From contig CM060732.1 in NCBI GenBank assembly GCA_030704615.1, forward strand, positions 46,562,001 to 46,626,000: a stretch of DNA of 64,000 nucleotides, read 5' to 3'. Below the pieces are notes generated by a model that saw only the letters and a program-made list of their open reading frames with translations, made no database searches and was not told the DNA's origin. This document shows, piece after piece, positions 1-64,000 of the stretch (positions are counted from its first letter, which is position 1; every line of letters starts with the position of its first letter). The translations under genes were made by a program, and so were the position numbers. This stretch comes from Takakia lepidozioides (taxonomy: Eukaryota; Plantae; Bryophyta).

Positions 1-240
1 GACATGGTATACATCAGATACTTCATTTGCAAATCATGTTAACAGATCCAGATACAAGGCAAGTCTCCCGATTCCATAAGCAGTGATATATCAAGCATAT
101 ATTATAACGCCATTTCTAGTTTCTGCTTCTGCCACAATTTCCCCACAGATGCCAGCTAAAGGACCAACAGCCACACTTTGATGATAGGGGGTGCCTTGAG
201 AACACCCTCATCAAGAATTACCCAGTGATATTGTGACACA
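1..240 (-). mobile_element. Possible highly decayed non-LTR (LINE) reverse transcriptase relic
   Basis: The minus strand has GGTGTTCTCAAGGCACCCCCTATCA, resembling a frameshifted GVPQG-PLS motif, followed by TTTGCAAATGAA (FANE, near FADD) at plausible spacing. Confidence 0.3.
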
Positions 241-249
241 ATTGATCAA

Positions 250-1585
250 ATCAGGCACTGCTTTCTTCAACACATTTCACCCGTTTTTCCCTCTCTAAGA
301 TCTGCCCTAAATTTCCATGTTGAATTCTGCAAGTTAGTTGGTTGAGTGAATCTAGTTTGGAGTGACTTTGACATAATACTGCCAATGTGACAACATGGAA
401 GTATCCAGAAACAGGTAACAGAGACGAGGAGAGGCTATGAATACTTTTCTGACCCCAGTCAATGGTGGGACAATGGAGGCAAAAGATGAATGCCTCACAG
501 AGAGTAGCAGATGCAATTAAGCATAGGAACTAGTGTGATAAGTTGAGTTGGGTGTTTCCTAGAACAAATCTAGTCTGTCATTGTTAGCTGATAGCAGCAA
601 GGCAAGGATGTATGTATGATTTGTGGAGAGGCATGGATAGCTGAAGAAGCAGGGATAGTGTGTGGGTGGACAGATTCATCCAAGAGGGTCGGACTTCAAG
701 CTCCAGATGACCTATGATTCCATGTGGATCAATAGCTACAATAAACCTGCATGGGTAGATGGTCAACTAAAGGCAGCAGCTGCAGCGGCACAGTTGATAG
801 AATCAGGCACCTCAACCATGACCACAGCTTCTGAAGAGAGATCAAGAGAGGGAGTCCACAATGCCTCTTCTGGCACTTCTGGGCATGTGAAGATACTTTA
901 TGCAGCAGGCAGCCTGACAGAGGCTCTACAGACTCCAAACCAAGGAGGTTTTTTCAGCGGATTCAGATACGTATGTCTGTCTCTTGCTTAAGTGCATCAA
1001 GATGGAAGGTCTGGAAGCTGGAAAGCAGGTGCACACTCACTGGATAGCTACAAAAAACCTGCATGGGTAGATGGTCAACTGGAAGCCGCAGCAGCAGCGG
1101 TACAATTGATAATTCAGGCACTGCTAATGAAGGCACTTCAACACATTTACCCCTGTTTTCCCCTCTTATAATCGGCCCTAAATTTTAATGTTGAATTCTG
1201 CAAGTTAGCTGGTTGAGTGAACCTGGGATAGGTTGGAGTGACTTTGACATGATACTGCCAATGTGACGACAAGAAAGTATCCACAAACAGGTAATAGAGA
1301 TGAGGAGAAGCTGTGGAATGAATACTTTTCTGATCCCAATCAATGGTGGGACAACCGAGGCAAAAAGATGAATGCCTGTCAGATTACTAGATGTCATTCT
1401 GAACACTGCCCCTGCCCTGGTGGACATGTATGCCAAATGTGGGTGCATCGAGGATGCCAAGGGAGTGTTCAACACTATGGCTGAACATGTTGGTGTTCAT
1501 GGAGTGCGATGCTTGCAGGGTATGCACAGCAGGGGTGCGAGATGGAGGCTTTGGAGACCTATGAGCAAATGATGGGGGAAGGGGT
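250..1585 (+). pseudogene. Fragmented OSB-type PDF-motif + PLS-class PPR gene
   Basis: Exon A encodes RDEEKLWNEYFSDPNQWWDNRGKK (1263-1367; decayed copy at ~400-486). After an acceptor (GGACAG, ~673), exon B encodes IHPRGSDFK..TYDSMWINSYNKPAWVDGQL, a split PDF motif. It continues into AGSLTEAL..., then after a frameshift DTYVCLLLKCIKMEGLEAGKQVH and PPR text (NTALVDMYAKCGCIEDAKGVFNTM; MLAGYAQQG..EALETYEQM). Frameshifts, deletions and donors mutated from GT to AT are present. Confidence 0.8.
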
Positions 1586-1940
1586 TTTCGTGCTTCCCTA
1601 CCTGTCCACTTATTCTCGAGTCATCTCATACTGGGTAACCTTCCAGGGCCTTCCGCCATTTGAGGGAATCGTTCATATTAGCAGTGGCGTTCGGTCACTG
1701 TTTCAAAGGAATAAACCGTGTGAATTTCTGTACAGATTCATTGGCGCTTCAGAGTAGACACATTTAGATTTTCTTTTCGTGCTTCCCTATCTGTCCACTT
1801 ATTATCGAATCACTGCATATTGGGTAACCTTCCAGGGCCTTCCGCCATTTGAGGGATCGTTCATGTTTCGGTCACTGTTTCAAAGGAATAAACCTTGTGA
1901 ACGTCTGTACATATTCATTGGCGCTTCAGAGTGGAGACAT
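1585..1940. repeat. Tandem duplication of a ~185-bp unit truncating the PPR fragment
   Basis: TTTTCGTGCTTCCCTA...CATTGGCGCTTCAGAGT occurs at ~1585-1762 and ~1774-1940. Confidence 0.85.
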
Positions 1941-3300
1941 GAGCGCTGGTGATGATTCGTAACAACGACATTAGTCCTATTGGCAGTTGGCAGATGTCAA
2001 TTCATTTCCAGGGAGTTAGACGTATGTATGCTGAAATTCTTGAAAACGGAATTAGCCCCATATGTTAATAATTAGGTTATGCATGTGGGGCATAGTCTGA
2101 CTATCGTATATCTGGGTACCTACTATTTAGACTACTCGGTTGCTAGTCTGGGTTAGCAAGTGGACCGTTTTTTAAGAGACCAGAGAGGCAACTTAACAGA
2201 GGCTCTTCGATTCAGGTGAGTCCTTGCGAGGGCAGATGTGGCAAAGATCTGATAGAGATCTGAAGAGAAAATTCAGGAATTACATTTCTGCAACTGTCCA
2301 GCAAACCTACCTCCCAAATTTCTTGTCTTTGCTTACATTTCCTTTAAATTTTTCACTTCTGCTTGTTTCCTAGTTTGGTAGAAGGCCACTCTTTTCTGGG
2401 CGTGCTACAACATTTCTCTATAAGCAGCAGGGATAAATTGCATGAGAAACATACATAGTTGTAACATACAGAGTTGTAGCTTGCTAAGTAGGCATCAAGA
2501 GAGATTGTGTATCAGATGGCCACTAGTCACTGAATCTAGTTTCATGCTACTATTTGCCATAAACTATAGAACGTAGGATTAACAGTGACACCTCGTTGGA
2601 AGTGCAGGTGAAGGAGAGGATTATAACATACTGTTAGATCGCACTTTGCACCTGACTTCCCAGCAAAGCGGTTTAGCATCAACCTCGGTCTGGTTGGGTT
2701 ACCTTCACTGATTGACCATGGTTACTAGCTGGTTGCAATATTGATTGGTCCTCTATCCATGGATGCGATTGGTCTTCACTGTTCTCCCACAAACATCCTA
2801 AATATGAGACGAAATTAAGATTTGCAATTGTTTGTGGTTGATGGCAGGAACCTATTTACTGTGGTGCAATAAACACTGTGGAAAAGCTTGTGAAGGAGTT
2901 CAAGTTCTCAACCATGGCTGTTGAAAGAGCTGTGAAATGTTGTCATAAGTGCCCGTACCCAGATTGGTAATAGCTCAACTTCCACATCCTGAAGTGAAAA
3001 CACTGATGTGTAGCATGACATTTGCAGACACCCCAGTGTGGAATGCACAGGAGATCCAGATTGCTGATCTGGTAGATTTTCTTCAGAGTCATGCCGAAGA
3101 GTGTTTTTGGGGTTCTATTCAGGCAGACTCCAAGACTTATGTCTGTCTCTTGCAAGATTGCATCAAAATGGAAGCCCTGGCAGAGGGTAAGTGGGTGCAT
3201 GCCCATATCATACAAAGTGACTTCTCAACTTGTCTGCCAAGTGGGGGAGCATGATGGATGCATAACATCTTTTTGACAAAATGCCTAAACGGAATATATT

Positions 3301-4029
3301 TGTCGCGGCCTTTGCCTTGAGGGCAGGGGGTCGGGACACATGAGGGGCTGCCCCTGTGGTGGGGGCGGCAGCAGCGATAGGTATGGGGGGCTGAAGCACC
3401 CTTGAGTGCCCGAGGCACTCAAGGAGGCGGAGGCGCTCACTAGGTGGAGCCCCGCACACCGGGTTGCGGTGGGGGTGGCTCCACAAGGGTGTGGGTAGCT
3501 TAGCGGGACTTAGTGGGGGTGGCATAGGACTCACCATGGGGGCGGAGACCTCGTGGTGGGAGTCGTGGGGAGTCTTGGGACTCATCACGGTCCATAGGGG
3601 CCGTGGTGAGTGGGCCAAGACTCACCGCGACTCTCACCACGGGGAGTCGAGGGTTTTCGTGGTGGTTTGCGATAAAATGGCATGGCTGGTTGTGAAACCC
3701 CCGCGGACAGCTACAGAAGTATATATAAGGGGAGTAGTGACCCCGAGAACGGTGCAAGCCCGTTGGTGACCAAAAACTAGTGAGTAAGCGAGCGAGCCGG
3801 AAAGCGACCAAAGAGTGGGGAGCTGTTCCGGACTGCCATCTACCAAAGGAAAATTACACTAGGCCCAAATAGGTGGAGGGTTTTGGGGGGGGAGCGAAGG
3901 GGGACCGTTATGTCCCGGTGAGCAGCCGAAGCTCCAAGTTGGCCCGGCGGCCAGGTTGGGAGTCAGCGCGCGCATCAAAGCGAGTAACTATGACTTGAAG
4001 GGGAGCTTACCGAAGTGAGGTGCGCGACA
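3301..4029 (+). mobile_element. Solo LTR (729 bp) with 5-bp TSD
   Basis: It starts TGTCGCG and ends CGCGACA (inverted termini) and is flanked by ATATT at 3296-3300 and 4030-4034. A TATA-like ATATATAAG lies at 3721. Removing it restores the PPR reading KMPKRNIFMW. Confidence 0.9.
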
Positions 4030-4789
4030 ATATTCATGTGGACTATAATCATGACCTGATATGCCAAACATGGGTATGCTCAGGAGGCTCTCAAAATGTA
4101 TGGCCGAATGCAAGAGGAAGGGGTGACACCTGACAAGGTCACATACACTACCGTCCTTAATGCATGTGTCACCCAATGAGCCCTGGAAAGTGGCAGTGAA
4201 ATCCATGCTGATATCATCAAAACTGGAATTCAGTCAGACAATATTTTGGACACTGCTCTTGTCCACATGTATGCCAGTTGCGGGAGGGTGAAGGATGTGC
4301 GTGAAGTGTTGGACAGAAGGTCTAAGCACGATGTGGTCTCATGGAGTGCCATGATCACAGGGTATGCTCAGCTTGGACATGGTGAAGATGCTCTCAAAAT
4401 CTATGAGCAAATGCAATAGTAGGGGGTGATGCCTGACAGAGTCATGTATATTACGATTGTCGATGCCTGTGCTAGCTTAGGAGCACTGGAAAAAGGGAAG
4501 TAGATCCATGCTGACATCAAGGAAGCTGGAATTGTGTCATATGTTAATTTGGAAACTACTCTAGTCCATATGTATGCCAGATGCGGGAGTGTGAAAGAGG
4601 CACATTAAGTGCTTGACAAAATGGATAATTTGATGTGGTGTCATGGTGAAGAGCCCTCAAAATCTATGAGCAAATGCAAAGGGACTGAGTGATGGCTGAC
4701 AAGGTTATATTCATCAGTCTTCTCAATGCGTGTGCCAGCCTAGGAGCCCTGGAAAAAGCCAAGTGGATCCATGCTGACATTATCCAAGT

Positions 4790-5003
4790 GTAGGGTAAGC
4801 AACGTGCGTGGGTTGCTTCCCCAACGTAAAGAATTTTCGAAAAAAAAATGCCTTGCCCGGTTGGCAAGGAGTGTTACGGAGTGTCAGCCACTGGCGCGGG
4901 GTGCTTACACTCCGTAAGCCACTCTAGCAACGTGGCACTATATTCCACGAAATAAGCCCACTCGAAATACAAAGGATGTTTTTTGGAAATTCTTTACGCT
5001 CAA
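4790..5003. mobile_element. Small MITE-like insertion in the PPR pseudogene
   Basis: About 210 bp of non-PPR sequence with an imperfect inverted repeat (CGTAAAGAATTTTCGAAAAAA at ~4825 vs TTTTTTGGAAATTCTTTACG at ~4980). No clear TSD. Confidence 0.4.
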
Positions 5004-5441
5004 ATTACATCATATATTAATTTGGAAAATGCCCTTGTCGACACCTATGCAATTTGTGGCAGTGCCGGAGCAAATATGCATTACAAAAAAAGCAACCAAG
5101 CTTTTTCATGAAAGCGTGACATTAAATCAAAATTCAAACGATTTAAAATTACAACCAATTGAAAATAAGATGAAAAAGATGTCATATAAACAACATTCAT
5201 AATCCATCTACTTATTGTACCAAAACGAGCCAGAATCATTACACCGGTCAAATTAATATCAAATGAAACAAGCGTCAAATTGCAATGTACTCTCTTGTTT
5301 GGCAAAAAAATAAAGAGGAAGGGAAACTAGGGAGCATGACACAGCACAACACACCAATCGGAGGACACGCTGTAAGGTCTTTGACCACATTTTCTCCCTT
5401 GACTTCAACTTGATGCGTAGTCTCTCTCATAAAACTTGAAT

Positions 5442-6000
5442 CACTACAACAAATCGCGGTATATATGACTGTATATATGACTATCCCGTAGTCATAAACG
5501 GTACATATGACTGCAATGACTTTAAGTCGTGCAAACCAAGTGAATACAATGAGTACAGTATGGTCGGTCATGGATGACTGCAGTCAAATGAACCAAGTGA
5601 TACATCTCACTGACGTACTTCTACCATACATGACTTAGTGTGCTGCTGCAAACTGTACACGTGTCTCTTTTTAATAAGTCCAGGAGGTTTTGTGGATGTA
5701 CGCTATATGGCGTCTCCAGAATCTGCCACGTGGCATATCGATGAGGTGGTCCTGCAATTATCATCCTGACTACAACCATGTTAATATCTGGACACGTGAC
5801 ATATATTGAGGAGGTCATGATCCTGACTACAACATGCTGATATCTAGACACGTGGCATGTATTGAGGAGGTCTTGCAGTCATGATTCCGACTATGACATG
5901 ATGATATGTGGACACGTGGCATCATATGAAGGGTTGTTTGGAACTTTTAAAAATATTGGACAGTCAGAACCACGACTATGCTTATCTCGTTAGGGTTAGT
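5442..6000 (+). mobile_element. CACTA (En/Spm) left terminus with subterminal repeats
   Basis: CACTACAACAAATCGCGG at 5442, followed by many ATGACT/AGTCAT motifs and ~59-bp tandem units containing CACGTG (5700-5925). A near-identical terminus is at 15791. Confidence 0.7.
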
Positions 6001-6364
6001 AGAGATTAGGGTTAGTATTATTCAAATATTGAACAAAGAGAATAACAAAAGGAAGAACAAAGAGACAAAAAATGACTGTGCAAATGAATGTTTTATTCAC
6101 ATGCAAGAATCATATGAAAGAACAAAGTCAGCAAGTGCAAAGGACAAAACATAGGTACTTAAAGACAGCAGTAGATGTAAGAGCTTCTCTTAAACTGCTG
6201 CCAGTCAAATTTACAATATAGCACCGGAATCCCAAAATCTGGCTCCTCAAACAATAGTCTGACAAAATGCAAAGGACGCTACATGATATGCATTGAAGAT
6301 AACAACACATGTAAAATGCAAATGTCGTTCTACGTTTGCTACTGTTCCAGCACAACAACAAATC

Positions 6365-9300
6365 AGCATGATAGGGTGCACCCACATTCCGCATGTACGC
6401 GTCCACAAGGGTATTGTTCAGAATGACTATATTTGGTACAATTCCAGCTCTGACAATGTTACCATGGACTTCTGTGCCCTTTTCCAGAGCTGCCAGGCTT
6501 GCACATGCATTGCAAATGCACAAAACGTGATGTGGTCGGGCTTCACCCCTTCCCCCATCATTTGATAATAGGTCTCCAAAGCCTCCATACCACGTCCCTG
6601 CTGTGCATACCCTGCAAGCATCGTGTTCTACAACACCACATCTCATTCAGTCATAGTGTTGAAAACTCCCTTCGCATCCTTAATGCACCCACATTTGGCG
6701 TACATGTCCACCAAGGCAGTGTTCAGAATGACATCCGGTACAATTCCAGCTTTGACGATGTCACCATGGACCTCTTTCTGGCCTCTTGGATGAATCTGGA
6801 CCCACACTCTATCCCTGCTCCTTCAGCTATCCATGCCTCTGCACAAATCATGCACACATCCTTGCCTTGCTGCTAGCAGTTGACAATGACAGCTTACATT
6901 TGTTCTAGGAAACACCCAACTCAACTTATCACACTAGTTCCTATGCTCAATTGCATCTGCTACTCTCTATAATTAGACAAACATTCACCTTCTTGCCTCG
7001 ATTGTGCCACCATTGACTGGGTAAGAAAAGTATTCATTCCACAGCTTCTCCTCATCTCTGTTACTTGTTTCTGGATACTTTCCTGTTGTCACATTGGTAG
7101 TATCATGTCAAAGTCACTCCAAACTATCAAAGGTTTACTCAACCAACTAACATGCATAATTCAACATGGAAACTTAGGATCGATTATGATAAAAAGGAAA
7201 AACAGGGTGAAATGTGTTGAAGGTGCCTTCATTAGCAGTGCCTGATTTATCAATTCCACATAGCTTCAGCTTCCAGTTGACCATCTATCCATGCAGGTTG
7301 CTAGTAGCTATTGATCCACAAGGAATCATAGGAGCTTGAAGTCCATACATGTCCACCAGGGCAGTGTTCAGAATGGCATCTGGTACAATTCCAACTTTGA
7401 CGATGTCACCATGGACCTCTTTCCCCTTTTCCAGAGCTCCAAGCTTGCACGCATTGCAAACACAAACAAACATGATGTGGTTGGGCTTCACCCCTTCGCG
7501 CATCAGTTGCTCATAGGTCTCCAAAGCATTCCTACCACACCCATGCTTGGTAACTCCTGCCAACATTATATTCCACATGATCAAAGTTCGTTGAGGCATT
7601 CTGTTGAACACTTGGTGAGCATCCATGATGCTCCCGCACTTAACATACATGGAGACAAGGGTGTTGAGTAGAAAAACATTTGGCGTGCATCTTCTTTGGA
7701 TAATGTAAGTGTGCACCTGCTTTCTAGCGTCCAGACCTTCCATCTTGATGCACTTAAGCAAGGGATAGACACACGTACCTGAATCTGCTGAAATGCCTCA
7801 TTGGCTTAAAGTCTATAGAGCCTCTGTCAGTCTGCCTACCGCAAAGCATCTTCACATGCCCAGAAGTGCCAGAAGAGGCATTGTGGATTCCCTTTCTTGA
7901 TCCTCTTTCAGAAGCTGTGGTCATGATTGAGGTACTTGCGAGCATGGCATTCCACGACACCACATCTCATTCCCCCCACGTTCCATGACACCACATCTCG
8001 TTCAGTCAGAGTGTGGAAAACTCCATTCGCATCAAACATGTCATCCAGGGCAGTGTTCAGGACCTCTTTCCCCTTTCCCAGAGCTCCCAGGCTTGCACAC
8101 GCATTGCAAACACAAACAAATGTGATGTGGTTGGGATTCTCCCCTTTGCACATCATTTGAATGCTCATAGTTCTCAAAAGCCTCCATCCCACGCCCTCGT
8201 TGTGCATATTCTGCAATCATCGCATCCTGCAATCATTACGCTCCAAGACACCACATTGCGTTCAGCCATTAGGTCGAACATTCCCTTTGCATCCTCAATG
8301 CACCGACATTTAGCATACATATCCACCAGGGTACTATTCAAAATGACATCTGGTCAAATTCCAGCTTTGACAATGTCCCCATGGACTTCCTTGCATTTAT
8401 CTAGCGCTGCCAGGCTCGCACACACCTTGCAAACCTAACCTGGGATGATCTGGTCGGGCTTCACCCCTTCCCTCATCATTTGCTCATAGGTTGCCAAAGC
8501 CTCCATCCCGCGCCCTTGCTGTGCATGAGCTGTGATCATCGCAGTCCAAGACACCACATCTCGTTCGGTCATATTAGGCAGCTGCAACGTACGGTGGACC
8601 AAAAATGCTGTCACAACACTGTTTTTTTTTTACCTTGATTAGTTGTGAATTATCATACTCCTAAATGGCAATGCTGGTAGTAAAAAAGGACTAAGCTAGG
8701 AAGGCTCAACTACATATATTTCCCCTATTCCAAGTCTCATAACCAAAAAAGCAAAAGTTAGAATATTGGACTTGTGAACAAGTCCATAAGGATTTGTTAT
8801 AGTCCATATAAAATGTCGTTATGGACTTTTTAAAAGCATGATTCATAGAAAATTAGAAAAATGGACTTGACCAAATGTGCTCCGAGGGATAAAGAATTTA
8901 GAATGAAAACACCCACTAAAAAATATTAAGTAAAATAAACTTTATGTACTATTTTGAGCCTTCAAAATAACTATTTTCGTAAAGTCCTTTACGTATGGAA
9001 TTCTTTGAAATATCAACACTACCTCATTAAATAAATAGACCAAGGGTAGACCCATGGGGGTAAATCAAGGTCAAATTTGAAAAAAAATATTGTGATCTAG
9101 AACTATCGCGATTTGAAAATAAAGTCTTTAATGGTCAATAATAGACGATTGAGATCGTAAATTGAAGCGAATCCAATGGTTGAGGATACGCCACAACCCT
9201 TTTTATGTACTTTTAGGGACTCATGGTGCGTCTCATTTTGGTCCACCGTAGGCTGCAACTACCCTATTGTCCAACAATCCCTTTGCATCCTCGATGCTCT

Positions 9301-9445
9301 CAAATTTCACATACATGTTCATTAGAGCAGTGTTCAGAACAACATCTGGTACGATTCCAGCTTTGACAATGTCAGCATGGACCTCTTTGCCCTTTTCCAG
9401 GGCTGCCAGGATCACACACGCATTGCAAATACAAACATGGGTGAT
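6365..9445 (-). pseudogene. Inverted, rearranged PDF-motif + PLS PPR fragments
   Basis: Reverse-complement homolog of 250-1585 (PDF exon ~6985-7110 with an intact AAG|GTGAAT donor; intron remnant 6780-6970). ORF 7285-7761 reads LLKCIKMEGLDARKQVH..NVFLLNTLVSMYVKCGSIMDAHQVFNRMPQRTLIMWN. Further PLS repeats lie at 6365-6775, 7950-8575 and 9265-9445. Confidence 0.85.
8576..9264. mobile_element. Non-autonomous TIR element (MITE) with 4-bp TSD, Sola2-like termini, copy 1
   Basis: ~31-bp TIRs (consensus GGGYAGTTGCAGCSTACGGTGGACCAAAATG). TSD TATT at 8572-8575 and 9265-9268. Excision restores the PPR reading GLLDNMTERDVV on the minus strand. Confidence 0.9.
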
Positions 9446-9984
9446 GTACTTCCTGTCGATGTACAAAAAGGGTGGCAGCGGGCGGAAAGAAAAAGGGATA
9501 TGAAGGAAGAGGGGCTGCACTCGTCGGAGTAGATGAGGGAAGGGAAGATGAAGGAGATGGAGGTCGCGTCTGACTTGCAAATCTCGCTAAGTCCTCAGCC
9601 CCTCACTGCACTTACAAAGCAGAGAGAGTCTCCTTTACTCTATAGAAAATCGACACGTGTCATTATAGTTAAGAAATAATGCCATATAAGTTACAATTAA
9701 TAAAAATGTCTCCGGGTTCAACCCGCAGTCGTTAAAAACAACTCCAATTTATCATAATTTTAAAAATATATATTTTTTTATTTTCTGGTAATCGACGTAT
9801 AAATCGACACCAAACCCGGAGTGGTTTCGGCGACTTCTGATCCTCATCCGCCATGCCACCATGGCCCCAATTTGCCTGGGACGACTGACAAGTCGCCATT
9901 CAGAACCTGGAGTCCCGGGCACAATCGTTTCAGACAGAACCACAACCGCGAATCGGGTGCGAAAAGCACCTATTCCTTGTAGTG
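9446..9984 (+). mobile_element. CACTA right-terminus fragment
   Basis: Ends in TATTCCTTGTAGTG (reverse complement CACTACAAGGAATA) and abuts a truncated PPR repeat at 9445. A related CATTACAAGGAAT start is at ~24751. Confidence 0.55.
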
Positions 9985-10489
9985 ATGGGGTTTTAATTTT
10001 TTTCCCCTTCAATAACTTATAATAAATTCAGATTGTGTGAGCAATTCATGGCCTTCAACCAAACTGTCTTTTGGCTTTGCTGCATTGAAGGACAGACGTT
10101 CATCAAGGCCACTTTAAAGTGGGGTTGTATAATCAGGGATACAATCCCTTTGTTATGTGAAATAATAATAATAATTATTATTTCTTTATTTTATTTTATT
10201 TTTTTAAAGAGAAAGGGATGGGAACACTGTTAATCAAATTAAGGAACGAGGAAAAAAATAACCTTGTGGGGGGCCATGAGGCAGAACAATGGGGGGAACT
10301 TACCACTATGGAGAACAGAATTTTTATATCACCTCTACACAGGTCATGGCTCATAAACTTATGTTGCTGATACTCCAGTCACGGCTGCAGCAGATTCCAC
10401 CTACACTAGTGATCCTACAAGTGCTGCCCCAGGGCCCACACATAAATATCATGTCTCACATGTCTTCCATGTCAACCCCGTCAGGATGA

Positions 10490-12320
10490 CGTTGTTGAGG
10501 AGGGGTAGGAGGTGGACCCTCATGTCTTGGAGCTAGTATCACCTGAGTTGTGGCCATGGTAGCAAGGCTTCTTTGCTCTAGCTGCTGAAGCTGGTTGGCC
10601 ATGCTTTGGTTAGTGCCCTGACCTCCACGTCCTTGGCTATGCGATACTTACCCTCGTCCTATACCTTGTGCCTGACCACCTCGTCTTCTCTGGGCTGTAG
10701 CACCTCGCCCCTAACCACCATTGTTTTCTTGATGTTACCTGCACACAATTCAGGATGAAGAGGGGATGAAGGTCATAGCAATGGACCATGCCGTGACCAT
10801 ATTTGCCACAATGATCAAATTGCAGTTATGCAGGTTGAGCTTGTGTCTGACTCTTGTCTTTATCTAGGAAAACCTTATTGAGATGGGGTCCTCCACATAA
10901 CCAATACACCACGCGTCTGCTATTGTTGGCTTGGAGTGACCATGTTCTTGTTTAGTTCCCCACCGTCCAATTCTTGCACAGAACAAGTACTCGATTCCGG
11001 CTCCATGGTTGAAGCCGGGAACATGTCAAATGTAACAGCCATGTCATCTTCATTGTCCATAAATGGGACCTGGAGTTTAGCATTGTACTGCTTCCTTTTG
11101 TTTTCAGCCAAATCCATCAACCTAAGACTGACCTCACCTAACATATCATCACTATCACAAAAGGTGCGGCATTGCCCCCATGCTCTAATTTCAGTAGGCA
11201 AACCCCTCAAAAAGTGCAATTTCAACATCATTTCTCTAATTAATGGCTATATCTGAAATGTTTTATGTGGCAGCAGCTTTCAGATCCAAGTAAATACTGC
11301 CAGAGCATTCTCCTTCCTTGTAAGGTTGAGCACGCAATTTATCCAAGCTATCCAAGGGCCTCTTTGTAGGTTTGAATATACTAAGGGCACTGGACTTGTA
11401 ACCTTTTCCCAATTCAGATCTGGTTCCCCACTTAAAGCAACATGAAGGAGATCATGGGCCTCCCCTTGCACGCTCATACGAAAGGTTCCCGGTTTTGACT
11501 TCTTCGGAGGCTTTGTTCATATTGTTATCTCAAACATGTCTAGGTAATTTTTTTTATCTTACTCCCATTCTATACTCAAGATATGGATAAGTTAGAATTA
11601 TAATAACATTACACATTTGACTAGCAATTTTGTCGTCACATGAACCCATATGTTGAGCATTCAGGGGCCGGTCCTTATCATTTTCAAAATTAAGCTTCAC
11701 ATGCCTCCTCTTGTGGATGGTCATCCCTCCCATGGCTTGGGAGAGAGGCAACACTGTTGGCTGGGTGGACCAAGAGTCCAGGGCAGGCTGATCATATCTA
11801 ACTAGCAACCGGACGAGACCGAGCACCTGAATTAGCAAGGTTTGACGGATAAAGAGAGTGTGTTGTATACCTGGGAGTACCACGCAGGGCTCAAACTTCT
11901 TGCATAGGCACAGCTCGGGGTCCCCTGGAAATATGGGACATAAGAATCGAGCCCCATGGCTGCCCTACATGTAATTTCTCCCTGATTTCGAGCCTTCTTG
12001 AAGACATGGTGGAGGTCCTACCAAGCTCGGTCCCTGAGCACTGAAGCTTGTTTCATCAAGTTGTTCCTCGTCGTGCCTACATCCCCACCAAGTCCATGTG
12101 GCCCATCCCCCACAAAAGGGGTACTAACAACAATAGACCGTTCACTACTCATACTTACAGGCCTACCATTTGTGGCATCAATTCTAGGGTTGCCAAATCC
12201 CTCTTCCATCGTAACCAAATTTGATTCCTCAAATATCTCACTCCTATGCATCCTTGCTAGCTGAGATAACACAGGTAGAGGCATAGGCGTACTACTCATA
12301 TTCCTACCAGATCTCAACCA
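10490..12320 (-). mobile_element. Decayed LTR-retrotransposon gag relic
   Basis: Contains MLKLHFLRGLPTEIRAW (gag-like F..GL), a degenerate zinc knuckle FDHCGKYGHGMVHCYDLHP (~10765-10825) and coiled-coil-like MANQLQQLEQ..LATMATTQ. Many stops and frameshifts. Bases 10510-10660 are duplicated at 24605-24750. Confidence 0.6.
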
Positions 12321-15119
12321 ATGCTAAGTGATGGAATCAGACATGTATGAATTTGGTTCAAGGATACTAGCAAGTACCTCTACCGGTTCTGAACCTCAGT
12401 CAAAGCTTGGCACTGCCACACCTAAGGCAAAGTAATTATGCATAGAACTTGGTACGCAGAATGGAAGTGCTCAGAGATGGCTAGCCATTCCCAACCGCGC
12501 CAAAGATTTAAGCTAGAAACCCACATACCACGTACGATGACCCCTCCAGTAATGATTGCCTTTCCAAGTTCGTGAGAGATTAGTCCTCTCAGGCCAATGA
12601 TCAATTGGGTCTAAAAGCCTTGAGCTTCTGTGCCACTTTTAAAGGGAATTGATCATGCGGCAGTACAATGTCACCTTGAAAAGCATGATTGCTGGATCCC
12701 GATAGCTCATCGACTAGGTCATGCGACGAAGGAGCAGACACAATAAAGCCCCTAGATTACAGAATCCTCAAAAGCACAACACCCACTCCTTACGCAAATA
12801 GAGTGAGTTCCCACGAGTAAATTGAATCGCACGAAACCACATGTGTAGCTCCTAGCGAACAAACGGAGAGAATTACACTCAAACCTAATTACCTGAATGC
12901 AACGCCATGACAACACAGGAAGCGGTTCTCCAGGTGAAAGCCTAAATTTTGACCTTAGTGAGAGCTCACTTTCAATAACACGATAAACCTCTCCTACCAA
13001 AGTCACAAGATCACTAATCCAACATGAACCACGAGCTCTTTCGGCAATAGAGATTTAGGAATGTCAGCACAGAAAGAAAAGAAAAAAAAAGAAAAAAAAA
13101 TGGACGCGCTGCCGAAGCAAGCGTAACTTATGGTGTCACTTGACCCAGATGGACACCTTTGTAAGAACCAACAGGGTGGTTTGGACCCACAACCACTTCA
13201 ACATATAAACAAGTTTTGAAACGTTCAACCAATCATAATCGTAAGCCTTAAGCTCTAGCTGTTCATTCTCAAAGGCCCGAGCTTCCTCAATCTAAGCTTT
13301 GTCGTCAACAGCCTCAGCTGACCAATATCCCTCAGGTTCAAAGAAGTAATCAAAATCATATTTGTATGCAAGGTCCCCACTTGGGATAGTGCCTGGGTTC
13401 AATGAAGCACTGAGCTTCTTGCAAAGAATAAGCCCCTTTCAGTGAATCACCCTCTTTTTTTTTGCTCAAATCACAAAGAAAAGCCAAAGCCATTGCATAG
13501 AAAAACCAAATAACAAAGTGAGCACTAAGGAAACACTGTAAGTGACAGAACCGTCGCCATTGCCGCACGTTATCACATAAGGTGCACGCAGAGCTCAAAT
13601 CCAAAACAGACAGCCGCCACCATGCATTCAACCACAAACCTCGACATTCATGCAAATCTATCTGACGCTCTCCACCACGTTTTGAGCATTGATGGTATTC
13701 TCCTGTCCTCACAGGAAATAGCTCTTAGAAAATTAAATCAGGGGCATGATAACTTGGAAGAACGTGCGATCAGGCAGAGACAGAGGTACACGCAGAGGAT
13801 TCGCCAGCAGGGTAACGAACATCAAGCACTTGAGCACAAGGAAACATCCATAGAGTAGAATCTGCACACAAACCTACTCTTGTACACCAAGTTGTACATA
13901 CGAAAATGGTCTCTTTACTCACGGAGAGAGTGATCATATACCTCAAACCCTAGGTTGGGATCAGCCATGACCTGACAATATATCACAAGTCAACCAAATT
14001 CCCTTGCATCCTAGCCATTGAAGCATGAAAGGCTGGAATGCAGCCAGCTTCACTTAGGGTTAGCTATACATAATATGGGCCAAACAAGGTATAACGGCCC
14101 AACGCCGTCTTCTACTAAATGCTGAGGATGAACTCTGGCAGATGAGTGGCAGATACATAATGATAAAGCAAATTCTAAGGCTAGGGGATTATAGGGCATC
14201 ACAGGTTCACTACAACAAATTGGGGAAATCCACCCCCACAAAATTCACATACACCCCTCCCAAATTTTAGGTATTTTACTTTGAAATTTCCAGAGATCAC
14301 CTTCTATGTGCCGTTAATTGTGAATTTGGAGGCCATTCACCCAAGAGAAATATGGATATTGGAAATTTTTCCATGGTCAAACCATTTTTGGTCATGTAAT
14401 TTTCATTTGGGTTCCAATTTCTGTCATTTCTTTTCGTTATAATCTCCCATTTGCAACCGTCACTACACCGTTTGGGGGGGGTGGGGGGTTTAGCGACGAT
14501 ATCCGGCAATTTCGGGGTCCGCGGTACGCAACGCAGTTAGGTCGTCGCATATGCACGACTTAAGACGACGCCCGGGGGGAGGGGGAGGGTTGCACATCCA
14601 ACCCCCCCTGAAAATCCCCACTAATGACGCCCATGCATCGCAGCGACTGCAATGCCCGGGGCGTCGCGATAGCGATACAGACGCACAAAAAAAAAAAAAA
14701 AGAAAAAAAAAAAACCGTCGTTATTTAGAAGCGACGCCCTCGGGGTCGCTTTTTGAGTTTTCTTTTTTTTAATTTTGAAAAATGACGGGATCCACACAGT
14801 TCAAAAGATGGCGGGACACATATTTGCCACGTAGTTGCAACATCGAATTAATGTCAAACCCATGAGCATGTGTTTGCAAGTAGCCGACACAAATCGAGTT
14901 CCTAAATCATTCAACGTGTTATTAGGCAAATTTGAACTAAAGACCTCGAGATTATACACATAGTAAGACACTTCACATTAACCGACATACCAGTTACAAA
15001 ACTTACACACAAACACATGATTTAATTGTACACTAGGGCTTCGCGTTGCTGCGCACTACTAGCGACGACTTCTCAAAACCTCGGGGAGGTCACTCCCTAT
15101 CTAGTTTCCCAGGCACGTG

Positions 15120-15720
15120 AGGCAAACAGGCATTTTCTATGGGGGTATTAATTTTATTTTCTGAATTTTTGGCCACCCTATTATTACATAATGTTGTAAT
15201 ATGGCATATTTTCTTGCAAGCTATATTATTTATATTTTATAGCAGGTAACAAATATTGGGCACCCTATATTAATTTGAAAATTTAAAAAAAAAAAACATT
15301 ATGGGGTTGCCATCATTCCCCTCTCAATCTACGCTTTTTCACTGTCACGCCCTGCAAGCTTCAAAACCTGTGGGCCACAATGCTTGTACCACTGAGCGGA
15401 CCACCATTTTTCTCTGCTTGTCTAGCACAATGGCGCCACGAATTGCAGCCGACAGGAGAGAGGGAAGCCTAGGGTTGTTGTGCACATGCGTCTACGCCCT
15501 CTCCGCTGCATGTCCCGAACTGCTTGTCACTGAACGACACGTGTCCCTTTAATTTCTCTCCACCCTATATTAGTTTTAATATTTTTGGGAAATACGTCTT
15601 TATTTTGGACCCTATTTTAATTTAAATGTGGTGCCGCCAATATATTGATACCCTATAGTATTTCTAAATGTATTCTAAATTTTTTTTTCTCAGAATTTTC
15701 GGCACCCTATATTATTTTGC
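15120..15720. repeat. AT-rich segment with dispersed (G/C)ACCCTAT repeats, likely a DNA-transposon subterminal region
   Basis: CACCCTAT/ACCCTAT recurs at ~15175, 15261, 15561, 15609, 15649 and 15703. Confidence 0.4.
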
Positions 15721-15790
15721 ACGTCAAGTGGTAATATTTGGAAGTGACCTCCCCTTGCTCAGAATAACGTCCGGATAGATGGGCTATATT

Positions 15791-16140
15791 CACTACAACA
15801 TATCGCGGTATATCTGACTGCCGAGCCGTGATAGTCATGGTTTTTCTGTCTTTGACCATGACTTCCGTGTATTTTTGGACCAAATAGGGCTTCACGTAGT
15901 CGTTGAAATGACTACGTGACTACGTAGTCATTTGGGCGACTACTTTGGTAGACGTCGTCATAACTGCATGGCTCCGCACTAGACGGATGGTTGGTCAACG
16001 ATGGTTGACCAGCGCAAACTCACCACCAAGTAGTCGTTGGAATGACTTCTAGTGCAAGCCTGGTAGCCAAAAGGTTTTTTTTAAAAAAAAAGTTGCCTAT
16101 AGGGTTGCCTATGAGAGGGCTGGGACTTAGTTTTCTTTTT
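15791..16140 (+). mobile_element. CACTA left terminus
   Basis: CACTACAACATATCGCGGTATATCTGACT matches the terminus at 5442, followed by ATGACT/GTAGTC subterminal repeats. Confidence 0.7.
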
Positions 16141-16419
16141 CTTTTTCTTGCGGTTTCCGAGTATTGAGTTGTTGTGTTGTGTCATGGACCTGTCATGGAA
16201 CGCAATGATCGCAGGATAGGGGCGTGGGATGGAGGCTTTGCTATTCTTGAGCTACTGATGCATGAATGGGCGAACCGCAATGGGCTCTTGGCTCCTGTTA
16301 GTCCCATGATTTGGTATTCTTCCTGATGTTTACAAGGTTCTTGGGAGAGACAGCTTGGTCTTAGCAGTCCGTGTTTCAATCGACGCCCGCTCCTGGCTGC
16401 ACCGTGGTGGTTCTCACAA

Positions 16420-17940
16420 ACCAATCCGACATTACTGACTACAGACACAAGCAACACACACAAGAGGTCCTATTGTGTTCATGGTCAGTCAAATCCTCCA
16501 TGGGTCATGACACAAGGTCGAGGACAATGTGGTGAGGGCATCTTCTTCTTCGACCTATTTCAGCCTGTTTTGACCTCTCATCAGACTCGGCCCTAAATTT
16601 CTACATGATGGTGGGACAACCGCAATCACAAGGTGTGGTTTTTTCTTAATGTATCATGTAAAGATATAAGTTAGTCCATCCTGCAAATGTGGGCTCTTGG
16701 CTCCTGTTATGATTTGGTATTCTTCCTAATGTTTTTGAAGGTTCTTGGGAAAGTCAGCTTGATCTTAGCAGGCCGCGTTTCAATCTCTGTTGTGGAAATC
16801 GCAGCAACAACGACACAATTAACAAAATCAAGCACAACTACTCAAGGCACCTTCTTCAACACATTTCACCCTGTTTTCCCCTCTTATCAGAATCGGCCCT
16901 AAATTGGTGAGGGCATCTTTTTCTTCAACCTATTTCAGTCTGTTTTGCCCTCTCATCATTAGGGTTGGGGTGTTTGCTAGAGGAGGGCCAGATTTCAAGC
17001 ACAAGATTACTTATGATTCCATGTGGATCCATTGCTACAAGAAACCTGCATGGGTAGATAGTGAACTGGAAGCCACAGCAGCAGCGGCACAATTGATAAA
17101 ATTCGGCACTGCTAATGAAGGCAACATTTTTCAACACATTTCACCTTGTTTTTCCCTCTTATCAAAATCGGCCCTAAATTTTCACGTTCAATTTCTGTAA
17201 GTTATTGGTTGAGTGAACCTTTGATAGTTTGCAATGCGTGTGCAAGCCTGGCAGCTTTGAAGAAGGGCAAAGAGGTCCATGGCGACATTGTCAGAGCTGC
17301 AATTGTACCACATGTCATTCTGAACAATACCCTCGTGGACATGTATGAAGGGAGTGGTTGACAGGATGGCTGAACAAGATGTGGGTGTTGCAGCATGGAT
17401 GCGGGATGGAGGCTTTGGAGACCTATGAGCAAATGGTGTGGGAAGGGGTGAAGCCCACATCACCTTTATTTGTGTCTGCAATGCGTGTGCAAGCCTAGCA
17501 GCCCTGGAGAAGGGCAAAAAGGTCCATGGTGATATCATCAAAGCGGGAATTGAACCAGAACACAACAATACCATCGTGGACATGTATGCCAATTGTGGGT
17601 GCATTGAGGATGCAAAGGGAGTGTTCAATAATATGACTGAAGAAGATGTGGTGTCTTGTAACGCCATGATCGCAGGATGTGCACAACTTGGGCGCGGGAT
17701 GGAGGCTTTGGAGACTTATGAGCAAATGTTTAGAGAAGGGGTGAAGCCCAACCACATAACGTTTGTTTACGTTTGCAATTCGTGTGCAAGCCTGGCAGCC
17801 CTCAAAAATGGAAGAGGTCCATGGTGCCATCATCAAAGCTGAAATTGTGGGACAACCGCTATCCAAGGTTGTGCCTTTTTCTTAATGTACAATGTGAAGA
17901 AGTTTGTCCATCCTCCATGGATCATGAGACAAGGTCGGGG
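16420..17940 (+). pseudogene. Scrambled PDF-motif exons + PLS PPR fragments
   Basis: Contains a PDF variant NPTL(P)DYRHK..VHGQSNPPWV (16420-16530), WWDNRNHK|GT (16609-16632), RGGPDFKHKITYDSMWIHCYKKPAWVDSEL (16978-17070) and PPR text ITFICVCNACASLAALEKGKKVHGDIIKAG..NTIVDMYANCGCIEDAKGVFNNM (17438-17842). Confidence 0.8.
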
Positions 17941-20900
17941 ACAATTGGTGAAGGCACATTCTTCTTCAACCTATTTCAGCCTGTTTTGCCCTCTCATCAC
18001 GCTCAGCCCTGAATTTGCATATTGAATTCTGTAAGTTAGCTCGTAGGGTGGTTTTGTGGTGGTTTGTAGTGAGGGCACCTTTTTCTTCGACCTGTTTCAG
18101 CCTATTTTGACCTCTGATCATGCTCAGTCCCTGAATGAGCTTGATGATGAGGGAAAAACAGGCTGAAACAGGTCGAAGAAGAAGGCGCTCTCACCACAAA
18201 CCACCACAGATCCACCCTACAAGCTAACTTACAAAATTCAATATGCAAATTCAAGGCTGAGCCTGATGATGAGGGCAAGACAGGCTGAAACGGGTCGAAG
18301 AAGAAGGCGCCCTCACCACAAACCACCACAGATCCACCCTACGAGATAACTTATAGAATTCAATATGCAAATTCAGGGCTGAGCCTCATGATGAGGGCGA
18401 AACAGGCTGAAACAGATCAAAGAAGAAGGCGCCCTCAACACAAACCACCACAAATCCACCCTACGAGCTAACTTACAGAATTCAATATGCAAATTCAGAG
18501 CTGAGCCTAATGATGAGGGTAAAACAGGCTGAAACAGGTCGAAGAAGAAGGCACCCTCACAACAAACAACCACAGATCCACCCAACGACAGGCTGAAACA
18601 GGTCAAAGAAGAAGGCGCCGTCACCACGAACCACCACACATCCACCCTATGAGCTAACTTACATAATTCAACATGCAAATTCAGGGCTGAGCCTGATGAT
18701 GAGGGCAAAACAGGCTGAAACAGGTCGAAGAAGAAGACGCCCTCACCACAAACCAGCATAGATCCACCCTACGAGATAACTCATAGAATTCAATATGCAA
18801 ATTCAGGGCTGAGCCTGATGATGAGGGCAAAACAGGCTGAAACAGGTCGAAGAAGAAGGCGCCCTCACCACAAACCACCACAGATACACCCTACGAGCTA
18901 ACTTACAGAATTCAATATGCAAATTCAGAGCTGAGCCTGATGATGAGGGCAAAACAGGCTGAAACAAGTCGAAGAAGAAGGCGCCCTCACCACAAACCAC
19001 CACAGATCCACCCAACGACAGGCTGAAACAGGTCAAAGAAGAAGGCGCCGTCACCACAAACCACCACAGATCCACCCTCTGAGCTAACTTACAGAATTCA
19101 ATATGCAAATTTAGGGCTGAGCCTGATGATGAGGGCAATACAGGCTAAAACGGGTCGAAGAAGAAGGCGCCCTCACCACAAACCAGCACAGATCCACCCT
19201 ACGAGATAATCATAGAATTCAATATGCAAATTCAGGGCTGAGCCTGATGATGAGGGCAAAACAGGCTAAAACGGGTCGACAAAGAAGGCGTCGTCACCAC
19301 AAACCACCACATATCCACCCTACGAGCTAACTTACAGAATTTAATATGCAAATTCAGGGCTGAGCCTAATGCTAACTTACAGAATTCAATATGCAAATTC
19401 AGGGCTGAGCCTGATGATGAGGGCAAAGCAGGCTCAAACAGGTGAAGAAGAAGGTGCCTCACCACAAACCACAACAAATCCACCCAACGTCAAGCTGAAG
19501 CAGGTCAAAGAAGAAGCCGCCCTCATCACAAACCACCACAGATCCACCCTACAAGCTAACTTACAGAATTCAACATGCAAATTCAGGGCTGAGCCTGATG
19601 ATGAGGGGAAAACAGCTGAAACAGGTCGAAGAAGAAGGGGCCCTCACCACAAACCACCACAGATCCACCCTACGAGCTAACTTACAGAATTCAATATGCA
19701 AATTCAGGGCTGAGCTTGATGATGAGGGCAAAACAGGCTGAAACAGGTCAAAGAAGAAGGCGCCCTCACCACAAACCTCCACAGATCCACCCTACGAGCT
19801 AATTTACAGAATTCAATATGCAAATTCAGGGCTGAGCCTGATGAGAGGTCAAAACAAGCTGAAACAAGTCGAAGAAGAAGGCGTCATGACCACAAACCAC
19901 AACAAATCCACCCAACGACAAACTGAAATAGGTCGAAGAAGACGGCGCCCTCACCACAAACCACCACAGATAAACCCAACGAGCTAACTTACAGAATTCA
20001 ATATTCAAATTCAGGGCTGAGCCTAATGAGAGGGCAAAACGGCTGAAACAAGACGAAGAAGAAGGTGCCCTCACCACAAACTAGTACCACAGATCGACCC
20101 TACAAGCTAACTTACATAATTCAGTATGCAAATTCAGGGCTCAGCCCGATGAGAGGGCAAAACAGGCTGAAAAGAGGGCAAAAGTGCAGGTTGAAACAGG
20201 TCGAAGAAGGAGGTGCCCTCACCACAATCGACCACAGATCCACCCTACGAGCTAACCTACTGTCGTTGGGTGGATTTGTTGTGGTTTGTGGTGAGGGCAC
20301 CTTCTTCTTCGACCTGTTTCATCCTGTTTTGCCCTCATCATCAAGCTCAGTCCTGAATTTGCATTATTGAATTCTGTAAGTTAGCTCGTAGGGTGGATCT
20401 GTGGTTGTTTGTGGTGAGGGCGCCTTCTTCTTCGATCTGTTTCAGCCTTTTTGCCCTCATCATCAGGCTCAGCCCTGAATTTGCATATTGAATTCTGTAA
20501 GTTAGCTCGTAGAGTGGATCTGTGGTGGTTTGTGGTGAGGGCGCCTTCTTCTTCGACCCGTTTCAACCTATTTTGCCCTCATCATCAGGCTCAGCCCTGA
20601 TTTTGCATATTGAATTCTGTAAGTTAGCTCGTTGGGTGGATCTGTGGTGGTTTGTGGTGAGGGCACCTTCTTCTTCGACCTGTTTCAGCCTGTTTTGCCC
20701 CTCATCATCAGGCTCAGCCTTGAATTTGCATATTGAATTCTATAGGTTATCTCGTAGGGTGGACCTGTGGTGTTTTGTGGTGAGGACGCCTTATTCTTCG
20801 ACCTATTTTAACCTGTTTTGCCCTCTCATCAGGCTCAGCCCTGAATTTGCATATTGAATTATGTAAGTTAGCTCGTTGGGTGGGTCTGTGGTGGTTTGGA
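17940..20900. repeat. 122-bp satellite array with 64-bp deletion monomers and two orientation switches
   Basis: Monomer starts at 18701, 18823 and 18945 (period 122). Short 64-bp variants end at ~18588, 19018, 19488 and 19918. Orientation flips at ~18137 and ~20260. Confidence 0.95.
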
Positions 20901-22900
20901 GATCTCATGTTGATCTATAACCCTACTTGGCTGTGTCTTCTTTGTATACAGCCTAGGGTCTTTCTCGCTGTCATCACCTATCCTGCAAAAAGATAAGTGT
21001 TCTAACCCTACCCTTTCTGTATCACACCTGTCTTTCTTTTTTTCATTTGCAGTAGCAAGGGCAGTCACTCTCATGCTTGCTACTTTAATCAAAGGCCGAT
21101 CTACACATGTCTTTGTAATTCTTGGTGTCACTGTTTGATCACTTCTTTGCACAGGTGCAGATCCTACTTGCCGACTATTCTTCTTGGTGCTCTGTTCCCT
21201 TGTCCACAGCCCTTCAGGTATGGTAGCCATCAAATTAGCTGAGTTATCAAACCTTCTCTGGTCTTGATTCTGGTTCTTTGTTCCAGCATCACTTTCACCA
21301 AGATTGACTGTCTCCTCATCTTTTGTCTTGGCCTTCTCCATCACCACTACTCGCAATAATAACCCTTCCTTTGTGTGTAATGCAGGGATGGCCTGATGTC
21401 CACTCTCCTCACTTTGAAAGCCAAAAAGGCTTGCTCCATGGATCCTTTTTTTCAGCTAGGTTTTTGCTTGCTCCATCACTCCATCTTTTCACATCTGTAG
21501 ACTGAAACTGATTCCTCTCTTGATGAACTCGGACATTTGGCGGCACGCAGCTACCCTCATTGTCTTTGCTACATTCAAAATAGCTAAGTCTTCTGATGCC
21601 TTCCCTTGATCATGCTCATCCTTGCTGGTTTGTTTGTTCTGTTGTTGCTTGCTTCACAGATGCTTGCCCACTTCAACCAACACTGTCCCTCTTGTGGGCA
21701 CAGCTTGGCTTGCAATGCTTGAGCCTGCCTTGCCTTCCCTTCATCATTTTTCTTTGTTTTCTCACGCCACGGTGCTGCCTTTGCTTGTAGGTTTCTGTCT
21801 TCCTCACTGTCTTCAGATAGCCTGAAAAAAGATAAGTAATCTGTCTCCCCACTCTTGTTTTCCAGCTCAACTTCAGCTTCAGTAGCTAATGTTGTCTCTC
21901 CCTTGTCCACTGTCTCCCACATAGGCTGTTCTTTTTGCAATCTTGCCTCCCCTGTCCCTATCTGATCCTCTCGTGTGTAATGTGCAGGGTTCTTTTGCTT
22001 GGGTTCTTTAGTTTCCCTTCCATGTGTTGCTCCATTGTCCATGTCTCCTCTCCCTTTTCAGACTCGAAAGCTAAGCTCTCACCAAGTTCACTCTTCGTTG
22101 TTTTTTGTTTGGACACTTGAAGATCTTCAACTTGTGGGCTGGTTTGCTGCACAACAGCCACAACCTTTCTGTCTTCACCATGCTAAAAAATAGTTAAGTC
22201 TGATTGCTTCCCTCGATCATGCTCACCCTTGCTTCTTTGTTCGCACCTGCTGCTCTTCTGCTGCTGTTTGCTTTATGGCTGCATTCTCTTCTCAGCCACC
22301 ACTGCTTTTCTTGTGGCCACAACTCGTCCTTCCTTGCTTTCTCACCCAATTGTGGTCCTTTTGCTTGTAGGTCTTGTTCACTTTTTCTGTCTTCAGCCAG
22401 CCTGAAGAAAGATATGTCGTCCTTCTCCTTTTCTTTTCATTTGATCCTGTCTTTCAGCTCACCCTCAACTCCAGTGATAGACTCCATCTTCCCATACCTT
22501 CATAGATCAAGCCAAAGGCGACACCGCCTCTAAGCCTCCATTACTTTTGTCAGTAGCACCTCATCAAGCTCCCCTTGCCCTTAATGAATCGTCCTGCAGC
22601 ACTCCCTCTCTTCAAATCTTTGAAACAATCACTGCACTGCCTTCCTTTGCCTGGCTTGAGCACAAATTGCCAAGCAGTTCCCTGCACGATTATCCTCCAG
22701 CAAGCCCTAAGCTACCCATTCACCATAGCAGCGACGACACCGCCTCTACCACTCTGGCAGCTGCACTGGTTACAATGTTGCCACCCTTCACTCCTTACTA
22801 CTGCTGATCGAGAGATGTTCAAGGTGATTCTAAGACAAGCGGAACGCACTAAGTTACCCTCCATGCGCAGCCTTGCTCATTCTCCTGCTCGCAGCATCTG
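20900..22900 (-). other. Degenerate, internally repeated charged coding-like sequence of unknown (probably TE) origin
   Basis: Three related blocks (LSFCRIGDDSEKD, LSFFRLSEDSEED and a third near 22380-22420). Bases 21580-21900 are similar to 22190-22480. Broken by stops. Confidence 0.35.
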
Positions 22901-22929
22901 CAGGGCATCCCCGACATTGCATTTCCTAC

Positions 22930-23290
22930 ATGGATGAACTTCGTTCATTTCTGGATAAAATGATCATACAGGTAATGACTTAATGATTCTCATCCTGACC
23001 ACGGTCCTTCATCCTCGTTCCTGTGAGTCACCCAGTAAGCATGGATGTAATCCGTTCATCCTCCGGATGAAATACGTCTGGTCACGACTGAGCCACTTTC
23101 ATCTTGGCTAAGTATGATCACAGTGTGCCCATGAAATAACCTGTAGGCAGGGATGAATTCCGTCCATAGCATGGATGAAATAAATTTGCGAGACACTTAA
23201 AAGTTTTCATCCTGGCCAAGAGTTCCCCATCGTTCCCATGATGCAACCTAGAAACATGGATGGAATGAATCACAGGGACAACTCAACCTA
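22930..23290. repeat. Cluster of GGATGAA/TTCATCC motifs in both orientations, resembling a TE subterminal region
   Basis: The motif recurs repeatedly within ~350 bp in both orientations. Confidence 0.45.
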
Positions 23291-23390
23291 TTTTCACACA
23301 GGTACCAAGGGCCCTTCCTTTGTAGAAATGCAGAATCTCAGTGAGTAACAACAAAAATTTCAATGTCACTCCCCTGCATTCACACTACAA

Positions 23391-23600
23391 GAGGGCAAAA
23401 CAAGCTGAAATAGGTCGACGAGTAAGGTGCCCTCACCACATTGTCCTCGACCTTGTGTCTTGACCCATGGAGGATTCGACTGACCATGAACGCAATAGGA
23501 CCTCTTGTTTGTGTTGTTTGTGTCTATAGTTAGGTAATGTCGGATAGGTCTGTGAGAGCGGCCGCGGTGCACTCGAGCAGGTAGAGATTGAAACACGGCC
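23391..23600 (-). pseudogene. Isolated PDF-variant exon plus the start of the satellite-homologous segment
   Basis: An acceptor CTCACAG is followed by TYPTLPNYRHKQHKQ../CVHGQSNPPWVKTQGRGQC and then GTGAGGGCACC. It is an inverted homolog of 16370-16580. Confidence 0.7.
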
Positions 23601-23899
23601 TACTATCACGATGCTTTGGCACTAAGAAGAAGACGCAGACCCCAAAAAATGCTAAGCCCCAGTCCTGCACTCTGCGACCTAGCAACCCTAAATTCGAGCC
23701 AACCTTTTGAAATTTTTGAACGTTTTGCACCCTAACAATATATAAAATAATTCTATATTCCATGTTAATATGTGAAGGTATTTTTAGCTTTATATATTTG
23801 TATATATAAACATATTCATAGTCATTAAATGAGTAGTTAATTACTAATATATATTTCAAAACACATGAATTTAAAATATAATTGTGGAGTTTAAAATAA

Positions 23900-24372
23900 A
23901 TCACCAATAAGTCCACGTCACCCTCGAAGTCATATCATTTGCAGCCGTTAGATGCACTTGCATCCAATACACCACAACATTTCAACCATGCGAGCAATGA
24001 TATGTAGACACGTTGTCATTTGCTGTCACATCCTTGTTCTATTTCATCCATTTATCTTTGCATTTTCCACATAGACATTCCTTGGGCAACCAGCAATCGT
24101 CACATGTAGTCGTGAATACTAACAGTCATACATTGTAATGTCCATGTCATCATACTGTAGTTTTGGCCATGACTCGTAATCGTATCTACCATCTCAATCT
24201 ATCTGGTCAAATGTGTTTGACCGCAGATCCTGACGTGGCGGAGGCACACAGTGGCATATACGTCTTCTGGTGGTCACAATTGACATCCAAAACCGTCCCC
24301 TTGCATTTTGTAGATATATATGCTACGACTGGGCAAATGTGGCAGACGTTAAAGCCGAGATCTGTTGTATTG
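23900..24372 (+). mobile_element. CACTA right terminus
   Basis: Ends in CCGAGATCTGTTGTATTG; its reverse complement CAATACAACAGATCTCGG matches the CACTACAACA(A/T)ATCGCGG left ends. GTAGTC/AGTCAT subterminal motifs precede it. Confidence 0.6.
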
Positions 24373-24560
24373 GTGGTAGTGGTGCCCCGCACATAGTGGT
24401 AGTGGTAGTGGCACCCCTCACTAGTGGTAGTGTTGCCCCGGACATAGTGGTAGTGGTAGTGGCACCCCTCGCTAGTGGTAGTGGTGCCCCGGACATAGTG
24501 ATAGTGGTAGTCATCATGGTAGTGGTAGTGGCACCCTCACTAGTGGTAGTGCTGCTCCGC
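24373..24560. repeat. 51-bp minisatellite (~3.5 copies) rich in TAGTGG
   Basis: Units start at ~24374, 24425 and 24476. Confidence 0.8.
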
Positions 24561-24589
24561 ACATAAATCCTATGTCTCCCATGTCTCAT

Positions 24590-24750
24590 TCCTCAGGAGC
24601 AGGAGGTGGACCCTCGGGCCTTGGAGCTGGTACCACCTGAGTTGTGGCCATAGCAGCAAGCCTTTGCTCTAGCTGCTAAAGCCGGTTGGCCATGCCTTGG
24701 TCAACACCCTGATCTCCATGTCCCTGGCCATGTTGAGCTCGCCCTTGGCC
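24590..24750 (-). mobile_element. Second copy of a gag-relic segment
   Basis: Clearly similar to 10510-10660 (AGGTGGACCCTC..GGAGCT..CACCTGAGTTGTGGCCAT..TTTGCTCTAGCTGCT..GGTTGGCCATGC). Confidence 0.65.
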
Positions 24751-24825
24751 CATTACAAGGAATTGTAGATTTAACGATTGGCGGAACGACTGCAAAGTGA
24801 GTCAATGCAGACAAAAAACGACTGG

Positions 24826-25487
24826 GGGCAGTTGTAGCGTACGGTGGACCAAAAATGTTGTCACAACACTGTTTTTTTCTTACCTTGATTAGTTATAAAT
24901 TATCATACTCCTAAATGGCAATGCTGATAAAAAAAAGACTAAGCTATGAAGGCTCAACTATATCTATTTCCCCTATTCCAAGTCTCATAACCAAAAAAAC
25001 AAAAGGTTATTTTTGAACAAGTCCATAAGGATTTGTTTTAGTCCATATAAAATGTCGTTATGGACTTTTTTTAAAGCATGATTCATAGAAAATTAGAAAA
25101 AATGGACCTGACCAAATGTGTTCTGAGGGATAAAGAATCTAGAATGAAAACACCCACTAAAAAATATTAAGTAAAATAAATTTTATGTACTATTTTGAGC
25201 CTTCAAAATAACTATTTTCGTAAAGTCCATTACATATAGAATTCTTTGAAATATCAACACTACCTCATTAAATACATAGACCAAGGGTAGACCCCTAGGG
25301 TGGATCAAGGTCAAATTTGAAAAAAACTATTGTGATCTCAAACTATCGCGATTTGAAAATAAAGTCTTTAACGGTTGAGATCATAAATTGAAACGAATCC
25401 AATGGTTGAGGATTCATATCCCCTTTTACATACTTTTAGGGACTCATGGTGTGTCTCATTTTGGTCCACCGTAGGCTGCAACTACCC
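24826..25487. mobile_element. Non-autonomous TIR element (MITE) with 4-bp TSD, Sola2-like termini, copy 2
   Basis: Highly similar to 8576-9264 over its full length, with termini GGGCAG...CTACCC and TSD CTGG at 24822-24825 and 25488-25491. Confidence 0.92.
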
Positions 25488-26397
25488 CTGGGCAACTCGG
25501 AGTGCCAACAGACTAGTCTCTTCGGACAGCCCAGTCGTTTCAATCATGACGTGGTCGGAGTGGTTTCGGTTAGTCGTTCTGCCGACTGCGGCTCAATTTG
25601 GAGGGGGGGGGGGGGGCATATGGCAGCGTCGTGCGCAGCGTTGACTGAATCTTGGACCTTGACTAAGTGGACTTTTGACCCGTGGGGTGCGACTTCCCCA
25701 CGGCGACGACACTGGAAATACAGTCGTGCGGCCATGCGTCAAAACGCCATGTGTTCTCTATCGTGGATGTGACCACGTGCAAGCCTAAGGCCACACCGCG
25801 TAGCGCAATAAGTTGTTTATTGGTTGCCTTTACGACTTGCAAGTGGAGTCAACAACTAGAGTGTTGAAGTGATAGATGCAACTAGAGGTTTGAAATGCAC
25901 TACTTCACTAATGATATACATCGACTATGGGTTGGGAACCAGGCACTCGTAGTGGTTGCAGTGACTTGGGGGTTGCGACTTGTAGTTCATACATGTGCAA
26001 TACTATTTCTATTGTCTCCGAATAGCAACACAGATGCTACGATGGCCCTACTACAACATTGCAATCAACACAATCCCCTGCACACAGCCACTGATCTTGC
26101 GGATGTGATTGAGACTGGAGAACATACAGACCATCCCATCAAAGCACGAAAAGAAATAAACATGATGAAAAGCGCGTGACATTGTAATAAGACAATATCT
26201 CAAAACTGTCCCTTTACAATGCACAAACTCATGAGTTTGTAACAACTATGATTAGAACCAAAAAAAAAAACCTATCGCATATGGTTCTCCTGCACCTAAC
26301 TTAAACTTCACTTCAAGCCCTAGAATTGCCTCTAAATCAATAGAATTATCTTCAATGGACTGAGTTCAACACAGAGACGTGTAGCGAACCTCAAAGT

Positions 26398-26574
26398 AGC
26401 TGCTTCAGGTTTTATAGGATCAGCAATAACAATTGCTCCAATCAGTTCCTTGCCAATTGCAACCAAGACGCCTATTCTTGGCAGAGTCTTAGTTTCTTGC
26501 AAGATATCGCAGGCATCTACTGAGATCTCAATGCCAAACTCTGTCATAAGTTCTCGGTTACCAACTAGCACCTC
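26398..26574 (-). pseudogene. Orphan fragment of a P1B-type heavy-metal (copper) ATPase, HMA5/RAN1-like
   Basis: EVLVGNRELMTEFGIEIS..ILQETKTLPRIGVLVAIGKELIGAIVIADPIKPEAA matches the N-domain/P-domain junction of Cu-ATPases. No other part of the gene is nearby. Confidence 0.75.
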
Positions 26575-28254
26575 CCCCCCCCCCACCATGTTGTTGCCGT
26601 TGTTTTTTCCATGTCTACGGCCATGGCAATTACGTCTTATGAGTACATCCCCCCCCCCCCTCTCCCTTTTAGTGTAGCTAAGTCCTCATAGCACCACCCA
26701 ACACTGATGACCAGAAAGCAAAAAAGAAGGAGGAACAGGTGGTAGTGAAAGGCAGTCACATTGAGAAACAGTGATAAAGCCAAAAAAAACAAAAAAACAA
26801 AACAAAAAATAAATAAAAAATGAGCTACTGCATGGGGTCAATACTATACAACAAGAGATGAATGTGTTTGGGGTCACTACTAATGACAAGAGAGAAAGAG
26901 AAAGAATGATTGAGGAAGAGCGAAACAAGAGCAAAACAAATGATGATGAAAGAGAGGACTTAACTTTTGAGTTGAGTAGAGAGGAGAAGCTTTGTATGAA
27001 GGCCGTCAGGCTAGGCTTCCTCAGTCATTCACATTGGCAGAGACAGTGTCGACGCCATCCATGGCACCAAGTTCTCGCCCGACTGTTACCGAGGCGGAGG
27101 TAACTATGTCATTGGGGAGAGCTATATGGGTAGCACCGCTACCTAGTGTTGCCAAGGCTACGACAGCTAGTGTGGTGCTAGGAGCGGCCACATCTGTGTG
27201 CCAGACTCCATTGTTCTCGGCTACCATGATTGCGACGCCGGGGGTAAGACCAGCTGAGGTGTTCAGGCTGGCAGCTACACTCTGTGAGAGTGGGGAGGTT
27301 ACTTCATCTTCTGCGGAGATAGTGGGAGGTGTAGTGCCGGAGGGATCCTCGGATTTGAGGGTCAAGACTGCCACAGCGGCGCCATGGCAAGCTGCAGCTG
27401 CCAGGTTGATGGAGCTGTCAGCTAGGCCAGCCATTGAGCGCACCATGGTGACACCTAGAGTTGTCATGTTAGACAACCAGGATGGCATTTTCTATTTGAG
27501 TGGACCGGCAGGCAAGAGATACCGGCCACTGCGGGTTTTGTTGGACTCGGGAGCTCAGCCATTGATGCTGGGCAGAACTGCTATTGCAGGCTTGGGCCTC
27601 ACGGAGGCGGATATGGAGCCTTGTCCTTTCCAGATACAGACGTCTCTGGGAGGATCGGAGCAGGCTCGGGGCATGACATGGCGTGAGTTGGCTATCAGAC
27701 TACGGCCGGATCACCCTACAGATGGCTCAATGATGCGAGCCAAGGCCATTGTGACAGACGCGGTCTCATACGATGTCCTGGTTGGTGGGGCAGTGTTGTA
27801 CCCCAAGGGCTTCACCCTGGATTTTTGGGAGGAATCAGCTTCCTAGAGGCCTGCATGGCAGTCAGGGGAGGGCCGGCGTGTGCAGCTCCATGTGACGTTC
27901 ATAGGAGGAGTTGTGGTTACCCAGCGAGGCAAGATGCCGACACTAGCAGCATTCACAGCGGCAGTGAGTTGGCCTATAGAGTTGCTTGAGGGCAACGCTC
28001 ATTCAGAGGATGTGCCACCTCCGGGAGAGGAGGATGACATGTATGGTATGGCGGAGTTACCTACTATGGTTGCTCAGACTCCATTGTGGGGCACGAGAAA
28101 AGATTTGCAGTGGGATGCTGATCGACGGGTGCAACAAACCTGGGTGGAGGCTTTTGTACCGTCAGGAGAGGAGGAGAGTGCGGGGATTGCACCAGGACCA
28201 CCTCAGTTGTCTCCATTGGACACCACACCTATTGTGTGGCAGTATCTGGATGAA

Positions 28255-29210
28255 GGCATTTGTCTTCTGGACTTGTTTGGCGGGATCAGCACCGGATTAC
28301 ATGCTGTATTACAAGCAGGTGTACGAGTCTGGCGTTACCTGTATGTGGAGAGGGATGAGACTGCACGACGCGTTTCATTTTGTCATGTTGCTCAGTTGGT
28401 GCAACGGTACCCTGAGTTGTTGTCGGTGTCTGCAATTCGTGGATATCAGCAGGCCTTGCCAGCAGACATTTTGTTGCTGGGGGCGCAGGATTTGGAGCGG
28501 GTTGGCTCCATTGATCTGGTAGTGGCAGGTTGGCCCTGCCAAGGGCATTCATCAGCCGAGCATGACAATGGATTGCGAGACTCGAGGTCGGGTCTGTTTT
28601 GGGAGATGGTGCGGGTTTTGCGCCACTTGCAGCTTCATCAAGCTGTATCTCCAGCATACATCTTGGAGAATGTGCCACTGATGGGCGATTCTCGGGCCAG
28701 GGTGATGGCCAATGTGCATCAAGTCCGGTCGTGGCTTGGGTCAGCAGTGTTGCTAGATGCAGCTACAGTGGGGTCACGGGCTCATCGACCACGGCTATGG
28801 TGGACTAACTTGATGCCACCCGCACTGCTCAAGCGTGCATTTGATGGGGTGCAGCGGCCAGCACATCTCACATTGGATAACATTCTGGACACAGGGAGGC
28901 AGTCTCAGCGTGTGAGACACGATGACCGTTTGCCTTTGGCAGTGGTCAACAAGGTGGGTCAACCACGAGCAACATTACCTACACTGCTCAGCTTCCCAGG
29001 ATCGCATGCTTTCCGGGATAGTGGACCTGGCCTCCTGTGGGATGCTCAGTTGCAGCAATTAGTGGAGCCTAATGCTGATGAGCGTGAGCGGGCAATGGGT
29101 TTTACCACTGGTACCACGGCGGTGTCGTCTCTTTCTGAGGCATCACGTCATCAAGTGTTGGGGCAAGCAATGGATCTCAATTGCTTGACCTGGATTATCA
29201 GCTTGGCTCT
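28255..29210 (+). CDS. C5 cytosine DNA methyltransferase domain embedded in Gypsy pol (open frame 27880-29505)
   Basis: Motifs occur in canonical order: I LLDLFGGIS, II YVERD, III PADI, IV DLVVAGWPCQGHS (catalytic PC), V LRDSRSGLF, VI YILENV, VIII RAHRPRLWW, IX ERERAMGF, X LGQAMD. Confidence 0.92.
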
Positions 29211-32200
29211 GGCTGAGCAACGCAGAGTGCGGAGTACACTTCCCTCGATGGTCTCTCTGCCTACCGAGATGGTACAGGCAGTGAGTGGGGGCGAGCATGT
29301 GAGGACCACGGGGTGCATGCATCCATGGCACACGTGGGAGGTGCTCGAGGTTCAGAGGGAGTTGGCAGCCAAGGCGGCTGTGATGGATGAGGTTGGGGAT
29401 TCTTCTCGGGTTGAGGAGGTCCTCAAGGATGAGATGATGGGGCAGGATGAGGCCTTGTCATTGACTGAACAGGCAGGGAGTACTGCTCAAGAGGTTGCAA
29501 CATAGCAACCACTGGACGCGTTCTCTACCTCTAAGCCCACTGGACTTAAAGTTGCAGTTACGGAGGACAACTGGGAGCCTGACATTGGACCCATTGTCAC
29601 CGGAGGAGAGAGATGACGTATACGGCAGTTCCTGAGGGCTTACAGGAATTGCTTTGCCTTCAGTTTGAAGGACTTGGGAGCACTGAAGGGTCAAGAGATC
29701 CGTATTGAGTTGGCCACTGACACGCCAATCTTTCGGAGACCCTATAGATATAGTGACATGGAGAGGTCTTTGATTCAGATGAGGACTCAAGATCTCTGGG
29801 AGGCAGGTTTGATGGAGCTCTCTGGTGGAGAGTATGCTTCAGCCACAGTGATGCCAGCCAAGAAAGATGTCTATGACAATTGGATGGAGAGACGTATGTG
29901 CGGTGATTACCGGTCTGTAAATCGTCAGACCAAGTCCGATAAGTATGCCATGCCAACACCAGAGGAGATCTTTGATGCCATCGGGCATGCTAAGGCCTTT
30001 AGCACTTTGGATTTACGATCCGGATATCACCAGTTGCCAATCAAGGAGGCGGACAAGCAGAAGACGACATTCTGGGGGATCAATGAGCACGGCAAGGATT
30101 ACCTATATCAGTGGCGGTTCTTACCATTTGGGCTTAAGAATGCTCCTACAGAGTTTCAGAGAGTCATGGATAGGATTCTAGCAGGGGTGGACTTTGCTCG
30201 GTGCTACATAGATGACATCATCATCTTTAGTGTTACGATGGAGGAGCATGAGAGACACCTTCAGGTGGTATTGGAGCGCTTGAGAGCGCACGGATTGAAG
30301 TTGCATCCGGGGAAGTGCAAGTTTTTCCACAACCAGATTGAGTATATGGGTCACATGATATATCCTGGAGGATTGGGGGTACAACAGACTAAGGTAGAGG
30401 CCATTGCACAAATTCCACGCCCCACGGATGTGAGCCGAGTTCGAGCTTTCATGGGGTTGGCAAACTATTATAGACGGTTTGTCAAGGGATTTAGTACCAT
30501 TGCAAAGGCTCTAACCAAGCTGACCAAGGTGGACCAGGAGTGGCAGTGGGAAGATGAGCAGGAACGAGCTTTTCAAGAGCTCAAGGCGAGGTTGACCTCG
30601 GCGCCTATCCTGAGACGACCTATCAGGGGGCGTCCCTTTCAGCTGCATACGGATTGGAGCATGCTGGGGCTTGGAGCGGTGCTCACACAGGTGGATGATG
30701 AGGGAAGAGAGTTTGTAGTGGCTTATGCTAGCCGCTCGAACAATGCTGCAGAGGCTAAGTACAGCTCATATGAGGGAGAGTGCTTAGCTGCAGTGTGGGC
30801 CGTGGCACACTTCAGGTGCTATCTATACGGCAATCTTTTCACCCTTATCACGGATCACTAGCCACTCAAGTGGTTGATGGAGTCAGACAAGCTGACGGGG
30901 AAGCTTGCACGGTGGGCACTTATACTCCAGGAGTATGACTTTCAGGTTGTGCATCGACCGGGTTTGGTCAATCGGGATGCGGATGGATTGAGTCGCAATC
31001 CATGCATGAGCCAGCAAGATGACACTGGAGCTCGGTGGCATGGTGAGACGGATGAGGAGATGGTGCCGGGATGGCATGCATCTGCATTTTTGTGTATCTT
31101 GGCATCGGAAAGTCAGGTTGGACCTACAACAGGGATGACTGTAGACGGAGTGTCTGAGGACCCTGAGGCTAGTGATGAGCCAGGTGGTGCCAGGGATATA
31201 CATGAGGATTCGGCTGTGTTGGACTACCTCCGCACGGGAGACACGGCAGCCACTCTGACTGCCAGGGAGAGGGATCGGATCCTGCAACGAGCCAAGAGGT
31301 TCAAGTGGGAGGGGATACACCTACTTTGAGTGTGGGAGAATGGTCGGGTGAGGATTGTGCCTCACCCCACACAGCGTGCACGGTTAGTGCGGCATGCCCA
31401 TGAGGAGTTGGGGCATTTTGGAGTGCGACGCACTCACAATTTACTGCAGGGGCAGTATTGGTGGCGTGGTATGCATACAGAGGTGCAACAATTCGTGGCT
31501 AGGTGCATGGTGTGTGACAGGGTGTGTGCTTCATTCAACGCCCCTACACCATAGTTGCATCCTTTACCAATCATGGGATTGGGCTACAGGTGGAGTCTTG
31601 ACTTCGTAGGACCGTTGCCACTGACTATGCGCCATCACAGATATGTGTTGGTGATGGTGGAGCACTTCTCCAAGTGGATTGAGTTAGTTCCATTGCCTGA
31701 CAAGGCTAGTGAGGGGGCTGCGAATGCATTCTTGGATCGTGTGCTTAGCCGATTTGGTGCTCCAGCTGAGGTACTCACGGACCAAGGGAGAGAGTTCTTG
31801 GGGAGTTTCAGGCTTTGTGTGATAAAGCCTTGATAGACCACCGCACCACTTCTCGGGATCATCCTGAGGCCGATGGCTTAGCAGAGAGAGTTGTTCAGAC
31901 GGTGAAGAGGGGTTTGCGCAAGTATGGCTTGCAGAAGGGACACCTAGGAGATTGGGATCTTCAGGTTCATTGGTTAGCCATGGGCTACAGGTTCAACAAA
32001 CAAGCATCACTTGCCTCCTTCTCACCATATTTCCTTCTCTTTGGCCGAGAGCCGGATTTGCCTGCTGCCATTCGTAGGGACACTGCTCAAATCCTTAACC
32101 TTGACGATCCGGACGTGTGGGTACGTGCATATGATCAGCATGCAGAGTTGTTCAAGAAAGTCATGCCCATGGCTTTTGAGAACCTTGCCATTGCACAACA

Positions 32201-32494
32201 CCGTGATACGTTGAGGTATGCCACTATACGTGGTGGAGGATATCGTCATGGGGTTCGGAGGTTTAGCCCTTGTGACTATGTTTATTTGCAGCAGACTGCT
32301 CCTACGACTCTGGATGTTACTGCAGGGCGTGTTATTCTGAGGGTTCGAGAGGTGTTGCCCTCAGGGGTCCTGATCTTGGAGGGTCGGGATGGCATGACTT
32401 GGAAGGACCATGTGCGTAATTGTGCGCCATGTCACCTCCCCAATGTCGATGACAAAGTTGACCCAAACTTGGCAGTGGTACCTGCAGGTTTGAG

Positions 32495-32639
32495 GTGCAT
32501 GCTCTGTGGGTCTGCCAAAGGGGCAGCCACCATGCTGGTGTGTGATCGATGCTCAAGGGGATGACATATGGGATGCTTGACACCACCTCTTGAGAAGGTT
32601 CCTGACGGAGATTGGTTGTGTCCACACTGCTTGGGATAG
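32495..32639 (+). other. PHD finger at the integrase C-terminus
   Basis: CMLC..MLVCDRCSRG*HMGCLTPPLEKVPDGDWLCPHC is a C4-H-C3 pattern. The stop at 32562-32564 sits where W is expected; the natural stop is TAG at 32637-32639. Confidence 0.9.
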
Positions 32640-32899
32640 TGGCAGTGGACATGACTGGAGGCAGCTAACAAGACATGGGAGGCCAAGCTCATAGGAGTCA
32701 ATACATGAGATCCCAAGCTCAAGTTCACAGGTTGCAAGACGGTGACTAACAATGGGGCAACTCTTGCACCCGGCCTCTTGATCTATCGAGTTTGAGTGTA
32801 GTAGGGATAGTGGTGGAGGACTTAGTGAGGCTATGGTCATTATCACATCTTGTGGCTACCTGGACTTAGAGGGATCTAAGCACCAGCTAGGGGGGCGAT

Positions 32900-33074
32900 T
32901 GTGTGGACTAGTGACTGCCATAGTGGGCAGCATAGTGGCAACCTAGTGACTGACTAGTTGTAGCCTAGTGGTTGGACTAGTGGTGGACTAGTGGTATACT
33001 AGTGTGTGGTGTGCACATGTGTTGTGTGGTTTTGGACAGCGATGTAGTTGTGTACGATATGTATGCGCACGACA
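32900..33074 (+). repeat. Short 3' LTR (~175 bp) of the DNMT-Gypsy
   Basis: Begins TGTGTGG just after AGGGGGGCGAT and ends CACGACA exactly where LINE RT sequence resumes. It contains about six CTAGT(G) motifs. Confidence 0.7.
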
Positions 33075-33690
33075 GGGCACCCTTGGCGTGCAAACCGCTG
33101 AAGAGGGAATGAGGCTGATAAGTGACCATTCACTGAGACCCTGCTAGATGAGAATGTGAACAATATCGTAACCCATTTGCAGAAGGATTGGGGAAAACCC
33201 AATTTTGCCAAGGCTGCAAGCAGGTATGACCATTCAACTCGATCGAAAGCCTTTTCAAAATCCAAAAGGAGGAGAGCTATGGCTTGATTTGCCCTAGAGG
33301 CATAATCTGGAATTTCTTGGGCCAAAAGGAGGTTATCGAGTATATACCTACCCTTGATAAATCCTGTTTGGTTTGGCCTTATAATTGATGGAAGGAGGGG
33401 TTGCAATCTGAGTCAGCGCCTTAGCCACGATTTTGTATGCAACATTTGGAAAGGTTATGCGACGGTAATTGGATATGTTTGTCCTATCACCTTTTTTGTA
33501 CAGTAAGGTGATAACCCCTTGTGACATAAGGGGGGGAATGTGCCCCCGGTGTGAAATCCCCCCAGATCTCAGGCCACAAAGCTTTGTAAAGTTCAACAGA
33601 CATTCCATCCATTGGCTTTGGTATTGAAGCTGAAAGGCTGGAAGGCTGGTCAATGAGCTCCAATATAGTTTGGTAGGCACGCCGCATCCT
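33075..33690 (-). mobile_element. L1/Tx1-clade LINE reverse transcriptase fragment, cut by the Gypsy LTR
   Basis: Reads GVITLLYKKGDRTNISNYRRIT..AYKIVAKAL, then LPSIIRPNQTGFIKGRYILDN..LDFEKAFDRVEW..VSVNG..RQGCP. It is truncated right after QGCP. Confidence 0.9.
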
Positions 33691-34240
33691 TGTGGCCGGG
33701 GCTCTGACCATCCACAGTTCTTAAAAGAAATAAAGATAAAAATCTAAACATGACCAATCATCCGCATTAGTAGTTGGACAGGCGGTTTGTCACCGGGCGA
33801 GGAAGAGGAGGGTGGCCCCATGGCGGAAACTGGCAGGGCACTAGGTCGTCTTGTCGCGCGAGGGCCACGCTGCGCAGTGCCCCCGGCCCCATGGGCTTCT
33901 CTCTCATGCTTCCTCTCTTTTTCTTCCCTTTCTTCCCCGTCTCCCCCTTTCAATTCTTGTGAGAAGGTCCCATTTTAGTATTGCAAGCAGTTTTGTGGAA
34001 AACTGCAAGGATCCGCACGATTAGGCAGAAAGAGAGGAGTTTGTTAGGATCTGGCGAAGGCATCCTAACATCGGACTGCATTAAAAGCAGTTGTGTTGAC
34101 GATTTTGAAGAATCGACAGAAAGAAGGGAGAGAGGAGTTTTAGGGTTCGGTGAGCGCACGGTTTGAAGCAAGCGTAGAGGTGGAGGCAGGCACAACCTAA
34201 CATCCATGCTAATGCCGGCGTGCAAAAACGAGCACAATCC

Positions 34241-37200
34241 ATGGCGCGGGCCTCCAACAGCAACACCAAGTTTGCATCCGTAAACCTGAACAAGAGCTAT
34301 GGCAAGCCGGCAGTCACAGTGCCAGGCGGTCTGGGAGGAGGAGCTCCGTCGTCCTCTGGCCGCGCCCGGATCTCCTCGCAGGGTGGCATGCTCCTTCTTA
34401 CGCGGCCGGGCCGTCCGCAGCCTGCTGCCGCCGCCCAGAAGGGTGGCAAACTTACAGTGCCGCTCCCTGTTAATCTGCCCTCTCTTCGGAGGGAGCATGC
34501 AGGGAATGATCCTACTATCGCGCTCGTTGGTGGCACTTCAGGATGGTCGAAGACTCAGCAACAAGAGGAGTCGACGGTACCTGCTTCTGTGACTATTTCA
34601 TCAGAGTCTGCAGGTATGTTTGGTTCCATTCAAATAAAGAATGTCGCTTGAAAGCATACGACAACGGAAGTATGCACAAGCACATGATGCTGCATATAGA
34701 TGTACACGCTCAGGGACAAAATCGAGGAGCCAGAAATCTGTCGTCTTTACATCGGTTGAATTTTCCCAGCAGCCAAGACTTAAGGCATAGAGAGAAATGT
34801 AGAACGATTTAACTGTCTACCAACACGCTCATGACTGTGGTGGCTTTACAATGTGGCTTAATGGCTAGAAACTTTTCTATTGTACTTTCTTGGTTGCACA
34901 TTGGCTCCTATTGACAATTTACTCAAGGTAGATCTCCCCTACCGTTTTATTTGGGAGGATGGAGAATGCAGGGAGGAACAGAGGCGAGGGCGGCATACTT
35001 TGGAAAAGACAAAAAAGGATGTAGAAGCTTCAGGCCAATGAAACTATGGGGTTGTAGAGGAGGGCATTACCCTACCTGTTTAGACATGCCAATAGAAAGA
35101 GATCTTAATGGAGAGATATTGAGAATAACACAGGCAGAAAGAGGGTCATATCGAGAATTAATTAGAATGTACTCGAGGCGATTCAGGTGAGAGTTAATTA
35201 GAATGTACTCATAAGACGTTGTTTGCCGTAGCCTCGCGGCCATTGATGAGAGTGAGATCAGTAGAGGTGCTGAATGCAATAGGTCTGAGCGGTATGTTGA
35301 AAGGTACATCTGTGGGTTTTGAGTGCAACTCTTTAGACAGTCTGATTTGAATTTTTTCGCAGTCTCTTCACTGATCCCCCCTGAAATCCACCAGCATTGT
35401 TTATTCCAGGCATTCCAAGAGTGTCACCAGCTCTGAGTGCTGGATCCACATGGGGGACATCGGCCTCGCCACCTGGGCTTCCAAGTGCATCTGTCAACGG
35501 CGAACACTGGCCTGTGCCAATCCAAGTAGCAAGCCACAGGACAAATGAAGCAGTAGCGAACAGACCAGGTGTATACAGGCCGCCTCGTGGGCACTCCCTG
35601 CAATCCAATTCTGCCCCCCTCCCAGCAGGAGATGTGGGCCCAACAGTGGCGAAGGCTGTAGTGCTGAGAGGAGAAGACTTCCCTGCATTGCAGGCGGCCC
35701 TCCCTCTTCCTCCATCCCCTCCCCAGCAGCGGCAGAAGGAGTTACAGCAAAAGCAGAGGGAGAAACAACAAGAGCTCAAAGAACAGCAACAGCGGCTGCA
35801 GCAGCTCTCCGAGCAGCACTTGTCACCCAAGGAAGATGCCTTGCAATCCCAGTATGGAGGTTGGTGTTTATGTCCACCATTGTCTTAAAGAACTCTTCTC
35901 AGTCACATTTGGATGAGTCTGAAAATTAAGTTTGCTGGGTGAGTAGAGCACAACAGGGAAGGAAACTGTCAAGAAAGCTTAGAAGCCTGATAGGGGGAGA
36001 GATTACTGCTGTCATGTTAAGACGGTTCGATTGATCCATACAGAATGAGACACATCCAATCCTTTACAGTCTCTTTCCATGTTTTTCAGCTTACTTCTAG
36101 TGTGGGTGGGTGTGTGGGTTTCATGTAGTTTTAGTTTTAATCGCTAGAGCTAACCACATTGTTAGTCAAGCACTTGATGCGCAAGATTAGTACATCAGAA
36201 ACCTGTGCCAAAGATACCAAATATTTACTTCAAAGGTATGATATTTATCATATCATAGCCTGGAGGTTTTCAAGCTAGTATACTGCGTCATCATATTTCT
36301 ATCCTCTATTCTAAAAGGACCGAAACCCATACGCAGGTTTGGGAGAAGAAAGCCCCTTAGATGGGAGCTATTTGTAGCTTTCAAGGCAAGGGTGAGGCCT
36401 TACCTGCTTCTGTCCCACCAGGCTTCTCTCGCTTCACCTATGTTCATGTGCACCAAGAGAGACATAGGAGACTCGAGTTGAAATGACAGGTAGAACATTG
36501 CAGAGTTCGAACAAGTAGATCAATGTTTGGAAAGCAGCAAGGAAAACCTTCTAACTTATGCTGTAGGCATAAGCCTCCCACTGGAGTGTTTCTTTAGGAT
36601 GAGGCCATACCGCCAATCTTCAGTTTCATGCATCCAATGATAGAGTCTTCGTTCCTTGAGAAATGCAGACTGAGCTGTTTCTCTTCTCATCGAAACCTCT
36701 ATGGCATGGAAGGTGCAAGGATAATATCATGCTCATTTAACAGTTACCAACTCAAGCCTCTGGAAGAAATCAGGTTGGATTGTGGTGGAATCAACTACAA
36801 ACCCCAGCATTAAAAGAGGTTGCAGGTTTTACAGTAGCTCAATGTTAATCCAGAGCCCTAGTTTTGCGGGATCTCTATCATGGGTGATTCGAAACCCGAA
36901 AAATCCCAGTTATACTGGACAGTTAATAGAGAGGACAGAAATAGGGAATAGGCACGTGAGGGGCTCACTCCAGTAGTGTGACTTACCTCGATATAAACAA
37001 TTAGTTTGGCTTTCCAGATAGCCCTTCACACACGCACATCAATCTGCTGTGTGTGAGCGGTCCAAAAGTGAGACCCCAACAGGCCAGGGCTTTAGGCTCA
37101 GCCTCTAGATTTTGAAAGTTGGTATGAACAGAGGTGCTGGAACCATGTTCCTGAAGCTCTGGTGAGAGATACTTGGGACAATGAATCTGAAAATGGATAT

Positions 37201-40200
37201 TTCTTAAGGTTATTCGCACATGGCGCAATTACAATCTCCTTTTCCTCTCTTTATAGTTTGTTGTTCAAAGGTAGGCTGCCCGCCCTGAGTTTAAATGTAA
37301 GTTCAGTAGAGAGAGTGACGAGAAGCTTCAAGAGCTTATGGGACAAAGAAAGAAAGAAGTTTGACCCGACCAAGAAAGCTATTCCATTGTCAGAGGGACT
37401 CATCTATGTAAGCTTCTCCTCATAGTTGCAAACTACAGTCAATAATCTAAGACTTTGAATAGTCAAAAGCTTATTGCCCTCAAATTTCATAATAGGGGGA
37501 GACCGACAATGTTGTCCTATCTCAATCCATGGCCTTCTCCTCTGCATGCAATTAGTACAAAGTGTCTCCAATTGGGGCAGGTTCTTCTACCCATCTTAAA
37601 TCCACCTCTCTAGTTACAGGGCCCTTATAAGACATGGAGACAGTTGACGGAGAGAAATGATCGCTGGTATTAGTGACAGTTATTTGGGGGTCAGCTTTCT
37701 CTGTTAAACTGTTCGAGATTGCCATCTTTTGGTTTATCCAATGACCTATTGCTCTGTGCATGCATTGGGATAGGGCCTTTTGCAGAGCCCTAAGCCCTGG
37801 TTGAAATTTCAGACAACTGGTTTCTCTTTAGCTGTTTAATTGGTCATATGTGACTTGCAATCTGAGCTGGCGCAGGTCCCCAACTTCAGCCGGCACATCC
37901 AGTGATCTTGCAAACAAAGATTGAAGATCCAACGAAGATTGAGGATCCAACGGTCTTTGAGGAGGGTTCAGTGCGGCATGAGCACCGAGGCTCCACACTG
38001 ATTCAACCAGATACAAAGCCTGACAGATACTCGTTTGGGCCTCCCTCCCCCACAAATCGGATACGCCGGCACTCAAATTGGACAGATGATGAAAGAGACC
38101 CTGCCCCCAGCTTTCGTCCTCAGGGATTAGGGTCCTACCCTGACTGGTCGGACCGTTCAGAAAGTGACCCAGAATTGCGCCGTGCTCCTCGGGGGAGTGA
38201 TGAATTTTACAGCAGCCGGCCCCCCTTCCACAGGGTATCGCAGCCCTCTCTTGTGGCAGGGCGAGATCCGAGTCTCAGCAGGGAGGGCGATGGGAGGGGC
38301 AGTGGGTTTGGTGTTGATAGTGCCTTGACCAGAAAAGCTGTGAACATCGGTAGTTTCGGCCGTGAGGGCGGACTTGGTAGGGAGGACAGCAGCGGCAGAG
38401 AGGATGGGTTCAATTGGGAAGGGGTATCCAGCCAAGACCGGGGGGTTTATGGGAAGGAAGGCAACTCCAATAGGGATGCCGGATATGCAGGTTGGGGGGG
38501 TTTCAGCCGGCAAGCAGGCCGCGATTTTGGGGCTGGCAGGGAGAGTGGGTATGAAAGAGATGGATGGTATGGCCGGCCAACGAGCGGTGGAAGGGGTAGA
38601 TTGCAAGAGAGGCAAGGTTCTTTGAACAGAGACCCCGCATTTGGCAGGGAGGGTGGTTTCCAAGAAGGGGGATTCAATAAGGATACTGGTTTTGGTCGGG
38701 ATAGTGGCTTCAACAGGGATGGTTTCCTTGGGAGAGAGAACAGGCAGCCACAAGTGGGTGATCACGATGGGGGTCGTGGTAGATTTGGAGACCGGTTTAC
38801 AAGAACACGGTTTGAAGGGTCAGACTTTAAGCCTGGTGGTTTTGACTCCGGCGTGGACTTCCGCAGGGAAAGGCGTGGCTATGGCAGTCACCACGAAGAT
38901 CCACTGATGAGGGATTTGGTTGAGATTCCTGGCTTAGACAATTTTCGACCTGCAATAGGCGTGGGCATTGAGCCTCCCTTGACCCCTTTTTTGGGTTTGG
39001 AAACCAAAGCTTTCCGCAGGAAGAAAGATGAGGTGAAGGATAGCGATTTTCGAGATCCAGAGAGAGAGTCATTTGAGGCTGAACTTGAGAGAGTCCAGAA
39101 AGCTCAGGAGCTTGACCGGCAGAGGAAGATTGAAGAGAAAGAGCGGGCAGTGGAAAAGGCACAGAAAGAAGTCGAGGAGCGCGAGAAGCTAGCCAAAGAG
39201 GAAGAAGAGAGACAGGTATGTAATTTTTGCTGTACCTAGTGAATGGGAGGGGAGGGTGGTAGGGAGTGGTGTGGAGGTTGATAAGTTGCAGGAGGGTGAG
39301 GGCACAGGTGTTGTATTGCTTGATTTTTCATCCACTTACTGGTGATAACATGGTTTGACAGTCAAGCCTGGTCCCTACTCATTCTTAAACATTCTATTGC
39401 TGGGCGAGGTTCATGAGGTTGTACAACTGGCCATGTAGTTCCAACCTTGGCTGGCCAAAGCATGTTCTATGTGGCACACTGCAGTGGGAAGTTCGTCTCA
39501 AAGGAATCCGGAACTGATTAACTCAGAATGGCTGCTGGGGACCTTGCAGTGTCAGATTCTGATGATTGATGTGGAGAATTTATGTTTTCAATTCTCCTCA
39601 TTGGTTTGTGAACATATCGACCGTCTATAGTAACCCAATGGAAGATTGAGTTGAAGGATTTACTAGGTCCTTTCTCCTAAAACGATATGCAGTGGTGCAC
39701 ATAGTTGGAAGCCCTATAAAGTGGCGACAAGCAGCGGTAGCCAGTTTATTGCGTCACCACTTGTCCTCTTTGTGTCGAATTCGACTCATGTGTCGATGCT
39801 GGATGTTTTGTGGATGCACAACTGAGTGGCACCATGTCCAGTAGGTCTCTTACTACAGGCCTCACATACTGAAATTCAGGATGCCCCTGGTTTTGTGGTA
39901 TCAGAGCTAAGTTTGTGTCCTCATTTGGTAGTACATAATCTGCAGTTCTATGGTAGCACTCTTCAGTCCCAAATACCGAAGTTGTAAACCGTTGCATTAT
40001 GTTTGTCAAAGCAAACCCTACAGGCAAAGCTGGAGGAGGAAGCCATGGAGGCAGTTGCAAGAGCAGAGCGGGAGACGTTAGAGGCAGTCCAGAAAGTAGA
40101 GGATGAAAGGAAGGCACGGGAGGATGAGAAACGGCAAATGCTTGTAGCGGAAGAAAGACGGATAGAGAATGCGCGGCTCAAGTTGCTGGAGCTCGAGGAG

Positions 40201-43200
40201 CGAATTGCAAAACGTGAGGCAGAGAAGAAGAGAGAGGAGGATGCCAGGTATCTTTCCTTCCATACTTGGTGCAGTAATGTTTGAATCTCTGGTGGAGTCT
40301 TGAAACCCCAACAATGTGAGACAGATAGTTGGAGCTTTTTAACTGTCAGCAAGTGTTTCTTCCGGTATTGAGGTGCCGGCTGGAGTTTTGTCAAGCCCAA
40401 CTGCATTGCAGTCGAATACAGTCAGTCCCTTGAAAGGCTAACTTTTCCAGGTATCTATTTGATTGGTTGTGTCGTTGTCGAATCTGATCTCTTCAGTTTT
40501 ACCACCAGGGTCCAGGACGAGGTGAGAGTAAGGTCAGCACAATCGGCAAAGGAGGAAGAATCACAACACTGGGATGACCTAGACAGGGAGAAAGTGGAGA
40601 GGGAAGACGAAGAGAGGCTGGTTGTCAGCATCACAGGTGCTGACCAAGAAGATGATGACCGCGCACCATTGTGGTCTTCATGCTCAGCAACCCCCCGGCC
40701 ACTGTCACAAGGGTCAGTGGCAGACGAATTTGCTTCCCGTGGCAAGTCTCAAGAAGTTCGCCCCAGCCCCCTGGACCCAGGTGCCCGGTTACCCAAATAC
40801 CGAGGGGGGAACACTATGTTTGAGTCTGACCGCAACCGGCCCTTTCTCCCCTGGAGGAGGGTCGACAATGGAAATGGACCTGCACTTTCCTCCCAATTTT
40901 TTTCTTCTTACGGACGTGATGAAAGTGGCGAATTCCAGGCTTCGATGCTGCGTGATCGGGTCCATAACGCACAAGGTTTTTGCGACAGGGGGGAGAGCCT
41001 CTACAGCGGGGGAGCTAATGGTGTTGGCTTCCCCTTAGAAGGGGAGGCAGGGGAGTTTTCAAGAAAAGATCGTGTTTCCCACTACGCCGAGCGGCGGTGG
41101 GCAGGGGAGGAGCCAGGGCTGCCCAACAAGTATCCAGCCTATTTTCGTGCAAACACTCCCGATGTTGATGGCAGTTTTTTAGATAATTCTGGGGAACGGG
41201 AGGGGGATCGCCGATGGGCCAGAGATAGGGATCGCTGGAGGGGAAGAGAGGCACTTGTGTCTCCGCCACAGACTCCTCCTTATTTTCAAGGTTCGGATGT
41301 TGTGGAGCCTTCTCCTTATGGGCGATTCAGGCACTCCTTGCCCAAGCAACCACGGCCTCCGCCTCCCCCTGTGCGCAACACTCAACATCGGCCACCAGCA
41401 AAAGTCGTCGATGAGTCAATCCCCACATCACCTTCACCTTCTTTTCAGTCACAGGATCGCAATGTTAGAAATATGCCTCGGCAGGGATGGATGGCCACGG
41501 AGAAACAATCTAGACACTTAGAGGAGAAAGTTTCAAAGGTGGAGCACGCTGAACTCCCTAAAGCTAGCAAGCATGTGGAGGTTTCACAGGATGGCGCAGA
41601 AGTACAACGAGTGAGGGCTTGGGGACCACCTCAGAGGGAGGGTCACGAATCGCATTCATCTCTCCGACAACAGCATTCAGTTGCTGAAGTGTTGCAGGTG
41701 CCATCACCTGAGGTATTGGCCCCTGAGGAACCTCAGTCACAAGAAAGGGACGATCTGTCGTCACTGGCAGAGCAGGAGCAGTCTGAAAGACCAGATGAGG
41801 GGAGAGAGCCGGCCACATCCATGGCTATGGTGGATATTGATAAAGAGGGCATTGAAGGAGAGGGAGAGGATCACGGGTACAAAGATGAGGTTGAAGAGCG
41901 ACAAACTGATGTAAGTGACAATGACTTCGAAACCTGCAAATTCAACCACACTCTTCTTGATGTTGTTGGTTACCAAGATATTGTTTTTCATTGTTCTCAT
42001 TGCGAGGGAGTTCAAGGTTCTAGAGTTGAAAACAAGTCAGGCTTGTGAAGGTTTAAGCAAGGCTGATAAAAGAAGTGTGGAAGCTGGTGTCTGACCTATC
42101 TGGCTTTTGGGCAACAATGGTTTCTCTTGGTTCCTAGTTTGGACGGAGAGGTTGCTAATATGTGGGCTTTGAAATGGGGTAAAGGAGGGAGAGGATGATG
42201 GCATCCAAGAAGGGGATGAGGAGGGATATGAAGGCTATGACGAAGAAGAAGAAGACGATGACGAGGACATCGAAGATGGTACGAAGAAATTTTCCATCTT
42301 TGCCTTTCTGATCAGTTGTTAGATGGGTTTACAACTTGGACAGCTTCTTCTCTTTCTCTGTTAGTTGGTTACCTTTCTAATGCGAGTCTGGAGATTACTC
42401 TACACTTAATTGATAGGTTGACTCTAATCTCAATTGTCGCACGGTATGTGAACATATTTGAGACAGATTCCGAGTTGCGTGGTCTGTGTGTGGGGAAGGC
42501 CACCCTGTGTGCTTTTATATTGTTTCCTGTACATCTTTGATACTTTTCTAACTATATCACTGATGACTGCTGTCTGCATTAGATGATCCAGACAAAAGTG
42601 CATTTAGGGAGCTCGTCCAGCAAGACATGACAGAATTATCAGAGGGTGTTTCAAAGGAGGGAGAATATTGCCAAGAGGTTGAGGGCTTAAATGGAAGGAG
42701 TGTGGAGGTTGGGGCTGGGGCTAAAGTGGACAACTTAAAGGACCTGGAAAGTGTGAATGAGAAACCATCAGGCACTGAGCTCCATGAATGGCCGCCACAG
42801 AAGTTGCAGGTATGCTCTTTTCTTCTGTACTTAGTTGCAGCAAAATTTTATGTGGGAGGTCTCCTCCGTGCTGCAGTGGCTCGTTGTCATTGTTTGGAGA
42901 ATGGAAATTATGAAACCATTATCATTTCTTCTGGCGTCTTTAGTGAAATGTTCATGGAGTATCTGGACCATTCAGCGGTCAAGGATGAGTTTGGAAAAAT
43001 TTGTTCAAGGCGCTTGACACATCCACATTCTAGAGTCCATTGATTATGCTCACACATGTGCCTGCTGCAGAAAAGTGGACTATAAAGTTGGCTCTCCACC
43101 AAGTAAATGTGTAGCGTATTCTAGCAGGTGTTGGCACTGATTGCTTGTGATGCCACAATGCCATTGCAGATACATAACCCACAGAACGAAGAGAGGATTG

Positions 43201-46200
43201 GTGCACAGGTGCAGTTGCTACAGGAGGCCAGCCAAGTGCAACCATTCTTGCCACAAGTCTCCGAGTCGTCTTCAATGCCCACTGATTTTACCGGGAAATG
43301 TGCGAACCATGAATCTCCTACTGTACCACAGATGCAGCAACCCCTCTCCTTGGCTGTGTCCGATCCGCAATCAAATATAATGCCGGCCACATCCTTGCAG
43401 CCACCACAGCTGATGGCTTTGCTGCCTGGCTTCCAAACACCAGCTGAGATTCCGGCGACATTACAGTTTGGGCTTCAACCAGGGAAGTCACTCCTGCCTG
43501 CATTATTGCCTGCCATTCAGATTGGATCAATTGAAATGCCCTTACATGTGCACCCTCAGGTTGGCCTGCAGCATGTCACACATTTGCAGTCTTCTCAGCT
43601 CCCTCTTTTCCAGTTTGGGCAGCTTGGACTGCAGATGCCTCTCCCTGAATCTCACCCATCTTGCAATCAGCATTTGGAGACAGCTCAAGTGCCAGGGCAA
43701 ACCTGGCAGGCTGAGGTTCTGCCTGTGTTCCAACAACAACACAGCCAGAATCCTACACAGCAATTGCAATTTCAGTCGTCCTCCATGCAAGAGGAGCAGC
43801 CAGGTAGACCTTTCTTACAACAAAGAGATGATCTGCTCTCAGTGCCAGAGTCTCCTTGGATGAACCAATGCACGTTTGCAGACGGAAAAGCAGTTGAAGT
43901 TGACCCTAGGGAGAACAGGTTTGGTGCCATGAAGCTCGGGCCTCGTCCTGAAAGAAGAGGGCGCAGTGGCCTGCGTGATGGCCTGAACACTGGGGTCGGC
44001 CACTCAAATTTTCCTTATGTCAAGACAGCACGTAGAGAGACAGCCACTTTTCGCTCAGGCGTTGTTGGTGCAGAGGTACAGACCAATGGCATGCCACTCG
44101 CTGACAACAATGTCATGTGGCCCATAACAGGGTCCTCGGCAGATGTGACAGTTGCAGAGTCGGCCCAAGCTGAGAGTCAATGGCAGCTGCCGCTTGCAGG
44201 AAGAGGCAGAGGGAATGGGGCACGTGGAGGAAGCATGCTTGGACGGGGACGGATGAAGGGTGGAACTGTGCAGGGAACCAGGGTTGTCTCTCAAAGCTCC
44301 ATCGAGGGAGGTGCCTCCACGGGTTCCTTCACACCTGATGGAGGAACTGATGGATTGACAGTGCGCACCCGACCCAGCCGCCGTAACAACTTCCGGCGCC
44401 CTGATTATAAATGCAGAGACTTTCTGGTGTCGCTGGAGACAGTGTCAGTTGATTCCCTGGTGGCTGGTATACCCCCTAACTCTAGAGTAAAGGACACCAC
44501 AAATGTGCCGGTTTCAGCAGATGCCTCAGTCCACACCACCCACATGGTTGATGGCCAGGTCACTGGAAGGCACCCTGAGGCACCCATGCAGGAGAAAAGA
44601 AACTCAAGAGAATCAAGTCAAAGCCCACGATTGGTGTTCGAGGGTCACTCTCCTCAGCACAGCAGCCCAAGGCCTGAAGGGAACAGCAGAATTGAAACTT
44701 TCCAGAAACGGGGGTCTGGCAAGTCTGCGGGTGCCACTCGTCCAGGAGAGGGAGTACTGGGGAGGTACTCATCAGAATCAGCCCCAGACGCACCCTTACA
44801 GAGCGGGGTAGTCCTTGTGTTTGAGCAGCCAGGGATTGAAGCTCCCAGTGATGAAGATGACTTCATCGAGGTCAGGTCCAAGCGCCAGATGCTGAATGAT
44901 CGCCGCGAACAGAGAGAGAAGGCGATCAAAGCCAAATCAAAGGACTTGAAGGTAAGTAGTGTGGGCAGTGGAACTTTTAGTTTAGTGTTAGGAGTGAGCG
45001 TAAGAGTTGGCGCAGTTCTGTGTCACCATCTGAGTCTTTCCGGTTAGTGAGTGTAAGTCTATTTAGGCAACTCCAACCTGTTTCGTGTAGCTACGACCTG
45101 TGCTACTTTGTCAGCACAGTATTTGGCTCTTATTCTATATTTCAGTGACAAAGGTAGTTTCTGTCCCTTTGTGTCAATGGCCACAAGGCTACGGCAAACA
45201 ACGTCTTATGAGTACATTCTGTCCCTTTGTACTCCCCTCAAACTGGATGCGGGGTCAAGGGCCACGGCTACGGCAAACAACGTCTTATGAGTACGTTCTT
45301 AGTATACATTTCAGTGTGAACGGTGCTTAAGTGTTTGGGCTGATGTTTATATCTTTCTAAATGTTCTGTGCCCTAGGTTATTTAACTCCTGATTGCGTCT
45401 ATTTTTGAAGTCGTAGAAGACTAAGTTGGGGACTTTTTGCCTTGGAAAGGCAAAGGAGCAGGCTGCCCGTAAACAGAGAGGTGGCGGAAAGCTTGGGTTC
45501 CAAGGGGAGGGAGCGGCGGGTATTGGCAGCAAATCGAGTGGGGCTCTAGAGCGACGCCCCTCTAGTGTGAGCACCGATACTGTGAATAATAATTCACGGC
45601 TTGGGCTGCCAGGGACTCCTCCTGGGACAGGTCCACTGGCTTCCTTCTTGCCTGGGATTTCCCAAGCAGTGCCTCTTGCTCCTATTGGGACTCCGGCAGG
45701 TGGTGGAGCTGACCAAGTGTTTGACAAGCGGGCAAAGGTTTCAAAGTGAGTACTGAACACTTTCCAATTCCTTGCGAGCACACTTATCATGTTTCCTTGT
45801 GACCTTTCTCGACATGAGGTATTATCGATTCTGTTGGACCATTTCTTCACACAAGCTGCTTGGTGCTGGGGTCTGTGGGGCCTTGATCGTCACAACTCTT
45901 TTTTCACATACTCTTCTTGTCGTGGGCCCAGTTCAAAGCCGAGTGATTCCAATGGTCATGAGCCTTTTCAGATGATGGTCATATAAGTGTGCACCCATCG
46001 TAACCCATTCATGGTTTGTAATTTTTGCTTGCTGGTCCTCCTGTTGATCTTATGAATCACTTCATTTCCATCTTACTAATCCTCTTTCTGCTTCACACAT
46101 TCTGAGTGCCCCTCGTTTGTGACAAAATCTCTGGCTAGCTCTCATCCATCAGCCAAGTAAAGCAGAAGGGGTGACATGCTGCTGGTCTACGTCCTGAATT

Positions 46201-49200
46201 CTTGGATTTATGACTGTTTATAGCAGCTTCTTGGACTGAGTACAAGTATTTCTCGATCTACGGTTCTGATGCTTTCTTGTGTGTAAATAGATCTTCTCGA
46301 CCCAATTCTGCATCAGGCGGGAGCTTGGGTGACAGGGAAATGGGGAGTTTGTCGGGCCCATTGGAAAGCCAAAGTCTTCCCCAGGACGGTGTTTCTGGCA
46401 CTTCGCTTGCCTGGGGTGGGAGTCGCTCTACTCATCAGGTAAATTTCTGACAACACATCTTGTGAAACCGTGTTGGACCCCCTGGAAGAATGAATGTGGA
46501 GACTCGTATTGGAGGTGGAGGCTCTAGCCTTTACTTTTGGGAGGCAAGATGAAAACTCCAGCCCTGAACCAGTCTATACAAGGCGTCATCAGAACGAACT
46601 GAATCAGCACATAGTAGAAGTAGATGAACAGAATGTATCGAGCCTGTGTAATCCATCGTTACGGGTCAGCTCTGTACAGGATGTTACATCTCTAATTTTC
46701 CCTTCCTCTCTCACCTTGTTCATGGGGTAACCATTCTTGCATGTAGGCCAATGAGCTCCGCACATTAGGACAATGCTATTGGCCTTATCAACTCATATTT
46801 GTCCTGGGTTGCATGGAGTTCAAATGAAAGGACTGAAGTACAAGGGCTAGCCACAGACCAATGAAGCAAGCCAAAGTTTGTTGTTTGCAGGTGGTAAGCT
46901 TGACCCAGATTCAGCTGGAAGAGGCCATGAAGCCTGTACGATATGATGCCCCAGTGCCACAGCAGCTTCCTCTTGGAGAGCGTGGCAGCATGGTGTTGGA
47001 CCCTGGGATGTCTGTAGCCTCTATGGCTGGGAAGGAGAAGATGTCTTCCTCGGGATCAGGACCGATTTGCTCGCTACTGGTTGGAGACAAGATTCAGTTT
47101 GGTGAGTTTATCTTCCCAGGAGAGAATTTCTGAGCTGGGCATGTTGTGTCCGTACGCAGTCATTGTGGTATGAGACTGAGATAGAAGTAGAAGGTTGGGG
47201 CTGAGGCTAGCTCATGTGTCTGAGTAATGCGGTTTTGCAGGAGCCGTGACATCACCACCTCTGGCCATGTGCAACAGCCGTCCTCATACGCCTGCACTCC
47301 TTACCATAGTAGGCTCATCCCTGGGGTCGCGTGGAGATGCAGCCATCATCGACAGTGATCTGAAGAAATCAAGGCACTTATCTGGACCTGAATCTGACGT
47401 GCCAGCCTTCACAACAAAAGGTAACTTTGGGTTTGTGTGTTACAATAACAAGACATGAAGAGTGACATTCTTTATATGATTTTGAATGGAGTTTCATGCT
47501 ACAGCAAGCTGATTTGAGTTTGTACGGCAGGCAAGCGAACACATGGGGAAGCAGACATTGGTGGGGACACAGAACTGGATACGGAGGCAGAAGCCGAAGC
47601 CGCAGCGTCAGCCGTGGCCGTGGCTGCCATCAGCAGCGATGAATCCGTGGGTAGCACGCATCATGTTGAGACCTCCATCCGAAAGTCTACCTCGTCCATA
47701 AAGAATTCCTTTGCAAGTATTGCATCCTCCCGAAGCCATAAAAGTAAGTGCATGTAAAATTGGTACCACTAATAAATAGACATTCTGTAACTCCTCAAGG
47801 ATGTGGTGCCTCGTTCACCCTTTATGCTGTTAGGATTCCTTATTGTTACCATTGTTTCACCTATTCCATATGTTTGTAATTGGCTTGGGGTTCTTATCTG
47901 CATGTGTTCAACTGGAGCACATCTGTCAGGCATTTCTATGTTCTTTGGCACAACTATTTACACAGGCTCAAGTTGTGAAGTGATATGTTCGTTTATCAGA
48001 ATGATCTGGGTCACAGAAGTCAAGGTTTGGGTTCTTTTGTTGGTTTCTGAACACTCCCATCTCCTTTGTTCACCAGATAGTGGTGTGGCGATGCCCAATG
48101 CAAGACCACTGTTGATCCAAGCTCCCATGCTTGAAGATTTCATGGCAGTATCACTTCCTGCCGATCTCTCTGTTGAGCCTACCTCAATGTCACTACGCGA
48201 ATCATCATCTGCAGGTCAGGGATCTCCAGGCCTTCTTTTAGGTGGTGGTGGTGGTGGTTCTTCACCTTTCTCAAGCTTAGAGACGAGCCAAATGCTGGGT
48301 GGCCAATTATTTGGATTCACTCCCAGCAAGGAGGGTTCTTCAGGTCCTCCTGGTGCTCCAGAACAGGGGGCAACAAATGTTGGGCCCAGTGCGGGAGGGT
48401 GGCCACAACCACCGCAGTCAAGTGGTGATTCATTCTATGGAGGACCTCCTCCCTCAGGGTACGGTGGCCAGTTCATGAGCCCTGGTGGGGGAATCCCTGG
48501 TCTTCAAGCCCCACCCCATTTTCTGCTCTACGGTTCATTTGCTAATGCGAGTCAATTTGGCCAATTAGGGTACATGGGGTCCACATACCATCCATCTGGC
48601 AAGCAGCCTGATTGGAAGCACACTCCTGTATCATCCTCAGGTCCAAATGTTGTTGGCATGAGTGGCAGCGACAGCTTAGGTGGCTTGATGACGGGTCAAC
48701 GGGGTCCAGGCAATATCCAGCGCATGGCACCTGGACCATCTATCATGCCAGTTGCGCCACCTCCAGGACCTTTTGATCTGAACTTGTCAGCACCATTTCA
48801 AGTGAGTTCATCCTACTTGTCCTTAGCAACTGGGATCAACAGCCTTGCACAATGGGGCGTTATTGCGGACATGAGGTCACAATGGAACAGTATAGTGAAG
48901 TTGTTTTCAAAAGTTGAAGCTCTGTTGGATTTGCAGATGTATGAGCAGGGAATGAAGAATGACAATATTGTATGCTTTGTTCCAGATTCCAAATGTGGAT
49001 TCTTCTATGCAGTCTCAGTGGTCACATGCCCCACCTCCCTTGCACAGTGTACCCATATCAGGGCCCCATATGGGTTTTTCCATGCAGCAGTCTAGATGGA
49101 TTCCACACAACCTGGGGGCCCACCTACCTCATATGATAGAGAATCCCGGGGGATTCAATTTAGTCCCCAATCCAACAAATCCGGCCAGCACGGGTGGGTT

Positions 49201-52200
49201 TTCATCAGTTGATGCTGCTGCCCGATTTCCGGATGAACTGGGCTTGGGTGATACATCCTCCTCTGGCCCCAGCAACACCTCTCCATTTGGGGCGCAGCGG
49301 GGCTCTGGCAGGGGACCTGTAAGCAGCACCACTCTATCTACGTCCTCAGCAGCTGCAGGTTAGCATTTCTGCCTTGTGTGGTCTCGTCTGTGTGGGGGCT
49401 TTTTCTCTCAGTGTTCTGGTGCTGATGAAGTAGGCAGCGTGCCTGAGGAGTGTCCCACAAGTGTGATTACTTCCATTAGCAGTGCCCAGCAAGGCAATGC
49501 ACGCGCCATATGAAATGTTTGTATACGTAGTCTGTCGTAGATTCAAGTAGGTCGTTTGTTAGGTGAGGCTATTTGCACTGGCGGGGGGTGGGCATCTTTG
49601 AGCTGCTGCTGACTAGCTTTCCATGCTGCTCTAGAGTGCCTTTGTGTTGGCCGCCGTCGTTAGTAGTCGTCGCCACAATTGTTGTTAGAAAGGAATCGGC
49701 ACATGGGATGGGGACCCATGGCATTTCTATGGGATCGGTCGTGTTGACAAGCAGTTTGCGGGTTGCAGTCCTGCAGAGCTGTTTACTCTCGGTGGGATTT
49801 TTTTTCTGTGGGTTTCAACAAGCCTTGGCCATTACCAAAAGGTCGGGTTACAAGTAGACTTCCATCAGCAAAAGGAGGAAAATTATACTTAATCTTGTTG
49901 GCATCTCATTGTGTTTAATGTGTATATGTTGGGAAACATTTATGCAGGCAACAGTAAGTTGCGAAGCAGCCGACGCTCATCAAGGGTGGCCAGAGGGGGC
50001 AATGCAATAGGGGGTGGAAATGGAAGTGGGAGTGGGAATGTTGGGGCAGGAATGGGATCTAGCTCAGGAGTGTTCAGTGGCGGGCGAACTCCGCCTAGTC
50101 TCTTCCAGCCTCAATCTCAGCTGCAGCAACAGGCCATGGGGGGTGTTGGGCAACAACATTTGCAGTCTATTGGCTTCTCAGATCAACGGGGCCAGTCACA
50201 GGGTTTGCCAAGGGTTGGGTCAGGCAGCAGTTGGCAAGGAAGTCAAGGCCACCGGAAAGGGACTGTGACCCAAGGGCGGCCGCCAGTGGGAGAGCGTGGT
50301 ACCCCAGAGAAGATATTTGCACCATCATCAAAGTTAAAACAGGTCCAGACCACTTCACTTTAAACACAGTAGAGCCTCTGATCACTAAGAACAAACCAAC
50401 CCCAATATCCTACATTGTCCTTGATTGTTCTGAAGAAGGTCTCTCTCTGGTGAGAATATCCCATGCAATGTACCTGAAAATAGATATTGTCTGAGGTTGC
50501 CCGCACATGGGCGAGGACCTTAAGGATCTCAAGGGCCTACCTACCCTTTGGCACTAGAACAAAATTTAAACTCAGCGCGGGAAGCCTACCTGTGGGCAAC
50601 AAACAGACAGAGAGGAATCCTAGGTTCATTTTCATTGGACAGTCCTTGGGCATCAGAAATGGCTTTGGACACAAACCCCTCCAGTTCAGCTTCATCCAGT
50701 AGGGTCTATTCTGCTGGACTGATATTCGGACACGTGCAAATCTCTTCTACCTTTTTCCTTCAAGACTTAGCCTGTCTAACAGGACAGTATTACTTCCAAG
50801 AAGTAGCGTCGATTATGTTAGGCTATCTGGTATTAGGCATGCATTTAACTGACCCCACCATTTGACCTTGAATTCATTACTTTGAGAGCTTAAGGGAGGT
50901 ATGCCGAACTTGCCCTGAACAGCTAACAGCTTCATTAGCTGTTTTGGAACAAGCCGACATTCTTTCTTTGAGCACCGCGACCTGAATGGATTCTAGAGAA
51001 TTAGCATGATTGAAATTGTCGACCCACACATCAGATGCGTACTCGAAGGCTGGCCTCATAACATTGCAGAGCATGGTCCTTTTAACTTTAGTATTAAACC
51101 CTCTGCAGTTGAAAAAATTAGTGAGACCCAAAGCTTTGTGTTTAGCTGATTGAATCACTTTTTGTATATGCGCATCCCAGTTACAGTTGGAAGGAAACTC
51201 AACACCAAGATATGTGTAGGTCCCGTACATGTATCTCTGCACATTAGCTTCTAGCCTCCACAGGTCAAAGATCCTCTTCGTACTGTTAATCAGCCGGCTC
51301 CTATGGTGGAATCACCCACCTGTAGCCCAAACCCCTCTTTCCATCTGTTCAAGAAGCTGATTAATGAAAACATTGAAGAGGAGTTGCGAGAGGGTACAAC
51401 CTTGTGCTACACCTTGATCAATATCAATATCAATATCAATATCTGGACCTCTTCCTTCTTGAATTTTTCTGTGTGCCACTTTCGAATTGAACGTTTCTCA
51501 GATGTCTTGGTGTTAAGAAAACGCCTTTTGATCCCAGTCTATACAAGAAAGTAGTCAGAGGACTGTTCTATCGACCGCTACTTTGGCACACTGGGGACCA
51601 ACTCCTTGTCCACTACAAGATAATCCACAATGTCCCTTTCACAGTTTGAGATTTTCTTGAGTCCACTGCAAGGGTCTTCTATGGACCTCTTGTTCAAGGT
51701 CAGAAGCTGAAGTTCTACCACCAAATTGATGTCCTTCTCATTGGAATGCAGCCCATTCTTACCAAAAAACCCTATGACATTGTCTAGTTGTAGACCCTTC
51801 CGCACCCTCCCCCACCAAGACCACATGGCATTTGGTGAGGAACTTAGCAGTTCAGCTTGACGTCTTGGAAGGCTTTATGAATGTCAACACTGGTCCCTCG
51901 GTAGCATGTAGATGCAGCCCCCAAAGAGATCCTTAACCTCACGCCACCCTTCAATTTCAGTCTCAGCCAGAAACTATGTTCATACCGAAGTTCCTTGGTG
52001 ATAATCTCACAATTATCACAGATTAAATCATGGACAAAGATTCCCACACCTTTCTAACCACTCTTAGCAGAGGCCGCCTTGAGGGCATACATCTTACGAA
52101 ATAGCCAACGACATTCTCAAGTAGGTAGTCTGGAGTTTCCGATGCGTTCTGCCCAGGGAAAATGTGAATGCCGTTTGCTTGAAGAACTTGTCCCACTTCA

Positions 52201-55122
52201 AAAAAAATTCTTTGGTTACTTCGCCCACAGAAGTTAAAGGTCAGCAGACGCTTTATGCGTATGAATTGTCTGAAGTCTAGGTGGCTTTTGAATACTCCTA
52301 TATGCAATTCTGCATTGGTGGGTTGCTTATAGGCTTTGATCATCTGGTGTAGACGTTGAGGATTGGCATGCCATATGCTTCATTCACTTGTTGATCAATC
52401 CCCGCACGCGTAGGTACATCTGCTTCTTCTGGGGCAACCTCTTCCAGGGCTTCAAGCGGATTGGATACTTCCAGTGTAAAATCCACATCTTGACTGTCTT
52501 CCTCGGACGCCTCATTGAATCGCCAATGTCTACAACTGCTCTCCAACCAGTCCAAGGTCGAACTTCTCTGAGATACTTTGAAGTGAATCTCTTCTTGTAG
52601 TATTCTTAGACATTGTTACCTGCAATGCACCTCTGACACCAAGTCTTGAGGTTGTGCCATCAGCCCCATAATCCATGCCAAATTTGAGCAAGTAGTTTTA
52701 AATGACACATCATCAATCCTGGGATTCACCCCAAAACCTGCACCTGAAGCTCTAGCTTTGGCATAACAGGTTCCAGGAATCACCCTGCGCAGTGCGGACA
52801 GTATTCAATGCAGCAGTGTCACGTGAATTTTCATAATTGGCAGGCTAGATATTTAAACACAAGGGAAAACCCTAGCCAGGTGCCAAGCATGCCCGACAGA
52901 GCATGCAACTACCCACTTTGAGTGGAGGGGCTGGCCCCAAGCAATAGGGATCCGCTTTTCACCATTCAGAGATCATCACTCCAAGGGAGCTGCAGGGAAT
53001 GGCCCGCATAGACATATTCTAAAGAGGGGAAGGCTCCATTTTCTCCAACTAAATTCAATGTACTACCTTACCCGAAGTAGAGTGCTTCAGTCAAGACCAA
53101 CATAGGCACAAGGTCACATGGCCAGCATTTAGTCGCAGAGACATGTATCTGCTCCCACATCAAGTCCACCCCATGGCAATAGGTATCCTAGTGGGCAGAG
53201 AGAGAGAGAATGTACTCATAAGACGTTGTATGCCGTAGCCCCGTGCCCAGTTTGAACAGAACACAAAGGGACAGAAACTCTTTTTGTCAGGTGCTGACAC
53301 CGGTAGTATGACTTACCTAAATAGACCACTGATCGGAGTTTTCCAGAAATCCCTTCATACAAACATCAATTTGCTGTGTGTGATTTGCCCAATAAGAGAC
53401 CCCGAAAGGGCCTGGCTTTTGGCTCAGCCTCGATATTGCAAAGTTGGGAGAGAGATAAAGAGATAGGGCTTGTCTCGTCATGACAAGGAAGGGTGTGTCA
53501 GGACTTGACCAGATCAGAAAGTTTTTTTAAAAAAACCAGGATAAAACAGCCTTAAATTGCAAGGCACCATCACCCTACTCCTAAACCAGTCTTGCTCCTG
53601 AGTTGCTTCAGACCTCTGGGTGATTGGGGTGGGTGGTGGGGTTTGTTATAAACCCTTCAAAAAGCCACCTTTCTCCATAGTGGCAGACATCATACTGAAC
53701 AATATTTATGTTCACCGTACTGTCATACTGGGATTTCCAGAAATCCGAAATTTGTGCTTTTTAGCATGTAGACTGTAGGTCAGTGACCTCCAAGTCAGCC
53801 TTAGCCTTTACAAAACCAGTGCTTGCTTAAAATCATAAAGATCTCTGCCCACCGTAAGTGTCTGAGCAAAGTACTTCTCTGTGAGGATAATTCGGTTTCA
53901 TCAAAGTAGCGTCAACACAATTACTTCCCTGAAAATCACATGTTTCAAAACTGAGACAAATCCAAGTCTTCCACCATAGCCTGAATGGGGTACCGCCATG
54001 TCTTAAAACGAAACAAATACAGTATTCTAAATGAAACCACTCAGCTGGGCTGTAAACTGAGATTGAGAGGGGGCAAATGTCCCTCACAGAAACATGAAGC
54101 TGTCGTGAAGCGTTGTACCAGGCAGTGGCTGCCTCATGCGATACGCGATTTCCGTTATCTATCCAATGTATTCCGGAGCAGAACTTACATGTGTAGCTTA
54201 GAGACCTATGAAAGGTGAAGGACCCTCACCTGTGCCCATCCCAAAAACCACTACATCCAACAGAAGGCGTGTTAGTGAGGATGCACGAGGTGAGTAGCAG
54301 GTCTTCACACTTGCTATTGCTCTCCAACATATTATCACGGGCACACAGAGAACGACAAATGAGTCGTAGAATCAAAGTGGGGGAGACACCCACTCATGTC
54401 GTACACAGCGGTGGGAAAGCAAGTGAAAGATTGCAAGAGTAATAGTAAAGGTGTGACATTGCGCAGAACCTTGAAAGTTTGAGGCAGACCATTCTGCGAC
54501 ATTGGGCATATCCGTTCACACAACAAGAAGTAATTGCAAAGCACTTGCAAGGGCTGAGTGTAATTTCCTGTTCGTGTCAACAAGTGAGCCATGACGTCCC
54601 TATAACTGCATAGGGAGCTCAACCAACACAATGAAGGCAAGGTTGCGTTGCTGGCAGCAGACCTGTTGAAAATCTCTTGAAGGCAAAGCTTGGGGAGCGG
54701 TGTACCCGACACTTTGCCTGTAGTGTCAGGTAGCTGCCATTCGTACTCAAACAGCTTTTGTAACTGAAGACTAAATTGGCAAGGGTTCTGAAAACCTAAA
54801 TTCAAACCAGCACATGGGCACACAATAAATCCCACAAGGTCCTAGCCAGGGAATGAATTTTGCAGCAAGTGTCTACTTGTCTGTGTCAGGACATCCATAG
54901 GGAAAAATACTATATTCCACCTGAAATATTTTACCCAAGATTAAAGAGAGAGGGAGAGAGAGAGAGAGAGAGCCCTCTTCCCAACGTGTTTCATCCTTGA
55001 ATGACTAAAATCTGCAGGTGTACGTTGTCAAGTCATCATCATCACCACAAAGAAACAGTGGCGAGTCAGGGGCGACCATGTTTAGTAGGGCTGAAGTGGG
55101 CCAACAAGCGATGGGCCATTAA
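34241..55122 (+). CDS. Large low-complexity protein with a BAT2/PRRC2-like N-terminus (AT3G50370-like); 17 exons, ~2,859 aa
   Basis: GT-AG exons with consistent phases: 34241-34613, 35410-35859, 37876-39215, 40024-40247, 40509-41910, 42185-42278, 42583-42809, 43128-44951, 45450-45745, 46291-46438, 46891-47101, 47241-47420, 47531-47743, 48077-48801, 48986-49358, 49948-50342, 55018-55122 (8,580 nt). Conserved blocks: KFASVNLNKSYG, KLTVPLPVNLPSLRREH, VLRGEDFPAL, DPERESFEAELERVQ, FEQPGIEAPSDEDDFIEVRSKRQMLNDRREQREK, KIQFGAVTSP, EAEAAASAVAVAAISSDE, GKQPDWKH, KLKQVYVVK. Confidence 0.88.
35150..35245 (-). mobile_element. Short non-LTR retroposon 3'-end (SINE/LINE tail) in intron 1
   Basis: GGCTACGGCAAACAACGTCTTATGAGTACATTCT is shared with copies at 45175-45300, 53200-53280 and a diverged copy at ~26615-26650. 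Confidence 0.6.
36330..37640 (-). mobile_element. Decayed L1-like RT relic in intron 2
   Basis: Minus-strand remnants resemble GLRQG..LSP (~37490-37530), YIDE (~37400) and KYL (~37170) in LINE RT order. Heavily mutated. Confidence 0.4.
45153..45300 (+). mobile_element. Two nested copies of the short retroposon 3'-end in intron 8
   Basis: The core GGCTACGGCAAACAACGTCTTATGAGTAC occurs twice. The first copy is flanked by a 14-bp direct repeat, TTCTGTCCCTTTGT. Confidence 0.65.
50870..52620 (-). mobile_element. Internally deleted LINE relic (ORF1 end, endonuclease, RT C-terminus) in the last intron
   Basis: LEVSNPLEAL (L.NRF..L-like), GVGIFVHD..SFWLRL and IVDYLVV (APE endonuclease-like), then YTYLGVEF..WDAHI..MRPAFEYASDVW..LESIQ (RT thumb). 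Confidence 0.7.
53198..53282 (-). mobile_element. Short retroposon 3'-end with a (TC)n tail
   Basis: Reverse complement reads AGTTTCTGTCCCTTTGT..CAAACTGG..GGCTACGGCATACAACGTCTTATGAGTACATTCTCTCTCTCTC. Confidence 0.65.
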
Positions 55123-57645
55123 CACTGGCTCTGTACTAAGCTTGGCCAGGAAGGAAATGTGTGACTATATTTGATGCTCAGGGTCTCTCTCCATGAGGAC
55201 ATTAATGTCAAATTGTGGAACACAGCTCTCTTGCCTCACACAAGCGGTCACACGAATGTGCCGAGTTGTGTTGACTTCTGGCATCCAATCCTCATCATAT
55301 TTATTTCCGAATTTTTGACACTGCTCGTTGGAGTCGCTCCCATCAGGTTTCGTAAACAGGATCCACTGGTTTGCTTCTACTTTCCTAGTTCTCCATTTGC
55401 TCCTCCGTGGGATCCAACACCTTCGTGCCATACTAAAGACCTTCCAGTATCTCTGTGTAGCTGTGCGAGCTCCAAGAAGGTAGGCTCCTTGTGGGCCTGT
55501 GCTACTGGAATTGCATGTTTTGTCTCTCCTTTGCAGGCCGGTTTTCTGGGATAACTTGAATGGCATGCTCAGGGGCACATGTGACTGAGCATTTGACAGA
55601 TTACCAGCAGGTTTTTCCATCGGAGTTGGGTGTATATGGATTGACTGTTTCTGGGCACTCGGTTCATTTCTCTCATTTATCGCCAGATCCAACTTGGTGG
55701 TGTTTTCTTCGAGTGTGGCTTTTGAAGTAGGGAACCACCTCGCACCCAAAAATGGCTTTTTGAGGCTATTCTTTCAAAGGTCTTCCTTGGTGACTTCCAT
55801 GATGTGCTGCTTTCCACAATTATAAAGCAAGCCCTGTAGTTTTATAATCCAATTGATAAACAATAATTTATTTCCTTTTCCGAGCTTCTTTTCAAGCAAT
55901 GTGCAATCACCCAGTCCATGACACGCGTGTATGCAAGGTGGAATGTACAAGATTGTTCTCAGTGTAATTTTTTGTTTGGAGTGATTAGTGTTGGAGTGCA
56001 GTTTTGCATAGCTGTTTGCAGTCTGAGATTGCTTTTGCAATTTTTTCTTCAGCAAATACTACCAAATATCAATCATCAGAAAAAGGAAAGTGAATCTGTT
56101 TGCTTGGATTTCCTTTCTTGACAAATATGAGAGCATGACTACTGGGTGAATATGGTCTTGTACTGGTGTAAGTCTTGGCGTATGTGTGCAAGCTTGCTGC
56201 CCTAGTCAAATGCAGTTGGCATCTCAAGAATGTGAAGCTCATTGCCGCTGGTTGGGTCAGCCTCAATTACAAGGTGACGATCATTGAGGGAAAGGTCTGA
56301 AGTGGACCATATGGAGGGAGGATTTGGTTCCTCAAGTGGCAGCGACAGTCAAGGTGCGTTTATAAATTATAGAGGCTTGCATCTAATTAACCTAGGGTTT
56401 CCTCCCTTCAATTCTGTTCAGTTAGATACAAGGGCCACATTACAGTCAATAGAGAGGACTGTTGATACACATTTTTTCCAGCGAGTCATAGCGAGATTCG
56501 ATTGTTTGATTGCAGGAAGCAATAAATGTAAAGAGTATGGGAAGGGGAATTCGAAGAGGTTGGTGGTGGGGATACTCTGAACTCTATGAAACGAGATGGC
56601 CAAAGAGGTTCTCCTGTGTTTTGGATAGAAATTCAATGTCTGAGCAGGGTAGGAGGGGATTTTGTGGTACAAAAAATGCAAAAAGAAATGCTGGCCAACT
56701 CCTGTTTTTGTTATGAAGTTAGTCATTGTGCGTCAGATGGGGAATGAGCTGGAGGAGAATGAACCATGGGAGTATTGAGTTATCAATTGACTTTGTGATG
56801 GCTTGACACCCTGTTACCTTTCGAGCACAGCTGATGCAAGTGGGTACGTTGTGAAATGTTGTGACATATGCCCATTTCTTGTCCAGTGAACTAAAGGTTC
56901 TGGTCCTTCCTAGTTCACCTTTTGTGTTTTCAAATACAAGCTTGTCTGGAATTTCTTGGCGCAACTTGCATACATTGTGTCTGCAGAGAAATTACTCCCT
57001 AGGTCATGCTGACCAAAGTTGAGTTAGGTCGAAGAACTGCCAAAAAATCTTTGCTCATTGGCAAGGGGCTTTCAAGCATTGATTTGATATGTCATCACGA
57101 CCACTATGATGGAGGTTCTTGTTGATTGCAGCTTGGTGTATGTTTTGTAAGTAGTAAGTAGTAAGGGGCTCTTTTGTGAAAGAGACCAATTGCGAACAAT
57201 AAACTCCAATTTCCAATAGAAAACTTTCCACCTTATTTTGTCAGCAGGGGTTAGCATAAGTGTGTCAACACTGATGTGAAGGTGATGTCAACAAGCGCAT
57301 GGTATGTATTATGTATAGGGTAAGGCCGGAGGACGGGGGCCTTACCCGGCATAAAGACACCGCCAAGGATTTCCTTTACCATCGACAGCTGGGATCATCT
57401 AAATCGGACGGCTCACAAGAGCAGGAACCTTACGCAACATAAGGTGCCTTCCCTGGAGGAGAGGAAGAACCTTATGCGGCGTAAGGTGCCATGCTCAGCT
57501 GGCGTGAAAATTCCTCGTGTAAGGCGCCATCCTCTCTAACTAAAAAATCCCGGCCCGGTCTTTGAGTATGTGAGTCCCACCCTAGTTTTGGGGGTTATAA
57601 TTACAAGTTGACTCCGAAGCGACTAACATACTCAGGAGGTTTGAA

Positions 57646-58472
57646 CAGTGTTGAGTGGGTATTGAATTTAGAATTTTTACTTACCCTCAACCTGAATTTA
57701 GAGAAAACATTTACCTGCTGGGTCAGGGTATTACAATTTTTCAAATGGGAAGGTAAGGGTAGGTTTCGGGTAATGTACATTTGTAGAACACACCGGGTCA
57801 GGGTATAACCGGGTACTACCAAATATAACCTGAGGGTAAGGTTATTTAACGGGTCGGGGTAATTTGGTATTCCCGTAGGATAAATATGGGTTTAGGTAAG
57901 ATAAGGGTAAGGTAAATGGAAATTATGTAAGGATTTCAGATAAATTGGCAAACATAACCATTATAAGCCAATCAGATTTTAACCATTAGAAATTAAAAGT
58001 AAATATATATAAATTATGACTTGAGCATAACAATCAATGCTTAATAACTGATTTTCGATCCCAAGAATGTAAAAACAAAATATAGGCACATGTGCAAGGC
58101 AACCTAGAGAACGCACTAGTACCTCCATGATCCATAGTCCTATTTCTTGCTTTGAGATTTGTGATGTCCTTGAAGCACATTCTAATGAGCAAGGGACTGA
58201 ATGGCTACATGATCATAATGATCAGCAAGCCAGTTGAAAAAGTCGAGGCTGAGCCAAAAGCCCAGCCCCTTATGAGGCCTAGTTTTTGGGCAACTCACCC
58301 CTAAGGGTAGGGTAAATGCTGGTATTTTACCCTTCATCCGGATCCGGGGGAACATAAAAGATACCCTTGATAAGGGTCTGGTAAAGCATAAACCAAATCT
58401 CATGTTCGGGTATATATGGTTAACCTCATCCGGATATACCCCACGGGTAAATCGTATATCTGCTCAACACTG
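57646..58472. mobile_element. hAT-type MITE
   Basis: TIRs CAGTGTTGAG...CTCAACACTG with a flanking duplication GTTTGAA(C) on both sides and many GGGTA/TACCC subterminal motifs. Confidence 0.8.
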
Positions 58473-59157
58473 GTTTGAACTTAACCCTTAACTGCCTATA
58501 GATAGCTTTTTGTCAAACCAAAATTCACTTATCTCTACCTAGAAAATTGAGCCTATCCAGAAAAGTGAACCTACCTATCACATACATCCACAAACCTAAT
58601 CTTGGAGAATTTCACCATAGATTTGTCAAGATGATAAGGTTTTAATGTGTGGGAAGTTTTTTTACAAGTTTGTGAAATTAACAACCAGCATGTAGCCCAG
58701 TGGTAATGGGCACATACCACCTTGGATGTGGTTGTGGGTTCAAACCACCGTCTGGTGTGTCATGAAGGTGTCCACCTTCCTGTTATAAGAGGTAAAACAA
58801 AAAATAATAATAAAAATAAAAAAAATTGGTTTGACTATAGAAATGGACTTATGGTGATTTTTGCTGCCTATAAAAGTGGCATATCCACATTTCTAAACTT
58901 GTTACATGGATCCCCAGAAATTTTGAAGGCCAAATATCCAAATTTTCTAAATTCCCCTATGTACATGAAGTGGGGGGGTTTAAAAGCCATCAATATGCTT
59001 GAACTTCAAAAATGGACATACACACTATTTAGGTCCAAAGAAAAAGTATAATTTGGAAATAACAGTGGTGACAATGTTATGTGCACTCCACATAACATTC
59101 ATGCCCAATTTCTGTGATTTCCAAAATATATTGGTTGAATAAGGAAAAAGTCTAGCC

Positions 59158-62100
59158 TGAGTCAGTCCCGCAAGTTTTGTGCCCATCAGGGTGCGAAGGT
59201 AACCGGCAGAATAGTCCGGCAATTTCCTCCGGACCGCGTCAACTAATTTCTCTTGCACTTGTGTATGCCCTTTGTGAGGTCTTCAAACGACACCCGTGTC
59301 TTTATGGATTTCTCTTTTGGGACCCATCTTCCTCGAGTTGAACCTCACCGAGTCTAGCTAGTGTGGATTCCCCAAGGCGTTGGGTGCACTTAGCCACACC
59401 GTGATCTGCCGTGAAGATAACCACTCCAGGTGCCTAAATATGCGTTGACCCCTGGATTGACACTTGGGCCAATCCCAAGTATTAATATGTAAAAGCTAGC
59501 TATTTCCTAGCCAGTTTCACACTAGTGGTAAATTAACTTGACATAAGATATAGAGATGTGGCAAGCAGCAAGGTAGCAGTTGGGAGTTGGGAAATCCAAA
59601 CGTCTTAATTCATAGATTGATTGTTGAAGTGAAGTCCATCTACATACAGTTTTGCACACAGACCTTTGGGACGTATTCTAAAACAATAATCTATTTCCAC
59701 AGTCATCTATCGTGCACATACATATTGCTACACAACTACATCGTTATCCACATAACACATATGCACACACACACTAGTCGGCCACAATGATAAATAAAAA
59801 GAACACAAGCCCTCACGAGCTCAGAAGCTTTACACATAAAAACATCACTCATATCAAGTCAGCTCCTTGTGCGTTCGATTTCCACGGCAAGTCTCACCTA
59901 CTTCGGCATGTACCACATACAGAACGTCCATTATACTCCTGAATTCGTGTTGCCACCTGTCTTAGTACATGTCGATTCACCGTGTCGTGATGAATGTAGT
60001 ATGCACTGGCGGTTTCACGCTCCTCATCTTCAGTTTGATCTTCCTCGTTGGCGTATAAGTCATATATAAGGGCTTTGTCATGTATTCCTTGGTAGCCTTT
60101 TAACTTGTTAATATTAATTCGTCCCACGAATTCTTGTTCCAAGGTCTGCAAATCAACAGTTCCATTGTCATGTACCTTTTTTATTTATAATGGTCCCATC
60201 CATGGACCATGGGACCTTTTTCCGCCCAGTTTGATCTTCTTGATTTTTGGTATCCATAAAACAATGTCCCCGTCTTGGAAAGATTTTTCTTTCCCTTCAG
60301 ATATTCTTTTTCTTCATTGTTCTTGAATTCGTGCCATGTTATCTGCAGCGTCTGCCCGAACTTCTTCCAGATGGAATAACTCATATTCCCTGACTCGTAG
60401 AGATTCTTCTAAACCCCATCGTTCATGAGTTCCGGTTCGTAGTGTGGGTATCATACACTCAATGGGTAATAGTGCCTCTGCTCCATACACCAGTTGAAAT
60501 GGTGTATGTTTCATTGTCACCTTGTATGATGTCTTGAATGCCCATAGTGTTGTGTTCAATTTGGTGTCCCAATCTGTACGATTGGCATTTACTATCTTGG
60601 TTAAGATAGTGCATAATATCTTGTTGGTAGATTCGGCCTGGCCATTTCCTTGGGGATAGTAAGCAGTACTCTTGTGATGTACGATCATGAACTCCTCCGT
60701 CAAGCAATTTATGGCATCATTTATAAAATGTGATCCTTTGATCACTGACGAATTCCAGTGGACAACCAAATCGTGTGATGATGTTTTCATATAAGAATTT
60801 GGTTGTCGATTTGGTAGTGTTGTCTCTTAGTGCCTTAGCCTCTACCCATTTGGTAGTGCAGTCAGTGGCTGTGAGGATGTATTGATTTTGCGTGTACCTT
60901 GTTGGAGGTTTAATGGGTCCCACAACGTCTAGCCCCCATCGCTGAAATGGTTCTGTTGGTAGTATTGGGTGCATAGTACCCTTCCCAATTCGTTCTACTG
61001 GTCCCATCCTCTGGCAAACATCACATTGTTGACAGTGTTCATAAGTGTCTCCAAATACAGTAGGCCACCAGTAACCTGCTAATAATATCTTCTTTGCTGT
61101 CAGGTCCGAACTGAAGTGTCCTCCTGCAATTCCTTCGTGTAGCTCTTGCATCACTGTTTTGGCTTGCTCTTTATTTACACATCTTCTCATTATGGAGTCA
61201 ATTCCTCTTTTGTACAGAATCCCCTTGATTACTATGTATGGCTTGTTTTTCATTGAAAGCTTTCTCCTGTCATCTTTGGTGTAGTCTTCAGGAAATTTCC
61301 CTGTTTTCAGATAGTATTTGATTGGCCATTGCCAATCATCTTGATCTTGATTCTAAATGTCTTCTGATTCTTCCTTGGTAACTGTATACGCTCCAATACT
61401 GATATTGGCCAATTCTGGATTGTTTGTTTCTTTGTTTTCATTGCCATCTTCTTCTTCTGGATCTGGCTCTTCCTCAATAATAGGTCCTTCATCAAGTGGT
61501 TCATCTTCATCTGATGAGTCCTCTTCTTCGTCAGTGTCATCCATGAGTTTAAGAGTATCTGGAAGGTCATAGTCTCCTTGAAACAATCCCAGATCATCTA
61601 GAGGATCTGTCTCTTCATCTAATACTTCTGTTTGAACAGCAAACAGAAATGTGTCGGGAAGTTGATCCTCTACCCCCGTGGCTGGTTCTCCTGTAGTAAT
61701 CCTTGACAGATGATCTGCTGTAACATGTAATCTCCCTGGTTTATGAACAACTTCAAAATCGTACTCATGGAGAAGTAATAACCATCGAGCAACCCTGCCA
61801 CTAGCTAGTGGTCGATTTGCTAAATGAACTAGAGCCTGGTGATCAACAATAAACTTAAGGCGATTGCCAAGTAAATAATGCCGAAACTTTTGAACAGCAT
61901 AAATCATTGCCAATGCTTCCCTTTCTGTGGTGCTATAGTTCTTCTCGGCTGCTGTCAACAATCTGGTTGCATAATAGATTGGCGAATCTATTGTGCCTGT
62001 CACATTCTAAGCTAGAACTGCTCCCAAAGCAATGCCTGATGCATCACTGTGTACATGAAATCGTAAATCCCATCTTGGATTTATCAGAATTGGTATTGCT

Positions 62101-64000
62101 GTGAGTGCCATTTTTAGTGAATCAAATGATTCTTGGCAAGCTGGAGACCATCGGTATTCGGCATCTTGCTTCAGCACTCTATAGACTGGTGCCGCTCTGT
62201 GAGCATATTTGTCCATGTACCTTCTGTAATAGCTCGTCTGTCCCATAAATCTCTTGAGTTTCTTGGGATTTTTTGGTGGTGGTATTTTCTGGATAACCTC
62301 CACTTTCTTTGGATCCACCAGAATTCCCTGTTGGCACACAATGTGTCCCAACAATAATCCTAAATTCACACAAAATGTACATTTTTCCGGGTTGAGACTT
62401 ACTCCATTGTTTCTGCAGGCTTGTAGGCAAAGTTTTAACTATGCCAAGCGTTTGGATTTCTGTCCGAAGACATTGAAATCATCCAAAAATACCTGCATAA
62501 AATCGTTGAGATAATTCTTGAATATCTCAGATACTGCTCGCTGAAACGTGGCTGGTGCATTGCAAAGTCCAAATGGCATGACTTTGTAAGCATAGGCTCC
62601 ACATTCAGTGATTAATGCGGTCTTTTCTCGGTCTTCTTCTGCCATCTGCACCTGGTTGTACCCACTAAACCCGTCCATGAATGAGTACATCTCATGTTCG
62701 GCCACTGTATCCAACACTATTTCGGTGAAAGATAGTGGAAAGGGGTCTTTCTTGGTTCCTGCGTTTAACTTGCGGTAGTCCACACATACTCGTAATTTTC
62801 CATTTTTCTTGGGTACTATCACAATGGGCGATAACCATTGTGGTGTCTCTACTGGGTATATAAATCTTGCATCCAGTAATTTCTTGATTTCTTCCCAAAC
62901 TTTAGCTGCATAGTTGGGGTTCATTCTGTAACGGTTCTGACGAATTGGTTTTGTGTCAACTTCCAATTCAATGCGGTGTTGACAGATGTTGGAAGGTATA
63001 CCCTTCAAATCTTTGTAGTTCCAGGCAAATACATCCTTGTATTCAGTGAATAATGTAGTGGCTTCTTGTAGAAATGATTCTTCAAGACCTGCACTTACTC
63101 GTATTATCTGTGGTTCTTCCATGGTTCCCAGATTCACTTGAATCAATTGAGTTTCTTCCGTTACTGTCCATCCTGCAATTTCTTGTCCGATGGTTGCGAT
63201 CGTGGCAGATATCTCACTGATTTTAATGTCTTCTTCCCGTTCTTGATAAAAATGGGCAGGGTGTTGAGGTGTGTCCATAGCTTCTTCCTCCGGATCTTCC
63301 GTTCTTGAAGTATTCGGTTCTCCTTGGGTTTCACCATGTGACACCCTACTGTTGTGGTATGCTTGACCACTAATTGCCTAATAGGTTCCAACTGTGGATG
63401 TGCTGCATATACTGTGGCTACTGTAGCTTCATCCAACAGTCCACTGGACCAATCATACTCTTCCACTATGCAAGGTCGTTTCTCTCGTGGAATGGTACCT
63501 CGTTGCTTTGTAGTGATGGTGACTTGTTCTGATCCCTTTCTGATCGTGAGAGTTTGACTTCCCCAATCGTGGTGTGATTGGGCTTGTGTTAACCATGGTC
63601 GGCCAAGTAGTAGTGAATATCCTTTGGCCACATCCTCCATTCTGAGAATGGTTACTGATACTTCGTATACCAGTCCTGCTACTTCCATTGCAAGTCGTCT
63701 GATGATACCCAATGGTTGCACTTCTCATTGATCAACCATTCGTACCGTGAATGGAGCAGGTTCCATGTGCCCCAACCCTAGTGACTTCTTCATCTTCTCT
63801 GTCATGATATTCACTCCGGATCCTCCATCGATGAGTACATCCGTTACCATCTTCCGTCCAATACGTACTTGTATTACGGGTATTGCTTCGTCGTAGTTTG
63901 GAGTTTGTCGTATAGTTGTGGGTTTAATCGTGTAAACCTCTGGTGTTGGTTTTTGTTTTGGTGAGGGGGTCGATGCCTCGATTGCCCGAAATAAAGTTTT
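59158..64000 (-). mobile_element. Second Ty3/Gypsy (non-chromovirus-like) element; decayed pol plus putative 3' LTR, running off the window
   Basis: Motifs: protease VLIDGGSG (~63815-63840), YKDVFAW..CQHRIEL, RT MDGFSGYNQV, MPFGLCNAP, FLDD (~62480), [52 protein letters not shown]. It has stops and frameshifts. A putative LTR at ~59158-59851 has TGAGT/ACTCA termini (boundary uncertain). Confidence 0.9.

Follow-up and report, generated by a model that had tools for sequence, protein, structure and literature searches.

A decayed Gypsy-DNMT3 retrotransposon copy of Takakia lepidozioides with a likely capsid-level methyltransferase

The window, a stretch of 64,000 nucleotides of Takakia lepidozioides DNA, harbors at 27002..33074 of the forward strand a Gypsy-DNMT3 retrotransposon from a high-copy family; this copy is dead, decayed and truncated at its 5' end. 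Our main reading, to which we assign a probability of roughly 0.55, is that the DNA methyltransferase (DNMT) of this dead element was likely produced at capsid level and would methylate new element DNA inside the particle. Elements of this kind have already been described from Klebsormidium (available text of PMC5890265), and here they are present in liverworts and Sphagnum as well. The copy comprises the following features.

27002..33074, forward strand: Gypsy-DNMT3 copy, with gag and the 5' repeat A absent (from run depth and domain map)
27400..27849, forward strand: aspartic protease (PR), with an LDSG active site at 27541
28240..29229, forward strand: putative DNMT3-like C5 cytosine methyltransferase, stop-free (PF00145, E 1.7e-11)
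29503..29511, forward strand: family-fixed stop, candidate leaky, TAG CAA CCA in a CAR-YYA context, ending the Gag-PR-DNMT ORF
29590..30969, forward strand: reverse transcriptase (RT) and RNase H (RH), with YIDD at 30205 and copy-specific stops at 29614 and 30859
31180..32459, forward strand: DDE integrase (INT) that includes an HHCC zinc domain; two stops particular to this copy (31327 and 31552), frameshift near 31799
32496..32630, forward strand: C4HC3 PHD finger at the integrase C terminus (PF00628 on both halves)
32889..32895, forward strand: polypurine-tract-like AGGGGGG adjoining repeat B, with the same tract ahead of the first B in relatives
32896..33074, forward strand: repeat B, ending in CA, whose two ends agree with those of B at related loci

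A preliminary description had placed the start of the element at 26960; homology begins at 27002, gag and the 5' repeat being missing, and the 3' end that it gave, 33074, is exact. In run X1, depth over the element was approximately 0.5 to 1.3 million versus 92 to 344 on the near-unique flanks, a figure that does not equal a copy count, and loose ends were observed at 27002 and 33054. All the domains named earlier (protease, DNMT, RT, RNase H, integrase and PHD) were found, in the Gypsy order PR-RT-RH-INT with a DDE integrase. Of the single uninterrupted pol frame that had been claimed, the domain order stands and the open frame does not: positions 26980 to 31833 lie in one phase, with stops at 27844, 29503, 29614, 30859, 31327 and 31552, and the copy's further lesions are the frameshift near 31799 and a stop at 32562. 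Most other copies lack the stops at 29614, 30859, 31327 and 31552 and the frameshift. Relatives carry a sense codon at the positions of the 27844 stop, which lies at the end of the protease (tyrosine in relatives), and of the 32562 stop; neither stop appears among the 40 differences listed, of 656 in total, against other host copies. The protease matched PF13650 at E 0.007, below the cut-off. The PHD tail on the integrase was recovered by the proposed PF00628 search, with eight of eight ligands kept in a finger that the stop at 32562 splits and that is intact in relatives. It sits where chromoviruses would have a chromodomain, and a domain profile search of the copy and its relatives gave no chromodomain match. 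The integrase is of the rve type, not a tyrosine recombinase, and 4-bp target duplications flank five of five independent insertions with both ends, which sets the element apart from DIRS and Ngaro.

Judged by its best sequence and fold matches, the methyltransferase domain is DNMT3-like. The best sequence match was DNMT3A/B, with unrearranged motif order, and among the PDB matches listed for the predicted model (pLDDT 89.3), all were DNMT3A, DNMT3B or DNMT3C. Alignment to DNMT3A assigned the motifs in the order I to X, namely I (FGG), II, IV (PCQ), VI (ENV), VIII (HRPR), IX and X (GQAM), with the catalytic cysteine codon at 28537-28539. The domain is uninterrupted with its motifs intact, as had been reported, and the PF00145 profile proposed for checking it did match. 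The PC, the ENV glutamate, the motif VIII His/Arg and the SAM-loop glycines did not vary in any of the 22 relatives aligned, the most distant of them at 35% identity; in 39 mostly decayed segments, PCQ was kept in 28 and ENV in 37. As estimated from the sequences, the DNMT is under purifying selection with a constraint equal to that of RT (pN 0.21 and pS 0.76 over 38 loci, against 0.18 and 0.78 for RT), although saturation of dS in the majority of pairs (32 of 38 in the DNMT) makes the dN/dS values rough. A neutrally evolving DNMT beside a constrained RT, which the preliminary description had named as a refuting outcome, was looked for, and pN/pS proved alike. We found 80 related loci; together with the host-copy comparison and the DNMT constraint, they rule out a one-off capture or nested insertion and bear out the earlier view of a conserved module.

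The stop at 29503 lies between DNMT and RT. In the host copies, no variant of at least 4% was present at 29501-29512 in four of four runs, with a junction depth of approximately 640,000 in X1, and neighboring letters vary. All 34 distinct anchored loci of a related family have a stop at the matching place, followed by CAA in 33 of them, and the diverged loci L057, L069, L074 and L078 read TAA CAA TCA or TAA CAA TTA, in frame with RT. As a control, decay stops were followed by CAR-YYA in 1 of 1296 cases and by CAA in 25 of 1296, and the most recurrent decay stop reached 8/38 in DNMT and 8/26 in RT. In the DNMT clade that includes the window (support 0.943), 74 of the 78 proteins terminate without RT, 51 of them 50 to 190 residues past the DNMT domain; the four continuing into RT are NCBI eukaryote gene models. 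Matching RT-RH-INT-PHD proteins of approximately 1040 amino acids lack protease and DNMT, and in 25 of 38 same-frame loci the frame is maintained on either side of the single stop. The invariance of the stop in host copies and in all 34 loci therefore points to a pair of ORFs, Gag-PR-DNMT and RT-RH-INT-PHD, which leaky readthrough likely connects; for readthrough, the CARYYA context has a precedent (available text of PMC3441728). Under such readthrough, the DNMT would be made at Gag level, separate from the PHD finger.

Some observations speak against this. In the main related family, CAA CCC departs from CAR-YYA by one letter; nine diverged loci (L051, L054, L056, L060-62 and L064-66) have no stop-plus-CAR close to where RT is estimated to begin; and L067 and L070 have one that is out of frame. 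These eleven loci are all heavily decayed. Outside the clade, 18 relatives' proteins continue from DNMT into RT without a stop, and since the stopless P0281 sits in the window's RT clade, the stop is not required across the whole lineage. An RNA stem 3' of the stop was unsupported: the best pair reached r2 0.21 over 34 loci, folding z was -1.9 for the window and -1.1 for L004, and double changes occurred in 6 of 28 pairs (8 sequences), L029, which is not a junction, being left out. RT-RH-INT-PHD might instead be made by splicing over the stop, as in Ogre elements (available text of PMC6317226), or by translation starting anew at an AUG close by, the DNMT remaining Gag-linked. We consider this unlikely. 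Of the 34 related-family loci, 33 have an ATG at +9, where re-initiation would be possible, six proteins (P0268, P0271, P0272, P0275, P0276 and P0279) have a Met 17 to 27 residues ahead of the RT anchor, and a pyrimidine tract ending in AG approximately 30 nt past the stop is a possible splice acceptor. However, no in-frame ATG occurs in 29506-29640 of the host family among the variants listed, candidate acceptors differ in codon phase between host and related family, the frame is retained on both sides of the lone stop as above, and contig X12, whose RNA status is a guess, passes the junction unspliced.

Position 33074 is the element end of a short A-coding-B form; in other host copies, two letters follow it and then TGTC. 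Full relatives carry split repeats, A-coding-B-A-B, complete in L050 and L055/L059. The window copy retains the first B alone, and among host-family contigs both junction types occur as loose ends. The B-A spacer is 2 nt in seven of seven junctions. L049 and L009 have element-private letters common to both B copies, and no letters were common to all second B copies in the related loci compared. An 11-mer located 31 nt past TATAAA and the 11 nt that follow the 5' A are complementary at every position, a candidate self-priming match that is exact in 9 of 19 on each side, and no tRNA primer site, nor any TGG, was seen after repeat A. Recombination between two B copies could be an alternative origin of the short forms.

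Taken together, the domain order and the conserved in-frame stop separating DNMT from RT are observed directly, and the remaining steps can be proposed as follows. The CAR-YYA-type context suggests that a few per cent of ribosomes would pass the stop to give RT-RH-INT-PHD, after which the protease would release the DNMT. Reverse transcription may be self-primed as in Tf1/Tj1, as the 11-nt complementarity indicates, and the polypurine tract would prime the plus strand at repeat B, yielding a cDNA whose true LTR is B-nn-A. The integrase would act at the CA-nn-TG junction inside this LTR, probably on a circle, a one-LTR circle giving A-coding-B and a two-LTR circle A-coding-B-A-B; the repeat layout and the 4-bp duplications suggest such circle integration; against it, none of the 19 loci that have a 5' A shows the A-B-A-coding-B form that it also predicts. 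The DNMT would methylate the cDNA, so that a new copy would already carry the marks of host repeats on arrival; separately, the PHD finger would guide the integrase to nucleosomes, probably with unmethylated H3K4. A wider, tentative proposal is an ancient, bryophyte-abundant lineage of green-plant LTR elements that packages a DNMT3-like enzyme at capsid stoichiometry via readthrough, primes itself and integrates from circular cDNA through a DDE integrase at an att junction inside the LTR; its copies would be premethylated in PHD-chosen chromatin, and the enzyme would add to the host methylome in high-copy genomes.

The DNMT might rather work in the nucleus, outside the particle, on integrated copies, the insertion site or rival elements, as a chromatin effector and not a cDNA marker. 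Gag-level output would far exceed the need of two cDNA copies, decay by C-to-T and G-to-A changes is heavy in host copies, and the available text of PMC5890265 discusses self-limitation and host methylome effects. However, placement in a protease-processed Gag chain points to packaging, the flanks show at least as much decay and CpG depletion, and host enzymes can explain both; we find this reading improbable. The CpG ratio of the element is 0.51 versus 0.45 to 0.49 in the rest of the window, thus leaving no special footprint of self-methylation. Less probable still, the domain might be retained for DNA or SAM binding or for RNA methylation, with little or no DNA methyltransferase activity. 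The KnitGypsy-Dnmt3 enzyme, of those assayed the nearest to this one, gave no methylation in yeast, a result its authors call inconclusive (available text of PMC5890265), but this reading sits poorly with the catalytic and SAM-loop residues unchanged in all 22 relatives and the PCQ and ENV retained in decayed segments.

The preliminary description had proposed a single polyprotein in which the PHD finger targets the DNMT, as the ADD does in DNMT3A, and we regard this as very doubtful. Single-ORF DNMT-RT-RH-INT-PHD proteins do occur in relatives (P0281, P0316 and P0317), and a readthrough product would briefly carry both domains. In the window family, however, the DNMT closes the Gag-protease ORF and the PHD finger lies in the other, approximately 1100 codons and protease sites apart; with a fixed stop between them, writer and reader would be mostly on separate chains, which weakens the analogy. 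In the RT-RH tree, moreover, relatives always have the PHD finger on the integrase, whether the DNMT is before or after RT.

The family is present in land plants, including Marchantia and Sphagnum, and the expectation of a DNMT-bearing Gypsy element in a land plant was confirmed in liverworts and Sphagnum. The RT-RH tree split DNMT/PHD lineages from ordinary Gypsy elements plus P0372/P0375 with support 1.0, and the backbone joining the window clade to P0048 (Klebsormidium) had support of 0.1 to 0.8; trees were built with FastTree only, midpoint-rooted, with columns below 70% occupancy removed and proteins of short RT or DNMT coverage left out (in the DNMT tree, P0048 among them). Of the 120 RT matches listed, none bore the name Selaginella or Physcomitrium. 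Six pattern matches in viral contigs were unrelated to the element. In bryophyte proteomes, Gypsy-DNMT3 domains are annotated as host DNA methyltransferases, which affects gene counts. What retrotransposon-borne DNMTs do has been a question since 2018, and Marchantia and Sphagnum, for which methylomes, methylation mutants and genetics exist, put it within reach of experiment. From the fixed stop, the DNMT is expected to be a particle protein made in bulk and not a Pol-level accessory, and the element ends predict an integration route non-standard for LTR elements.

Among known systems, the Klebsormidium precedent named in the preliminary description is real, and closer than stated there, in both domain order and repeat layout. 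KnitGypsy-Dnmt3 of Klebsormidium nitens, of a kind termed "streptophytes (Gypsy-DNMT3)" in the available part of bioRxiv 10.64898/2026.05.21.726589, shares the Gypsy RT and DDE integrase, purifying selection on the DNMT and DIRS-like split repeats (PMC5890265, Fig. 4c legend), and its DNMT3-like domain is likewise placed between protease and RT (P0048). It is, however, described as a low-copy algal element with one Pol ORF, whereas the window family, which is very abundant and has land plants as hosts, is split by the fixed stop; since its DNMT does not share a Pol ORF with RT, it stands apart from KnitGypsy-Dnmt3 itself, for which the available text of PMC5890265 mentions neither a PHD finger nor a mechanism of priming or integration. 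Retrotransposons commonly bear PHD fingers (PMC6673714 and PMC8557442, in part). The suggested Selaginella Selgy precedent for PHD-tailed integrases found no support in the literature search, the main text of Neumann 2019, as distinct from its additional files, being without the term "PHD"; REM1 is cited in the reference lists seen of papers on PHD- or chromodomain-bearing LTR elements. SymbioDIRS-Dnmt3 also combines a DNMT3-like domain, active in de novo CG methylation in yeast, with A-coding-B-A-B repeats (PMC5890265, same text), but it uses a tyrosine recombinase where the window family has a DDE integrase and 4-bp target duplications. Tj1/Tf1, the fission yeast Gypsy elements, resemble the window family in a stop ending ORF1 with Pol in frame and in a primer site that pairs with the 5' end of the transcript; in contrast, the Tj1 stop lies at the Gag end before the protease, in an element with ordinary LTRs and no DNMT or PHD (available text of PMC4600332). 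Finally, the EpiLTRs described in the same part of the bioRxiv preprint also unite a methyltransferase and a histone reader in one retroelement, namely DAM and a DNMT4-related domain with a chromodomain, versus a DNMT3-like domain with a PHD finger here.

Translation of 26686-32700 combined with Pfam gave the domain order protease, C5 methyltransferase, reverse transcriptase (RT), RNase H (RH), integrase (INT) and PHD finger, with a C5 methyltransferase match of E 1.7e-11. The preliminary description had read these domains as one uninterrupted frame; their order was confirmed and the phase is single, but six stops interrupt it before 31800, the frame shifts near 31799, and a further stop lies within the PHD finger. 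The methyltransferase domain (DNMT) was delimited by translation and Pfam as follows.

28240-29229, plus strand, DNMT domain, stop-free

Motif by motif, this domain aligned with human DNMT3A (E 4e-10), and more weakly with DNMT3B, DRM and HhaI. A structure model computed from 22 relatives reached a pLDDT of 89.3, and the PDB matches listed for it were all to DNMT3A, B or C, the best with E 3.8e-19. We infer that the DNMT may function as an enzyme. All eight PHD ligands are retained, and the PHD finger of an intact relative matched those of KMT2C/D, CHD4, KDM5B, PHF21A, DPF and UHRF, several of which read unmethylated H3K4; by analogy, this mark is a lead for the target of the element's PHD finger. 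Passages of PMC6673714 and PMC8557442 describe PHD fingers as widespread on retrotransposons.

The stop at 29503, between DNMT and RT, is fixed in the family. In contigs of public runs, most copies of the window's own family (host copies) lacked four other window stops and the frameshift. When contigs were aligned to 29430-29640 at a threshold of 4%, 21 variant rows were found, zero of them at 29501-29512 (four of four runs). A metagenome scan yielded 158 related stretches, of which 80 loci were kept. A single phase from the DNMT end to the RT start was observed in 38 of the 60 loci having both, and 25 of these 38 contained exactly one stop in between. Stops were compared using a downstream motif as anchor, present in 36 of the 80 loci (34 distinct sequences); all 34 had a stop at the anchored position (24 TAG, 10 TAA), followed directly by CAA in 33. 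Four more diverged loci carried TAA CAA TCA or TAA CAA TTA with RT in frame, two carried TAG CAA but out of frame, and nine had no such stop near the RT start. The context CAR-YYA, tied to readthrough in the part of PMC3441728 cited, fits the window and the four in-frame diverged loci, the main related family having CAA CCC instead; it followed just 1 of 1296 decay stops.

In the DNMT clade containing the window, 74 of 78 proteins end without an RT; outside it, DNMT runs into RT in 18 proteins and follows RNase H in 12. Since the fixed stop and the protein records agree, the coding region is split into ORF1, Gag-CCHC-protease-DNMT (e.g., P0002, P0020 and P0027), and ORF2, RT-RH-INT-PHD (as in P0271, P0272 and P0443). 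This two-ORF design, which places the DNMT with Gag, is an addition of the present analysis. Readthrough of the 29503-type stop would join both ORFs; against it stand a possible splice acceptor near the junction and an ATG at +9, which the related family has and the host family lacks. Folding and pair covariation over the loci did not, taken together, support an RNA stem downstream of the stop. In a sister clade, the same DNMT lies between RNase H and integrase (RT-RH-DNMT-INT-PHD; P0034, P0035, P0039, P0040, P0043, P0053 and others). Because this clade is supported in both the RT tree (1.0) and the DNMT tree (0.964), the DNMT moved once within the lineage. P0055 has a related DNMT placed within a DIRS-like RT accompanied by a Dam domain (PF05869), and P0372 combines Dam, integrase and PHD; P0025 was noted alongside these two.

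A protein database search with the DNMT returned 58 longer and 243 similar-length proteins, with named matches from Marchantia, Calypogeia, Riccia, Sphagnum and Klebsormidium. The RT query added Closterium, Coleochaete and entries coded Tetstr1, which we take to be Tetraselmis. No vascular-plant element with such a DNMT was named among the matches listed in either search, and the metagenome loci clustered with Sphagnum proteins in the tree. The land-plant range of this kind of element is one addition of the present analysis. In public runs, contig depth over 27002-33074 was about three orders of magnitude above the flanks, a depth that gives no copy count, and depth over the DNMT equaled that over RT and integrase. 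Between the window and related loci, pN and pS were 0.21 and 0.76 for the DNMT and 0.18 and 0.78 for RT. Two element proteins, P0402 and P0086, are filed as bacterial (Synechococcales and Obscuribacterales) and probably derive from contigs of plants or algae that ended up in metagenome bins. At L057, L066, L069 and L074, diverged copies are arranged head to head with an inverted fragment of either protease-DNMT or RT-INT, and this rearrangement recurs in several contigs.

Complete relatives, bounded by split repeats A and B, occur in a long form, A-coding-B-A-B (L050, L055/L059), and a short form, A-coding-B (L019, L034, L071); a 4-bp target duplication was present at five of five independent insertions, covering both forms. 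In relatives, repeat A (~340 bp) starts with TG, contains TATAAA and ends in CA; repeat B (115 bp) follows a purine tract and ends in CA. Two variable letters separate B from A in seven of seven junctions. Exact complementarity links the 11 letters that follow the 5' A to 11 letters starting 31 nt after TATAAA; the match was exact on each side in 9 of 19, and six more primer sites had one mismatch. The Tf1 primer is 11 nt long. Such complementarity is the self-priming signature described for Tf1 and Tj1 in portions of PMC4600332 and PMC6317226. Private letters were common to both B copies of one element in L049 and L009, and none were common to second B copies among themselves, the pattern expected if both B copies come from one template. 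The first B is where the window copy stops (33074). Contigs of the host family supplied the B-A junction (22 contigs, run X1) and, in the register of related loci, the A-B junction (one contig, run X5). In the simplest reading, the LTR would be B-nn-A, and integrase would act on a circle, at the internal CA-nn-TG junction. This model predicts a permuted form, A-B-A-coding-B, but 0 of 19 loci with a 5' A showed it, which counts against a symmetric version of the model. The readable replication anatomy is likewise an addition of the present analysis. A decayed LINE-type reverse transcriptase (33075-33743, minus strand; PF00078, E 1.6e-13) abuts the 3' end and is probably the element's insertion target.

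Neighboring features of the window

1-17800, both strands, cluster of decayed PPR-like gene pieces (by eye)
16400-23500, 122-bp repeat arrays in opposite orientations (18036-20260 and 20263-20946)
26332-26685, minus strand, heavy-metal P-type ATPase exon-like fragment (by eye)
34178-50363, plus strand, host gene of several exons encoding a BAT2 N-terminal domain
60314-63724, minus strand, second, unrelated decayed Gypsy element, placed by the tree among ordinary Gypsy RTs

The 122-bp arrays form long inverted arms with 91-94% complementarity. The ATPase-like fragment had no Pfam match, and contigs of X12, possibly an RNA run, cover it. The BAT2-domain gene, MOS1-like, matched Riccia at E 1.9e-57 versus a weaker Diphasiastrum match at E 2.7e-38 (three named among the best 10 clusters). 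This comparison would place the host, a land plant, among the bryophytes and probably the liverworts.

Overall, the feature is real and is a member of an already described kind of element. No description of a land-plant Gypsy-DNMT3 family, nor of its fixed stop, priming or integration, was found in the openly accessible literature searched. A 2026 preprint (bioRxiv 10.64898/2026.05.21.726589) names "streptophytes (Gypsy-DNMT3)"; the portion searched mentions no land plant, Marchantia or stop codon. The closest description is KnitGypsy-Dnmt3 (De Mendoza 2018, PMC5890265), whose supplementary text files, as searched, mention neither KnitGypsy nor PHD. In the sections of that paper cited here, its enzyme had no activity in yeast and its Ka/Ks was <0.2, and an excerpt of PMC12344493 restates the 2018 result. 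According to the same sections, KnitGypsy-Dnmt3 carries a Dnmt3-like domain within Pol, together with DIRS-like repeats.
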